The notes beneath the pieces were generated by a model, which saw nothing but the letters and a program-made list of their open reading frames with translations, was not told where the DNA came from and made no database searches. A DNA stretch of 64,000 nucleotides. It comes from Amphiscolops sp. MND2022. Taxonomy: Eukaryota. Below, one piece after another: positions 1-64,000 of this stretch (positions are counted from its first letter, which is position 1; every line of letters starts with the position of its first letter). A program made the translations under genes and the position numbers. Location: assembly GCA_964187785.1 (NCBI GenBank), contig OZ076416.1, positions 28,582,001-28,646,000 on the forward strand. The letters are read 5' to 3'.

Positions 1-3000
1 CCTGAGGTCCACTTTCCGGCCAGTTTTTCACTGAGAGCGGTTATATGTCTTTCATTTACGAACTGATTAAAACCTCATTGAGAGTGATTTAAGACTTTGC
101 GTTTTATTGTGGCTATCACAGTTCTATATTTTGACCGAGTTGTTTCAGTAGGGATGTTAATTTGACAGTAATTGCATTATATAGCAGTTGGGTTCAAAAA
201 GTTTTGTAAAAACTCGTGACCAGATTGAAATTCTTGTAGGTAAATGAACGGGCTAGACCAGCAAAGTGCAAAATCTCCCGAAAAAAACTGATATTTCAAA
301 ATGAGAGACGTTTTCACGTTTTGCATTTGTCCTATGTTATCCTTGTTTGTTACCCAATTCAGCATTGTTTATTCGGATTAATTTTGTTGACAGAAATATC
401 ACAAAATTAGCGACGATGGATCTCCTCTGATTAAGAAAAACATTTCTTACTAGAGAGAATCCTTTTTCGCCGCTTCTACAAAGCAGTCTATTGGTACTTG
501 TGGTGTTGACTGTGCCACGAGAATGAAACTAAACATGTTTTCTCCCCCATCTGAACTCATTCAATAAATTGACCTTGGTCTCTTGAAAGTACCTAGTTTG
601 TTATCTTCTGTAGTGGTAGAAATTATTGTCATTCCTTCAAGACCGCAGTTGTATTTCATCGAAATGTTTCATGAATTTTCAACACTCTTGCCGTATCTAG
701 GGGTCTTGTATCATTCAAATATTTGACTTCGAAAATTTTATCTTTCTACTTTTGTGACAGTAACATTGAATGCGAACTTCAACAAAAAACTTTCTGCTGA
801 AACTAGGCAAGCCAGTACATTTTTTGATGCAACACTTTTTTTTGATTTTTTTCTTCAATACATCCGGTGTGAAATGTTATGAATCATAGCAACTGATCAT
901 CCTTGTAATCATGGCCTGAACTTGATTCAACTACATCGCAAACTGGTACAGAAGGCTAACGTGTTTAAACTATTTGTGTTTGTTTGCAGTGGTTTCCGTC
1001 ATCAAAAGCAGCAACTGCTCTCACCACCATCATCGACGCAAAAACCGGCGTGAAATTGCACACGGCCGATACTCAGAGTTCACTTGAAGCGTGATCAAAT
1101 AACCTGTTATCAAGTCCTTAACAATTGTTATCACCTGGTTACAACTGATTATCATCATTACCAACATATCTCTGAAACCACATGTCTCTGAAAACAGTGA
1201 TGGTCATGTTTCATCTCTTACAAGCTATACCATAAAAGCAAAACTGGTATCAACAATTTGGCAGCTAATTCGTGATTAAAGAAAAGTTGGGAAAAGAAAT
1301 CTTGCGAAGTAGCGTAATGGGAACATCTTCGATATCTCTTGTATGTGTGTGACTATCAATGTCGGATGATCCGAGATGTCATTCTGAGGTCGGTGGAATG
1401 CCAAGTTGAAAGACATGGTACAGAGTGAAGAGTCAGGTCAATTTTACCAGTAGTTTGTTCATATGGCTTCATAATGCTTGTCTTAGTCTGTAGCTAAAAT
1501 CTTGAAATCGGTGCTAAAGTTAGATTGATCAGATGAATTTTTATTTATGATTTGTCTTATTTATTGCCTGTTAGTTTAATCTCTATCGATGCCTTGGTTT
1601 ATTTGAGAGCAATACATTCCAATTCAGCGTCTGAACTAATGCCATTTACTTTAAACATTTGAGTTGTGTTAGCAATAATTTGAAGTAGTTGCTTATGAAA
1701 AATATAATTGAAGTTAAATGAACATGGAATCTCTAATACTATCATATCAAGTGTGCTCTTTAGCTTTCGATTTTATAATTCTCTGGCTCTGAATGAACAA
1801 ATATTGAGAAACTGTGTAACTAAGGATGATGAAAAATTCTACTGTAACAATAGGCCCAGCTTTTGATGTTTCATTTCTTTATGTGGAAACAATTGGACAA
1901 AAAATGTGGCGTTTTATACGGTGCATTCGGTTTTAAATTGACCATTGGCAATGCAAAAACAAAGGACTGCTGTGTTCGAAAAAAGACTCAGCTCTTTGTA
2001 TTTTACTGCTTCGAGTAGTTTTTTGGCGGAGAGGAATTTTCGAGAGTTTTTTAAAGTAGAAATTGACGTTTCGACACTATTTGATATAGCAAATTTGATA
2101 CAAAAAGAATACCACGCCATCGAAGACAGCGGAGCAATGTTCTGTAAACAACAAACCCTCGAATAACGAACTTATCTTTGAGAACCTTTTGAAAATAGAG
2201 CACCTTTTTCCCTGGGTTTTCTCCCGATGGTTTCAATCTTGACTTTTTGGACGATTATAGTCATATATTTCTAGAGCGGGTCTAATGTTCTTTTCAACCT
2301 GAATCCTTTTTGCATGTGGCCTTGAAGCCAGTGACACGTCGTGATCCAACTTTTCTCTCATCGTAATCAGTGAATTTGTGCACGATCTTTCACTGGTGGA
2401 AGTTCCCTCATTCCTCGTGGAGCTTCGATTTTGTCATGATTTTCTCTGAGATGCCTTTGAAAACAAAAAATCAGACCCTAAGAGCGTCCTTCGGCTAGCG
2501 AGTTATATATCAAGCGTATTAGCGCTTTTCCGTGAAAAAAACTCGTTCCGAACAGGTTTCATTGATCAGCGTCGTATTCGCATGAGTCCATCCACTGGTT
2601 GGCGACTGCTTTATACCGTCAACTTAGTAAGGTTGCGATTTAAACATGTTTTTTTTCGTTTTATAGTTTTTTTCGAAAAATGCATGTTTTTTTGTTTTTT
2701 GTCTGAGAAATGCCGGTAAAAGAGACAAAGCAAACTGCAAAATCCCTTCAGGAAAGCCCATACGTAATCCCAGCTTCCACCATGAGGTTGTAGATGCCTC
2801 TTTAAAATTTTCAGAAGCACTTGGCACAAAGGGATCTTCTTTTGCTAAAACTTTCATGACATCAGGCATGATATCGGCCTTACAGTGTCGAATATATTCA
2901 AGGCCCTTTACGTTTTCAGATGAAGTAAGAGAAACTGTAGTGGAAAAAATTAAAAAAACAACGTTTTTTTTCAATGCTGTTTAAAACATGTTTTTTATCC

Positions 3001-4299
3001 CTTGTTTAAAACACCTGTTTAAAAACAAGGCCAACCTTGCAACTTACATCTTTTCAAACACTTCAACAATGGTCGTTCTCGTTTGTAGTTATTTTCATTG
3101 CAATTCTAGTACGTTCCACAGAAAATTTGAGAAATATTACCCTTTGAGATTTGGGAAGGCATAGTTTGAAGTGTAATAAGGAGTGTAATAAGCATAGTAC
3201 TAGTAGGGACCGGAAAAATTAAAACCGGTGTAGGGACCGGTGTTTTAAAACGCCAAATAAGACTTATAGTAAGTGCAAAAAAACGGGAAATAAGTGGCAA
3301 AATAAGTAAATTTTAAGTGAAAAAGTATTTTAAACAGTAAAATCACATTCTCATGTACAAATACTTTTCTAAATTTTCAAGCAGAATGTTCGGGCAGTTT
3401 TTTTTCCTTCAGTTTTAACAAACTGGAAAGTCTTTCAACGTTACACGTTGCGATTGGTTTCGGATAGGGCGCTTGCCCATTTTTCTGCCCGATTATCAGT
3501 TTCTAAATTCAATGAGCTCTGATATTTTCGGTCATAAAGGTTTTCATTAGATTTATGCTTTGTAGTAGCCAAATGCTAGGTAATGTCAGATTTTTTTGCA
3601 TGGGATAGTCTGACTGAGCAAACTTTACAAAATATATGTTCATCTCGAATAACCAAATTGCGATTTAAATCCGCGTATTTACGAAAAAGGGCATGATTAC
3701 CTCTTACAGGCGCCATTGCAACAATATCTGAAATAAAATGCAGTGGTATTTCTCAGAAATGTCGTGCAAATGCGACAAACATCTTGTCCGATTTCTTAGA
3801 AATGCGCACTTTTCTTACAAATAAGTGGAATAATAAGTGAAATAAGTGTTTTTCCGAAAAACCGCATAATAAGTGAAAATGAGTGAGAACTTATTTTTCC
3901 GGTCTCTAGTAATAAGGATTTCCGCAAATTTAAATCGAATTTTTTGTGAAAATCCACAGGGAATTGTTTAGGTAAAAAATTTGTAAACTGGCACGTGAAT
4001 TTCACCCAAGCTTGAGCTGGACTTCAGTGTTTTTTTCATTGGGTTTCAATTGTGAAAAACTGAAAAGCAAATGTGTTTTCAAAAATGTGCACGCGTCACC
4101 CTGAAACTAATACCGGTCTCGAAATCCTCTCAATTGCATGGAAAAAATCGCCCCAAGAGTACATCGAAATCCACAGCTTGAGATCATATCAACTAGGACC
4201 TTGATATTAATCCCAGGACACACTGACTCCAACAAAGCAGTAGACCTTGCGCGAGCACTGAATGAGTACTGGCAATTAGCTTTTCTTGATGACATCCCC

Positions 4300-6338
4300 T
4301 GTCGCGTTATGACTAACGCTTAATCAGTAATATAAATGCTACTGCAACAATAAAGCGCTTAACAAAAAACACCTGATTTAATAAAATGCTCAACAATCGT
4401 CCCAGGGCTACTCTTTCGTTTCTATACAAAAGCACCTGCATAAATACAAAGCGTAATAAACATCTTTGTGCTACAGTGCAGTTTATGATTGAAAACACCT
4501 GAGTTAATAAAATTCTCAACAATTGTCCCCTGGCTTCAGTGCAGTTTGTATTCAAAAAACACCTGCAAAAACAAAGCAGGAAATTGAACTAACCTGGAGA
4601 AAGGGAGATTAAATAATAGATTAAGTAGGACGGCTGGCAGAGAAAAGGGAGGCCGCAGAATAGTAAGTAAATAATCGAGGGATACAAATACCGCGGGATT
4701 GCACAAATGAAAAATTCTATTAATTACCGCGGAGATTCGAAATCTAAAGCTAAGCTCTGATTGGCTGAATGCAAAACTACCCACCCAGGCACTTCGGCAG
4801 AAGTGCTGAACTGTTTTTATACGGCGTGCACAGGCTGGAGCTTCATTCTCCCCGCCAACCGGCAAAGCTTCAACTTAAAGAAGCTCTCTCCCTTCCTCGC
4901 TTCTCCTTCTCTTCCCTTCACTTGCTCCAACTATACTTCTCTTCTCTTCACTAAATTCTTGAATTATTACCCCTTTGACTAAAAAATTCTATCCTACTTT
5001 CTTCCCCTCTTTTGCTTTGGCTCTCAATTTTGCTAAGTCACATCCCTCTTAGCTGAATTTTCTATCTTAGAAAATTCACTTCAATCCGACAACAGTCCCC
5101 GGTCTAGTGAGTGAAAAATAACTTAGTTTCTTTTTGTGGAGATTTCTGATTCTCCTTTTTCTAACTGAATTCTATCTTAGAATAATTCCGCTGATTTCAC
5201 TCAGCGGTTGTTTAAATTCTATCTTAGAATAATTCCACTGATTTTACTCACTGGTTGTTAAAATTCTATCTTAGTATAATGCCGCTGATTTCACTCAGCG
5301 GTTGTTTAAATTCTATCTTAGAATAATTCCACAGATTCTACTCAGTGGTTGTTTAAATTCTATCTGAGTATAATTCCGCTGATTTCACTTAACGGTTGTT
5401 TAAATTCTATTTTAGAATAATTCCACTGATTCTACTCAGTGGTTGTTTAAATTCTATCTCAGAAAAATTCCGCTGATTTTACTCAGCGGTTGTTTAAATT
5501 CTCTCTTAGAAAAATTCCACTGATTCTACTCAGTGGTAATTAAAAATCTATCTTAGTATAATTCCGCTGATTTTACTCAGCGGTTGTCTAAATCTCTATC
5601 TTAGAATAGCACTAAATAAATGGTTGGCGTTACACAAGTATTGACAAAATCATTTTACCTTATTTACCCTGTAAGTTTGTCTCTTATAAAAAGTCTCAAT
5701 ACTGTCTCTATACTCAACAGAGCAGTGACTTCAAAAAACTAAAACTCGCCAGTTTAAATTATCGCCGGCTAAAACCATCCCTTATACGGAGCTAATCTAA
5801 AGCCTTTTCAAGATGAATTTGTAAAAGCTTGCAATTTTATCTGTAAATTTTATGAATGTTTTCTGATGTATTTTATAAAGCTACTTCACTCGAAGATAAA
5901 GTAAATCCTTTAAATTTACTGCTGAAGTAAAATGAATAGTTCATTTGCTGCCGAATTTAACTAAAGATGGAATAGACACTGAGATGCCTAAAAAATTTCA
6001 CTTAGTACTATTGTCCGTTCACGTGAGATAATTCAACATATTTACTTATCATACTTTCTTTTTAGTCAGAGAGCTCTTTTACATACACTGCCTTGCACCT
6101 ACTCACGCAATTTCCTTTGTTCGCACGTACACGCAAGGCACTTCCTTTCTAGTATTACCCAGAGTAAGCTTTGAGACTTTCTTACTCACTTCTGATCAAT
6201 AATAAAATAGCCGCCTGAAAGTACTTTGCAAAATGCTAAGTTTGCTGAACTGTCTAATACTGATAACAATTGAACAGTCCCTTGAAAAGAGAAAAACAGA
6301 AAATAGTAAACAGCAAAAATCTATCCACGCATGCGACG
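4300..6338 (+). repeat. 5' LTR of element A (LTR1, 2039 bp)
   Basis: Homologous along its length to 22689-24592; ends ...ATGCGACG versus ...GTGCGACA in LTR3. Confidence 0.92.
5168..5607. repeat. Tandem array of 46-47-bp hairpin units in LTR1 (9 units, alternating A/B types)
   Basis: Unit AAATTCTATCTTAGAATAATT-CCGCTGA-tttcac-TCAGCGG-TTGTTT alternates with CCACTGA-ttttac/ttctac-TCAGTGG units. Confidence 0.92.
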
Positions 6339-6341
6339 TAC

Positions 6342-6358
6342 TGGTGCGACCAGTGAGG
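6342..6358 (+). promoter_or_regulatory. Putative primer-binding site of element A
   Basis: TGGTGCGACCAGTGAGG starts 3 nt after the LTR1 end; complement ends in CCA; primer tRNA not assigned. Confidence 0.7.
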
Positions 6359-7355
6359 CAGAACACTTCCTCTCTTTTAGTAGAGAAGTAAATGAGCTAT
6401 CTGTTAGAATCCCTACTCTCAGAAGTTAAGGTTAACAACCTATTTCTCTTAATCTTACTTCTGATTTTCTTTTTTCTACTGCCCCAATATGTGGCTTCTT
6501 TGGTCTATATAAATCATAGAACTGCTAGTAATTACTCCAATAGAATCTCTCCAGCTTAACAGCTTTTGGAAGAGACTGTGCACTACTCAACTGAGTCCTC
6601 TCAATCCCCAAAACGGTTAGATCTGATTTACTTTTACGGATATGCTAGACTACATTCGGTCCTAAACAAGAATGAAACTGCTTTCTAACACGGAATTTAA
6701 ACCTACAGTTGGGAAATTCACTCAAGTCCAGACGAACACACATTAAGAAAAAGCCCGCCTAGGTCTCCTCGGAGGCTGATTGAAGGCCGTGAGCCCAGTG
6801 GGTGTCCTGAAACCTGTGTAGCATTCCAAGGTGGAAACCTAGATTTCTAAGAATTCCAGTGATAGTACCCTAGTGTTAGCATGATAGTGATCTTGGCCCC
6901 GCGCTACTTAATCCTGAGGACGAGAGTGACTCCCTCTGTTTGTTTGTTGTATTACTTTTACCAACGCCACTGAAAGGCTAGACTAGCAGATTGAAGACCT
7001 TTTGGACCTACTGTACTCTCCATATTTTTTTGGGTTGATTTGGAGGATTGGTATACACCGAACTGCCTTTTCTGTTAATCACTAAGATTTAGCGGGATTT
7101 GAAGTATTAAACCCGGAGGACTAACGTCTCCTAAGCCGAGAGGTGAGATCTTCAAAATTTTTTTACAGCATACTACTGAGTATATGCAAAGTCAGACCTG
7201 CCTATTTCTTATCATTTTTAGAACTCTCGCAAGAGCGTCTTTTACCTTAGTCCTTTGTGATTATTCACAGAGACCTGGAGTATCCTACCTAATCGAATCT
7301 TTAATTTAATATTTGTTGCTACAATTTCTTTCTCTAATAATTTCAATAGCTCACA

Positions 7356-8731
7356 ATGGCTGCGCAAAATTACTTGGCTTATCCAGACCTCGGCAGAGAC
7401 CAATTCACAGGAACAGACCCAGATCAAGATCCTGAACAATTTATACAACTAAATGAAAAGAAGTTCCGATTTTCTCATGGCGATACCCCAGCAAACGGAG
7501 CAGCACTTGACAACTACAACTTCAGAAGAAAATCCTACTTTGCTGCTCTACCAAGAGGACCCGCAGCGGAGTGGTTCGAGACCAGCATCACAGACGCTAA
7601 CACTTGGGCAGAAATCAGAGAAAGGTTCATCACACGATTCGCAGATGGCAGAAACAAATTCAGACACAGAATAGAAGCAGAACATGTCACCAGACGAAAT
7701 GGAGAAGAGATAAAGTTTTTCATACACAGAATCAAAATTGTTGTGGGAAAAGGCTGGCCAGATGATCTTGCTGGCGTTGCACAAAACGACAAATGCAGAA
7801 AGAGCAGCACAAGACAGACAAAGAAGACAAAGGTGCATCGACTACTCACTGAGAGGCCTAAGACCTCCAAAACTGAGAGAAAAGGCACACGAATATCTAA
7901 TGGATCACCCGAATGCAACCTGGGAGCAATTCTCCCAAGCTGTAATAAACTAAGACCTTTCCTGCACTGTAACTACCGCCCTAACTGGCGGAGAATCACA
8001 TGCAGACCCACTCATACAAGAAATGCGGGACGACCTGAAGGGAATTAAACTACAAATCAAAGAACAGATGAATAACACGATCAACGCAGTAGAGAATACC
8101 GAAGACCCTAATGCTACAGGACGAAGAATGGCCACACGATTCTGTGGCTACTGCCGAACGAATGGGCACACCTAACTGGTGCAGAAAGAAGATGAGAGAC
8201 GAAGTCAAGAAGGTTCAAAACGAAGCTAACACAAAGAGAAGAATAACATTCACCAACTATTACAACAAAAGAACCGGACCTGGACATGGCTCAAGATTTC
8301 AGCCAAGGTTACCCGTTTCAGAGATCTGAAAACATATGGCTGTGGCACACCAACTGGCGCTCGCTGGAGCTTTGCAAGCAACCCCCACTTGGAACCGATT
8401 TGATAAACCACAGAACAGAAACTTTAACTCAGAACGCAGAACTACGAGTACAAGGTTTGACTCTAATAACTCTAGATTCTCACAAGAGGGGAGAAGACCT
8501 TTTTCCAACAATCCCAACAATTCTAGAAGTGTCTCTCCAGGACTACAAAGGGCAAGATTTCCATTTGTCCCCAATAGAGGCCAGTCTAGTTCGTTCAACC
8601 GCAACATACTACCTCTTCCACCAAGGAATAACTCAGTTTTTCAGAGACAACAACAAAACAGAAACGAAAGACCCAACAACCCTACTCAGTCTTACGAGCA
8701 AAGATTCTCAAAGACCAATGACATGGGATGA
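7356..8731 (+). pseudogene. gag: Frameshifted gag with CCHC zinc knuckle
   Basis: ORF 7356-8048 (DPEQFI...LPRGPAAEWFE...WAEIRERFITRF, retrotransposon capsid-like); knuckle C-G-Y-C-R-T-N-G-H-T-P-N-W-C split by a frameshift near 8170; N/R/Q-rich tail in ORF 8336-8731. Confidence 0.85.
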
Positions 8732-9014
8732 TCCAAACAGAAAGGCAGTTTCTACAGGACTCAACTTCATAAATGTCCTATGTACACGGTTCGAGAAGAC
8801 ATTGCCAATTGTCATGGAAAACAACAAGAACCATACAATCATACTAGTAAAAGGAACAATTGGATACTCTATGCTAGACGTCATTGACAAAGAAATCCCA
8901 AAATATCAGATTACAAATCCTACCGAACTCGCTTACACCATTTTAAGCGAAAATGAAGAATACAATGATTGCTTCTTACTACACTCCACTATCCCTTCAC
9001 AAGATATGAACGAT

Positions 9015-9442
9015 TGCATCAGAATAGAGGGAGGAAATTCTACAACAATACTCAGCAGACCAAACTCTATTTTCATCTTTGCCCGGCTGATCTAAAGCCA
9101 GCAAAAAGCTTCTCTAAAGAAATTCTAACGAACATATCTTCATTAAAAGACTCTTGCGCAAAACAGAAACCACAAAAAGGCGACACAATACCCTACTGGG
9201 TTATGACTCTAAAGCGATTTATATACGTCCTAATCACTAAAGCTAAATCGAAAGACAAAATTGACCCACAAATTTTAGTCCAATCGCTGGAGACACTAGA
9301 AGCACACGCCAAAATGAATAGTATCAAGACAGTTTCTATGTTACGAGAAGCCTCGGAACTAGAAGACTTCCAATGGCAAGATGTTACACAAATTATTCAA
9401 GACGTTTTTGCCTACTCAGAAATACAACTCCGAATTTATACA
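9015..9442 (+). pseudogene. TARG1/OARD1 (Poa1p)-like macrodomain inside pol, upstream of RT
   Basis: RFIYVLITKAKSKDKIDPQILVQSLETLEAHAKMNSIKTVSMLREASELEDFQWQDVTQIIQDVFAYSEIQLRIYT aligns by eye, without gaps, to recalled TARG1 RYIYYLITK...[56 protein letters not shown]; N-terminal strand in the adjacent frame. Confidence 0.8.
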
Positions 9443-9535
9443 AGAAACGAACTAGATATCTATGCCATGACTACTAGATGAGACCCCGAATATGCACTAG
9501 TTGATGAAATACAACAAGTCTTTGAAGAATTTCAC

Positions 9536-12500
9536 TTGAAGCACAGAGAACTGGAAACTGACTTTACGAAAGACATAAAGTCCTGTCAACCACCTTGTGA
9601 CGAACAATTCAAGATATTTTGGCCCAAGGAAGACAACGAACGACTAATCGAATACTATCCTCAATATCAGAACAAAGAAGCAGTTCAATACATCAAAGAA
9701 TTCGACTTTCGCTACTCGGACCTCACAGACGAAGAACTTGTTCTTCTAATAGACCTACTAATGGATGCTAGCGATGTATACTCACAACACAAGTTCGACG
9801 TTGGGAAAACTAGACAGAAATTCATTATTAAACTGGAACAGGGAGCAATTCTGAAGAGACAGACCTAGCAAAGTACCACTACACCTACGAGAGAAGCTAC
9901 AAAAACTACTAACTAAGAGGCTGACATCATAGAGATGGGCGATGACGACGAAATGGGATCCGTATTCGTGAATCCCATCATCCTACAACCAAAACATGAT
10001 TGTCAAGTGACAGATCTAACAAACTACTCCTGGCCCTTGGAACCAATAAAAACCATAATGACGCTCATCAACGGGAAAATCTCAGTAAGTGATCTCTTCT
10101 GCGCTTTTCACCAAGTCCCACTAGACGAGCCCACACAGAAACTCACTAGCTTCATGATTGGCGGCAAACAATATACATTCACCAGAGGATTCTACGGACT
10201 TAAAGGATTACCCACTTTCTTCATCTGTATGATGACAAATCATTTCGAACCCCTCATCAAGAAAAAACAAGCAACTACCTACATAGACGACACGTTAATG
10301 CAGGCCAAAAACTAACAAGAAATGTTCAAAGTGATCCAAGAATACCATGACCTACTACGGAAAACAGGACTCAAGGCAGCGCCCGACAAAACACTATTCT
10401 TCTTGAGAAAAGTTAAGTTCCTGTGACATGTGATTGCAGCAGAAGGAATACAACCCGTTGCTAAACGAGTCAGGGATCTTCACAATCTCAAATCGCCAAA
10501 AACGAAAACTGAGGTAAAAAGCTTCCTAGGGGCTCTGGGATTTTATAGCTGTTACATCAAGAATCTACATGTCGATAGCCGACAATTCTACGAGCTGACC
10601 AAGAAAGATACAAACTTTTGTTGGAAACAAGAACATGAAGTCCTCTTCCAAGAAATAAAGAAGAGAAGAAGCGAAGACACAGTCCTTGCCGTACCCTCAA
10701 CAAAGTACCCTTCACATACACGTCGATTCATCCTACGTAGGAGCCGGATGTATCCTAATACAACAATCCCCCGAAGGAAAACGGATTATTTCCTTCAATT
10801 CACGAGTTTTTGCAAGAGAAGAAAAGAAGATGTCCACTCTACATAGAGAACTATGCGGCATAGTCTCAGCTCTTCAAACGTATGAGCACTACATCATCGG
10901 ATCGCCTTTCCCTATTTACTTATACTGTGACCATAAACCGATTCTATATCTCTGGGGACGAAAGGGACAAGTTTCCCCACGCTTCTTTAGATACCAAGTG
11001 ATTATTTCCAAGTTCCCCAATCTAAAGGTAATATGGACGCCGGGAAGCAACTTAGCCTTCCCTGATATATTCAGCCGAAATGTCTCAATCGAAGAACACA
11101 AGAAACATCAATTTAGCCACAAGATCCTACCCAACGACATACACTTCTTCGATGAGCATGGGACTCAAGTTCACTACAAAATCAAACACGAGGAAAACGA
11201 CGAGACATCAAAGAATGACTTCTACCCTATATTGTACGAGAAAGGGAAAGAATACACAAAATACTTACAGCTCTGTCAACAGCGATGCAGACGATGATGC
11301 TCCCACAAATGATGAACGTCAAGAAGTGAACGAAACAAATTACGAGCCGAATACGAGTTCCCGGGCACCCAAACAATGTTTCTCCAAAAACGATAAGGCA
11401 ACAGAAAATCACGAGCTCCCTAAAACCACCATGGGAAAACAAAAAACATCAGCACGAGAACTCATAGGCCAACTTGATAAGATATCCAGAGAAACGGAGC
11501 TAAATGTCAACACAATCTTACAAGAACAAATTAACGATCCAGTCCTTAGTGTGGTTCGACAGTGGATAAGTCAGGAAACAAGCCTACGCCGAAATCACCA
11601 GAGTTACAACACTCGAAAGGCCTCATGCGCTACTTTCAGCAGTTCGACAGACTAACTATAGAAGAACAAGGAAACCTCCTCTGTTACAACGAGCCAACTG
11701 ACGACCCTGCAGACGCAAATCTGAGAATCTGCCTACCTCTCTATTTCTAGCTTGCTTCCGTATGGGACATTACATTGACCTGGGCGGCCGCATGGGAGCT
11801 GAGAAAACCTACCTAAAAGCTGAAAGATTCTACTACTGGTCCGGAATGCACGACTGGATCTGTGTCCTCACACAAGATTGTGTTAGCTGCCAATCTAACA
11901 AATCCAAACAACGAAGAAATAACGAAGTCCCACTGGAAGACTGTGAAACTGAGACCCAAGTATTCAGAAAGGTTCATATCGATCACAAGGGACCACTCAA
12001 CCCTCCCAGTCGTGGAAATTCACATTGCCTCCTCATCATTGACGCCTTCTCACTCTACTTGATGGCATACCCGGTTAGAGACACAGGAGCACAATCAACA
12101 ATCAACGCAATGGAAAAATGGATTATGCACTATGGAATACCGCAATCTATCTTACATGATAGAGGAACAGCCTTTGTAAACACTGAATTCATCAATTGGA
12201 CGAAAGAGTTTGGCATTACTCTTCGACCAAGAACTGCACACTCACCCTGGACAAATGGCAAAGTCGAAACCCAAAATCAACACATTGCAAGATACTGGAG
12301 AAACTTCTTAAACGAATCAGGAAACAACTTTTGCATTCGCCCACAACACAAGCGTCAACTACACAACAGGAAAGACATCATACGAAATAGTGTTCTGCAA
12401 CAAACCACAAATACCTAAGAGTCTTAAGCTGGGACTCTGTAGGAATAAAAACAAGAACTGCAGATCAGTTCTGTAACGGATTACCTCCCCATCGCCATAG

Positions 12501-13364
12501 CGAAAACCAAGTCAAAAACGAACTACTAAATGGACTACTAAGACCACAACTATCTCAAAGCTTGCTGGAACGAGAAACAGCCTTCGAAAAGGTCTACTCA
12601 TCCACATACGTAAAGTGCAGACACTAAACAGCTCGATCACACGCCTACAGAAACAGATTTAAACTCGGAAATCATCTCAACATAGGACAAAAGTTCCTGC
12701 TAGAAAACCATCGAAAGGATCTCTCTAAAAGCCGAAAACTTCAACAACTGCGATTAGGACCCTTTACAGTTACCAAGAGAGTTACCAACACAACCTACCA
12801 AATAACACAAGTTCGAAATCTCGAGAACCTCCGAACTGTCCATAGAAATCACCTAATAGAATACTTTCCCAAAGAGGAAACACTCCCCCCTCTTATCGAA
12901 GAATACACAACTCCAAACCGGGGAGACACGGATTTTTATAACAATCTTGTCAAGGGCAGAATTGAACAGCTTAATGTTTCAGACCCACAAATACTCGGAG
13001 ATCTCTGTATACTGCCAGTACGGAACCAACAAGATCAATTACCTGCCCGCAAAAGAGCACAAACCCCACAGAGCACAGACTCTGGTATCATCTCTCCAGC
13101 AAATCAGTTGTTGACAACCCAAAGACTCCTGATCAGCCTTCGACCTCACATCCTCGAGACACCGCAACCCCTATCCTGACAATGACACAACGTCAACCGA
13201 CACCAGCACCCCCAACTAACACCGCGGCATCTTCAACCAAAATTACCAACTCCCTTGCAAGAATTAAGAAGAGCTGTTGCCCTCCACATAGAAAGAAATC
13301 CACGCTATCAACGCGCACAGCCCAATCAACCAGCACAACAATCCATCCTTCGCGAAAGGACTAG
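9536..13364 (+). pseudogene. pol: Disrupted pol: RT, RNase H, integrase (copy 1)
   Basis: RT SDLFCAFHQVPL...FTRGFYGL...YIDD (9935-10315); RNase H HVDSS...HRELCGIV...YCDHKP (10686-); integrase H/C zinc finger, HIDHKGP, HDRG, NGKVETQN (11762-12418); many stops and frameshifts. Confidence 0.93.
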
Positions 13365-13687
13365 AATTGGTTACAAAGAATAACCTTATCGTGCCATGCC
13401 ATAAAGTCTATCTAAATTTGCCTTGGCAAGTTCCGCGAGAACTTCAATCCTTCTGCGTTCCCGAGCCTAGACAAACGACTCAAGCCCCAAAAATCGAATC
13501 TACATCCTGAATCAAGGACTTTCGCCCTCTTATATCAACACCTCGCATACTATGCAGTCACACACCACGACCCTATCCTGGAGGAACTCCTATCCTACAT
13601 GCATACCCTAATACCTGACCTACAACCTTCCCTACCTAATACTCAAAAGGACCTATTCTGCTGCTCTACTATCTCCTCACCTATCTC

Positions 13688-14176
13688 CTAGCCTGCTCCA
13701 TTTTCCTGACATAAAACTAATATAAATATTATAATTATTTTTTGATACACTTCGTGCAACCCCGTAGTATAACTCACGCAAATGCGGACGAAGACAGAAG
13801 GAAATACAAAAATAAGGGCTAGAGTGGAGTAGCCTAACAGGCCTATTCCACTTCTAAGAAACCCCATCTCCGCCAGTTTTTGTAACTGTTGAACTCGCTC
13901 AGCGTTGATCCAGTCGGGCCACAAACGACGAAACTGCCCCCTCTTGTAGGTCGTCAGCTGGGAGTTGCCACGGATGTGACTCCTGAGCCTAAATAGCAAG
14001 ACTTCTCCCTGCTCGGCTAGGAGTCGAGCCTCCCACTGCCGCCCGAACAACTGCATCAGGAACAAAAGCGACGGAAGAAGCCACAACAGCTGCAGCCGGC
14101 GAAGAGTAGCAGAAGAAGGGGCTGTAACGGCCGATGCCCCACTATGGGCAAGGTTATTAACATTGTTGCTGCTCAT
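13688..14176 (-). pseudogene. Antisense accessory ORF, copy 1 (internally deleted, retains hydrophobic C-terminus)
   Basis: ATG of MSSNN at 14176; ~302-bp deletion relative to copy 2; C-terminus IGLLGYSTLALIFVFPSVFVRICV. Confidence 0.5.
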
Positions 14177-14406
14177 TACTGAACCCAAAGTAGCTATAGT
14201 TAAAATTTTGTCATGTAAACCTAAATAAATATCTACTGATTTGACATTAATCCTATACATACATAACAACCTATCCTATTATCCACAGATACAATTTATT
14301 ATATCTCGATAGCTATCTAATTTACGGCGATCTCATATGAGATCGTAATCGTACTTTTCATTTTACAATGGTTCTCAAACGCAATGAAATAACTGATGAT
14401 TACATT

Positions 14407-17400
14407 ACAAAGTACCCCTTTCACTTACACGTCGATTCATCTAACGTAGGAACCGGATGTATCCTAATACAACAATTCCCCGAAGGAAAACGGATTATTT
14501 CCTTCAATTCACGAGTTTTTGCAAAAGAAGATGTCCACTCTACATAGAGAACTATGCGGCATAGTCTCAGCTCTTCAAACGTATGAGCACTACATCATCG
14601 GATCGCCTTTCCCTATTTGCTTATACTGTGATGATAAACCGATTCTATATTTCTGGGGACGAAAGGGACAAGTTTCCCCACGCTTCTTCAGGTACCAAGT
14701 GAGTATTTCCAAGCTCCCCAATCTAAAGATAATATGGACGCCGGGAAGCAACTTAGCCTTCCCTGATATACTCAGCCGAAATGTCTCAATCGAAGAACAC
14801 AAGAAACATCAACTTAGCCACAAGATCCTACCCAACGACATACACTTCTTCGATGAGCATGGGACTCAAGTTCACTACAAAATCAAACACGAGGAAAACG
14901 ACGAGACATCAAAGAATGACTTCTACCCTATATTGTACGAGAAAGGGGAAGAATACACAAAATACTTACAGCTCTGTCAACAGCGATGCAGACGATGATG
15001 TTCCCACAAATGATGAACGTCAAGAAGTGAACGAAACAAATTACGAGCCGAATACGAGTTCCCGGGCACCCAAACAATGTTTCTCCAAAAACGATAAGGC
15101 AACAGAAAATCACGAGCTCCCTAAAACCACCATGGGAAAACAAAAAACATCAGCACGAGAACTCATAGGCCAACTTGATAAGATATCCAGAGAAGCGGAG
15201 CTAAATGTCAACACAATCTTACAAGAACAAATTAACGATCCAGTCCTTAGTGTGGTTCGACAGTGGATAAGTCAGGAAACAAGCCTACGCCGAAGTCACC
15301 AGAGTTACAACACTCGAAAGGCCTCATGCGCTACTTTCAGCAGTTCGACAGACTAACTATAGAAGAACAAGGAAACCTCCTCTGTTACAACGAGCCAACT
15401 GACGACCCTGCAGACGCAAATCTGAGAATCTGCCTACCTCTCTATTTCTAGCTTGCTTCCGTATGGGACATTACATTGACCTGGGCGGCCACATGGGAGC
15501 TGAGAAAACCTACCTAAATGCTAAAAGATTCTACTACTGGTCCGGAATGCACGACTGGATCTGTGCCCTCACACAAGATTGTGTTAGCTGCTAATCTAAC
15601 AAATCCAAACAACGAAGAAATAACGAAGTCCCACTGGAAGACTGTGAAACTGAGACCCAAGTATTCAGAAAGGTTCATATCGATCACAAGGGACCACTCA
15701 ACCCTCCCAGTCGTGGAAATTCACATTGCCTCCTCATCATTGACGCCTTCTCACTCTACTTGATGGCATACCCGGTTAGAGACACAGGAGCACAATCAAC
15801 AATCAACGCAATGGAAAAATGGATTATGCACTATGGAATACCGCAATCTATCATACATGATAGAGGAACAGCCTTTGTAAACACTGAATTCGTCAATTGG
15901 ACGAAAGAATTTGACATTACTCTTCGACCAAGAACTGCACATTCACCCTGGACAAATGGCAAAGTCGAAACCCAAAATCAACACATTTCAAGATACTGGA
16001 GAAACTTCTTAAACGAATCAGGAAACAACTGGGCCCAACTAGCTGCTAAATTTGCATTTGCCCACAACACAAGCGTCAACTACACAACAGGGAAGACATC
16101 ATACGAAATAGTGTTCTGCAACAAACCACAAATACCTATGAGGAGTCTTAAGCTGTGACTCTGTAGGAATAAAAACAAGAACTGCAGATCACAGTTTTGT
16201 AACAGATTACCTCTCCATCGCCATAGCGAAAACCAAGTCGAAAACGAACTACTAAATGGACTTTTAAGACCACAACTATCTCAAAGCTTGCTGGAACGAG
16301 GAACAGCCTTCGAAAAGGTCTACTCATCCACATACGAAAAGTGCAGACACTAAACAGCTCGATCACACGCCTACAGAAACAGATTTAAACTCGGAAATCA
16401 CCTCAATATAGGACAAAAGTTCCTGCTAGAAAACCATCGAAAGGATCTCTCTAAAAGCCAAAAACTTCAACAACTGCGATTAGGACCCTTTACAGTTACC
16501 AAGAGAATTACCATTACAACCTACCAAATAACACAAGATCGAAATCCCGAGAACCTCCGAACTGTCCATAGAAATCACCTAATAGAATACTTCCCCAAAG
16601 AGGAAACACTCCCCCCTCTTATCGAAGAAAACACAACTCCAAACCGGGGAGACACGGATTTTTATAACAATCTTGTCAAGGGCAGAATTGAACAGCTTAA
16701 TGTTTCAGACCCACAAATACTCGGAGATCTCTGTATACTGCCAGTACGGAACCAATAAGATCAAATACCTGCCCGCAAAAGAGCACAAACCCCACAGAGC
16801 ACAGACTATGGTATCATCTCTCCAGCAAATCAGTTGTTGACAACCTCAAAGACTCCCGATCAGCCTTCGACCTCACATCCTCGAGACACCGCAACCCCTA
16901 TCCTGACGTTGACACAACGTCAACCGACTCCAGCACACCCAACTAACACCCCGGCATCTTCAACCAAAATCACCAACCCCCTTGCAAGAATTAAGAAGAG
17001 CTGTTGCCCTCCACAGAGAAAGAAATCCACGCTATCAACGCGCACAGCCCAATCAACCAGCACAACAATCCATCCTTCGCGAAAGGACTAGAATTGGTTA
17101 CAAAGAATAACCTTATCATGCCATGCCATAAAGTCTATCTAAATTTGCCTTGGCAAGTTCCGCGAGAACTTCAATCCTTCTGCGTTCTTCAAGTAACAAT
17201 TACAAAAATCTACTGGACCTACAAAAAACAAGATAGTTAGAATTCGCTTCAACTTCAACGACCCTGACCCGAGCCTAGACAAACGACTCAAGCCCCAAAA
17301 ATCGAATCTACATCCTGAATCAAGGACTTTCGCCCTCTTATATCAACACCTCGCATACTATGCAGTCACACACCACGACCCTATCTTAGAGGAACTCCTA

Positions 17401-18527
17401 TCCTACATGCATACCCTAATACCTGACCTACAACCTTCCCTACCTAATACTCAAAAGGACCTATTCTGCTGCTCTACTATCTCCTCACCTATCTCCTAGC
17501 CTGCTCCATTTTCCTGACATAAAACTAATATAAATATTATAATTATTTTTTGATACACTTCGTGCAACCCCGTAGTATAACTCACGCAAATGCGGACGAA
17601 GACAGAAGGAAATACAAAAATAAGGGCTAGAGTGGAGTAGCCTAACAGGCCTACTCCACTTCTAAGAAACCCCCATCTCCGCCAGTTTTTGTAACTGTTG
17701 AACTCGCTCAGCGTTGATCCAGTCGGGCAACAAACGACGAAACTGCCCCCGCTGGTAGGTCGTCAGCTGGGAGTATCCAGGGATGTAACTCCTGAGCCTA
17801 AATAGCAAGACTTCTCCCTGCTCGGCTAGGAGTCGAGCCTCCCACTGCCGCCCGAACAACTGCATCAGGAAAGATGCGAACCCGTCTGGGATAGGAACAG
17901 CCACCGCCATAATTCTTCGGTACCTACCCTCTAATCCATCGAGTTCTCTCGACCCACTCCTCCAATCGACGGACGTCCCCCAATTATATAAATCCATGAA
18001 GGTCTCATGGTCCGGGTTGCTTATCTCTCCAGGGATTAGCAAACCGTGGGGCCGACGCAAGGGAGGAACCGCAACCACGGGAGCCCCAACTGGACGAGAC
18101 GTGTCCAGGCGACTAGGCCCGGCCACAGACCCCGATGAAGGATCCGCCGCTACAACAACAGAGGACACAGCCACAGAAGCGACGGAAGAAGCCACAACAG
18201 CTGCAGCCGGCGAAGAGGCCGAGACAGTAGCAGAGAAAGGGGCTGTAACGCCCGATGCCCCACTATGGGCAAGATTATTAACATTGTTGCTGCTCATTAC
18301 TGAACCCAAAGTAGCTATAGTTAAAATTTTGTCATGTAAACCTAAACAAATATCTACTGATTTGACATTAATCCTATACTTACATAACAACTTATCCTAT
18401 TATCCACAGATACTATTTATTATATCTCGATAGCTCTCTAATTTACGGCGATCTTATATGAGATCGTAATCGTACTTTTCATTATACAATGGTTCTCAAA
18501 CCCAATGAAATAACTGATGATTACATT
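14407..18527 (+). repeat. Tandem duplicate of the RNaseH-integrase-3' region (10700-14406)
   Basis: Junction GATTACATT|ACAAAGTACC at 14406/14407; ORFs 14781 and 15263 repeat 11080 and 11562 at offset 3701; inactivating lesions are shared. Confidence 0.93.
17662..18297 (-). CDS. Antisense accessory ORF of unknown function, copy 2 (211 aa from MSSNN)
   Basis: Continuous ORF in a GC-richer island; Ser/Ala/Val-rich N-terminus then a globular-looking half (FMDLYNWG...RQWEARLLAEQGEVLLFRLR). Confidence 0.55.
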   Translation of the reverse strand: MSSNNVNNLAHSGASGVTAPFSATVSASSPAAAVVASSVASVAVSSVVVAADPSSGSVAGPSRLDTSRPVGAPVVAVPPLRRPHGLLIPGEISNPDHETFMDLYNWGTSVDWRSGSRELDGLEGRYRRIMAVAVPIPDGFASFLMQLFGRQWEARLLAEQGEVLLFRLRSYIPGYSQLTTYQRGQFRRLLPDWINAERVQQLQKLAEMGVS

Positions 18528-18580
18528 CTCTGATTTGCTATGTTTGATGAACACAAACAACGAGGCAAAACAACCCACAG

Positions 18581-19390
18581 ATGATCATAATATTCAAAAT
18601 CTACAACCGACTTTCACATATCACTGACATTCAGAAGGAACCCTCAACACAGAACATCATCCTACAAGCCTACGCAATAGCAGAAGAAAGTGAAACCTAC
18701 ACGTGCGTGCCAGCATCACCTATCTACCCACTGGAGAGCTTGCCATATAATAACACACTACAGAAGTCTTCACAAGAGCCAAATCAGTCATCTAATGTCC
18801 TCTCCCGCAGCTGCCGTCTTCCGCGGGAATAAGTACTACTTCCACACACAATTTCAACCTCCGGTTCCTTTGACCCCCATACCACTCAATGGTCAATACG
18901 AAATGGTCATCACTAACTCTGCGGTTCAAGTTCGTATACTCACACCAGAAGTATACAACTTCAAATGTAGCTTCACGAGCCCTATCTATACTACTCACCT
19001 AGCAGGCTGCAAAATATCCTTTAGACTATTTCCATGTGGGAAAAACCTCTTCCGTGGAATCCACTCCTCCATTTGCTGTGAACTCCATCTTAGCGACTTC
19101 ACGCTCCCTCGAACATGGCCTTTCGACCGACAAGTAGAAGTCTCCATCATAGAACAAAAACAATAAGTGGTCTACCTACTTCCCACACCACTGACAAGAA
19201 CAACCAAGACGTCACCCACGCCAGCACCTACACTCTCCCGGACCTCATGCGAGAAGATTTCATCCCTCACACAAAACTATTGGTCAACTTCAGGGAAGCC
19301 TTTTTAAACGACTCTGTAATCCTCCAAATTAAATTTAACGAACACCCCTCTAAAATCCCAAGTGCTAAAGAGACCTCCCCTCATTTCTGA
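18581..19390 (+). pseudogene. Accessory ORF with TRAF-type MATH domain (core 18888-19336), copy 1, frameshifted
   Basis: NGQYEMVITN...SPIYTTHLAGCKISFRLFPCG...GIHSSICCEL...WPFDRQVEVSIIEQ...FIPHTKL...FLNDSVILQIKF matches the TRAF-C strand pattern (W-K-I, SPxFYT..GYKxCLRLYxNG, GTHLSL, WPF.Q.V.L.LLDQ, F..H..L, YL.DD.L.I). Confidence 0.75.
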
Positions 19391-19425
19391 CCTACCCCAA
19401 ATACATCGTTCTCTTTTTCCCTGCC

Positions 19426-19432
19426 AGGGGGG
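19426..19432 (+). promoter_or_regulatory. Polypurine tract before LTR2
   Basis: AGGGGGG followed by TAAGC then TGTCGC. Confidence 0.75.
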
Positions 19433-19437
19433 TAAGC

Positions 19438-20512
19438 TGTCGCGTTATGACTAACGCTTAATCAATAATATAAATGCAACTGCAACAATAAAGCGCTTAA
19501 CAAAAAACACCTGATTTAATAAAAAGCTCAACAATCATCCCAGGGCTACTCTTCCGTTTCTCTACAAAAAGCACCTGTTTAAATAAAAAGTGTAATAAAC
19601 ATCTTTGTGCTACAGTGCAGTTTATGATTGAAAAACACCTGAATTAAAAAAATTCTCAACAATTGTCCCCTGTCTTCAGTGCAGTTTGTATTCAAAAAAG
19701 ACCTGAAAAACAAAGCAGGAAATTGAACTAACCTGGAGAAAGGGAGATTAAATAATTGATTAAGTAGGACGGCTGGCAGAGAAAAGGGAGGACGCTGAAT
19801 AATAAGTAAATAATCGAGGGATACAAATACCGCTGGATTGCAAAAATGAAAAATTCTATTATTTACCGCGTAGATTCGAAATCTAAAGCTAAGCTCTGAA
19901 TGGCTGAATGCAAAATTAGCCAACAGGGCACTTCGGCAGAAGTGCTGAACTGTTTTTATACGGCGTGCACAGGCTGGAGCTTCATTCTCCCCGCCAACCG
20001 TCAAAGCTTCAACCTAAAGAAGCTCTCGCCCTTCCTCGCTTCTCCTCTTCCCTTCACTCCAACTCTACTTCTCTTCACTAAATTCTTGAATCATTTCACC
20101 TTTGACTAAAAAATTCTATCTTTCTTCCCCTCTTTTGCCTTGGCTCTCAAATTTGCTAATCACATCCCTCTTAGCTGAATTTTCTATCTTAGAAAATTCA
20201 CTTCAATCCGACAACAGTTCCGGGTCTGGTGAGTGAAAAATTACTTAGTTTCTTTTTGGGGAGATTTCTGATTCTCCCTTTCTAACTAAATTCTATCTTA
20301 GAATAATTTCGCTGATTTCACTCAGCGGTTGTTTAAAATCTATCTTAGAATAATTCCACTGATTTTACTCAGTGGTTGTTAAATTTCTATCTTAGTATAA
20401 TTCCGCTGTGTTCACTCAGCGGTTGTTTAAATTCTATCTTAGAATAATTCCACAGATTCTACTCAGTGGTTGTTAAAATTCTATCTTAGTATATTTCCGC
20501 TGATTTCACTCA
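19438..20512 (+). repeat. Truncated internal LTR (LTR2)
   Basis: Near-identical to the 5' part of LTR3; breaks inside the fifth hairpin unit (array 20289-20512) and joins internal sequence homologous to 17255 onward. Confidence 0.92.
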
Positions 20513-20913
20513 ACGACCCTGACCCGAGCCTAGACAAACGACTCAAGCCCCAAAAATCGAATCTACATCCTGAATCAAGGACTTTCGCCCTCTTATATCA
20601 ACACCTCGCATACTATGCAGTCACACACCACGACCCTATCTTAGAGGAACTCCTATCCTACATGCATACCCTAATACCTGACCTACAACCTTCCCTACCT
20701 AATACTCAAAAGGACCTATTCTGCTGCTCTACTATCTCCTCACCTAGCTCCTAGCCTGCTCCATTTTACTGACATGAAACTAATATAAATATAATTATTT
20801 TTTGATACACTTCGTGCAACCCCGTAGTATAACTCACGCAAATGCGGACGAAGACAGAAGGAAATACAAAAATAAGGGCTAGAGTGGAGTAGCCTAACAG
20901 GCCTACTCCACTT

Positions 20914-21548
20914 CTAAGAAACCCCCATCTCCGCCAGTTTTTGTAACTGTTGAACTCGCTCAGCGTTGATCCAGTCGGGCAACAAACGACGAAACTGCCC
21001 CCGCTGGTAGGTCGTCAGCTGGGAGTATCCAGGGATGTAACTCCTGAGCCTAAATAGCAAGACTTCTCCCTGCTCGGCTAGGAGTCGAGCCTCCCACTGC
21101 CGCCCGAACAACTGCATCAGGAAAGATGCGAACCCGTCTGGGATAGGAACAGCCACCGCCATAATTCTTCGGTACCTACCCTCTAATCCATCGAGTTCTC
21201 TCGACCCACTCCTCCAATCGACGGACGTCCCCCAATTATATAAATCCATGAAGGTCTCATGGTCCGGGTTGCTTATCTCTCCAGGGATTAGCAAACCGTG
21301 GGCCGACGCAAGGGAGGAACCGCAACCACGGGAGCCCCAACTGGACGAGACGTGTCCAGGCGACTAGGCCCGGCCACAGACCCCGATGAAGGATCCGCCG
21401 CTACGGCAACAGACGACACAGCCACAGAAGCGACGGAAGAAGCCACAACAGCTGCAGCCGGCGAAGAGGCCGAGACAGTAGCAGAGAAAGGGGCTGTAAC
21501 GCCCGATGCCCCACTATGGGCAAGATTATTAACATTGTTGCTGCTCAT
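20914..21548 (-). pseudogene. Antisense accessory ORF, copy 3 (split by 1-bp loss near 21300)
   Basis: ORF fragments 21288-21641 and 20914-21294 together reproduce copy 2. Confidence 0.55.
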
Positions 21549-21831
21549 TACTGAACCCAAAGTAGCTATAGTTAAAATTTTGTCATGTAAACCTAAATAA
21601 ATATCTACTGATTTGACATTAATCCTATACTTACATAACAACTTATCCTATTATCCACAGATACTATTTATTATATCTCGATAGCTCTCTAATTTACGGC
21701 GATCTTATATGAGATCGTAATCGTACTTTTCATTATACAATGGTTCTCAAACCCAATGAAATAACTGATGATTATATTCTCTGATTTGCTATGTTTGATG
21801 AACACAAACCACGAGGCAAAACAACCCACAG

Positions 21832-22641
21832 ATGATCATAATATTCAAAATCTACAACCGACTTTCACATATCACTGACATTCAGAAGGAACCCTCAACA
21901 CAGAACATCATCCTACAAGCCTACGCAATAGCAGAAGAAAGTGAAACCTACACGTGCGTGCCAGCATCACCTATCTACCCACTGGAGAGCTTGCCATATA
22001 ATAACACACTACAGAAGTCTTCACAAGAGCCAAATCAGTCATCTAATGTCCTCTCCCGCAGCTGCCGTCTTCCGCGGGAATAAGTACTACTTCCACACAC
22101 AATTTCAACCTCCGGTTCCTTTGACCCCCATACCACTCAATGGTCAATACGAAATGGTCATCACTACCTCTGCGGTTCAAGTTCGTATACTCACGCCAGA
22201 AGTATACAACTTCAAATGTAGCTTCACGAGCCCTATCTATACTACTCACCTAGCAGGCTGCAAAATATCCTTTAGACTATTTCCATGTGGGAAAAACCTC
22301 TTCCGTGGAATCCACTCCTCCATTTGCTGTGAACTCCATCTTAGCGACTTCACGCTCCCTCGAACATGGCCTTTCGACCGACAAGTAGAAGTCTCCATCA
22401 TAGAACAAAAACAATAAGTGGTCTACCTACTTCCCACACCACTGACAAGAACAACCAAGACGTCACACACGCCAGCACCTACACTCTCCCTGACCTCATG
22501 CGAGAAGATTTCATCCCTCACACAAAACTATTGGTCAACTTCAGGGAAGCCTTTTTAAACGACTCTGTAATCCTCCAAATTAAATTTAACGAACACCCCT
22601 CTAAAATCCCAAGTGCTAAAGAGACCTCCCCTCATTTCTGA
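21832..22641 (+). pseudogene. TRAF-type MATH accessory ORF, copy 2 (core 22139-22587)
   Basis: Near-identical to 18581-19390 with the same frame breaks. Confidence 0.75.
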
Positions 22642-22676
22642 CCTACCCCAAATACATCGTTCTCTTTTTCCCTGCC

Positions 22677-22683
22677 AGGGGGG
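22677..22683 (+). promoter_or_regulatory. Polypurine tract before the 3' LTR
   Basis: AGGGGGG-TAAGC-TGTCGC. Confidence 0.75.
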
Positions 22684-22688
22684 TAAGC

Positions 22689-24592
22689 TGTCGCGTTATG
22701 ACTAACGCTTAATCAATAATATAAATGCAACTGCAACAATAAAGCGCTTAACAAAAAACACCTGATTTAATAAAAAGCTCAACAATCATCCCAGGGCTAC
22801 TCTTCCGTTTCTCTACAAAAAGCACCTGTTTAAATAAAAAGTGCAATAAACATCTTTGTGCTACAGTGCAGTTTATGATTGAAAAACACCTGAATTAAAA
22901 AAATTCTCAACAATTGTCCCCTGTCTTCAGTGCAGTTTGTATTCAAAAAAGACCTGCAAAAACAAAGCAGGAAATTGAACTAACCTGGAGAAAGGGAGAT
23001 TAAATAATTGATTAAGTAGGACGGCTGGCAGAGAAAAGGGAGGACGCTGAATAATAAGTAAATAATCGAGGGATACAAATACCGCGGGATTGCAAAAATG
23101 AAAAATTCTATTATTTACCGCGTAGATTCGAAATCTAAAGCTAAGCTCTGAATGGCTGAATGCAAAATTAGCCAACAGGGCACTTCGGCAGAAGTGCTGA
23201 ACTGTTTTTATACGGCGTGCACAGGCTGGAGCTTCATTCTCCCCGCCAACCGTCAAAGCTTCAACTTAAAGAAGCTCTCGCCCTTCCTCGCTTCTCCTCT
23301 TCCCTTCACTCCAACTCTACTTCTCTTCACTAAATTCTTGAATCATTTCACCTTTGACTAAAAAATTCTATCTTTCTTCCCCTCTTTTGCCTTGGCTCTC
23401 AAATTTGCTAATCACATCCCTCTTAGCTGAACTTTCTATCTTAGAATATTCACTTCAATCCGACAACAGTTCCGGGTCTGGTGAGTGAAAAATTACTTAG
23501 TTTCTTTTTGGGGAGATTTCTGATTCTCCCTTTTCTAACTAAATTCTATCTTAGAATAATTTCGCTGATTTCACTCAGCGGTTGTTCAAAATCTATCTTA
23601 GAATAATTCCACTGATTTTACTCAGTGGTTGTTAAATTTCTATCTTAGTATAATTCCGCTGATTTCACTCAGTGGTTGTTTAAATTCTATCTTAAAATAA
23701 TTCCACTGATTCTACTTAGTGGTTGTTAAAATTCTATCTTAGTATAATTCCGCTGATTTCACTCAGCGGTTGTTTAACTTCTATCTTAGAATAATTCCGC
23801 TGATTTTACTCAGCGGTTGTCTAAATCTCTATCTTAGAATAGAACTAAATAAATGGTTGGCGTTACACAAGTATTGACAAAATCATTTCACCTTATTTAC
23901 CCTGTAAGTTTGTCTCTTATAAAAAGTCTCAATACTGTCTCTATACCCTACAGAACAGTGACTTTAAAAAACTAAAACTCGCCAGTTTAAAATATCACTG
24001 GCTAAAACCATCCCTTATACGGAGCTAATTTAAAGCATTTTCGAGATGAAAATGTAAAAGCTTGCAATTTTATCTGTAAATTTTATAAATGTTTTCTGAT
24101 GTAATTTATGAAGCTACTTTGCTCGAAGATAAAATAAATCCTTTAAATTTACTGCTGAAGTAAAATGAATAGTTAATTTGCTGCCGAATTTAACTTAAAA
24201 TGGAATAGACACTGAGATGCCTAAAAAAATCCCCTTAGTACTATTGTCCGTTCACGTGATATAATTCAACATATTTCCTTATCATACTTTCTTTTTAGTC
24301 AGAGAGCTCTTTTACATACACTGCCTTGCACCTACTCACGCAATTTCCTTTGTTCGCACGTACACGCAAGGCACTTCCTTCCTAGTAGCGTAAGAAAGCT
24401 AGTATTAATTACACAGAGTGAGCTTTGAGACTTTCTTACTCACTTCTGATCAATAAAAAAATAGTCGCCTGAAAGTACTTTGCAAAATGCTAAGTAAGCT
24501 GAACTGACTAATACTGATAACAATTGAACAGTCCCTTGAAAAGAGAAAAACAGAAAATCGTAAACAGCAAAAATCTATCCATGCGTGCGACA
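22689..24592 (+). repeat. 3' LTR of element A (LTR3, 1904 bp; 6-unit hairpin array at 23542-23840)
   Basis: TGTCGC...GCGACA ends; the 135-bp deficit versus LTR1 is about three fewer array units. Confidence 0.93.
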
Positions 24593-27500
24593 CCCCTCTC
24601 GACAATTCTACTTCTCAATAAATTATTCGACTTCCTGGATGCCAGAAGAAGAACCAGACCCTCTCACCGTCTCCAATCAATCAACTGAATTTACATCTAA
24701 GTGTCCTCAGATGGTTGACGTTAGTTTAACATTTTTCTATAGACCGATTCAGTAGTGAGACTACTGCTATAAACTTTTCACCTGCGCCCAGTATAACGTG
24801 TACTCGGCTGCCGGTTTGATAAACTTTTTTGCAGTAGTGAGTTTACTGCTATAAAATTTTAACCTCCGCTCTGACATTTCTGTCGAATACATTTTCATTG
24901 AAATTTATCCCGTGCGAAATCAAGTACCTTAGTTTATCATCTTATACTGTTTTTTTTCGCACTCTTGTTCTGAAGAAAATCTATCGGTGTATTTTTGACA
25001 CCCTAGCAGATAATCATAGTCATTGGGCGAGCTGCCGTGGAAAACTGGTGTACTCTCCAGTTACCAAAGGGTACTAAAACCCTAAACACAAACGACTTCA
25101 CTGTCAAAATGTAAAAGTTCATTGCGACAACCTTTAGTGACAAGATTCCATTGATTTGGGTCATTTTCATACGCGACTTGTAGTGCAAAAGTCTGACAAC
25201 TTTGAAGGGAGATTTCACGACTCCTGAAGGATGCTTCATTTTTTAGAGGGAGTAATGACAGCATTGACTACTGCTTCATTTTCAGGCCCAAAATATTATT
25301 GTCTAATAAAAAATTTGTTCATTGAGAGCCAACAGTATTGATTATGCCAGCTCTAGATATTTTAGTATGTTCATTTCATATTAAAGTGCTATTGGTGAAC
25401 AATTGTTCAAGCTTTAATTGTATTATGTCGTTATTTCATTGCTTTTTATTATGAAATTCACTTTGTTTTAGTCCGTGATTTACTCTGGTGACTATGTTAA
25501 TTACTTTTAATTCAAAATTTTCAGTGCATTTAAACACAGTCTAGGTAGTCATGAATTCAATAGCTAGTCTCTGTTGTGAAAGAAATTCTCAGCTGAAAGG
25601 AGCAAGTTTCAAAAGTTTAACACAGAAAAAGTTATTGCATGTATTTTTCAAGTATACGTCTTGCATCAATCAATGTCCACGTTTGAGTATTTTTACGGAT
25701 GTCCGGACACTTGCTACTGGACATTTGCTACTACAGACAAAATGCTACTAAGCTGATTGCCACTACATTGTGCTTCTTCGGAGTGACCCATGAGTTGACT
25801 AATTAGTGAATTATGAAAAAAAGTTTGCTGGAATTTGGCACAATCTTTAAAAATTGCCGGCTATTGAGTCGTGAAAGTGGGTTTGCTTGTTTTCAAATCC
25901 AAAATGAAAAAAACTGACTAATAGTTCCATGGTTAACAGCTAATAGCCTAATAGTCGGAATTAGTAGCAATTACACCCAAATAGCAAATAATTGCCTAGT
26001 AGTAATTCTCCTAGTTACAAACGTCCTATAACTTATTTAAGGGTTTTACCCCTTGCCTTTCTGAGCTTCTCAAACGCATTGTTCATAGCCTCGCTAAATG
26101 TACCCGCGTTGTGCAGCTTGGCCGTTTGGTCGATTCCGAACACGTTTAGTTGAAATCATTTGATGGATGTCATTAACTTCTGCTGATATCAAAGAACTAA
26201 CTTCAATCACTTTCTTCCTAACGTATGAATTTTCAAGACTGAGTATTGTTGCTCTCACGTTCTCCACGTTCTCTTATAATAACATTGACACTGATTTCAA
26301 GAAGTAAACTTGAAACCAGCAGAAACGTACATTTAGCTTCTAACAATTTTCTTTCAAGCTCCCACTTTTTTTCATATCTCAAACGTTATCAGAGAACAAT
26401 CCGGCGGAATGCCACGTTTGGTTGCGGGAGAGTGGTGAGAAGTTGGAGACGTAATAGATATGAAATCAGCAACTTCATTGCGATATCGTTGTAAACTGAC
26501 GACTTCTACGAACTAAGTCTGATAAACTTAACCCTAATTGTTCTGGGCGTTTTTGTAAATTTTCGAAAAAATGAATAAAAATTTTCAATCATTAATGTCT
26601 CCACAACTACGCATACCAGACAAATGAACTACAGTGGTGTGAAGAAAAAATGCGACTTAGCTGCTCAAAGGCTAATTTTGCAGTCTCATATCTCCAAAAC
26701 TATTCGAAATGGTTCAATTATGTAAAAACGAAAGTTTCTTAAATTTTTGCTATGATTACAATGGTTTTTGTTTGAAATTTCAACCATCATTGTTTCCGAA
26801 GTTAGAAACATGTGATTTTGGGAGGAAAATAATTAAAATTGCTAGTTTTTGAGAAAATATCAGTGATCCAATGAACATTTTTTGATAAATTTTGCCTTGC
26901 AGATACACTCAAATCTCTCGAAAACGAAGATGAAATTTGATTTTGAATGTATTTGGAAAATGTATATTGGTGGGAGTTTTACCAAGTGTAAGTCTGAAAT
27001 TCCTATCTTAATACATGTATTTCCAATTTTACTGAACAAAAAAGTGCTCCCATTTTTGTTTTCTTGGTGATTTTCACAAACAAAAACTATCATTGGATCG
27101 AGAAAAATCAGAGAAATTTTTGGTATTATTTTCATGTAAAAATTATCCCAGAGACAGAAAAATATTGAAAATACTGATTTTTGCGAGCGATCGAGGCTCG
27201 TTAAACCAATGAGATTTGAGCAGCGAGGTGTTGTGAACCAATCAAATTAGGGAATTCTTTGCATTCTTTCTTCACACCACTGTATAGCGCGTTTGAAAGG
27301 CCTGGTACTGTGCTTTCATTTTGATCTGGTGAGCCCCTGTCGCCGCGCCCCATTCTTCAGAATACAAGCGGGGGCTTGTAGTAACAACAGGATTTTATTG
27401 GGGTTTGTTGCACAAGGCCTTGTTGTGGAACAGTATGTGGTTGTTTGTTTATTGACCAAAGACTTTTGAGAAAACTGGATTTCGCCAAAAACTGAATTTT

Positions 27501-27627
27501 GGAAAATTATAAATATAAATATTTTGGAATCCGAAAGTGAAAAATAGGTAGGCTGCTTTAATGTACCACTAGATTAATTGGGGTTAATATGAAACTTGAT
27601 CGTAGGAGGCATGAAACTACATTATTT

Positions 27628-28190
27628 GAAAAGCCTGGAACGGCCCAAGTCGGCGTCCCCGCTCAAGATTCGAATAGAGTTAAGTGTTGTATCTATACAA
27701 AGGGTGACTATTGTGAAAATTTTATCAAATTTACAGTGCCGGAAATATCCGGTTGGATACCCATAAGACTCGAAAACCGCTTCTTCCAAAACTAGAAACA
27801 CCAAGAAACAAGGTCTGCTGCAAAACCGTAGGTCTTCACCGCAATTATTGAGAAAACTGTCATCAATTCTACAGGGCCAAAAAATGATCGAAGAGGTCAC
27901 CCTTAGAACTTGGGAAAAGGGGTAAAACCTCAAGAAACCAAAAATTTTGTTGGTAACATTTTTCAAAACTTTTCATTTAAAAAATTCTTCGGTAAGGCGC
28001 ATTGTGCAGAAAAATCTAAGGTGACCCTATATTTTCGCAAAACGTTTTTTTCTGCTAAATATCAGAGGAGGGCACTTCGGTTTATAAAAACTTCAAGTCG
28101 CATAGTGCCGAAAAATGGGGGACTCTTTGGTCTCATCTACCTTTGCCAGCATAAAATTTTAGGTTTAGTGCGAGACTTGAGGCTTTTGTG
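27628..28190 (+). mobile_element. Degenerate copy of the dispersed non-autonomous repeat family
   Basis: GGAACGGCCCAAGTCGGCG end motif at ~27638 and internal GTCGCATAGTGCCGAAAAA motif at ~28098, shared with other copies. Confidence 0.55.
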
Positions 28191-29196
28191 ACGAAACGGC
28201 CAACTGAAAGCGATTGTATGAAGGTTCGAATAGGTTACATCGAAGCCATGAAAGAACTTATTTGTTTTTGATGCTTATGTGACTACTTGATGGAAGGCAA
28301 TACTAGATAAGTTTCGGAGGTCAGTTCGGCATCGAAGCTGATCTAGCCTACTAAGCTTCATAATGCCCTTCAATTGGTTTCTGTAAACAAAAGGATTACT
28401 TGAAACTACCAGACAGCTAATGAGATGAACGCGAACGAGTATTAACTTTCGATACAGTAATTCTTAATTCTTCGCTGATAGCTTTCAATATCTCAAAGGA
28501 GCGAATGCGAAAGGTCATTATAAGTTATTTGGAGTGTTCTCGTAGAACAATTGCTTTCATTCTACAGTTCATTTCATTTCTACTGCTTTCATTCATTTCT
28601 TGTAGTAACAGTCATAAATTTGGATGCTTTCAATAAAACGTATTAGGTTGGCACTTCTTTTTCAAGATTCTGAGAAACCTGTCTGAAATTCCGAGTTTTA
28701 CCTTTGCCAAAAATTCATGAAAAAATGATTTTTGAGCCAGAACAATTTAGATGGAACGATACAGTTGCAGTTAGGAAATGTTTTGCAGTAGCTGAACTAT
28801 CATTGAATCCCGAAGGGGTCAATTTCATTTCAATAGGTTTAATGTTTTGTTTCATTGATTTGTAATCCGGTCAAAATACCATTCGGGATTTTCTGTTTGA
28901 ACAGAAGAGTTGAAATCGGATCAATCGAAAAATGGAATTGAATTGCGATTCTCAGAGATGTAGCGCCCTGGTAACAAAATACTTAATGATTGGATGAAGA
29001 AGTAACTTTTCTGAGGATCTTTTGTTTTCTAGTAAGACAGCGTTTTTACTGAATGTGTATCAGGTTTGATTTTTCAGTTGGAATGGTTTTTCATTAGTCT
29101 GAAAAAAATGAGTAATCTTGCAATGTTCCGTTGATGATTTAGCTGTTCTCAATTTTGTGAGAAAACGAACTGTTTTCTGCCTCGGAAAGTCGAAAC

Positions 29197-32100
29197 ATGG
29201 CTTCAGTCAGCCACGAAACCACTGACCAAAAAACTGCCTCCGATCAGCCTACTAGAGCACGATGTTATTTTGACATTTCCATCAACAAGCATGAAGTTGG
29301 AAGGATTGTGTTTGAACTTTTCCTTGACATCTGCCCCAAAACGTGTGAAAACTTTCGCTGTCTATGCACCGGCGAAAAGGGCAAAACCTCTGACGGCCGA
29401 CATGCCTTGCATTACACGCAATGCCGATTTCATAGGGTCGTGAAGGGGTTCATGATACAGGGGGGAGATTTCACATTGGGCAATGGAAAAGGAGGCGAGT
29501 CAATTTATGGGTCAACGTTTGAGGATGAAAACTTTTTGTTGAAACATGACCAGGAGTTTTTGCTGTCCATGGCAAATAAGGGTGCTAACACAAACGGCTC
29601 TCAGTTTTTCATCACGCTCGCCAAGTGTCCGCATTTGGACGGCAAGCATACGGTGTTCGGCAAAGTTGTTTCCGGACAGGAAATAGTGAAGTTGATCGAA
29701 AACCAGCCCGTTGAAGCGCATAAACCGGCCGGCGAAATAGTGATTGAAAACTGTGGAGAGTTGGTTTTGATGAAGCGCAAGAAGGAGAAGAAAGAAAAGA
29801 AAGCCAAAAAAGAAAAGAAGGCGAAGAAAGAGAAGAAGAAAAGCAGAAAAGGCGATGAAGATAAGGCCGATACAAGTTTAGATGTTACCAATGAAAATAA
29901 AGCAAGCGATGGTGATGCTGATTCTTCCAATGAGGGATCACCACAAAAGAAAGCCCCAAACGATGACTCCAAGGCTGGGGAGAACGAGAATGAAAGAGAG
30001 GCAGAGGCTGCTGACGGTGGTACTTTTGGTGCCGATAGCTCTGCTGAAGATATCCTCGACATATGTAAGTGTTTCCAGTTGTATGGCGGCTCAAACGTTT
30101 CGATACAAAGTTTGAAGGAAAGCGTAGTGCCACTCAAATGATTTCTAGTTTTCAGTTAAATGATAAAAATTGCCAACATTCTGATAATTTTGAAAATGTT
30201 TTTGTGGACTAAAACTAAGAATAATTAAATTATACATTAACCCTAAATGGACCGCGACATTTTCGGATCCATCCAAAAATCTGGTGTTTAAACTTTAAAC
30301 CGCAATATCTCCTAAAGTATTCAAGTCCGACAAACGATTCATAGCGCGTTCAAAAGAGGACAATTAGGGCTTTCATTTTGATTTTTAAACTCCGGACTTT
30401 GCGCCAAAATTTTGCACGCCTCGTGTCTCTTATTGCATTTCAGCTTGTTCCAACACATGCTGGAGTCACAATCTTGATACCAGTGGGCCAGAAACAAAAC
30501 TGGAAAAACGGAAAATCGGCTCTCAATTTTTTTGATTTTTTGGTCCCATTTTCATGATTTCGGAGACACCATGTCAATATTCCGTGAAATGACGTGCAAT
30601 GCTATGTAAAATCGTCTGGAAATCTTATTCAAGAGTTTTCTTCACCATACGGTCAGCTGGTGCGTTTAGAAGTATGCAGAATTTAACTGGTACGAAATCG
30701 TACCATGGTCCATTCAGGTTAAAATGAGTCGATTTTTGGCGTTTTGCTAATTGTAAAGGAGAAAACATTTTGAGGAGAGTCATTTTGTAATCGATTTGTT
30801 TCAGCTGTTTCAAAACCTGAGCAGATGGCGCTGAACGAACCCAACGAGGAGATACTAGCATCTCCTCTTTTGGAACCTTCCAAATTGCCTGACATTATAT
30901 CATCGCATAATTCTAAACCCGATAAAAATGCGTCAGTGACAAACGAAGACGAAGGCGCAGTACCATACTTTTGCTCTATCGACCCTGATGAAATTCCATC
31001 TATTCCAGACAAGAAGTTCTTGACGCGGGTAGCACCAGAAGATGACCTTAAAGATAGAGACAAAGATGACGTGGACCCTGAAAATGATGATCGTAATTCA
31101 GCTGGAAAAGAGAAACGGAAGAAAGAATGGAGAATTGGACCTGATGGTATGAAAATAAAGGGCAGAGGTACTATGAGGTACAACCCGTATGCCGATAGAG
31201 AAAGAAGCATTACTCCGCCACATTGGAAAAACAACACCTCTTTCAGACCTATGAAAAGGAATCTTCCTGATTCTGAAGACGATAAAGGCGACTTGTTCAC
31301 TGATAACGGTAATGCTGATAATTTGAATGTACTCAGAGCCAAACGAAACCGAAGCCGTGAAAAAGACCGAAGCGATAGAACCCAAGAACGCAATACCCGG
31401 TTTGACAAGTTTTATAGAATGAGAGAAGAGGAAAGATTGCATAATTATAATTACAGCAGAAGTAGAAGAAAACATGCCGACAGAGAGGAAGAAGCGCACC
31501 CACAGGAAAATAACGAGATAGGTCAAAGTAGTCAACATGTATCTTCGGTGATTGAGCAGCGACTTATTGACACCATCAGCCAGCGAGTCAAAACTGAGAT
31601 GAATGAAGATACGGGACCCCCTGAAGAAGGCGAATGTTTGGACCCTATTCCTTTCCGACCTAGATCTCCCAAGAGAAAGAAAAAGGAGCGCAAAGATTCT
31701 GAAGAAGGAACATATATGTCCCTTCACAGAAACGAAAAAACGGATGCAAATGATGATGAAAGAAGGCCGAGTGAAAAGAGTTCGCCAAGAAAGTCCCGAG
31801 GTTCTAGAAAGAGTAAATCCCGGAGCCGATCCCTCCATTCAGGGGAGCGAAAAAGTATCACTGTCAAAAACGAGGGTGACTCCAAAAGTCGAGCAATTAT
31901 CTCGAAAAGCATAGAAGCAAGTATTTCAGAAAGGTTCAAATCAATAGCCAATTACAGCCTAAATGATATCATGACCTCAAAGAGCTCCAGTAATGTAGAT
32001 GCCAAATCTGGTGTAAATACAAGAAGTAGCCGGAATGCAGACGAAGAAAAAGAATATTTCACAAGGCGGAAACCTGGGAGTGAAACCAAAAGATCTTTCG

Positions 32101-32744
32101 AAGATTTACATGATATCAAAGTAAAAAGAGAACGGAGTACTTCTAGAAAATCGGATCAACGGCGAACATTAAGCCCTGAACGTAGACGAAAAAAATCTCG
32201 TAGTATAGAACAGAGAAGCAAAAGATCCAAAAGTAGAAGCGCCGACAAGCGTGGGAAATCTAAAAGTCACAGTCCCAAGAGGCGCCCGAAATCCAAAAGT
32301 CCCGTTGAAGATCGCCGTAAAAGAAAAAACTCGTATTTGGGAGAAATTCACAAACAGAATAAAGAAGATGGGAAAGGAACTCATGCTCGAAATAAATCTA
32401 GAAGTCGCAGCCCATCGCGAGACAAGAGAAGGTCAAGGTCCAATTATGATGATAAAAAACGTGGTTCTGAAACAAAACGTAAGGGTTCCAGGGAAAACCG
32501 TCTGAGAGGCTCAGTGGACGACAAGGAACGAAGGAGGCGAGAAAGCGAAAGATCTCGAAGTGCAAACAGAAGACGCCAGTCTAGCGAAAAAGATAGAAAG
32601 AAATCTGGAAATATTAGTGGTCGCCATGATGAAAAACAAGGCAGAAGAACGAAAGATTCCCACAAAAACACTAGAAGTCGCCGAAGGTCGCATTCCAAAA
32701 GTTCCAGCCCAGAAGACTTATTCAATTTATCTGCCCTTGTTTGA
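29197..32744 (+). CDS. PPIG: SR/RS-domain cyclophilin, PPIG/NKTR family; exons 29197-30064 and 30805-32744 (~935 aa)
   Basis: Cyclophilin domain (CYFDISI...[12 protein letters not shown]...[15 protein letters not shown]...NGSQFFIT...[10 protein letters not shown]); GTAAGT donor at 30065 and phase-1-compatible TTTCAG acceptor at 30804; PPIG-type motifs EIPSIP, KIKGRG..RY and TPPHW; RS-rich tail; AATAAA at 32744-32749. Confidence 0.92.
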
Positions 32745-33296
32745 ATAAACTGTTTTTGTTGGTGAATTTTTGTTGCAGAGATGTGTTAATAATAAGCTAT
32801 GATTGTGAAAAAATTTGTTGCAAGTTGCAAGTTTTACTTTAAAACATTTTTGCCATAGATTCTTTGCTACAAGCTACATTTGGTATCATGTAGGAGCTCC
32901 ATTTCACAAATGTGTTCAAAATTGCCGCAACTTTCACCGAGGAACCAACCATTCATGCTACATTTCGTGCCATCCTGTGTGCGTAAAGTTTAATGACAAT
33001 TCTGCTTTTCTCAAGTTTAGGATTTTTTGCCTGTCAAGTTCTCAAGAAACCTGTGCAGTACTTCTGAATGGAAAATATTGAATATATAAGGTGCCATTTG
33101 TCCATCAAATCGTTTAGGGTGGTCAGTACGGTTGCATATTTTTCGTGGTTGCATACTGATACTTTAAGCTATATTTACGGCATGTAGTCGAGATAGATTG
33201 TTGAATTTGCACGAAAAGTGCAATTCTGAATGTAATTTCAGGTGTTGCACAATGTATTGTGTCGTGTAGATAGAAGAGGTCAATTGTGTAGTGAGA

Positions 33297-36200
33297 ATGG
33301 TTCAGAAAGGTCACCGGAAGATGGTTGCGGGTCAACTGGGCCACTATGACGTGCCCACTCAGGTGCAGGTTATGCAGGAGGATGGGAAAACACCGCAGGA
33401 AAATGTATTCAGAAAACAGTACAAGAGTGGTGCTGTATTTGAAGGTTGGTTGAACTTCGCTTCCTTGCCTTTAATGACCTAATCCAGGGTTGCTTAAACG
33501 TTTGAAATACTTTTAACGTTTTAAAGTGCTTTAGCGTTGAGATCAAAAAGTGAATTCAAATTATGAGAACGAAAATAATTCAACATTCGGAGCCGAACTC
33601 AGCAATCGCTTCAAAATGACAGTTTTCGAACTTTTTATGATTAAGTTTATTCGAATTTCAGAATGCATATGTCCCATTGAAAAAACCGCTCCAAACGAGT
33701 TGAAATTGGGACCATAGCTTTTGACTCTTCGGAAACGTTGCCCAATTTTTTGTCGAAGTTTCCCAACAACGCATACGAATTAGACGGAAATCCCAATTAC
33801 CTGGATACAAATTAACTGTGAATGTCATTTATAACTCTAGCTAGCTAATCTGACTAGATGATACACAGAAGATTGTTTGCAGGTCGTTTGGAGAACGGGG
33901 TAAAGTGTGGGCATGGTAAGATGGACATGCCAAGTGGTGTCTCCTATGTGGGGGAGTGGAAGGACAACATGAGGAGTGGCAAGGGAGAAATGAGATGGGT
34001 CGACGGGGGAGTCTTCACGGGTGACTTTCTGGATGACCTCAGACACGGAAAAGGCGTGCAGAAGTTCCCCAATGGCGAGGTAATGTCTGTTATACCTTTC
34101 GATATTGTATAGTTCGATGATAAATTGGTTGCCATTGTGAATAACGATTATCCTATGTTCATACACTTATCTGTTTACAGCTTCTGTTTACACTTAAAGA
34201 TAAAATATCTTAAAATACTTCTCAAAGATAACTGTATTCTGTAAGAAGAATTAAAGAAGATGATTAAAAAATAACAATGACAAAATTTGTTGTTTACAAA
34301 GGTATACGAAGGCGATTTCTACAAAGACAAAAGACACGGCAAAGGCGTTTACACTTGGCCTGACGGCACCAAATTCACTGGTCGTTTCTATCGCCATGAA
34401 AAAGAAGGATATGGCAAGTTTGAATTCCCTGACCAATCGACCTTCGAAGGACTCTACAAGGAAAACGAGCGATGCGGTCCTGGAGTCTTCACATATGCAG
34501 ACGGAACCCAAGATTGTGGGTTATGGAAGAAAGAACTTCTGATCAAAATTTGTTCCTCTATTCGAGACGCCTTTTCCATAATCGACTTCCCGGAGTTTGA
34601 ATTCGACCCAAAAGAACACGAAATGATGCTTTCGTCTGGAGACGCGAATCCTCTCAATTTGGTTGAAAACTCAATGACCCAATTCACAGAGTATAGCCAG
34701 AGTCAATTGCCTGCCCCCAATTACTGCTCCACAGCCTCAACTGATTTCAAAGAGGTCAGATTCGACGATCAGATGTTGGAAAACATTGTCTATGATCTTT
34801 ACTCCAATAGACTTCCCAGTGTGGACTCTAGGCAGTTAGTTTACGATCAGTCAGAATTCGATGCTGCTTTTTACGCTGATGGTATTTCCGCTAATAATGA
34901 CCAAGTTCAGGTTTGTTCGTTAGTTTTTCGTTTCTTCAGATCCCAAATTATTCGATCGCTGTGTAATTTATGTAACATCGTAGGTGAAATCCGCAGTTGC
35001 CTTCAACAAAACGCCCGCTTTGATTGTGATGCAACGCCACGTGTTGCGAAACCATTACTGGGAGGACGAGCAGCAGTTCAATGTTCAGAATATGATGGTT
35101 GGCAACAGAAGTGGAATAGCCGAGAAGGGTCCGATCGAGAAAGCTAGTGAGATGTTGCTGAACGGGGCTCTTCAAGGTGACAACGAAATGGTAACCAAGA
35201 TTCTGCGTCTCAGGGCCTGTTACGTGGACGTTATGGACCGAGATGGTAACACCGCTGTCCATCTAGCGGCCATCAACGGTCATCATGACGTGCTGAATAC
35301 TCTGGTGAACTTCGGGGCAGATATAAACCGAGTTACCAATGAAGGCGTTTCTGCTTTGTCTGCTTGCCATGTATTGTTCTATGACGTGGCAGATTTCAAA
35401 CCCAATGGGGCTGAGACGCACGTGAAGGAATTAGTAGTTAGTTTTAATTCATACCAAAAAGTTTCCCGATTCTGAGTAAATGAAGTTCGAAGAACAATGT
35501 TTTGGTCTATTTGCTATCTCAAATAGAATGTGTTTATTGAATCGAGTGATTTCAAGGTTGTATTAAGAGATCTATATGAATATGGAAGAAATGACACCCA
35601 TAATAATCCTTCATGGAAAAACGACGACTTATTTATTATATTGGTCAAATTCTGTTGATACCTACGCTTGACTTTTAAACTTTTTCGTGATCAACTTTTA
35701 GGCCAAGTCTAACGCAACAGATGACAAAGTGGACGATGATGAGTCTGACATATCTGACGTAGACAGTCCCGGGGCGCTGGAGGCCAAGTTGGAGAAGCAG
35801 CGGATAAACGCCCGTCGCATTCGTCTCAAAAAACGCGCTCTGACCAACAAGCGTTATTGTACCCCTGACGAATATGAAGCCAGTGACCTGTCATACAAGC
35901 CGGTGAAAAGTTCAGTCACTGCTGCTGAAGCAGCCAAGGACTCAGGCAGCTCCAGTAATGATTCAACCACAGGGGATGGCAAGACTGCTGAAAAAGAAGA
36001 GAAAAAGGTTAGTGGTACTTGTCACTGTTACTAACCAGTGCTGAAAGTCGACTAAACCGTAAACTCGGTTTCTTGTCATGTAGCTTCAGACTCTTTATGG
36101 TTATTTTCACAATGTCTTTGAAGTAATGTATTTAAAAATAAAGTAGTGTAATCAAGACAATTTTTTATTATAATTACCTTGAGTTGATAAGTGTCAAGTT

Positions 36201-39200
36201 ATTTTACAGGAAATCATTGAAATATATTTTCTATGAGTTTTTGCTTTTATAGTACTCGGCAGCAATGTTCGGAGCAAATATTCGGAATATTTTACGGCGA
36301 AAAGCAGGCTATGCCTAATGATATTAATTATGGTTTCAATTCGAAGTGGTTTTAGTCCCATAAGTTTGGCTTGTTTGTGTCGATAGACCAAAGCTGCAGC
36401 TGCTGAGAAGAGTGGGGACGAAACTGACGGAGCTGCAGCAGGCGGGGGCACCGAGAAGAAGGTGGAGGTAGTTGAACCAGGTGCCGAAACAGACGCCCTC
36501 GCTGAACTGTCCCCTGAAGGTTCGTTCGTTTCTGTTGAATTCTTCCAAATTAGGCAACTGCCACTCAACAGAGAACGAAATCGCGTCTAGCGCGACAAAA
36601 GATGTCAAGCTGGGCGCTTGAGAAATAGAAAAAGCCATTCCATTGTGCTGCTTTCTGTTGTCTTCTGATTAAATTTAGGCAGTCTTGTTTATGTCAGTGG
36701 GCAATTCACCGGAACTTCTACGGAAGCGCCTTTTCATTTTTATAATTTTGAAGGTCTAAATTTAAGACACCCCAAATATCAGTGATGTAACTCTTGAAGA
36801 TTTACTGGAAAAAGGTTTTCGGTATTGATTTCTTTTTCCTGGACACTTCAAAACTCACCAATCATGTAATAAGTTGATAGCGAATAATTGCAGAAATGTT
36901 GGAAGCCGGAGACGAAGAAGGTTCAGACAAGATGAATAAAGAGACTGCGAGTGAGATGAGGTCAACCCAGTCGCTCTACAACTTCCACATCGAAGTCACG
37001 CCCCAGATGATAGAGAAAACAGCCACTAACCTCAGTGAGAACGAGCGCCTCCGTATCACTCTGCTCAAGAACGACCACGCAGACAAGCCAGACCCTGGCA
37101 CTGTCAGAGAAATTGCACTCAAGAAAATCAAGTTAGTTGTACAGTCCCAACAATAGGCCTTTTTAGTCGCCGTTTTCCAAGAAAATGCACGATTCTTACA
37201 GTGGCTAGTTTTTTTCGTCAGTTCAACGCGATCGGTCAACTTTTCTTGTTTTCTTATTCATTTGTTCAACTCTTTCGCCAACTAATTTTCAGACTTTCAG
37301 AAGCAGGAGAGCGTGGGTTCGAATCTCGCACTAAACCACAAGTTTTTTAATGTTTCCAAAAGTAGAGGGTACACCAAAGGGTCCCCCTTTTTGGTTTTTA
37401 GTCGGCGTTTTCGAAGAAAATCCCGACTCTTACAGTGGCTAGTTTTTTTTCGTCAGTTCAACGCGAATGTCCACTTTTTGTGCATTAAGGCAATTAATGC
37501 ACATTCACCAATTTTTACCATATGTACTTAGTACTTCATTTTCAACGCATCCAAAGCGTCTAACATGAGATAAAAAGCGTCCCCCTTTTACATTTTTCGG
37601 CACTATGCGACTTCGACCGGAAACTTCGAAAAAAAATTCAAAAAAAAATCGGAAATTTTTTCTTTTCGACCGGAAACTTCGAAAAAAAATTCAAAAAAAA
37701 AATCGGAAATTTTTTCTCAATTTTTAGTTTTTTGAGAGCTTTTGTTGTCTCCAGTTGTAGAAAAAGTGGTTTTCGAGTCTTTTTGAGCCTTAGATATGGC
37801 GCCGACTTGGGCCGTTCCCGGCTTGTTTTCTGCGTTATGCGACTTTTTTTACCAATTACTTTTTTGCGAAAATTTGATTTTTCTCAAAGGCAAATTAGTT
37901 TTTTTATGTTTCCAGTGCAGAAAAAAATGTTTTCGAGTTTCGGAAAAATACTTTCGGGATTTTTCGGCACTGTGTGATAAATGAAAAATTTCACAATAGC
38001 CTGAGTTTTTCCTTGAATATTATTGAGCCTCAGATATGACGCCGACTTGGCCGTTCCCTGCTTGGTTCCACTTTCCGAGCCAATAAAACTTGGCTGAAAT
38101 TTACTTTTAGAGAAAAAAAACATTTGGAAACTATCCCAAAAATATTATAGTTTAAATGATTCTCTCCACCTGCAAGGGATTGAAGATTCTGGAATCCTTT
38201 CAAAACGCTTCTCCCAGCGTCTTATAAACCTAAGGACTGGTTGCTTTTCTGTGTATGAAACAAAATCATATTGTTACCGCAGTTTTGTTCAGGCGGAACG
38301 CGTTGATCGAAATGATCAAACTGTTGCTTCGTCGAGGTGCCAACCCAAATTCGTCTCTTGTGCCATTCCCAGTCCTGTTCTTTGCCCTGAAAACGGCGGA
38401 TCCTGCTGGTGTGGAGAACCTCCTGTCCAAGGGAGCCTCAACTGAGACTCGTCTGCCCAAAGAGAAGGGAGGATTGGCACCTCTGCATATAGCTGTCACG
38501 TTGCCAGGAGACGCTGGGGTTCAGATCACCAAACTGCTGCTGGAAGCAGGTGCAAACCCCAATATCCAGGCATATCCTTACGATAGCGAACCTGACACAA
38601 TCGTAAGTTGTAATTTGTTGTTGCAAACTATCAGGAGACGAGATCATGCATTGTCTTGTCAGTTTATTCTTTCATCGGTTTGCCCTCATTTTTAGACTGG
38701 CAGCTCACAGCGTTGGGACCCAGCCGAACCTTTACCTTTGACAAGCTGTAATAATTATAAACATATACTTCGTATAGTATAAATGATTATTTTAGTCCCA
38801 AATTTTTATCAAAATCTTCACTTTAGCACACTGAAGACGTAAGTTGAGTATGAACTTTAGATTCTTAGGTATGTTTGTATGCTTGCACAAGTCATTCGAT
38901 AGATGAACAGTGAAGTTGTACGTTTTGAAGAAAACGGGAAAAACTAAAAATGTAAAAATGCTTCTTCATTCTGTCGTAATAAAAGTTATTGGAATCTTGT
39001 GAACATGTACCTCTAGTCACCCTTTCTTTGTATGTTTTTGTCGCACCCCAATCCGAGCACTCCTGAGAGATACCATTGATCACACGAACCCCGTAACATT
39101 CAATGATTAGTTCAATAGTTATCATCGAGACTCATCCCTTCATTACCTTTCACCATCCCATTTAATGTTGGGGGTACGTTGTTTACGAGATTCCTTTTCG

Positions 39201-42200
39201 AAATTTTAAATTGGAAGATTCCAACCACTGAAAACACGCAATAGTTTTTCTCGCTCATTCCAGAAAAACAGCGATGCTTAAATTCTGCACCTAAATCTCA
39301 AAGTTACAAAAGGTTGAATCTTGTTCTGTCCTTAGAATGTTCACTCTTTTGTTTTTCTCTACAGAAGTAGCCGAATTTCTTGAACTATAGTGAGTATTTG
39401 TATCACCTGCTTGACAAGGTGGCATTTTAGACCAACATAGAAGATGTGTATGAGGAAAATCAGAGAACAGCCCTTGAGATTTTGAGTCTGGATCACCCAG
39501 TGACGTCACCTGTGTATGGAGGCAACACTCCCCTGTCCTATGCCTGTGAACGGGACGACGATTACCCCAGAGCCAGACAGATTGTGGGACTCCTGCTCGC
39601 CCACAATGCCAACTGCAATGTCCTCAATCCATGTGGATTGTCACCTCTCGCTCAACTCATTATCAGTGGAAATGATTTTGTAAGAACATCTCAAAAACGT
39701 ACTTTCACGGCTATAGCTTCTTGTTTTCAAACGAGCATTTTGTATACCTTCTTGATTGGTGAAGGTATGTTGGGGAAGATGAAATTGAATGCTGGAATAA
39801 TATGCTAGTTTTGTTCCTAAATTTTTTTTCCTAATTTTTTTCTAATTCTCCTTTTAAATCATAACCTCTTCTAAAAGAAAAAAGGGACCGTGCGTATTGA
39901 AACCTCAGGGTGAATTGATAAAAGCAAATATTGCATTTGCCCATATTGAAGAGGGGACTCTTCAGTAAAGTTTTCTCAGTTTGGTTCCTAAAAACGCTTT
40001 TAATATTTTTGCTTTTTTTCGTTGGGAAATTGGAAAGGGAGATGATGAAAATAAGGAACGAACAGATGGCATTATTTTTCATCTTCAAAACTTTATATGA
40101 CATGACTATGAGATTGAATTGTTAGCTAACTCTTCCTCATAGGGCATAGATGAACTGCTTGCGCACAATGCGGATCCCAGTCTGGCTCTGACTCATGGCA
40201 ACGGAAGTGCTCTCTGTGTGGCCTCTTCCACCGAGTACGAACACAGACGAAGTCCGGAAGCTAGAATACAACTGGTTCGTTGTTTGAATCTCACTTCCTT
40301 TTTCCTTTGTGCTCTTCTTGCCTATGGTTGTAACATTTGAGAAACTGCTATTTTGCTTCTAAATTTATGACCTCATATTGCTAAATAATTCGGCAATTCT
40401 TCGTCATCTGAGAAAACACTTGCGAAACCAAATATTGTATCAAATATTCTCCACCGAGATTACTTTTTGGCCATTTCATATCAAAATCTGATTGTAATCT
40501 AAATGAAATGATTCCAAACATCTGTTATATGATTCGGACTTCCTCCTTCCGGGCCTTTTCGCGCCCATCCAAATTGGTTTTCATCAAAATCAGCCACTGT
40601 CGCACTATCTGTATGTGAACGTAGCATTTCTTTTGTCCTTGTTCCAGATTGACAAATTGATGTCTGCGGGTGCCAACATTCTCACTCCGATCGTGTTTGG
40701 CTCCCCTGGAAAGCCTTCCTGTGTTGGCACCGCTGTTGACTTCGCCTTTCACAAATATTACCTTGTAAGTTGCACTGCTACTATTCATGATAATTGATAA
40801 ATAAATAACTGATGAGTTATAAAGTCCTTTCGTTCCTAGACGTTATGCCGGAGTATCAAAAACGCTTGGGATTTTTGAAAGCATGGCCTTCCTAACAGTG
40901 ACTTGAAAACGTTGAATCGTTCAAAGCTAATTAGTATTTTCGCATTTCGCCTTGTGAGTTGTTCACTGCCGCGAATGTCCTGATATCTTTTCTGTTAATA
41001 ATAGTTCACCTACATGTGCCATCTATATTCAGGACAAACGAGTGGCCTACTTACCTTACCATGCCCTTTCGCCCGCGGAGAGGGAGATTTTCAATGCCAG
41101 GAAGGATCTGTTGGCCCATGTGGGAGACTTGTTACGCAAAACTGTCGTTCGCAAGGAGTTTGAAAGACTTGTCAAAGAAGAGGAAGATGGCAACAGAAGT
41201 AAGATAAGCACCCAGCTTTCTTTTTCTTTGATGTAGTCGATGAATGAAAACCAGAACTTGAGTCAATTTTAGAGATTCACCGGAGTAAAACATAGCCAGT
41301 CCAATTCTCACATTAATTTATTTGCTGGGTTTTTGAAGGTTTAAGCAAAAATTGGTCAAAAACAGCTCGAAGAATTAGTCAAAAACAGCTCAAAGCTGTC
41401 GCAGTTTCATATTGGTTACCGTTTTCGTCGTTGCGTCACATTCTTGCCTGTCTTCTTTTTAAAAAGAAGTGACCCCGGGTTTCCCGGCCAGCCTGCTTGT
41501 GACCCTGAGGTTGATCATATATGGTACCATGCAAATCATTATTTTTTCTATGATCTTACCATGATCAATCTGGAATCATATATGATTCAGAGTATGGTCA
41601 ACCTGGAACCATAAACTTCTATGGTCTTCTATAGTCTTTACTAAAAGCGCCCTTTAAAACCTAAGGTCGTCCGATAAGAGTAGAATAATTCAGAATCAAA
41701 ATATCCACATACTTTTTTTGAGCAATGCAAGAACTAGAAATGGATATAATTCAACAAACCTTGATCCCAAACCATTTGATTCTGTGCTGCCTTGCCTGTA
41801 ATCATTCTGAGGCTTGTTTTAGGTATTTCCCCGAGTGACAAGTTCTTCCACTCTGGCTACGGGGCCAACACTCCTCTGGGCATCGTGAAACCCAACAGGG
41901 GAACTTCTGCTGACGTCATTAAGTGAGAGAATCAATTGCTTCTATCTCCTGATTTAAATGAATGGTATTCGAATGAATGAATAAATTAAACGTTGGTTGT
42001 TCTTGTTGTTTCAGAATCATGAGCATTAAAGAAAATGTGGTGACCATCGATGCCACTAAGAAGATGATGACCAAAGACGAGGTCAAGAAAATTCTCAAGG
42101 ACGGAAAACTTCGAATAAGGTACCCCACCAACTTTCCATTTATTACCATGCACGCCCTCGAGTCTACAATATGACCATGCTTGGTTTATGCATGAAATTA

Positions 42201-45200
42201 TAGATGCCACAAAATTAATTTTTCGAATATTCTCTAAAACTCAACTAGTTCTCATGACAAATGTAGAAGCAATTTTTAGAGTGAACGAAACCAGTGACGA
42301 AAAAAGTTGGAAAGTAGTTTGCAGATGCTCTGTATAACTGAAAGCAAGCGTTGTTAGTCGGCGCGTTTTGAAAAAAAAGCAGATTACTTTTTTCTCTTCG
42401 GCCTCACATCGAAGTGTCAATTTTTTCCTTTAATTTGTTCAACTTAGTCATTGGTTTCATATCGTCGTGGAGCAACGGGGACCATATTACAAGACTGGAC
42501 AGTTGCAAATGGTTCCCAATTTGGGGTTTTTCGGCACTGTACTTTTCGAAAAAATTCTTTTCACCACTTTGCTTTTTCAGTTGTTTCATGTTTTAAAAAT
42601 CCTAAATAGCACAAAAACTTTTGTAAAAGGTAAAAGGAATACTTGCGCTTTTTGAGCCTTAAGCAGGCGCCGACGTGGTCTGTGCGCGGCTTGTTCCGTT
42701 GATTAGATTTTCCTTACAAGGTGGGCATACTTAACAATGAGAGCTTCCTTGAATGACCGATGCTTTTCATCTGAATTTTTGCTGCTTGCAGTCAGTCAAC
42801 TCTTGCGTCACTTTCTGCACTTGAATGCCTAAATTTAGTGATATGCGGTTGTCGTGTTGCAGGAAGCCTCTGTTCAAGTACTGCTACGAGTGTGGGCGCA
42901 GCACTGGCGTGAAGTTGGTGGCCTGTACCAGATGCAAGGAGGTCTTCTACTGTGGCAAGCCATGCAAACTTAAAGCCTGGAATGCCAGACACAAGGAAGA
43001 GTGTGTCAGACTCGCCAACAAAGGTTGGTTTGTTCACCAATTTTAATTCCTATCAATTACGTATTAATTTGAATTAATGCGAGGAAGAAAACTGAAGCGA
43101 GTTGAAAAAAACTTCTTGCAATTTCCGGACATGCTGGATTTTTGTGTAATTAGTTGTGAACTGTGTTGGTTTAGCGAGTGACGTTGTAAAATCGACCTAT
43201 CCGTGCCCGCATAAATCCAGCGGAAGTATGTAAAGTGACTTCGCTTTTCTTGAGTGCAGGTTAGGCAAACGGATGCAAAAGTTTCGCTCAAGCTGATTAT
43301 TCGTAGAACTCGTATAATGATAGCATTTCTCGTGTATATACATGTAGTATAAAGTCAATACGCCTTTTTGGTGAAAGTGTTCCGCCGTGTGATATTGGGA
43401 GTTAACGTCGTTTATTCGGTTACTGTCTCTCTGAAACGCTATGCATTTAAAATAAGATTCAAGTTTCAGACTGTGCAATGTGCTGCAAAACGTAGGTCGC
43501 TTCACGCAATCAGTGTAATAAGTTGTTGCTACTGAGTCAAATACGAAGAGGAATCCATACGAAAAACTGTATCCTTTTTGCTTTACCCCACTTGGTATTA
43601 CCTTGAATGAATGTCTTTCATTATATTTTTGGAAAAGTTTTCTCGGAACAATTCCTTCGGTTATTGCGTCCTTCGGATATAAAGTCAGTCTCAATTTGCA
43701 ACTCACTTGCACCGACCCTGTTTCCGAATTACATTGCATCTAATTTGTATTACGAAAATGTTGATTCCGTACATTTTTTTAAGTGTGTCATGTACAATAC
43801 ACTCCCTAATACCTCTGCTAAGCTGCTCGAAATGGACACGGCTAGCACCACGCACTCCACTCCGAAAAAAGTGCAAATACTTTTAAAAAGTTGGTCCTTA
43901 AAAATTAATTTTTGTTGTCAAATTATATGTACTTGTGAGAGTAGTTCTGGCAAGAATGTAAAAATGTATATCGAACAATCAAGACCGTCTCAAGTCGACA
44001 ATCTGCTTAAGGCTCAATGAGCGCTAGTTCTTTAATTGGGTTTTCAAGAAATTTCGGAAATGTTTCAAGGGCCAAAAATGCTCAGAAAACACTGCGCAGT
44101 GTCAAACAAAACGAGAACATCTAAAGTCGGCGCTATATCTAAGGCTCAAAAAGCGCAAAATATTTTTTTGGAAAAAAACTTGAAATTTTCGAAAATTTTT
44201 CTCTTTTGGAAAATGTCGCACAGTGCCGAAAAATGTAAAAGGGGGACCCTTTTTGATTTATAAACATGCATTCTGTTGCAAAATAACTAAAAACTCAAAG
44301 GGGGGGACCCTTTGGTACATTAAAAAATTTTCAAAAAAAAGTCGCACAGTGCCGAAAAAAATCGAAAGGGGGAACCCTTTAGTCTCGGCCGGTTTTGTAG
44401 GTAGGTTACGATAAAAATGGACTAATTAATAAAAGCGCCGACTAAAAACGAAGAAGGCACCCTTTGGTCTCATTTGGGTTAAAATGTAAAATGATAACAG
44501 TGGGTCCGACTTACCCGCAAAAAACCTTCAAGAAATGCACAATTCAGTGTGAGGCCTGTTGTCTGACAAAAACAAACTTTCGTCTTTTAACTCTACAAAA
44601 GGCGCTGTCTGAAAACTAGCTGCAAAAAACAGACTGCTTCTTAATTCTAGTTCATTTTAGATGAAGATGGTAATGGTAATTTCATACTTTCTTACCACCA
44701 AAATCATACCTAAAATTGAACTGAATAGACGTTAGTTAATTTTCATTAAGCTCATGAGTCATGGATATCATTCAGAAAAGAAAACAAGGACGATTTGTTG
44801 CGCTTTGATGAAAGAAATCATGATGGAAAAATACGTGATCTCACGAAGTTTCTATGCTGGCTGACATGTGATATCATATCAAACATCTTTCCTAAGTCTT
44901 ATCATTGACATTCCAAATTTTTGCAAAGCGTCCTAGGAGTAAATTGCTTATCCATTTTTCTCTCTTGTACGATGAAGAAACGAATACTTGAAATTGATGA
45001 CCGAGACGCGAAATCTTTTCAATCTTGTCCTCGAGAGACGTAAATTGAATCAACTGTTCATTCAATCATAAACTACTGCTTCATCGACCCGACCTCGTTT
45101 CTGACCTTTGACACTGAATTGCTTTCATGTATATGTATGTGAGCTCAAGTCACGAAATTATTGATTCTTCATTTTTACATTTCATAAATACTGAAAGAAA

Positions 45201-47725
45201 TTTTAAATGTTGGGCTCAAGTATTTAGTTTTTTTTTCTGTAGAAATACGACTTTCAATTGGCTCGTTCAAAACCCACTGGACTGATTTATCTAGCGATGT
45301 CTTTGATTCGATAACTATTATTATGTGACTACATTGAATGTAATGTTTTTTTCATCAAGTTAATTGAGTGAAATGTGATGTTCAGAGAAAGATGACAAGA
45401 ACAGGACTCGGGACATGGATAGAATGGACAGTCCTACCCCCTCGACTGACGCCAAAACCGAGGAAGCGGGCAAACTCACTGATATCCTCATACCAAAACC
45501 AAAGGTATCTCGCCCAATCACTCGCTGCTGTTTTGAAATTCCACCGTCGTGGAAAAAAATAAAGCACCATCGTGTATTTCTGGCTGTTTCAACTCAAAGT
45601 TTCATCGTCATATGGATTAATAAATCATTGGTATAATTTCTACTTGAACTTTGCCGTTTTATTTAGTATTTCAGCTTCTCAATCTGCGATTATTCCTGCA
45701 ATGGGCTTGTAAGTCTTCATATAAAATAATAATTTGTTGCCAATTTTTAGAAAGGGAAGAAAAAAACAGCGGTAAGTTGGTTGCTGTGACAGCTTTTCGA
45801 TGTCGCCTGTCGTCAGATGAGGTTTTTATTTGGTTTTTTCTAACATTTTGAGTTCCTTTTAATCATGCGATATGAGCCACGTTGCGAACAACCACGTCTT
45901 TATTGCACCATCATCAATGAACTCCTTGGTTTGACAGTTCATGAATCATTTATTTTTGGCGGCGATTCAATTTTTCTCGAAATTTCTAGAAAGTTTTTCA
46001 ATATTACTAATTTTGATATCCGTATCTTGCTAACCGGTGTCCGGGTAGAAAGGCCAAGGAAAAAACGCCCACAAGAAATTATCCCGGAAATTACGATAAC
46101 GTAGTCAGATATGGTCACCTACTTCTAGTGCCCTAAATGCAGGAGCGACGTGCAAATTTAACGCAGCGACCGGTTTTGACGAAGGCCCATCTGCTGGGGA
46201 GCGAAACGCTCCGAAAAAAGGAAGGCCGAGTCATACAACCAATAAAAAATATTGCTAAAGAAACTGACCGTTTTTTGCTTGGGCCTTTTTCCTATGGCCT
46301 GCGCTCCGTGGTGTAGGCTTTGACTGGTAGTTAATTTGAACATCTTACTAGCGTGGCGTGTGCATGTTAGAGTTGAATGAGTGTTCTCTCTTACAGTTTA
46401 CAGTCTGAAAAGTTTACCTTTACTGAGCTTCTTGCCCTTTTGTATTGAAAAATATAATAGTTTTCATGCTCTAAACAGCCATTTCAATGCAACCCAACCA
46501 GTTAAAAGATGAAGAATTAAATAGGAACATACTTATGAGTGATTAGAATAAATGGTATATATTTTTGTTTGAAAGCGAAAAGTAGAATTGACTGAACAAC
46601 AAATCCAAGAGGCCTTGGACGGGGTAATGGGTGCTTTTGGGGGCGGTCCTCCTAGGATCAAAGGGGGATTAGCCCAAGGAGCATCCAAAAAACAACAGCC
46701 CCAAAATATTCGTCAAATTATTGGCGGGAATGCCAGTAAAACCGTTACGGCCGCCGAATCCCTTCCTTTCCCAGGGGACGGGGACATGCTTAAGCCCTCG
46801 ACGGGGGGTGCAACCGGGGCAGCCATGATTACTGAGGAGATGATTGACCATGCTGTACAGGGAGTGCTTCAGAAACCCAAACAAGTATTCACACCCAAGC
46901 AATAGACATCACCCTCAAATTCACTACCCATATTTCCTAGTCGTAGAAATAGACGAGTAACGTCAGAATGAAGAGAAACTCTCAAAGCCGCTCGTTTCCA
47001 CATGGCAAAGAAGGGCATTTGAAAAATATAAATCGCTGTTCGAAACTAACGTTGAAAATTTCATGGAGTCGAACTTTATCGGCTGCCTTTTTAATGTTTC
47101 GTGTTTTCATATTTTAGTTAGTTTCCTTATTGCACTAAATATTGCTTCATTCTAACTACCTTTGTCTCGGAAATTGTTCATCTGATCTATAGATGTTTAT
47201 ACCGTAGTCTTCCAACTCAGTAAATTCAGCCGTGAATTTAGATTGAAAAGAATCATTCAATTTTGAATTTTCAAGTATTTTTTTGTAATATTAGTTTTCA
47301 CTAAGCTCGTCTCAGTTAATGCTTTGCCAACTATCAAACGTGCCATGAAATTTATTCAACAAATCGCTGTCAAATACAAATACTAAAAGCGGAAGTAATA
47401 ATCCCAAAAACCGATAAATTTAGGAGCTTCGCCTTGTAGTTCAATATGATCTGTCTCTGTTGTCGCCTATATCATTCATATTTGCCAGTATGTTGTTGAA
47501 ATCCTTTTCATCCTTTGTACATTTTTTGTGTGATTTTGATGATGGTGTGTGAATGATTCGGCTTCATTTCAGGTCATTGCCGTAACTGACGAGACGAGAG
47601 ACTCGCGCAAACTCGTGAAACTTTACCCCAGGAAAGAGACTTATGACAAGAAAGGAAACCGAACTCAGTCGACCATGAGAAACGAGATGGGCGAGAAGCT
47701 CACCGAGAATTACAGTTTCGTGTGA
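33297..47725 (+). CDS. ANKMY1: Ankyrin repeat and MYND domain protein 1-like, with N-terminal MORN repeats; multi-exon
   Basis: Phase-consistent GT-AG exons: 33297-33444, 33883-34079, 34302-34910, 34984-35436, 35702-36007, 36387-36519, 36894-37131, 38293-38602, (38696-38838 uncertain), 39431-39679, 40143-40274, 40648-40764, 41033-41198, 41823-41922, 42015-42119, 42863-43023; putative tail exons 45386-45504, 46576-46884, 47573-47725. Six 23-aa MORN repeats, ankyrin repeats ([25 protein letters not shown]) and MYND CYECGR...CTRC...YCGKPC..KAW...HKEEC. Confidence 0.87.
37160..38068 (-). mobile_element. Two nested or tandem copies of the dispersed repeat family in an ANKMY1 intron
   Basis: Two palindromic ends (~37165 and 37400-37428) followed by two GCGCCGACTTGG(G)CCGTTCC ends (37799 and ~38040). 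Confidence 0.6.
37612..37716. repeat. Two-copy 53-bp tandem duplication
   Basis: TTCGACCGGAAACTTCGAAAAAAAATTCAAAAAAAAATCGGAAATTTTTTC at 37612 and 37665. Confidence 0.9.
42352..42695 (-). mobile_element. Copy of the dispersed repeat family (subterminal inverted repeats)
   Basis: AGTCGGCGC at 42356-42364 and GCGCCGAC at 42667-42674; internal TTTTTCGGCACTGT motif. Confidence 0.6.
44103..44450 (+). mobile_element. Copy of the dispersed repeat family (subterminal inverted repeats)
   Basis: AGTCGGCGC 44125-44133 and GCGCCGACT 44435-44443; two internal GTCGCACAGTGCCGAAAAA motifs. Confidence 0.7.
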
Positions 47726-50700
47726 GAAGCTATCAGACCTCACTACTGCTTCAAAAACAGTCTTAATCCCAACACAATGCCGAAGATCTATCGTTCATAG
47801 CTGTTAAATTTCCGATCAGAATGAATTCTTTTTCTGTAAAAATGTATATTGTGAAAAAAGTTGTATATATTTAATCATTGTACAAAATTAGAAATCAATT
47901 GAAGAATCAATCCTCCGAACCCAGCATTTCTTTCGCCAGACAGCGTGTTTTTAGTCGGCGCTTTTTGAGTTTTTTCTCCAGCTGTCACTGTACTTGGATT
48001 TTACAAAACTGATTGAACAGAGCCATAGAGATACGTTGGAAGAACGCTGACGTTCGTTTGCAGTCCACGATTGAACTTTGAACGTAGATACATGTATGGT
48101 TTCATTGACTACCACATGGTTTAAACCTATTTTTATCAATGATTTTTGTTCGGGTTTAACTTCAAACCATGTTTTTGTCATGCCGCATCAAAAGCAACAA
48201 ACAGCGAAAGAAGACAACAAAACTAAATGTGAATCAAACTCTGAAAATAAACTCACATTCTTCAGAATTCCAACCACACACATTTAAATTTATGAATATT
48301 AAGAAAGATTGTGGAGAAACGCGTTGAAACAATCAATCACGAACTCACTTGCACTTTTTATGAAAACATTTGAACAGCACTGCAGACTCAAAAGCTTCAC
48401 GCTCAAAAATGCGCCATTTTGCAGTAGGGTACCGAAAGTTTACGCATACATAAGTTTTTAATGAGATTTCTCATTTTATTTGTCAAGGAAAACTAGCAAT
48501 TCATTGCTCGGTGTTTGTTTTCAAGCCTTTTTCGATCCAGGCGCTATACTAAATACCCTAATTTAAAAACTTGCAGTTTGACATCCATTAAATCACTCAT
48601 GCTCTGGAGCTTTTTCCGATATTTTTAAAAAACTATACAGAGCTGTGATTAAGAAAACGTCTCCGGGCGATTGTAGGCGCGATTTTCTCGAAATCGGTTG
48701 GAAATTTTGAAAAACAGAATTGAAAGTTTGGAATTTCATCTAGTGTACATTGGTATTTTTTAAACAATTCTGAGACAAAAATTGATAAAGTTACAAATGC
48801 TGATTTTGAGCAAAATTGGGACTTTTCTAATTTTTTTTCTAATTTTTGACAGTTTGATCCACAGTTTTTTTTACAAGTTTTATGCTAAATTAACTCACAA
48901 ATCTACTGAATGATGGATATATATTGATTTCAAAAATTTACACGAATTTCACTCGATGCGCCAATCAAAATTTTGATTGGCTGAGAGCGTCATAGGGGGA
49001 CGATTTCTTAATCACAGTATTGTAATTGTTTGAAAACATAGCAATACAGATACCCAGAGCGTCCTCTGTTTGACCAAAGCCAAAACATTGCAGAAACGTT
49101 TTCAGAAACTGTGTTTTAGCGCTAAACACTCGGAAACCTAAAAGTATCAGTTTGACAGTTTGGACCAAGTTTCTAGTCGTTGCCAAAGGTGAATCAATCA
49201 ATCTAGGTTCAAAATATCTTCCAGCCGCTTTTTTAAAAAAAGGAAGGCATGAAAGTTGATTTCAAATGAGTCGTCAGGCTGAGCCACTACATTTTGGAAA
49301 GTTCAAAACTAACTTTTGAAGAATTGTTGTGTTTTCCGAAGGAACGAAGTAGGTTCTATTCAAAAACCAGGCCTATGAAGAGGATCGGTTATGGTGAAAT
49401 TAAAATTCACGAAAATCGATGACCATAGATAAGTTGTTTCATACTGCCTGACATTTGAAAATTTTGCCAAACTGAATTTCAAACATTGGGCTTGTGTTTG
49501 CAGAGATAAATGTAGTTTTTTGAAACGAAACAGACCTCAAAATTACCAAAAAAACCAAAATTACCTGATTTACAACGTTTTTATGCAACTTTTGAACAAT
49601 TTTCGATAAATTTCGTGGGTTAGGATGTTGGAAATTTTTAACAAGGCAGAAACTCGTTGTCAACTAGGCTTTTCGGAAGAGATAATTGCGGTTTATTAAT
49701 ATGAAAAATATCAAAATAACGGAAATGTCAAAAGATCCAAAATGGTTCATCAACTTTCGGTGTTTTGATGCACATTTTGTCCATTTTTCTCAGAATTTGT
49801 AAATTGGAATGTTGAAAAGGAGCAACAAGAAAAGATGTCGTTGTCCAGCAGGCTTAATGAAGAGATAAACGCTGTTTTTCCGAATGAATAATGTCTCCGA
49901 TTGACGCCGAAAAAAAATTGTCCAAATTTTTAAAATTTCAAAATTTTTATTCATTTTTCGTCAAATTTTTGATAGACTTCGTAGATTAGAACAATACAAC
50001 CGATCAACGAGGGAAGAATTCGAAGTTTCGGAAGGCTTTTGTCAAGAGATCAAATTGACACAGAAATTGTCGAAAACTGCAAGTTTCATGTTTATGTTGC
50101 TTTTAATGCAATTTTTGTACAATTTCAAAAGTATTCATAGGCTAGACTAGAAGTTCCAAAACGTTCAAAATTGAACGAACAAGCTATACAGTACCCTTTT
50201 TGACGAGAGCGTTGCAGCGGTTTGCTTCAAAAGCATTTTAGATTGACTCCAGGTGAGTCAGGAACTTTTAACATTTTTAAGCAACTAATGTGTACTTTTT
50301 GAATGGTTTTGGAGTCAGAACGATAGAAACCGTTTACCAACGACTGACCCCAAAATCCAGTGCGCTTTTTAGGACGAATTTGCAGACTTCGGTTGGAAAA
50401 TGTCTAAATTTGACCGCAGAAAATTCGGATCGATAAAAGCTTTGAAAATCTTCAGATGGTATTCCGCAGCTGACCTTTCAAAGATAACCTTGAACTTTTC
50501 AGGGTTGAAAATTTCCTCAAAGGTCCAAAATATGCAATAAAAGATCCAAAAAGTGCATAAAAATCTCAGCAAAATTCTCTCTTTTCAAAGACATGACTAC
50601 AATTTTTTGTTCGAATTGGCCTCAGAAACACCACCTCAGAAATCCAAAAAACGACAAAAAAGCAATGTTTTGACATATTAATCCGAACTTTTGTTCAAAC

Positions 50701-52564
50701 CACGGAAGGTTTTAAAGATGGAACATCCATTGACCTAAACGCTGAAGTAACAGGGCAATCAAAAATGCCAATTGTGAAAGAAAATGGTATAAAGTTCTTC
50801 AAATTTGACAACAAGGTGTCAAAATTTTCAAATTTTCTCAAATTTGGACATCAGAGACCCAATTTAAGACACGTTCCGGAAATTTACTTCAATCAGAAAG
50901 CCTAAAGGATCAAGATTGAAACATGTAGCTACCAGTAAAGTTTCGAAAATATATCGGACAAGATTATTAGCATACTTCCGGAAAATGTTACTTCAAAACG
51001 TATTTTTTGGGAACTTCTGTCAAATATTTAACATTCAAAAAGCCCTAAGCAAAATCACTAGGTACCATGTACGCCTTCCAAAAAGAGCTGTTTGCAGCTC
51101 CCCACGTAGAAAGAAATTAAGAGAAGGACCCAAAAATCAAGAAGTTTGTGACGTTTAGTTGCAAATTGTCTTGTAAAAGTTTCGAGCTTGTTCGTAGGTT
51201 AGAATGTTGTGAACATCCAAAAACATCTGAACTCGGTTTCTATTAGGCGTTTTAGAAGAGAAATCTGTAAGTTTATGGTTAAAAGTTAGTTATTAGGACC
51301 CCAAAGTTGTCGAAAAGATCAATTTTTCCAATTTTTGATTCTTCTGGTGACGTTATGTGCAATGATATAAAAAGCCGAGACAGGCCCAAGTTGGCGCCCC
51401 GCTCAAGTTTCCTAAACTTGCAAAGGACACCAATTTCAAACTTCTACTTTTTCTCAGTGCCAAAAATAAGCACAAGAAAGACGCGTGAGACTAGGAAACC
51501 AATTTTCCTCCAACAAAAAAAAACAAAACATCCATTTTTTGAATTTCTTTTTCGAAAACGTCTCTTAGGGCCAAAAAAACGTTCAACTCCCAAACTACTT
51601 TTTCTGAAGCCGAAGTCAGCTTTGAATGTTTTAAAATATATAGAAGTCATAGCATTTTTCGAAGCTAGAAACAAGTTTTTTGATATGTATGAACAACTTC
51701 TCCAGTTAAAACAAGTCACGCTTTTTGTATTTCAGCGGGAGATAATCATTAACTTCTGGTGTTGGTTTTGTAAATCAGTTTTCTGTTAACTTCTCTGAGA
51801 ACAATTGAATTGAAACTATTGAAACTACCAACTCTTCGTCTGACTCAGCCTCAAAAGTCAAAAGATTATGCGGCCTTAACCAATCATTTGAAACAAAGGA
51901 TGCGGTCACTTTTTGATGAGAAGTCACTTGATGAAGATAGATTGAAAAATGAAGCGAATGATGGCAAGCAGAAGAGAGAAGTAAGAAGTCAAGCACAGAG
52001 AAGCAATTTTTATTCCAGTGAACCACTACGCCATGCAGTCAGAAGTCAACTTTCAGGGATGAGAAGCGAGTAAACGTTTCAAAACTCAGACTCCATCTTT
52101 CTTGATTCTTTTGTAAATTTTCTTTCTGTTTTTCCTAGGATGAGTAGAGTGGAGTTTGAAGTTGAGTGAGAGGACACATGAGCAAAAACAAATTTTGAAA
52201 AAATTTCTCGGAAGATTCCAAAAAAAACTTCAGTGAAATATAACTCGGCTTGACAAAAAAGTAACAATTTTTCTGACAGAAAGTTCGATAGCATTTTTTG
52301 TTTTGGTTGATTTCCAAAGTGTACGTCGCTATGCACTGCATAGCATGACGGGAAGTAAGAAATTTTCTGAGATTAGTTTTTGCTTCAAAACGCCTGTCAT
52401 TCGAGTTTTTGATTGTAAGTAAGTTGTTTTTGCGATCCAGAGAAGCGCCCTTATATGTAAAACATTCGAAGCAACATTCTCACAAGGTAAAGGAGCACAA
52501 GGACATGTTCACAAGGCCTAAGCGTTTTGAGTGTCTTTGTTAATTTACACAACTGAGATATAAA

Positions 52565-52777
52565 ATGACTAACCGTATGGTACAGTCTAAGTTAGAAACG
52601 TTGTTGTTATCGGGAAAAGGCGAGAATTTTGAATATTTTGCCGAACGTTTTGAAGCTCGGCTTCATTTATTGAAATTGAGAACAGTCCTTCTTGATCAGG
52701 AGAATTTGCCTGAGGAAACAGATACAAATTTTGCTAGTGAGCAGAACAAGTTGAAAGAAAAACAGTTCGAAGTTTGA
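52565..52777 (+). pseudogene. Isolated fragment resembling the N-terminus of a retrotransposon gag (Copia-like)
   Basis: LLSGKGENFEYFAERFEARLHLLKL resembles the F.G..E.Y..W..KF..Y..L..L gag start; no downstream pol seen. Confidence 0.4.
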
Positions 52778-54168
52778 TGCAAAAAACGACCCTAGGGAAG
52801 TTCCGAAGTTCTAATTGGACGGAATACGCTAACACGCTATGACTGAATCCTTGAATGACTTGATCAAAAATTTCAGAAGGATAACCAAATAAACTTTGAC
52901 GAGCGAATTTATTCCTATTTTGTCAGCTACAAAAATATAAGGGAAAATTGTTGAGATTATTATCAAACTAAGGAATCTAAAACTGCAAAAATAAACAGCA
53001 GATTCCACTGGAATTTACTGAAATACGGTAACCAATGGTGAGCACCTGGATCAAAAAATGCATCAAAATCAAACACCGAACGATGAATTTTTACAGAAAC
53101 TTGTTTCAATATCTAAAAGTTTGGGAGATGTATGAAATACCCGGTGTGCGTAAATTTTTGGTACCCTGTAAAAGGACCGCGGACTATAGTTAGAGATGCA
53201 GACTTTGAGTGAGTTTTATACTTGCTGCGCTACCGCAGCGGAGAGTTGAAAAAATGAATGAATTTGTTCGATAAATTCGAATTTTATATGATAAATTTTG
53301 ATAAAGTTTAGGCCGATTTAAGTAATCGTGAACAAATACTATACTTTTGTCTACACTTTCTGCTAAATTACAATAAACAGCCTTTGCCTTTGAAATCTTG
53401 AGGTTCATTCCTTTTCTGGTAAAATACGGTAATGAGTGGTATTCAATAGGAAAGAACAGCTGCCTTGTCAATCCATAATTTCCGGCAAACAATAGTGTTG
53501 AGGATTCTGCGATCGATCTATCATGATCATTATTTTAATGAAAACTTAAATTTTTGAATGAAAATATGCATTCTTCCCTGAAATTATTCTTTTGGGAATC
53601 TACATCAATAGGATGCTTTTCATGTTGAAAAAATCAGTCAATTATCGTTCGGTCTTTTTGGTTCGGATTTTTGATTGTTTAGTACCTCTACAAAATACAG
53701 TATCTAAGGTGCTGCTGTGATTTGTTTAAAATGGTTATTCTTATTCCGCGCTCGAAGGAAACTGAGTTTTTCTTGCATGTTAGTATATTAACGTTTAACA
53801 TTCACACTCACTACTTTGAAACCCTGACTATTGTGCAATAATTCTGAAATTATATTTACAAAATTTGATGAACTAATTTTGAAGAAAGGCTGAAGGTTTT
53901 GAGAATTTGGTTTGATTCATTTTGCTTCTTTCTTGTATCCACTATGAATTGCAGTCGAAAAGTGTATGTGATGTTTCTTGAGCTTCACAGTTTATAGGCA
54001 TTGAAAAAACCTCAAATGTTTTCATGCGTTTCTAATAAACATTCATTTGAACTTTTCAACCATGCTGATTTCGAGTGATGCTCTGATTTCTGGCACACTC
54101 ATCTGAAAAACTGGTACTTCAAGTTATTCACACTTTGTTCCTAGTTCTTAAATTTCTAATAAGTACTC

Positions 54169-54365
54169 TGTTGACGATAACGAACTTAGGTGAAAGAAGA
54201 GAATTTCGTAACAACTGTGAATTAGTACAGAATCTGATGTTATGGCAGTTGCTGTTAATTTGCCACTTTGGCTAAGTTTGGCAGGTTGTTATTATTACGT
54301 AATTTAATCATTTTCACACATTTGTTTTCTCAGCAATTAAGTTCAGTATTCTAGACTCTACTACA
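54169..54365 (-). repeat. 3' LTR of element B
   Basis: Differs from 59374-59570 at 4 of 197 positions by manual comparison. Confidence 0.95.
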
Positions 54366-54377
54366 CTTCCCTCTTTT
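54366..54377 (-). promoter_or_regulatory. Polypurine tract of element B
   Basis: AAAAGAGGGAAG on the minus strand, directly abutting the 3' LTR. Confidence 0.88.
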
Positions 54378-54708
54378 ATTGATTCAGTATGGGGGGTTGT
54401 ATGACTTCACTAGATATCAATTTACTTCACAGAAATTTTGTTCAAATCATGATTGGTTCCTGTTTTAGCCAATAAGTGTATAGTAATAATTTACAGTGTT
54501 ACTCAATGGTTAACTTTAATAAATATGACACAATAACTAAAATCATCAATTATGTTAGTACAACACAATTAAAACAAACGTAAGATAACGTACTGTTTAT
54601 CAGTAGGGTTAATTCAATTGGGGTGGATAATACTGAGGTTTTGAATTAACTTGAAATTTAAGTTTAGCAACAGAACAGTATTTGGTTTTATTGTTTGTGG
54701 GTTCGTGT

Positions 54709-56412
54709 TTAATTGCTTCTGGGTGGTTCTATTTCGAACACACTGGGGAGACTTTCTTCTGTGCCTGACTCTGGTTCCACTTTGGTCACCATTATGTTGT
54801 TGCTCAGCCAGTTAGGTTTCTTGTGGTTTCTTGTTGAGCTTCTGGTTGGTTTTTTCTCCTTTTCCCATTTTACATTTCCTTTTATGGGTGCGTTCTTTAT
54901 TTCTTGTTTGTCCGACATTTCTTCTTTTTCTGATGCTCCTTCTGTTTCGCTTTTTGATTCTTTTATTTGTACTGTTTGTTCAGGGCTCACTTCTCTTTCT
55001 TTTTCATTTTGCACTACATTTGCTTCTTCTTCTTCCGATTGTTGTTCTCTGTATGCCATTTGTTCCTTTTGTGGCAAATTTGGGATTTGTCCCATTTCGG
55101 AGCTGTTTGTCGATTCCCGCCAAAATGGTTGAATTGGCTTTTCAGGCTTTTCTTGAATATTTGTCTTCTTTTTGGCAGATTTTTTCTTGGCAGAGTTTGT
55201 ACTTTGTCCCAATTTGGCTACATCGCGTTTGGAGTAGGTTGTTTTCTTACCTACTTTGGGTAGCACAGTTATCGTGTGTTCACTTTGGTTGATTACTTGG
55301 CCTTTGATCTTTTTGAAGTTTCCTTCAAGTTTTGTTCCCTTTACTCTCTCTCGAACAAGAAATGTCGAATCGGCCTCCTCACTGAAGTCTTCCGGCTCGA
55401 TCTGGAGTTGAGGATCTTTTTCTAAAAAACACTTTCTGATCATAGCCGACTTTAATGTGTTCGGTTTTCTGCCCATCTGCCTTTCGTAAGCCGATGTGTT
55501 ATCTACTCCTTTTTCCGTTCTTAACGCAAATAATATGTTTGACAACCCTGATGTATTCTTTTCGACTACTATTTTTCTATTTGTTCTAAGTCTTTCGTTC
55601 AATGTTCTGATCATTCTTTCTACTTTCCCGTTGCCCCGATGATCTCGAATAGGGCAAATTACATGTTGGATATATCTTTCTTCACAAAATTGCTGAAATT
55701 TTTCTCCCTTGAACACTGTCCCCGGATCTGTTCTAATCCTTTTTGGGATTCCATTAGTTGCTATATACTCTAGTAAAAATTCTACAACTTTCTCCGCCGA
55801 CGGGTTAGGTAAAAACATTGCGTCCGGCCATCCTGAATTATTATCTACTGATACTAGTAAATATTTCTTCTGTTTATATGCATTTTGAAATGGACCTGCG
55901 AAATCTATTGAAATTTCGTCGTTTGGGTTTTTCGCTTCCGGTATTTTTCCAAATTCTTTTCGACTGTTTATACATTTAAGGTTCTTACCTGCTTTCTGGC
56001 ATTCAGCGCAATTTCGTGCCTTTTCAACAATCTCGCGGTGGATTCTGGGCCACCACACATCCGATGCCTCCCGTAACATGGCATCTCTGCCGGCGTGCCC
56101 GAAATGTATGGCCCTTAGTACATTTTCGCGCATGTCTTTCGGAATTACCAGTCGTTGGTCCATATATAACAAGTTTTTCGAGTCCAGGCTAAATGAATTG
56201 AATTTCTCTCTCCAAGGGGGAGGTAAACGAGAGATTACTGCCGGATTTTTATCTTTGATTAGTCGAATGATATTTTGGATGTTGCGATCATTCTCATAGT
56301 TTGCTTGGACGTAATTTTGACTAATTTTTGATTTTGACAAATCTTTTGCTTCTGCCATTTTATCGCTTGTTGGCACTTTTACGTTTTGTTTGCTAATAGA
56401 CTTCGACTGCAT
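54709..56412 (-). CDS. Integrase ORF of element B (567 aa)
   Basis: HFGHAG...CAEC zinc finger; IDFAGP, TDPG, NGKVERMIRTL catalytic core; long charged C-terminus. Confidence 0.92.
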   Translation of the reverse strand: MQSKSISKQNVKVPTSDKMAEAKDLSKSKISQNYVQANYENDRNIQNIIRLIKDKNPAVISRLPPPWREKFNSFSLDSKNLLYMDQRLVIPKDMRENVLRAIHFGHAGRDAMLREASDVWWPRIHREIVEKARNCAECQKAGKNLKCINSRKEFGKIPEAKNPNDEISIDFAGPFQNAYKQKKYLLVSVDNNSGWPDAMFLPNPSAEKVVEFLLEYIATNGIPKRIRTDPGTVFKGEKFQQFCEERYIQHVICPIRDHRGNGKVERMIRTLNERLRTNRKIVVEKNTSGLSNILFALRTEKGVDNTSAYERQMGRKPNTLKSAMIRKCFLEKDPQLQIEPEDFSEEADSTFLVRERVKGTKLEGNFKKIKGQVINQSEHTITVLPKVGKKTTYSKRDVAKLGQSTNSAKKKSAKKKTNIQEKPEKPIQPFWRESTNSSEMGQIPNLPQKEQMAYREQQSEEEEANVVQNEKEREVSPEQTVQIKESKSETEGASEKEEMSDKQEIKNAPIKGNVKWEKEKKPTRSSTRNHKKPNWLSNNIMVTKVEPESGTEESLPSVFEIEPPRSN

Positions 56413-59374
56413 ATGGCGTATGAACTGTCAACACACTATCGTTCACGCGTGCGTTTCTTTTGTTTTCAATCTTGAATCTAATTGGTTCATTTTTGTTGGC
56501 CAGTTTTCTATTCAATGGCGGAACGATTTCATCTACTACATTTATTGTGAACCAACTATTAAACATTTCTTCCGCTTTTACTGTTGATCCGCAATATTCA
56601 GACGGGTGTCGTGAAAGGTAAACGGCTAATCCTATCGTTCTACCCGGTGCGTGTATTACTGAAAAGTCAATTGGAAGTAGTCTGTCTACCCACCTGGTCA
56701 GCCTGCTTGAAAAGGTTTTATTTCCTTTAATCGCTTTTAATACACTCTGTAAGGCTTTGTGATCTGACACTACTCCAAACTTTTCACCGTAGACGTAATT
56801 TTTAAAATGCTCAATTGCCCAAACTACTGCGAGTAGTTCTAATTCGTTAATTGAATACTTCGCTTCAAGTTCCGTCAAAAACCTTGATGCATACGAAATT
56901 GGCTTCCAGCCCATATCTTCTTTTTGTTGAAGAACCGCTCGAAGCCCTTGTTTACTCGTATCGCAGATTATTCGCAGTGGTTTTTTCTTTTTGAAATGTG
57001 TTAATTCCGCAACTTTTTTCACTTCTTCATTTACTTTTTTAAACGCTGATTCGTGCTCTTCATTCCAATTCCATTCTGCATCTCTTTTTAAAATTGATCT
57101 AAACGGAAAACAAATAGTAGCTAAGTCTGGAACAAATCTATTGAATTGGTTTACCGAACCCAAAAATAATCTCAGTTCTTTCAAATTGGTTAGTCTGAGT
57201 TTATCGGAAATTCCTTGTACCTTTGTATTAATTGGCGAAATGCCTGAACTCGTCAATTTGAATCCCAACCACTCTATTTCTTGTTTTGCAAAATTGCATT
57301 TTCCCGCCTTTAATTGTAATTTAGCTTCATTCATTGCTTTTAGTATTTCCCGCACTTTGTTCAAGTGTTTGTTCTTAGTTCCCTTGGTTACTATTAAAAT
57401 GTCGTCGATAAAAACAAATACTTCTCTAAATCTAGCTAATAGTAAATCCATTACTTTTTGAAATTCTGTCGGCATAACCGTCAGACCGTAAAAACCTGTT
57501 ACAAATCTGTATGTTCCCGTGGATTCGCCTCCAATAATTTGAAAATTACAGTGTTTTGCTGTTAAAGGGTGCAAAGGAACTTGACCGTATGCATAGGTCA
57601 TATCTACGGATGAGTACCATGCTTCTCCGTTTTCGTTATCAAGTTTTTCTGCTACCATATCTAGTAAATTATCTAAATTTGGCATTTGATATTTATCTTT
57701 ATCAAGCGCTTGGTTTAGCGCTCTAGCGTCTAGTGCAATTTTCACTGAACGATCTTTCTTTACCGTGATTACCGTTGGTTGTATAAAGACATCATCTTTA
57801 ATTTCGTTTATTTTCTCAATATGACCGTCTTTCAGTAATCGTTTTATTTCCGCATCTACCGCATTTTGTAGTTGTATTGGAGTTCGCCTTCCTTTTTGCT
57901 GAGAAATTTTTGCCTCTGATTTCAAATTAATTTTTACTTGATGGTTTTTTATTCTTCCGTTTCTTTTGAACAATTCTGGAAATTCGTTACTTAGTTGCTT
58001 TGCTTCTACACTTAGTTCCTCGTCTTTTTCTACTGAATTAACTTCTAACTCACCTTCGTTCACTGGTGTAAATCTGTATCTCAACGTAGAGAGCCACTCT
58101 CGACCGACGATTGACTTTGTTTCTTTTTTGGCAATTAGAATTCTCGCCTTCTTAATGTACTGATTGCCCACTTGTAGTTCGCAAAACACGTATCCCAGTA
58201 GATTTAATGGTTTCCCATTAAAATCCACGTACTTCTCTCCTTCAATCATTTCGCGCACGGGGAGGTTTTCCCTCTTCATGATCTGCTTTATTTCGTCCAG
58301 TGCAAAAATTGTGACGGGAGATCCGGAATCGATCATTGTTCTGAATTTGTTTCCATTGATGAATACTTCCATGTAATATGGTTTCGTATTTTCATCTCCT
58401 TCTACGTTTAAAACCATTATGCTTTCGTCGTCTTCATCCTCTTGATCGACTAATTGTACGCAGCGGTTTGTTTGCTCACTGCTGCCACTTGCTCTGAATT
58501 TGCCATTTTGTTGAAATTTGTCTTTCTTTTTTTGATTACAAATTTTCTCCAAATGTCTTTTTCTACCGCAGTAATTGCACATCGCATTTGGCCCTTTGCA
58601 GAATTTTAGATGTTCCATCGTAAATTTTCCAGCGCCACATCTCCAACACTCTCTTGTATTGAAGCCGCTTCCACTGACTGCACATACTGGTTCTTCTTTT
58701 ATCTTGGGCTCTTGTCCGATGTATCCATATGTCTTCTGTCTTTTTAGCCCGTCTTCAAAAGCAATTGCGAATTGGAGAGCCTCTGCTGGTGTGTCTTTTG
58801 GCTCTGTGCAAAGCTTTTCTTGGACCAGTTTATTTGACATATTGAGAACGAAAATGTCATAGACTAAGCCTTCTGTCTGGTTACCAAAATTACATTTGGC
58901 CGCCAATCCGTTTAAAGCATTCCAGAACTGGTGAAGAGATTCATTCGGCTTCTGCTTTCTTGACAAAAAGGTATGTCTATCCATGGTTCTATTTCTCCGC
59001 GTTTGGAAGCATTCATTACAATGTTGTAGAAATTGAGGTAATTGAATAAGCAGGATGTTAATTTGAGGGAACTTGTCCATTATCATTTTTCTGCCATTTT
59101 TGCCCAGAGAAATGTAAAGTAAGCTTACTATCTTTCTTGCAGCCGCATTTGCTTCCAGGTTTCCCATCAGTGCTGGAGCACGAGGGTTTTGTTCATCTGC
59201 AGTCCTGGTGATTTCGGTTACAGCAATTGAGTGGTTCGCAAGTACTGCAACTTCAAATAATTGCTGCCACTGCTCCCATTCGTAAGAGGGTTCTTTCTCG
59301 GCCTCTTGCCAGAAGTAATTCAGGCCTGGTACCGGTGAATTAGAAGTTTCATCATCAGTAGCTCGCAGCGCCAT
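56393..59374 (-). CDS. gag-pol: Gag-protease-RT-RNaseH polyprotein of element B
   Basis: Two zinc knuckles (CWRC...H...C; CNYCGRKRHLEKIC); protease IDSG; RT VDMTYAYGQV, FYGL and FIDD; RNase H CDTS, NELELLA and SDH. Confidence 0.94.
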   Translation of the reverse strand: MALRATDDETSNSPVPGLNYFWQEAEKEPSYEWEQWQQLFEVAVLANHSIAVTEITRTADEQNPRAPALMGNLEANAAARKIVSLLYISLGKNGRKMIMDKFPQINILLIQLPQFLQHCNECFQTRRNRTMDRHTFLSRKQKPNESLHQFWNALNGLAAKCNFGNQTEGLVYDIFVLNMSNKLVQEKLCTEPKDTPAEALQFAIAFEDGLKRQKTYGYIGQEPKIKEEPVCAVSGSGFNTRECWRCGAGKFTMEHLKFCKGPNAMCNYCGRKRHLEKICNQKKKDKFQQNGKFRASGSSEQTNRCVQLVDQEDEDDESIMVLNVEGDENTKPYYMEVFINGNKFRTMIDSGSPVTIFALDEIKQIMKRENLPVREMIEGEKYVDFNGKPLNLLGYVFCELQVGNQYIKKARILIAKKETKSIVGREWLSTLRYRFTPVNEGELEVNSVEKDEELSVEAKQLSNEFPELFKRNGRIKNHQVKINLKSEAKISQQKGRRTPIQLQNAVDAEIKRLLKDGHIEKINEIKDDVFIQPTVITVKKDRSVKIALDARALNQALDKDKYQMPNLDNLLDMVAEKLDNENGEAWYSSVDMTYAYGQVPLHPLTAKHCNFQIIGGESTGTYRFVTGFYGLTVMPTEFQKVMDLLLARFREVFVFIDDILIVTKGTKNKHLNKVREILKAMNEAKLQLKAGKCNFAKQEIEWLGFKLTSSGISPINTKVQGISDKLRLTNLKELRLFLGSVNQFNRFVPDLATICFPFRSILKRDAEWNWNEEHESAFKKVNEEVKKVAELTHFKKKKPLRIICDTSKQGLRAVLQQKEDMGWKPISYASRFLTELEAKYSINELELLAVVWAIEHFKNYVYGEKFGVVSDHKALQSVLKAIKGNKTFSSRLTRWVDRLLPIDFSVIHAPGRTIGLAVYLSRHPSEYCGSTVKAEEMFNSWFTINVVDEIVPPLNRKLANKNEPIRFKIENKRNARVNDSVLTVHTPYAVEVY
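59361..59373 (-). promoter_or_regulatory. Primer-binding site of element B, probably tRNA-Ser
   Basis: TGGCGCTGCGAGC abuts the 5' LTR; matches 12/13 to the complement of the recalled human tRNA-Ser(CGA) 3' end (GCTCACAGCGCCA). Confidence 0.75.
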
Positions 59375-59570
59375 GTTGACGATAACGAACTTAGGTGAAA
59401 GAAGAAAATTTCGTAACAACTGTGAATTAGTACAGAATCTGATGTTATGTCAGTTGCTGTTAACTTGCCACTTTGGCTAAGTTTGGCAGGCTGTTATTAT
59501 TACGTAATTTAATCATTTTCACACATTTGTTTTCTCAGCAATTAAGTTCAGTATTCTAGACTCTACTACA
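59374..59570 (-). repeat. 5' LTR of element B
   Basis: TGTAGTAG...CGTCAACA on the minus strand; followed by the PBS. Confidence 0.95.
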
Positions 59571-59763
59571 TACTCCCTTGATAATTTCAAACTAAGTAAA
59601 AAAGAAAAAAGCCAAAAGAATCCACCATCTGATTGGCTTGTATTGAGGTTTTTTGAACTTTTCTCAGAGAGAAGTCCTTAGAAAATTTGGAAATACTTCG
59701 CACTACTTTGAGTCAAGTTTCGTAGTTTCAATCGGAATTTCCAGGAAAGGAAAGATTATTTTA

Positions 59764-60190
59764 TTAGTATTCCATTTTGATACAGAGAGGTGATTCTGAC
59801 TTTAACTGTTTGAAAACTTCTCTGAAAACTTCCATACCGTATAGCTCAAATACTGTTAGTATATCATTCTTCTCGAAAATTAGTCCGACACTGTCATATT
59901 TATCTTTCAAGAAAATCGCTCTCAATTTGCTCCTCTCTGCTTTTTCAGATTTTCTCAATTTCGTTTTTGCGGCACTGCCATAGACCAGCAAACCATATGT
60001 GATGACTGATTGAGAAAAAGAGCTATAAAAGTTGAGAAGGCATTAAACAGGATACTTATCACTGACTTTGTGTACCATAAAACTGAATTTCCTCGATTTT
60101 TTGTAATATACTCTATGGTATCACGGAATGTGTCTAAAAAACTCCTAAATATTTAAACTCCTAAATATTTTATTGGAGGCTGCGTTCTCA
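59764..60190 (-). pseudogene. Degenerate non-LTR (LINE) ORF2 C-terminal fragment
   Basis: YLGV...; FYSSFSQSVITYGLLVYGSAAKTKLRKSEKAERSKLRAIF resembles the post-RT region of CR1/L2/Jockey-type LINEs; stops present. Confidence 0.65.
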
Positions 60191-60319
60191 GTAGAAGCAA
60201 TTGGGTCTTATTACGTAAGCCAAAATTTATTATCATACCTTTGGAAGTATTAGGCTACAATTTAATACAGGAAGTCCAATTGCTAATCTGGCCTAAATCT
60301 GGCCGTCGCGATGATTCCG

Positions 60320-60676
60320 TTTTTTAGTCGGCGCTTTTCTTAAGAAAAGAGTCGACTATAGTCATGGCTTTTCGTCAGTGTTTTTGTAAGGCCAAATTAG
60401 ACCTGAACTGACCAAAATAGTTCTACCAAAAGTTCTACAAAATTTACAGAAGACGCCAAAATGTGCCTGGAGGCCCAAGGAACTGAACCAAAAAGGTTTC
60501 CCGCGTAACATACAATACCGGACGAGACCAAGGGTCCTCTTTTTCAGTTTTTTTTCGGCATTGTGGGACTTTTTTTCGTAAAAGTGTTCCCAATTCACCA
60601 ATACTTGGAAATTTGAAGTCCTTTTGCTATTTTTGAGCCTTGGATATGGCGCCGACTTGGGCCGTTCCCAGCTTGT
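60320..60676 (-). mobile_element. Copy of the dispersed repeat family (subterminal inverted repeats plus terminal palindrome)
   Basis: AGTCGGCGC 60326-60334 within an imperfect 32-bp palindrome (60326-60357); GCGCCGACT 60649-60657. Confidence 0.72.
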
Positions 60677-62967
60677 TTTTCCTGATTAGGGGATTGAGGT
60701 GTCGTCAGCAAAGATATAGTGATCTTATTATTTTGAGCATACCTTGCCAAATCGTTGATTTAAACAAGGAAAAGGATTGGTCCGAGAATAGACCCCCGAG
60801 GACCACCTGTTCTAATTGGGTGAAAATTTATTGTCTTTTTTTAGCGTTTTGATCGGAATCCAATTTGCATAGGAGAATATTCTACTAGTAATGCAAAATC
60901 TCACCATTTACAATAGAGAAGTTTTTCAAGTAATTTACTAGTTGAACTTAGTCAACTAATTGGTCTATAAATTTCAGGACTATCTTGCTCGCCTTTCTTG
61001 AATATCGGTACAATTTTTGCTACTTCAGGGAAATTTGGGAGTAATTGCTTATCTATACACCTATTGATTGATTTAACTATGTATTTTTTGTTATGGGGAG
61101 CAGCATTTCCCTGCTAATGCCATCATGACTAAAACTGTATGTTCTTTAAACTTCGAATAAGTTTTGAAACCTCTGTTTCATCAGTATATGATAAAACCAT
61201 TGTTTCGTTGTTGTTCGGAACTTTCACAAATTTGTCATTCAGCCCAGACTTTCTTTGACTACTTTTGATATATGGAATTTCAGGTTGTTTTTTGATTTTT
61301 TGATAGATTGTTTTTCAATTTTCTGTGAAAAAAAACTAGTTTTCACTGATTAATTTTTCGCTTTTCGTGTATGGTTCTCACCCAAAAGTTCAATTATTTT
61401 CGTGTAAGACACACTCTAACAAAATAACGAATTCGAAGCCAGCAACACATGTCTGTCTTTTCACGGTGCATTTCGGGAGTTTCCTCCGCTTCTACAACAA
61501 ACAAACAACTTTTTTGAAGAATTTTCTTTTTAATTCGTTGTCAACTCTGACAACAACTGATTACTCTCTGTGACTTGTTTTATTCGTTTTTCACACTCTG
61601 TGTTTAGAGTTCAAATGATCTTTTCGTACATGTAATTGGGTATGGTGTCTACGATCTTTACAAACATATCACGTTCCTAAATGTTTTAGCGAATAGTCAA
61701 CACAGTTGATTTACCAATAAGGGATAGAGAAAAAGATGAAGCCTACCGGTGGCGATACGTTCGATTTGGCATTTTACCCGTTTTACAAAATTGCTTTCCC
61801 AACTTCTAAAGCACTTCACCAAGTCCTGGTTTAGTACCGAGAAATCAGTCAAGCGAAAATGTTTGTTTAGTATGAAAGTTACTCTGATACTGTAGACTCG
61901 GCACAATTGCATTGAAGTCAGTTCACGATTGCGTACCGTCTTCGAGATTTCACCTATGACTGCTTTTCATTTGGTTCTTTTCAGGAAATCTTTGATTTTT
62001 GTTTTTGGTTGTTTTCTGTTTTGCATTTCAGTTTCTTCTATTACTGCTTGTATGTAATCAATGACCAACCAAATTTGGTTGTTTTCTCTTTTTCTTTTCC
62101 ATTTCGTTGGTAGTTGGTGTTTCCAATCAGATGATAACGCAGATAATTCCTTTGACGTATTGTGAAAATTTTCTTCAACTAAGATTTGCGCAAGCAGGCA
62201 TGTTTGTCCAAAAGCGGAATGGATAGTCGTTATGTGCTTGTTCTTTACACCGATCTGGATGTGATGTCACCAAAAACGCTCCGTTTAGCGATGTCGAATG
62301 GATAGCATCCGAATTGGTGCTCGTTGATTTTTTACTTGACTCCGTTCTTTCGATGAAACTTCTAACAGGATGCAATTTGTGGTTATAAGACATTTCCTAT
62401 GCAATTTCAACCGTTTCCATTTCAACCACTCACAATTTCAACCTATTGCATTTTCAACCTACTGCAATTTCAACCAAAACCCATCATTACTATTTGATTC
62501 AAATTCGCTATATAATTACTGTAGGCCGTTCTCGTTTTCATACATTTATAGAATTAAATACGATAATTCCTACCACCGTTTTGATGTCTGATCTAATTTT
62601 AATTTTTTTTCATGAATAATTAACCATGATTAAGCTTGTTTGGTTCATCAATAACTTAGGTAACGGTGTAAAAATCAACCGAATTAGAAGCAATTAGCCG
62701 AAATTAACTTGTGGAAAGCTGAAAATGCAATGAGTTACAATTGTTAGCGGTTGAAATTGCATACTTCGAAATTGCATTTGTCGAAAAGCTCTTTCAACGC
62801 ATTTTGTAGTCACTAGCTTATTGTAATTATTCGAAATAATCTTGCAGCGATAGTCTTTTTGAACTATTTTTGGAGCTGGGTAAAACTTGAAACGAAATTA
62901 TGTACCCTAGACCAAGAAAGTTTTTTTTAGTCAACTGGGAAAATAATTGCCAGACTATCACAGTTGC

Positions 62968-63372
62968 TTTTAGTCGGCGCTTTTATTAATAAAGGAGCCC
63001 GACTATTACAGTCACTCGTTTTTTCTTTTTTAAAAGACAGATTCGAAGCGACGAAATTTTTGTTCAGTTGTTTATTCAACTAAACGAATACGTGGGAAAC
63101 GCATCTTGGTTATCGCAAAGGGTGCCCTTTCGTTTTTACTTTTTACAATTTATTTTATTGATTTTATTGAAGTCACCCCTCGTAATATCCGGAATTAAGC
63201 GCTATATCCAAACTTTTGACGTTATATTCGAACTATATTGCGTTTTTGTTAGGAGGAGACGGAAACAGGTCCGAAAACAGGAGTTTTTCATGAAAACGTT
63301 ATACGCATATTTCAAATCTGCGGTTTTCGAGCCTTAGATATAGCGTCGACTTTAGACGTTCCCGTCTTGTTT
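62968..63372 (-). mobile_element. Copy of the dispersed repeat family
   Basis: AGTCGGCGC 62972-62980 within a palindrome ending at 63004; GCGTCGACT 63343-63351. Confidence 0.65.
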
Positions 63373-63437
63373 TCTTTGACATTGACATGAACCGACCAAA
63401 ACGGATACGGCGGTCAGTATGCCCGGTCAAAGTGATA

Positions 63438-63518
63438 CGTCAATTGGCATAGTGGTTTTGGTGTTACATTCCTGAGCAGCAGGACGCGGTTCGATTCCCG
63501 CTTGTGTCCAATTTTTTT
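63438..63518 (+). ncRNA. tRNA-derived Pol III-type unit (SINE head or tRNA pseudogene)
   Basis: A box TGGCATAGTGG (63445-63455); B box GGTTCGATTCC (63488-63498) at tRNA-like spacing; T7 run 63512-63518; cloverleaf incomplete. Confidence 0.5.
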
Positions 63519-64000
63519 CCGTCATCCTATTTCAGAAACATGAATTTTACCACAAATGATAAGCATGCAAATATCATGAATTATAGAGACCTGACAAGAA
63601 CAGGAGAGTCTTTTGTAATTCGATGAGAAAAATATCTGACGTCATCAAGCTATTGTCCATTTCTAGCGTCTCCGGCAGTACAAAAACAGTCCATTTTCCT
63701 ACGCAAATTGATTTTACGACTAATAATGAAGGTAATGAATTCACCTCCTACCTCCTATTCGAATCTAAAAAACGGGGTAAAAAGTCAACAGGAGCCTCTT
63801 TTTTTCTATGCTACTTCTTCATTGCATATTATTTACTCCCTGTTTTCCGAATTCTAGTCCCAGGCAACTACGTTATGGTGGTCTAGGTGTACATGGTTAT
63901 TTGGGAAATTCTACGCTAACTTTTGAGAAGTTAAGGGAAATACTATACCAATTGTAATCAGTTTGCTAATTTTCCCATATCTACTTTTTCCGCATCATTC

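Follow-up and report, generated by a model that had tools for sequence, protein, structure and literature searches.

Introduction

The locus considered here, which lies in a window of 64,000 nucleotides from the acoel Amphiscolops sp. MND2022, raises the question of whether a gypsy retrotransposon has taken domains from its host and, if so, what these domains do for it. In a preliminary description, made from the letters of the window, it was proposed that two host domains, a macrodomain and a TRAF-type MATH domain, had been captured for immune evasion. Comparison with relatives in the same genome partly supports this reading, as far as sequence can speak: capture and upkeep are backed by open frames, low dN/dS and a likely donor, whereas a counter-immunity pair in the family of the window copy is opposed by the Glu at the G123-equivalent site of its macrodomain and by a diverged TRAF-C. 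The account preferred here, and judged slightly better than even, is that of a dead, deleted copy of an env-bearing Ty3/gypsy element, in whose relatives a TARG1-type macrodomain, small genes and a probably host-derived TRAF would serve as accessory genes steering the host cell.

The element in the window

The LTR element bounded by a target-site duplication (TSD), as first described, was confirmed by its TG..CA LTRs, the 4-bp TSD, the primer-binding site (PBS) and the polypurine tract (PPT), all of which were present in eight relatives as well (Table 1). The gag, reverse transcriptase (RT), RNase H (RH) and integrase (INT) named before were all detected; the Pol order in the relatives is protease (PR)-RT-RH-INT, and the window copy is without PR. 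No tRNA that would prime at the PBS came out of a pattern search. With the tandem array left out, the two LTRs of the window copy are 94.7–94.8% identical.

Two duplications, with offsets of 3,707 bp and 3,255 bp, lie within the element. The length of about 13.3 kb given earlier is correct as the arithmetic of collapsing them, but it is not the size of the element, since full-length relatives measure 17.5–19 kb. In comparison with these, the window copy lacks ~650 bp at ~8735 (gag end and protease), ~180 bp at ~11253 and ~4.2 kb at 18951/18956, the last gap taking most of s2, all of s3, env, ORF X and residues 1–191 of the 341 of the TRAF protein. With gag and pol broken and three deletions, the copy is a deleted, dead member of a retrovirus-like family, as its earlier naming as dead had it.

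Two open reading frames were rejected as genes. The 161-aa “MATH ORF” at 18681–19166 is a chimera in which the deletion has joined s2 to the TRAF remnant, so that of the TRAF-type MATH ORF claimed just before the PPT the domain stands (Pfam E 6e-5, under the cut-off) and the ORF does not. The 214-aa sense ORF at 17789–18433 is merely the reverse strand of the antisense gene. The antisense ORF itself is a real gene, its other five frames holding 32–41 stops across eight copies. A “further unknown ORF” had been announced with no location; the 214-aa frame is not a gene, and the genes of unknown nature are in fact s1, s2, s3 and X.

Table 1. Features of the element, in positions of the window.
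Feature	Position	Strand	Remark
5' target-site duplication CCCC	4296..4299	.	Full-length relatives likewise with 4-bp TSD
5' LTR, TG..CA, with 47-bp tandem array at 5168-5608	4300..6338	+	
Primer-binding site	6342..6358	+	Same letters in 8 A/A2/B family copies compared
gag, broken: 3 pieces, 3 stops	7341..8728	+	3' end deleted along with protease
pol copy 1, broken; protease (residues 1-200) absent	8697..13380	+	
TARG1/OARD1-type macrodomain, protease-RT interval; Glu at G123- and D125-equivalent sites	9040..9478	+	
Reverse transcriptase (YIDD) and RNase H	9870..11050	+	Bounds approximate
Integrase: H2C2, core, SH3-like C-terminus	11730..12900	+	Bounds approximate
Antisense ORF, copy 1, with internal deletion	13688..14275	-	
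Older internal duplication, RNase H through pol end	14407..17187	+	97.6% identity to 10700-13460
Antisense ORF: Ser/Ala/Pro-rich N-half, conserved ~115-aa C-domain; final residues out of frame	17662..18396	-	
Small ORF s1, ~73 aa in relatives, frameshifted	18551..18832	+	
5' fragment of small ORF s2	18795..18951	+	Paralogous ~120-aa family
~4.2-kb deletion junction	18951..18956	.	Rest of s2, s3, env, ORF X, TRAF N-half gone
TRAF ORF remnant, residues 192-341, frameshifted	18951..19387	+	
Polypurine tract, copy 1	19426..19436	+	
Partial LTR, product of younger duplication	19438..20515	+	99.4% identity to 3' LTR
Younger duplication	20510..23768	+	99.2% identity to 17255-20515
Antisense ORF, second copy within younger duplication, split	20914-21647	-	
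s1, second copy within younger duplication	21802-22083	+	
s2 fragment, second copy within younger duplication	22046-22202	+	
TRAF remnant, second copy within younger duplication	22202-22638	+	
Polypurine tract	22677..22687	+	
3' LTR, TG..CA	22689..24592	+	
3' target-site duplication CCCC	24593..24596	.	

Full-length relatives and their genes

The window element belongs to family A, which was compared with the related families B and C, as well as A2, within the same genome. The three related gypsy families share a common layout: gag, pol with its macrodomain in the PR-RT interval, small ORFs, env, ORF X and a gene for a coiled coil with TRAF-C. Full-length relatives keep the protease and a gB-type (class III) env, both lost from the window copy, and at least five accessory genes, with a pol-to-env distance of ~3–5 kb. 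All three env proteins tested matched PF24664 above the cut-off (E 5e-31 to 5e-39); the protein holds 15 Cys and, close to residue 618, a single hydrophobic stretch. The env is the main feature that the preliminary description overlooked. Gag, pol and env are intact in multiple near-identical copies of the family, several full-length copies have LTR pairs that are 99–100% identical, and the pol frame reaches at least 1,800 aa in 24 of 53 close copies, among the best 150 of 996 candidates scored. By its sequence, the element is classed as an env-bearing Ty3/gypsy LTR retrotransposon, with an RT tree that covered the families of its own genome. It represents an invertebrate gypsy clade of recent expansion that combines env with five or more accessory genes under selection and seems to exceed the sizes covered by the published survey of env elements.

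Several short signals suggest how these genes may be expressed. The motif TTTAAAC was present in all three copies read, and Gag-Pol would be made by a -1 frameshift at UUUAAAC. Six of six copies read have, directly after the env stop, a stretch of pyrimidines closed by AG that resembles a splice acceptor, and ORF X may be exon 2 of a spliced RNA. Stop-start overlaps (s1/s2 TAATG in 7/8 copies; X/TRAF ATGA in 6/6 family-A copies) would couple the translation of s1-s2-s3 and of X-TRAF, and one gene would be expressed off the antisense strand. For the small-ORF family, a predicted model (pLDDT 78) has four strands and three helices; its best PDB match has a Z of 5.0 and no viral structure matched at E ≤0.001, which is not proof of a new fold. 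A search of the ESM Atlas with s2 and ORF X gave no usable match.

Selection on the accessory genes

In family A, median pairwise dN/dS was 0.07 for gag, 0.06 for pol and 0.055 for env and, among accessory genes, 0.11 for s1, 0.07 for s2, 0.11 for s3, 0.11 for X, 0.23 for TRAF and 0.26 for the antisense gene, over pairs that share copies, hence non-independent, and at high dS (0.4–1.9). The sample comprised copies with a frame covering >70%, that is, 7–11 of 11 per ORF. By domain, the macrodomain had 0.07 and MATH 0.14, far lower than ~1; the macrodomain and TRAF frames are open in many copies, and both folds, Macro (as TARG1) and MATH (as TRAF5 in Foldseek), were recovered. Family-A ORFs are therefore under purifying selection, which speaks for usefulness to the element and says nothing of an effect on the host. 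The accessory genes likely help the element to steer host cells. That they are passive cargo, functionless host fragments carried along, is scarcely credible: the window copy has decayed and the N-half of the antisense gene is weakly constrained (dN/dS 0.44), as such cargo would be, but every ORF in two families has a dN/dS well under 1, and the layout is kept in three families despite saturated synonymous sites.

The macrodomain

The TARG1-like macrodomain claimed in pol holds up: it matches human TARG1 with an E of 4e-10, although with no Pfam Macro match, and the family-B domain does so with an E of 3e-24. All five PDB matches up to E 10 were TARG1, which was top in further comparisons too. 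It is thus not of the Mac1 class of the coronavirus and alphavirus domains that the preliminary description had invoked, no MacroD or viral macrodomain (Mac1/nsP3) being among its nearest relatives.

Natural states of the macrodomain across the three families are intact, altered and likely dead. In family B, the GCGLD loop with G123 and D125, plus K84, is present in 6/6; K84 and D125 act in catalysis in TARG1. In family C, EDG replaces GCG. Family A has Glu at both 123 and 125 and no AHC motif; of 20 loci, 18 carry Glu in the place of G123, and two went unread. Because G123E in human TARG1 abolishes ADP-ribose binding and catalysis, with RNA binding retained (PMC5928194), ADP-ribose binding has probably been lost in family A.

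This makes it unlikely that family A carries a dedicated counter-immunity pair, in which the macrodomain would erase PARP marks and the TRAF would jam TNFR/TLR/RLR signalling. The TARG1 rather than Mac1 class, the location of macrodomain and TRAF in separate ORFs, and the occurrence of TARG1-type macrodomains in further LTR polyproteins, where they are placed differently, argue in the same direction, while the full TARG1-type site of family B and a genome with 32 PARP and 8 TIR matches favour such a pair. Improbable too is replication housekeeping with no defence role, in which the macrodomain would tidy ADP-ribosylated DNA/RNA ends or bind RNA during reverse transcription or integration and a TRAF trimer would scaffold translation or packaging of the element RNA. 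The macrodomain lies inside Pol and so would enter the particle along with RT and integrase, and the RNA binding kept by TARG1-G123E agrees with this; however, RT, RNase H and integrase are slow (64–93% identity between families; RT 77–88%), whereas the macrodomain (28–42%) and TRAF-C (20–30%) are the fastest parts, a divergence that favours the account of host-steering accessory genes as well as the counter-immunity pair.

The TRAF gene and its likely donor

In full-length relatives, the TRAF gene encodes a coiled coil followed by TRAF-C/MATH, with Pfam scores above the cut-off; its predicted model (pLDDT 71) matches TRAF5 in Foldseek (E 7e-12). RING and zinc fingers are absent from the element TRAF ORFs, and the acoel host homolog (P0023) appears to be without RING too. 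Host TRAF genes with GT-AG introns were located at C3:90.87 Mb and C3:25.70 Mb. Against nine other animal TRAFs, the element and acoel-type host TRAFs form a clade (support 100/99; second tree 98/98), which makes capture from the host likely, apparently from a RING-less acoel TRAF subfamily with introns. The gypsy copies run continuously across the host's last intron position, which fits a capture by way of RNA. The idea that loss of a RING had turned the element copy into a dominant negative was dropped, since the donor itself appears to be RING-less. Among the best 150 of 440 TRAF-C matches, which are saturated by element copies, there were no canonical RING-TRAFs, and a zf-TRAF profile search of the genome gave a single match, for which the 30 kb examined held no TRAF-C. 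A single TRAF clade for the gypsy families, as one capture rather than several would leave it, was not rejected with nine unassigned rows removed (p-AU 0.20); with these included it was rejected at p 1e-5, likely because they nest among the elements.

The same TRAF type is borne by an otherwise unrelated, Maverick-like palindromic element, which favours both the host-steering account and the counter-immunity pair and, as a DNA element of different life cycle, weighs against housekeeping. For the pair also speaks the conserved TRAF-C of family B (dN/dS 0.03); against it stands the remodelling in family A, where TRAF-C has 24% identity to the host and the FQRP..N.S segment, in the presumed receptor-peptide groove region and kept in B and C, is replaced. 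Moreover, acoels are reported to be without TLR, MyD88, IRAK and NF-kB (PMC12849515), which also argues against the pair. A genome search for the NF-kB RHD gave no match, but neither did its positive control, so that it carries no weight.

Family-A TRAF carries a PAM2-like motif (LxPxAxxFxP) in 12 of 18 loci, a pattern found once in 20,000 shuffled sequences; Pfam PF07145 matched 5 of 6 proteins at E 0.014–0.074, under its cut-off of 20 bits. A control of translation, as housekeeping supposes, fits this motif. The predicted complex of the peptide with host MLLE scored 0.37 versus 0.02 for the best control (pLDDT ≥53; at least 73% of contacts common between runs) and backs the PAM2 reading weakly, at a mark reached by 51/78 solved and 2/108 mismatched pairs, where a pass may reflect memory of solved PAM2 complexes.

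Proposed mechanism and significance

Under the preferred account of accessory genes that steer the host cell, like those of complex retroviruses, the ancestral state, best preserved in family B, would have combined a working ADP-ribose eraser with a RING-less trimeric TRAF adaptor. The eraser would be set free from Pol into the particle or the integration complex, and the element TRAF would compete with host TRAF for its partners. In family A, both have likely been rewired: the macrodomain may persist as a structural or RNA-binding module, and the PAM2-like peptide would tether TRAF to poly(A)-binding protein, which points to a role in mRNA translation or stress granule control, not in receptor-to-NF-kB signalling.

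A further proposal, possible but still doubtful, is that a defence or cell-death pathway not yet described, and independent of NF-kB, centres on the RING-less acoel-specific TRAF. An enveloped gypsy clade and a Maverick-like DNA element would each have hijacked this TRAF on their own, one gypsy lineage having turned its TRAF into a poly(A)-binding-protein adaptor and retired its ADP-ribose eraser. As acoels reportedly have no Toll/NF-kB signalling, captures by two unrelated parasites point to the host pathway that counts against such parasites. If this were true, elements of complex-retrovirus grade would exist in a lineage near the bilaterian base. With a traceable donor and three macrodomain states, the function of macrodomain and TRAF in retroelements becomes testable with natural proteins.

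Comparison with known systems

The gB-type “ancient errantiviruses” described by Chary and Hayashi (PMC13524379) are, like the element, Ty3/gypsy with gag-pol-env, a class III (chuvirus/gB-like) env and near-identical invertebrate copies. That survey admitted elements of up to 10 kb in which pol and env lie close together; its text does not mention macro, TRAF, MATH, accessory or acoel, and its seven supplementary files name no acoel (PMC13524379). The elements described here differ in size, in the long pol-env interval and in their accessory genes. A further parallel is Burro/GYPSM1, a planarian giant gypsy that has an env and a MATH_TRAF_C domain and for which interference with apoptosis and ubiquitination in the host has been proposed (PMC6431247). 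Burro exceeds 30 kb and has its TRAF either within ORF1 (~4,900 aa) or upstream of it, an F-type env, BIR/BCL2 domains and a dUTPase between PR and RT (PMC6431247), whereas the element has a macrodomain in the PR-RT slot, a gB-type env, TRAF as a separate last ORF and an identifiable likely host donor.

LTR retroelements with a macro domain are also known among teleost epsilon-like ERVs (Basta 2009, cited in PMC4977317), which are true fish retroviruses; the citing passage does not mention TRAF. The same TARG1-type class, whose best solved relative is human TARG1/OARD1 for both families A and B, occurs in a sawfly LTR polyprotein (P0055), a second LTR polyprotein (P0057) with an apparent env-like region by eye, and the replicase of Ips virga-like virus 1; the GCGLD loop is intact in two such sequences read. 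In the outside LTR polyproteins, the macrodomain follows RNase H or integrase/chromo instead of lying between PR and RT, and these differing positions suggest separate captures.

The preliminary description knew of no such combination in an LTR element, while allowing for an earlier account. MATH/TRAF in a gypsy element was already known from Burro (PMC6431247); macrodomain, TRAF and env together were not found in the literature within reach, RepBase, Dfam, GyDB, most subscription journals and bioRxiv supplements being beyond it. The separate ingredients have precedent in Burro, fish ERVs and gB errantiviruses, and the combination is unmatched in the literature found. Complex retroviruses, such as foamy viruses, have accessory genes downstream of env, ahead of the 3' LTR, and HBZ of HTLV is an antisense gene. 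With these the element shares a likeness of organisation only: accessory genes in that same interval, a likely spliced RNA and an antisense gene.

The window copy and its full-length relatives

The element at 4300-24592 of the window is a Ty3/gypsy LTR retrotransposon assigned to family A. As the preliminary description stated, it possesses LTRs, a TSD, gag, RT, RNase H, integrase and a TARG1-like macrodomain, and the copy is dead. The TSD is CCCC (4 bp), and gag and pol are in many pieces interrupted by stops. Both PBS and PPT are present, and Pfam detected the four retroviral domains together with a MATH domain below cut-off. The LTR pair is 94.7-94.8% identical (K2P about 0.055), while two internal duplications seen in a self-comparison of the window (offsets 3,707 and 3,255 bp) show 97.6% and 99.2% identity, which makes them younger than the insertion. 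In comparison with full-length relatives, the copy lacks about 650 bp including the protease, about 180 bp within pol, and about 4.2 kb comprising env, ORF X, s3 and the N-half of TRAF. The MATH ORF of the preliminary description is a fusion made by the 4.2-kb deletion, and its junction was spanned by no other close match among the 150 scored.

Coordinates of the element, its surroundings and related loci (window positions unless a contig, C, or fetched locus, L, is named)
Feature	Position	Basis or remark
LTRs	4300-6338 and 22689-24592	self-comparison of the window
Partial LTR	19438-20515	self-comparison of the window
47/94-bp tandem array within LTR	5168-5608, 20287-20512, 23540-23841	copy number differs among LTRs and among elements
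Macro ORF	8969-9481	human TARG1 match, E 4e-10
RS-tailed cyclophilin (PPIG-like) host gene	29161-32744	by eye
MORN + ankyrin repeat host gene	34281-38695	by eye
Second, unrelated LTR retrotransposon	54169-59570, minus strand	197-bp LTRs 98% identical; gag-pol split over two long ORFs; no env
ORF X of a relative	L052:5312-5911	equivalents in other copies
Host TRAF genes	C3:90.87 Mb and C3:25.70 Mb	intron-containing
BEL/Pao-like LTR element just upstream of host TRAF exons	C3:90863000-90883000	369-bp LTRs 100% identical
TRAF palindromes, four copies	C1:78432095, C1:103773317, C8:57332657, C7:73114567	L108-L113, L122-L123, L132-L135

By using the macro ORF as query against the 1.07-Gb animal assembly, at least 53 further close copies (82-91% identity) were found among the 150 of 996 candidates scored, 24 of them with a pol frame of 1,800 aa or more; 19 loci were taken for reading at first and more were added later. 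Full-length relatives measure 17.5-19.0 kb (eight elements), and several inserted recently, since their LTR pairs are 99-100% identical. In these relatives gag (436-493 aa) comes first and pol (about 1,830-1,880 aa; PR-macro-RT-RH-INT) second; after them follow an antisense ORF, small ORFs, env (about 710-716 aa), ORF X, and a coiled-coil + MATH ORF lying directly 5' of the PPT. The env matched PF24664 (Monjiviricetes_fusion) in all three proteins tested, with E values of 5e-31 to 5e-39. This layout is common to three families (A with its sister A2, B, and C), whose RT identity is 77-88%. The anatomy is very probably that of a gypsy clade that is complex and enveloped and has accessory genes derived from the host; joined to the mechanism proposed for it, this reading is somewhat favoured.

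Selection and expression

Open frames under purifying selection, which the preliminary description named as support for its claim, were found in the relatives. For family A, median pairwise Nei-Gojobori dN/dS values, from pairs that are non-independent and partly saturated in dS (7-11 of 11 copies per ORF set, frames covering >70% of the ORF, pairs with dS <0.08 and the A2 copy excluded), were 0.07 for gag, 0.06 for pol, 0.055 for env, 0.11 for s1, 0.07 for s2, 0.11 for s3 and for X, 0.23 for TRAF and 0.26 for the antisense ORF. By domain, the values were 0.07 (A) and 0.11 (B) for macro, 0.14 (A) and 0.03 (B) for MATH, 0.11 for the antisense C-domain and 0.02 for RT. Most of the original observation holds, with a payload that is under selection and bigger than first stated.

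Putative expression signals were read from the sequence. TTTAAAC stands upstream of the gag stop in all three families. Just after the env stop, 6/6 copies have a run of pyrimidines that ends in AG, and family-A ORF X has no ATG, so X is likely a second exon. The s1/s2 overlap is TAATG in seven of eight copies, s3 starts a few bases inside s2, and X overlaps TRAF by ATGA in 6/6 family-A copies; stop-start overlaps of this kind are known to mark termination-reinitiation.

In eight copies, selected for an open antisense frame, that frame contains no stop, the other five hold 32-41 stops each, and changes fall mostly at third positions. Its C-domain weakly matches an antisense ORF of family C (E 0.002-0.01). 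When aligned, the small ORFs of families B and C join s2 and s3 in a single paralogous family (about 120 aa), with profile support for the links among B and C ORFs and alignment plus weak matches for those to s2/s3. In ORF X, an N-half that is acidic and rich in Ser/Pro is combined with a basic stretch and a C-domain of ~70 aa that is conserved (45-51% identity between families); going by layout, ORF X is a candidate transactivator.

The macrodomain

Judged from sequence, the macrodomain is TARG1-class in all three families, in line with the fold first proposed. Family B retains AHCISAD, LVTK and MPKIGCGLD (6/6 copies), and family C has EDGLD in the two of five copies read. In family A the motif is MLREASELE, placing Glu at the sites aligned with TARG1 G123 and D125; the former Glu occurs in 18 of 20 loci (the other two unread) and in the two of three A2 copies read. 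Human TARG1 carrying G123E loses both ADP-ribose binding and catalysis and still binds RNA (PMC5928194), for which reason the family-A domain is likely a pseudo-enzyme retained for a different role. Macros of TARG1 type were also seen in 3/6 matches, namely a sawfly RT-RH polyprotein, a polyprotein with integrase and chromo, and the replicase of an insect virus, so this domain has been captured recurrently.

The TRAF gene and its sources

A natural family-A protein was modelled as coiled coil + TRAF-C (pLDDT 71), with a Foldseek match to TRAF5 (E 7e-12); the TRAF-type MATH fold agrees with the preliminary assignment. Two intron-containing host genes are likely the source type; that at C3:90.87 Mb shares 43-48% identity with family B, in coiled-coil and MATH exons alike. 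A homolog, 72% identical, belongs to the TRAF6-A-like cluster of the acoel Convolutriloba macropyga, which suggests an acoel host; in the domain reading of that protein, coiled coil, MATH and, by eye, one zinc-finger remnant were seen, and no RING. The suggested host capture is supported by phylogeny, with element and acoel-type host TRAFs forming one clade against nine other animal TRAFs (support 100/99; 98/98 without nine unassigned rows). The topology test does not reject a single capture by the ancestor of the gypsy families (p-AU 0.20). Families share 20-30% identity in TRAF-C, and A, B and C each stand nearer to the host (24, 43 and 38%, respectively) than to one another. The host's last intron position is read through in gypsy copies.

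In family A, the FQRP..N.S segment is replaced, and the TRAF start carries a PAM2-like LNPxAxPFIP in 12 of 18 loci (1/20,000 shuffles); Pfam PAM2 E values were 0.014-0.074 in five of six proteins, all below cut-off. A predicted complex of this peptide with host PABP MLLE scored 0.37 against 0.02 for the best control, giving weak support to the pairing, which may reflect memory of solved complexes. Nine more TRAF derivatives that fall in the same clade, each a single ORF (proteins P0066, P0072, P0077, P0078, P0082, P0093, P0099, P0101 and P0124), among which P0099 joins the host coiled-coil motif with a PAM2-like start, suggest further carrier families.

Palindromic repeats of 14-18 kb have at their centre a copy of the same TRAF type, 53-58% identical to the host exon (about 28 matches), and gag, pol and env are absent from them. 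AGTAGT ends and 6-bp TSDs, features of Maverick/Polinton elements, were seen in two of four copies, the two whose ends were read, and the palindromes are likely non-autonomous elements of that type. Because they retain the host's last intron, their sequence points to a separate, DNA-level capture. The arms carry ORFs of ~130 and ~200 aa with no confident Pfam match.

Host context and comparison with known systems

The genome contains 32 PARP and 8 TIR matches. Roughly a dozen PARP-domain matches each fall within one frame of 900-2,100 aa; several cluster on contigs C4, C7 and C13, and they may represent an expanded PARP family of the defence type. Acoels are reported to be without TLR, MyD88, IRAK and NF-kB, and that source makes no mention of TRAF, TNF or RIG-I (PMC12849515). 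For an acoel host, a target between TLR and NF-kB would be unlikely; possible targets are JNK, cell-death or undescribed acoel pathways. The counter-immunity system initially envisaged would make macrodomain and TRAF a dedicated pair in family A; both are under selection there, the macrodomain is the predicted pseudo-enzyme, and this reading is the less likely one, to be considered doubtful.

No report of macro, TRAF and env combined was found in the literature searched, a search separate from repeat databases. A gB-type env in Ty3/gypsy is already known, and a term search of that source's text and seven supplements returned no acoels, macro or TRAF (PMC13524379). PMC4695847 yielded nothing further for this comparison. 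Planarian Burro combines MATH_TRAF_C with env (PMC6431247), and fish ERVs carry macro domains (PMC4977317).

Follow-up and report, generated by a model that had tools for sequence, protein, structure and literature searches.

A TRAF-C remnant in a decayed Ty3/gypsy element of Amphiscolops sp. and its intact retroelement relatives of likely host origin

MATH_TRAF_C domains are already known from gypsy retroelements, namely the giant Burro/GYPSM1 elements of planarians, the env of which is related to fusion proteins of mononegaviruses and for which meddling with apoptosis or ubiquitin pathways has been proposed (accessible portions of PMC6431247). A coiled coil and MATH domain derived from a host TRAF are also carried by a virus, in ORF111L of the megalocytivirus ISKNV (accessible portions of PMC3352826), while an LTR-gag-pol-env layout, many near-identical copies and a fusion glycoprotein of class III type are features of errantiviruses and of Anakin (accessible portions of PMC13524379 and PMC12440569).

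A TRAF-type sequence was examined here in a stretch of 64,000 nucleotides of Amphiscolops sp. DNA (the window). It was found to belong to a lineage that resembles each of these systems, combining a gypsy LTR element and its MATH_TRAF_C domain with a mononegavirus-like env, in this case of Monjiviricetes type. The interpretation favoured here, which is considered reasonably probable, is that the window holds the remnant of a retroelement TRAF gene (retro-TRAF) captured from a host, the product of which would in one clade (clade A) be a trimeric adaptor tethered to PABP by a PAM2 motif. The anatomy and history of the gene are held with high confidence; the PAM2-PABP mechanism, a binding predicted from sequence, is put forward tentatively, at slightly under an even chance.

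Organization of the decayed element in the window

The window contains a decayed Ty3/gypsy element at positions 4300-24592, flanked by a target site duplication of 4 bp (4296-4299, with the same four bases at 24593-24596). Features are on the forward strand unless stated otherwise. Hallmarks of Ty3/gypsy elements were identified, namely LTRs of the TG..CA type, a primer binding site (PBS), a polypurine tract (PPT), a short target site duplication and the pol order PR-RT-RH-IN, the 5’ LTR of the window ending in a mutated base. The 5’ LTR (4300-6338) contains internal repeats of 47 bp and 64 bp and is 90-93% identical to the 3’ LTR (22689-24592), and the PBS (6342-6358) has the same sequence in five of five related elements examined from clades A, B and C. 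The gag-pol region (7350-13364) is decayed into many pieces that retain the Ty3/gypsy order of gag, RT, RNase H and integrase, with Pfam matches to PF03732, PF00078, PF17917, PF17921 and PF00665, and the region of RNase H and integrase is duplicated internally, 14407-17187 being 96% identical to 10700-13460. An insert between protease and RT was also observed, at 8969-9481 and in pol of relatives, which appears macro/TARG1-like by eye and gave no Pfam match.

An antisense accessory ORF of 244 aa, measured from stop to stop, is situated on the reverse strand at 17662-18396 and has no Pfam match. Such an ORF, of 200-240 aa, was found to be kept across clade A (L035:1900-2583, L081:1321-1974, L083:1401-2102), again with no family match. 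Accessory ORF-a (83 aa, 18581-18832) overlaps the 5’ part of accessory ORF-b (18795-18949), as is also seen in relatives; it was considered as the N-terminus of the TRAF and rejected, being a separate accessory ORF outside the TRAF gene. A deletion junction at 18950-18955, identified by alignment to genomic relatives and corresponding to a loss of approximately 4.2 kb, joins ORF-b in frame to the TRAF-C (MATH) remnant (18956-19390), which is followed by the PPT (19426-19437) and a truncated internal LTR (19438-20515). The earlier note on this DNA had placed the domain between the antisense ORF and the PPT, and this location was borne out, with the PPT/LTR at 19426-19438. The internal LTR lies at the boundary of a tandem duplication of 3.26 kb (17255-20515 and 20510-23768, 98.99% identical), the second copy of which carries the TRAF remnant at about 22207-22641. 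The domain is broken in both copies, as had been claimed; however, these were rejected as independent copies, and their agreement is not independent evidence because they are one tandem duplicate.

Frame 18681-19163 was found to match PF21355 (TRAF-mep_MATH, E 6e-5, over half of the profile and under the curated cut-off) and also PF22486, confirming the TRAF-type MATH homology proposed earlier. Later TRAF-C strands are split over two further frames. Where a single frameshift at approximately 19152-19167 had been proposed, alignment to two relatives placed two, near 19153 and 19184. The claim that the TRAF-C strands occur in order stands from SPIYTT onward, whereas NGQYEMVIT was rejected as a TRAF strand, as it belongs to the upstream ORF-b and was fused in frame by the deletion, and the true first strand and the entire N-terminal half of the TRAF gene are absent from the window.

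A DNA search of genome G000 showed that, among the best 40 of 202 matches, the whole 861 bases were matched by the two window copies only, the other 38 being limited to the first ~390 bases or to the last ~465. Of 20 relatives fetched, 18 were found to contain both halves, never adjacent but separated by 1.6-4.8 kb, in most cases 4.0-4.2 kb. The segment deleted from the window consists of the rest of ORF-b, the small ORF-c, env and a linker ORF, as well as the portion of the TRAF gene that holds its PAM2 motif, coiled coil and first TRAF-C strand. In relatives the lost env is a glycoprotein of ~715 aa (PF24664, E 2e-32). The window copy is a dead deletion chimera that cannot encode a whole TRAF-C domain.

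Elsewhere in the window, host genes were identified at 29161-32744 and 34281-35147, namely a cyclophilin-type PPIase (PF00160), a 656-aa ORF with no Pfam match and a MORN-repeat ORF. A second, unrelated short gypsy element on the reverse strand (54169-59570) possesses LTRs of 197 bp (98% identical) and long pol ORFs, with an RT ~29% identical to that of the TRAF-bearing lineage.

The intact retro-TRAF gene and its candidate host donor

The intact gene of relatives was identified as an intronless ORF for a coiled coil and TRAF-C, 250-330 aa overall, situated behind env as the last gene before the PPT. In clade A the product (300-335 aa) comprises, in order, a PAM2-like motif, a linker, the coiled coil and TRAF-C. 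Intact ORFs exceed the Pfam cut-offs for PF22486 and PF21355 (both MATH families), and an intact ORF matched 23 solved TRAF sequences, with domains of TRAF1-5 at E 1.6e-7. Its predicted structure (mean pLDDT 61, pTM 0.48) contains a helix at residues 84-130, with pLDDT of ~80-87 at residues 91-120, that would represent the coiled coil (TRAF-N) ahead of TRAF-C. The Foldseek comparison suggested by the earlier note was performed on this model and returned TRAFs for all of its leading matches (E 3e-8). RING and zinc fingers as found in TRAF2-6 gave no Pfam match in the scanned element ORFs, including the intact homologous ORF, in keeping with what had been noticed from the window. The element-like composition remarked on there was also recovered, the intact ORF being G-poor (G 0.15-0.17 vs 0.25-0.26 in host TRAF exons).

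A protein search identified 19 loci with an open frame of 327 codons and 21 with one of 329-331 codons among the best 150 of 496 matches, and in a MATH Pfam search of G000 every one of the best 150 of 440 candidates was above cut-off. Well over a hundred TRAF-C loci belong to mobile elements, outnumbering the few cellular TRAF genes among the matches listed, and any tally of TRAF ‘immune genes’ for this genome would be inflated by them. An env ORF of at least 170 codons was found upstream of the TRAF ORF in 13 of 14 inspected element pairs of stretches, the exception (L099) having env fragments only and no LTR pair. About ten loci similar to C5:58814065 match TRAF-C residues 69-165 only, with a frame of 165 codons, and are possibly a non-autonomous derivative.

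Three gypsy clades were found to carry the TRAF, namely A (that of the window), B and C. Identity between clades is 78-91% for RT-RNase H, 54-61% for env, 22-38% for the linker ORF and 18-30% for TRAF-C, while within clade A it is 62-80% for TRAF-C against 95-96% for env. Gag (430-490 aa), pol (1600-1850 aa) and env are separate ORFs. The env that follows pol matched PF24664 in four of four scanned ORFs (E 1e-32 to 2e-39), and its top Atlas matches were of the same glycoprotein family (0.97); no solved relative was found by sequence. Matches of element ORFs to Plk4_PB2, LcrV, TcdB_toxin_midC and ACBP4_C were under cut-off and were taken as chance or coiled-coil noise. At L095/L096 (C9:61.43-61.45 Mb), a clade-B TRAF and env were observed behind the pol of a different gypsy lineage, as either a recombinant or a nested insertion.

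Young families have moved recently, since LTR pairs of 99.0-99.95% identity occur in clades A, B and C and since one family is represented by 15 fetched copies that are without exception intact and differ by 0-8 nt, with the TRAF 103 nt ahead of the PPT and LTR. In the older family of the window, a frame unbroken from PAM2 onward was found in 5 of 20 copies, and a sixth (L050) is intact downstream of the motif only.

Using the Nei-Gojobori method with natural unbroken ORFs, dN/dS was found to be 0.05-0.23 in 10 of 11 pairs, with the eleventh saturated; these pairs share branches and represent one consistent signal rather than many tests, several dS values being near saturation (up to about 2). 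By part, the values in six pairs were 0.055-0.25 in TRAF-C and 0.045-0.25 in the N-terminal region, against 0.02-0.09 in env. The TRAF gene is constrained, yet it is the fastest evolving among the genes compared. Among clade-A pairs (L035, L050, L081, L083), the TRAF ORF was observed to have diverged at synonymous sites ~2x as much as env, which hints at exchange of a 3’ cassette or at codon constraint on env.

Among the matches listed, the candidate donor L140 (C3, 90.866-90.870 Mb), a host TRAF gene with GT-AG introns, was the one locus of its kind. It shares with clade B a coiled-coil motif, FPL-NLKN-QYLHATQLQVA (41%), and a TRAF-C that is 49% identical; clades B and C are 39-50% identical to L140 and clade A is 23-26% identical. 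Because of this low identity, the donor assignment for clade A rests on the tree together with a short FP(L/I) coiled-coil motif. A phylogeny against host TRAFs, as called for in the earlier note, was built with 51 rows; a branch with 99/98 support places every TRAF of the elements together with proteins of the L140 type on one side, and 12 TRAFs of canonical type with two further host TRAFs on the other. The order among clades A, B and C was not recovered in this tree. One clade of retro-TRAFs was not rejected by the AU test (p 0.164, 27 rows), and A, B and C may derive from a single capture. The host TRAFs L139 and L189 were rejected as donor, having 15-30% identity and lying on the opposite side of the tree. 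Side observations at the donor were an insertion resembling BEL/Pao by eye upstream of its TRAF (L140:7700-10000 and L193:1-5327) and an ORF resembling, also by eye, a Polinton-type cysteine protease (L193:9519-9965).

The phase-2 intron of L140 inside the MATH domain is missing from the gypsy copies, in agreement with the intron absence noted from the window. The intron between the coiled coil and MATH is missing as well, but only the MATH-internal one is diagnostic because the other is also missing in the cellular-looking relatives P0030 and P0169. Capture of the TRAF gene from the mRNA of a host TRAF, with an L140-type donor, is likely on the basis of these comparisons.

The donor also appears to have been natively RING-less. 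The short N-terminus given by the first exon of L140 is also where P0177 and P0178 start, and RING or zf-TRAF matches were obtained for none of six subfamily proteins while zf-TRAF was detected in two of two canonical controls; a zf-TRAF search of the genome gave a single locus, elsewhere than L140. As these starts are automatic gene calls, the donor may still possess an upstream RING exon. The subfamily is further characterized by an insertion after the first strand and by the missing Ser triad.

Among 1.84 billion representatives, 14 proteins were found to be the sister group of clade A (98/95), with two more grouping with clade C. The sister proteins come from other genomes, because one tested member has matches of only 35-38% in G000. 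No relative of P0045 was found among metagenome contigs and none of A1 among viral contigs, and a relative search for P0048 gave one match of 23 residues.

A second carrier was identified at eight loci (L176, L178, L180, L182, L184, L186, L194 and L195; for example L180:700-10000) as a non-LTR repeat in which long inverted arms flank a coiled-coil and TRAF-C gene 54% identical to L140. In three of three copies checked, an intron of ~70 nt at the position of that of the donor is followed by the last exon, which is the pattern expected of a capture at the DNA level. This DNA element serves as an internal control for the loss of the intron in the gypsy copies. Its inverted arms are at least 2 kb, and it also contains a 200-aa ORF and an ORF of ~190 aa with a PHYHVL motif, which looks HUH-like; the 191-aa ORF had no Pfam match and Atlas leads that were all under 0.9.

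PAM2 motif, receptor groove and candidate functions

The PAM2 positions L-N-P-x-A-x-x-F-x-P were found to be invariant in 11 of 11 aligned proteins (20-89% identity), all of which fit the definition of the motif as hydrophobic-3, N-4, P/V-5, A-7, F-10 and P-12 (accessible portions of PMC2854688). Pfam matches to PAM2 were weak, with 7 of the 11 at E<=0.1, the best at 0.0055 and all below the 20-bit cut-off. In 2.4 million translated residues from fetched, partly redundant loci, the pattern occurred 55 times in 12 distinct contexts, always at these N-termini, and 2 of the 14 sister proteins of clade A (P0052 and P0139) open with the same motif. Clades B and C do not possess the motif, and the lineage taken together can therefore do without it. 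Two MLLE domains were identified in the host, one PABP-like and one beside HECT-like sequence (L200, UBR5-like).

The canonical receptor groove of TRAFs is formed by Arg/Tyr, Ser triad and FxRP residues. Across four clade-A rows, the groove Arg is kept in three, and the Ser triad and FxRP are lost in all four. The LFFV strand residues are also lost in clade A and adjacent strands are altered, whereas clades B and C keep FxRP/FxKP.

A pyrimidine-rich TTTAG acceptor was found right after the env stop in nine of nine copies from all clades, and a homologous linker ORF lies between env and the TRAF in all three clades, its stop overlapping the TRAF start codon in six of six clade-A copies. At the C-terminus of the linker ORF (L035:6173-6754; L131:6194-6754; L114:442-920), a basic motif, RF..L.Y.L....W.I.FWD, was observed to be conserved across the three clades. 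In clade A this ORF lies behind the splice acceptor and has no Met, as expected of a Rev-like regulator.

A mechanism may be proposed in which a subgenomic RNA is spliced at the conserved acceptor after env, and translation of the clade-A TRAF ORF from it likely proceeds by stop-restart from the linker ORF. The coiled coils of cellular TRAFs trimerise, and that of the retro-TRAF likely does the same. Clades B and C, being closest to the donor, would probably act in receptor or death signalling as mimics or competitors of the host TRAF. In clade A, with its remodelled groove, PAM2 is likely to be presented to MLLE domains, with PABP as the predicted partner and UBR5 as an alternative, a contact that would tie the adaptor to mRNA translation or stability.

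Truncated TRAFs can act as dominant negatives, and the RING-less protein could be a decoy that sits on receptor tails or disables the trimers of host TRAFs, dampening innate or death signalling. Such a role, which had been the functional proposal of the earlier note, is judged possible but doubtful. A coiled coil and TRAF-C with no RING would suit it, as would the FxRP/FxKP loop and the 39-50% identity to the host gene that clades B and C retain, and the same elements carry an env of infectious type. However, the absence of RING is apparently inherited and not a sign of conversion, since the donor subfamily appears to have been RING-less already (by the starts of P0177 and P0178 and the controls above), and a viral TRAF with a RING promotes apoptosis (accessible portions of PMC3352826). 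The decoy argument is further weakened by the inability of the window copy to encode a whole domain, by the loss in clade A of the FxRP loop and LFFV residues, and by the gain in that clade of a PAM2 motif, which could not be noticed from the window because it is deleted there. Recruitment of an E3 ligase, in which PAM2 would bind the MLLE of the HECT ligase UBR5/HYD and TRAF-C would deliver a host restriction factor for ubiquitination, is considered unlikely. PABP is far more abundant than UBR5, the motif cannot discriminate between the two, and there is no known substrate, although the remodelled and fast-evolving TRAF-C of clade A would fit a changing one, G000 does encode the UBR5-like MLLE, and UBR5 itself contains an MLLE domain (accessible portions of PMC2854688).

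A processed host pseudogene carried in the 3’ region with no function is regarded as very improbable. It would account for the dead copies of the window and for the 14-15 of 20 copies of the older family that are broken, but is largely refuted by dN/dS of 0.05-0.25 at dS of up to about 2. Open frames in three clades that are 18-30% identical and the conserved splice acceptor and start context also argue against it, and copies with a broken TRAF are also broken in env and pol. A recent, neutrally decaying pseudogene present in a single copy, the outcome that the earlier note had set against its own reading, is at odds with purifying selection across deeply diverged clades; this selection, together with a candidate donor that possesses GT-AG introns, supports the retro-capture and long residence proposed there. 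The PAM2-tethered trimeric adaptor remains the favoured reading for clade A. A wider scenario, possible rather than probable when its parts are taken jointly, would have an enveloped gypsy lineage capturing a TRAF once and keeping it through its radiation, with one branch rewired from a receptor adaptor to a trimer bearing PAM2 at its tips, through which PABP or UBR5 would be taken over, and with capture of the same host gene by an unrelated element through a DNA route marking this TRAF as a hub of defence against mobile elements.

Comparison with known systems

The presence of MATH_TRAF_C in gypsy elements was already known from Burro, and the aspects for which no description was found are the 3’-terminal TRAF gene after env, its donor and the PAM2-TRAF fusion. 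This applies to the literature searched, with most subscription papers and Repbase outside its scope; the word TRAF is absent from the accessible text and searched supplements of PMC13524379. It is rare for a signalling gene of host origin in an LTR retroelement to be documented together with its donor, intron loss and selection in one genome. The finding points to accessory biology like that of complex retroviruses in invertebrate gypsy elements and names the L140-type host TRAF as a likely target of conflict between element and host, while the PAM2-MLLE prediction is short and cheap to test.

Cellular TRAFs of the TRAF1 type possess a coiled coil and TRAF-C with no RING, an architecture found in the elements and likely in their donor too. 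Unlike them, the donor subfamily carries inserted sequence behind the first strand and is without the Ser triad, and clade A has lost the FxRP loop. The PAM2 proteins eRF3, Paip2, Tob, PAN3 and ataxin-2 share with the clade-A proteins all defining positions of the motif (accessible portions of PMC2854688), which in the elements lies at the N-terminus of a retroelement TRAF. ISKNV ORF111L, by comparison, belongs to a DNA virus of fish, possesses an N-terminal RING and no PAM2, binds TRADD and induces apoptosis (accessible portions of PMC3352826). Compared with errantiviruses, the elements carry several extra accessory ORFs that include the host-derived TRAF. In Burro/GYPSM1 the domain is found inside a polyprotein of ~4,900 aa or in an upstream ORF, accompanied by motifs of the BIR, BCL2 and ankyrin types, and gag is separated from pol by env (accessible portions of PMC6431247). 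The scanned element ORFs gave no Pfam match to BIR, BCL2 or ankyrin motifs and included no giant ORF1 of the Burro type. Compared by features, the lineage described here is distinguished from Burro/GYPSM1 by a separate 3’-terminal TRAF ORF after env, by the coiled coil and PAM2 motif, and by having a candidate donor and selection that was measured.
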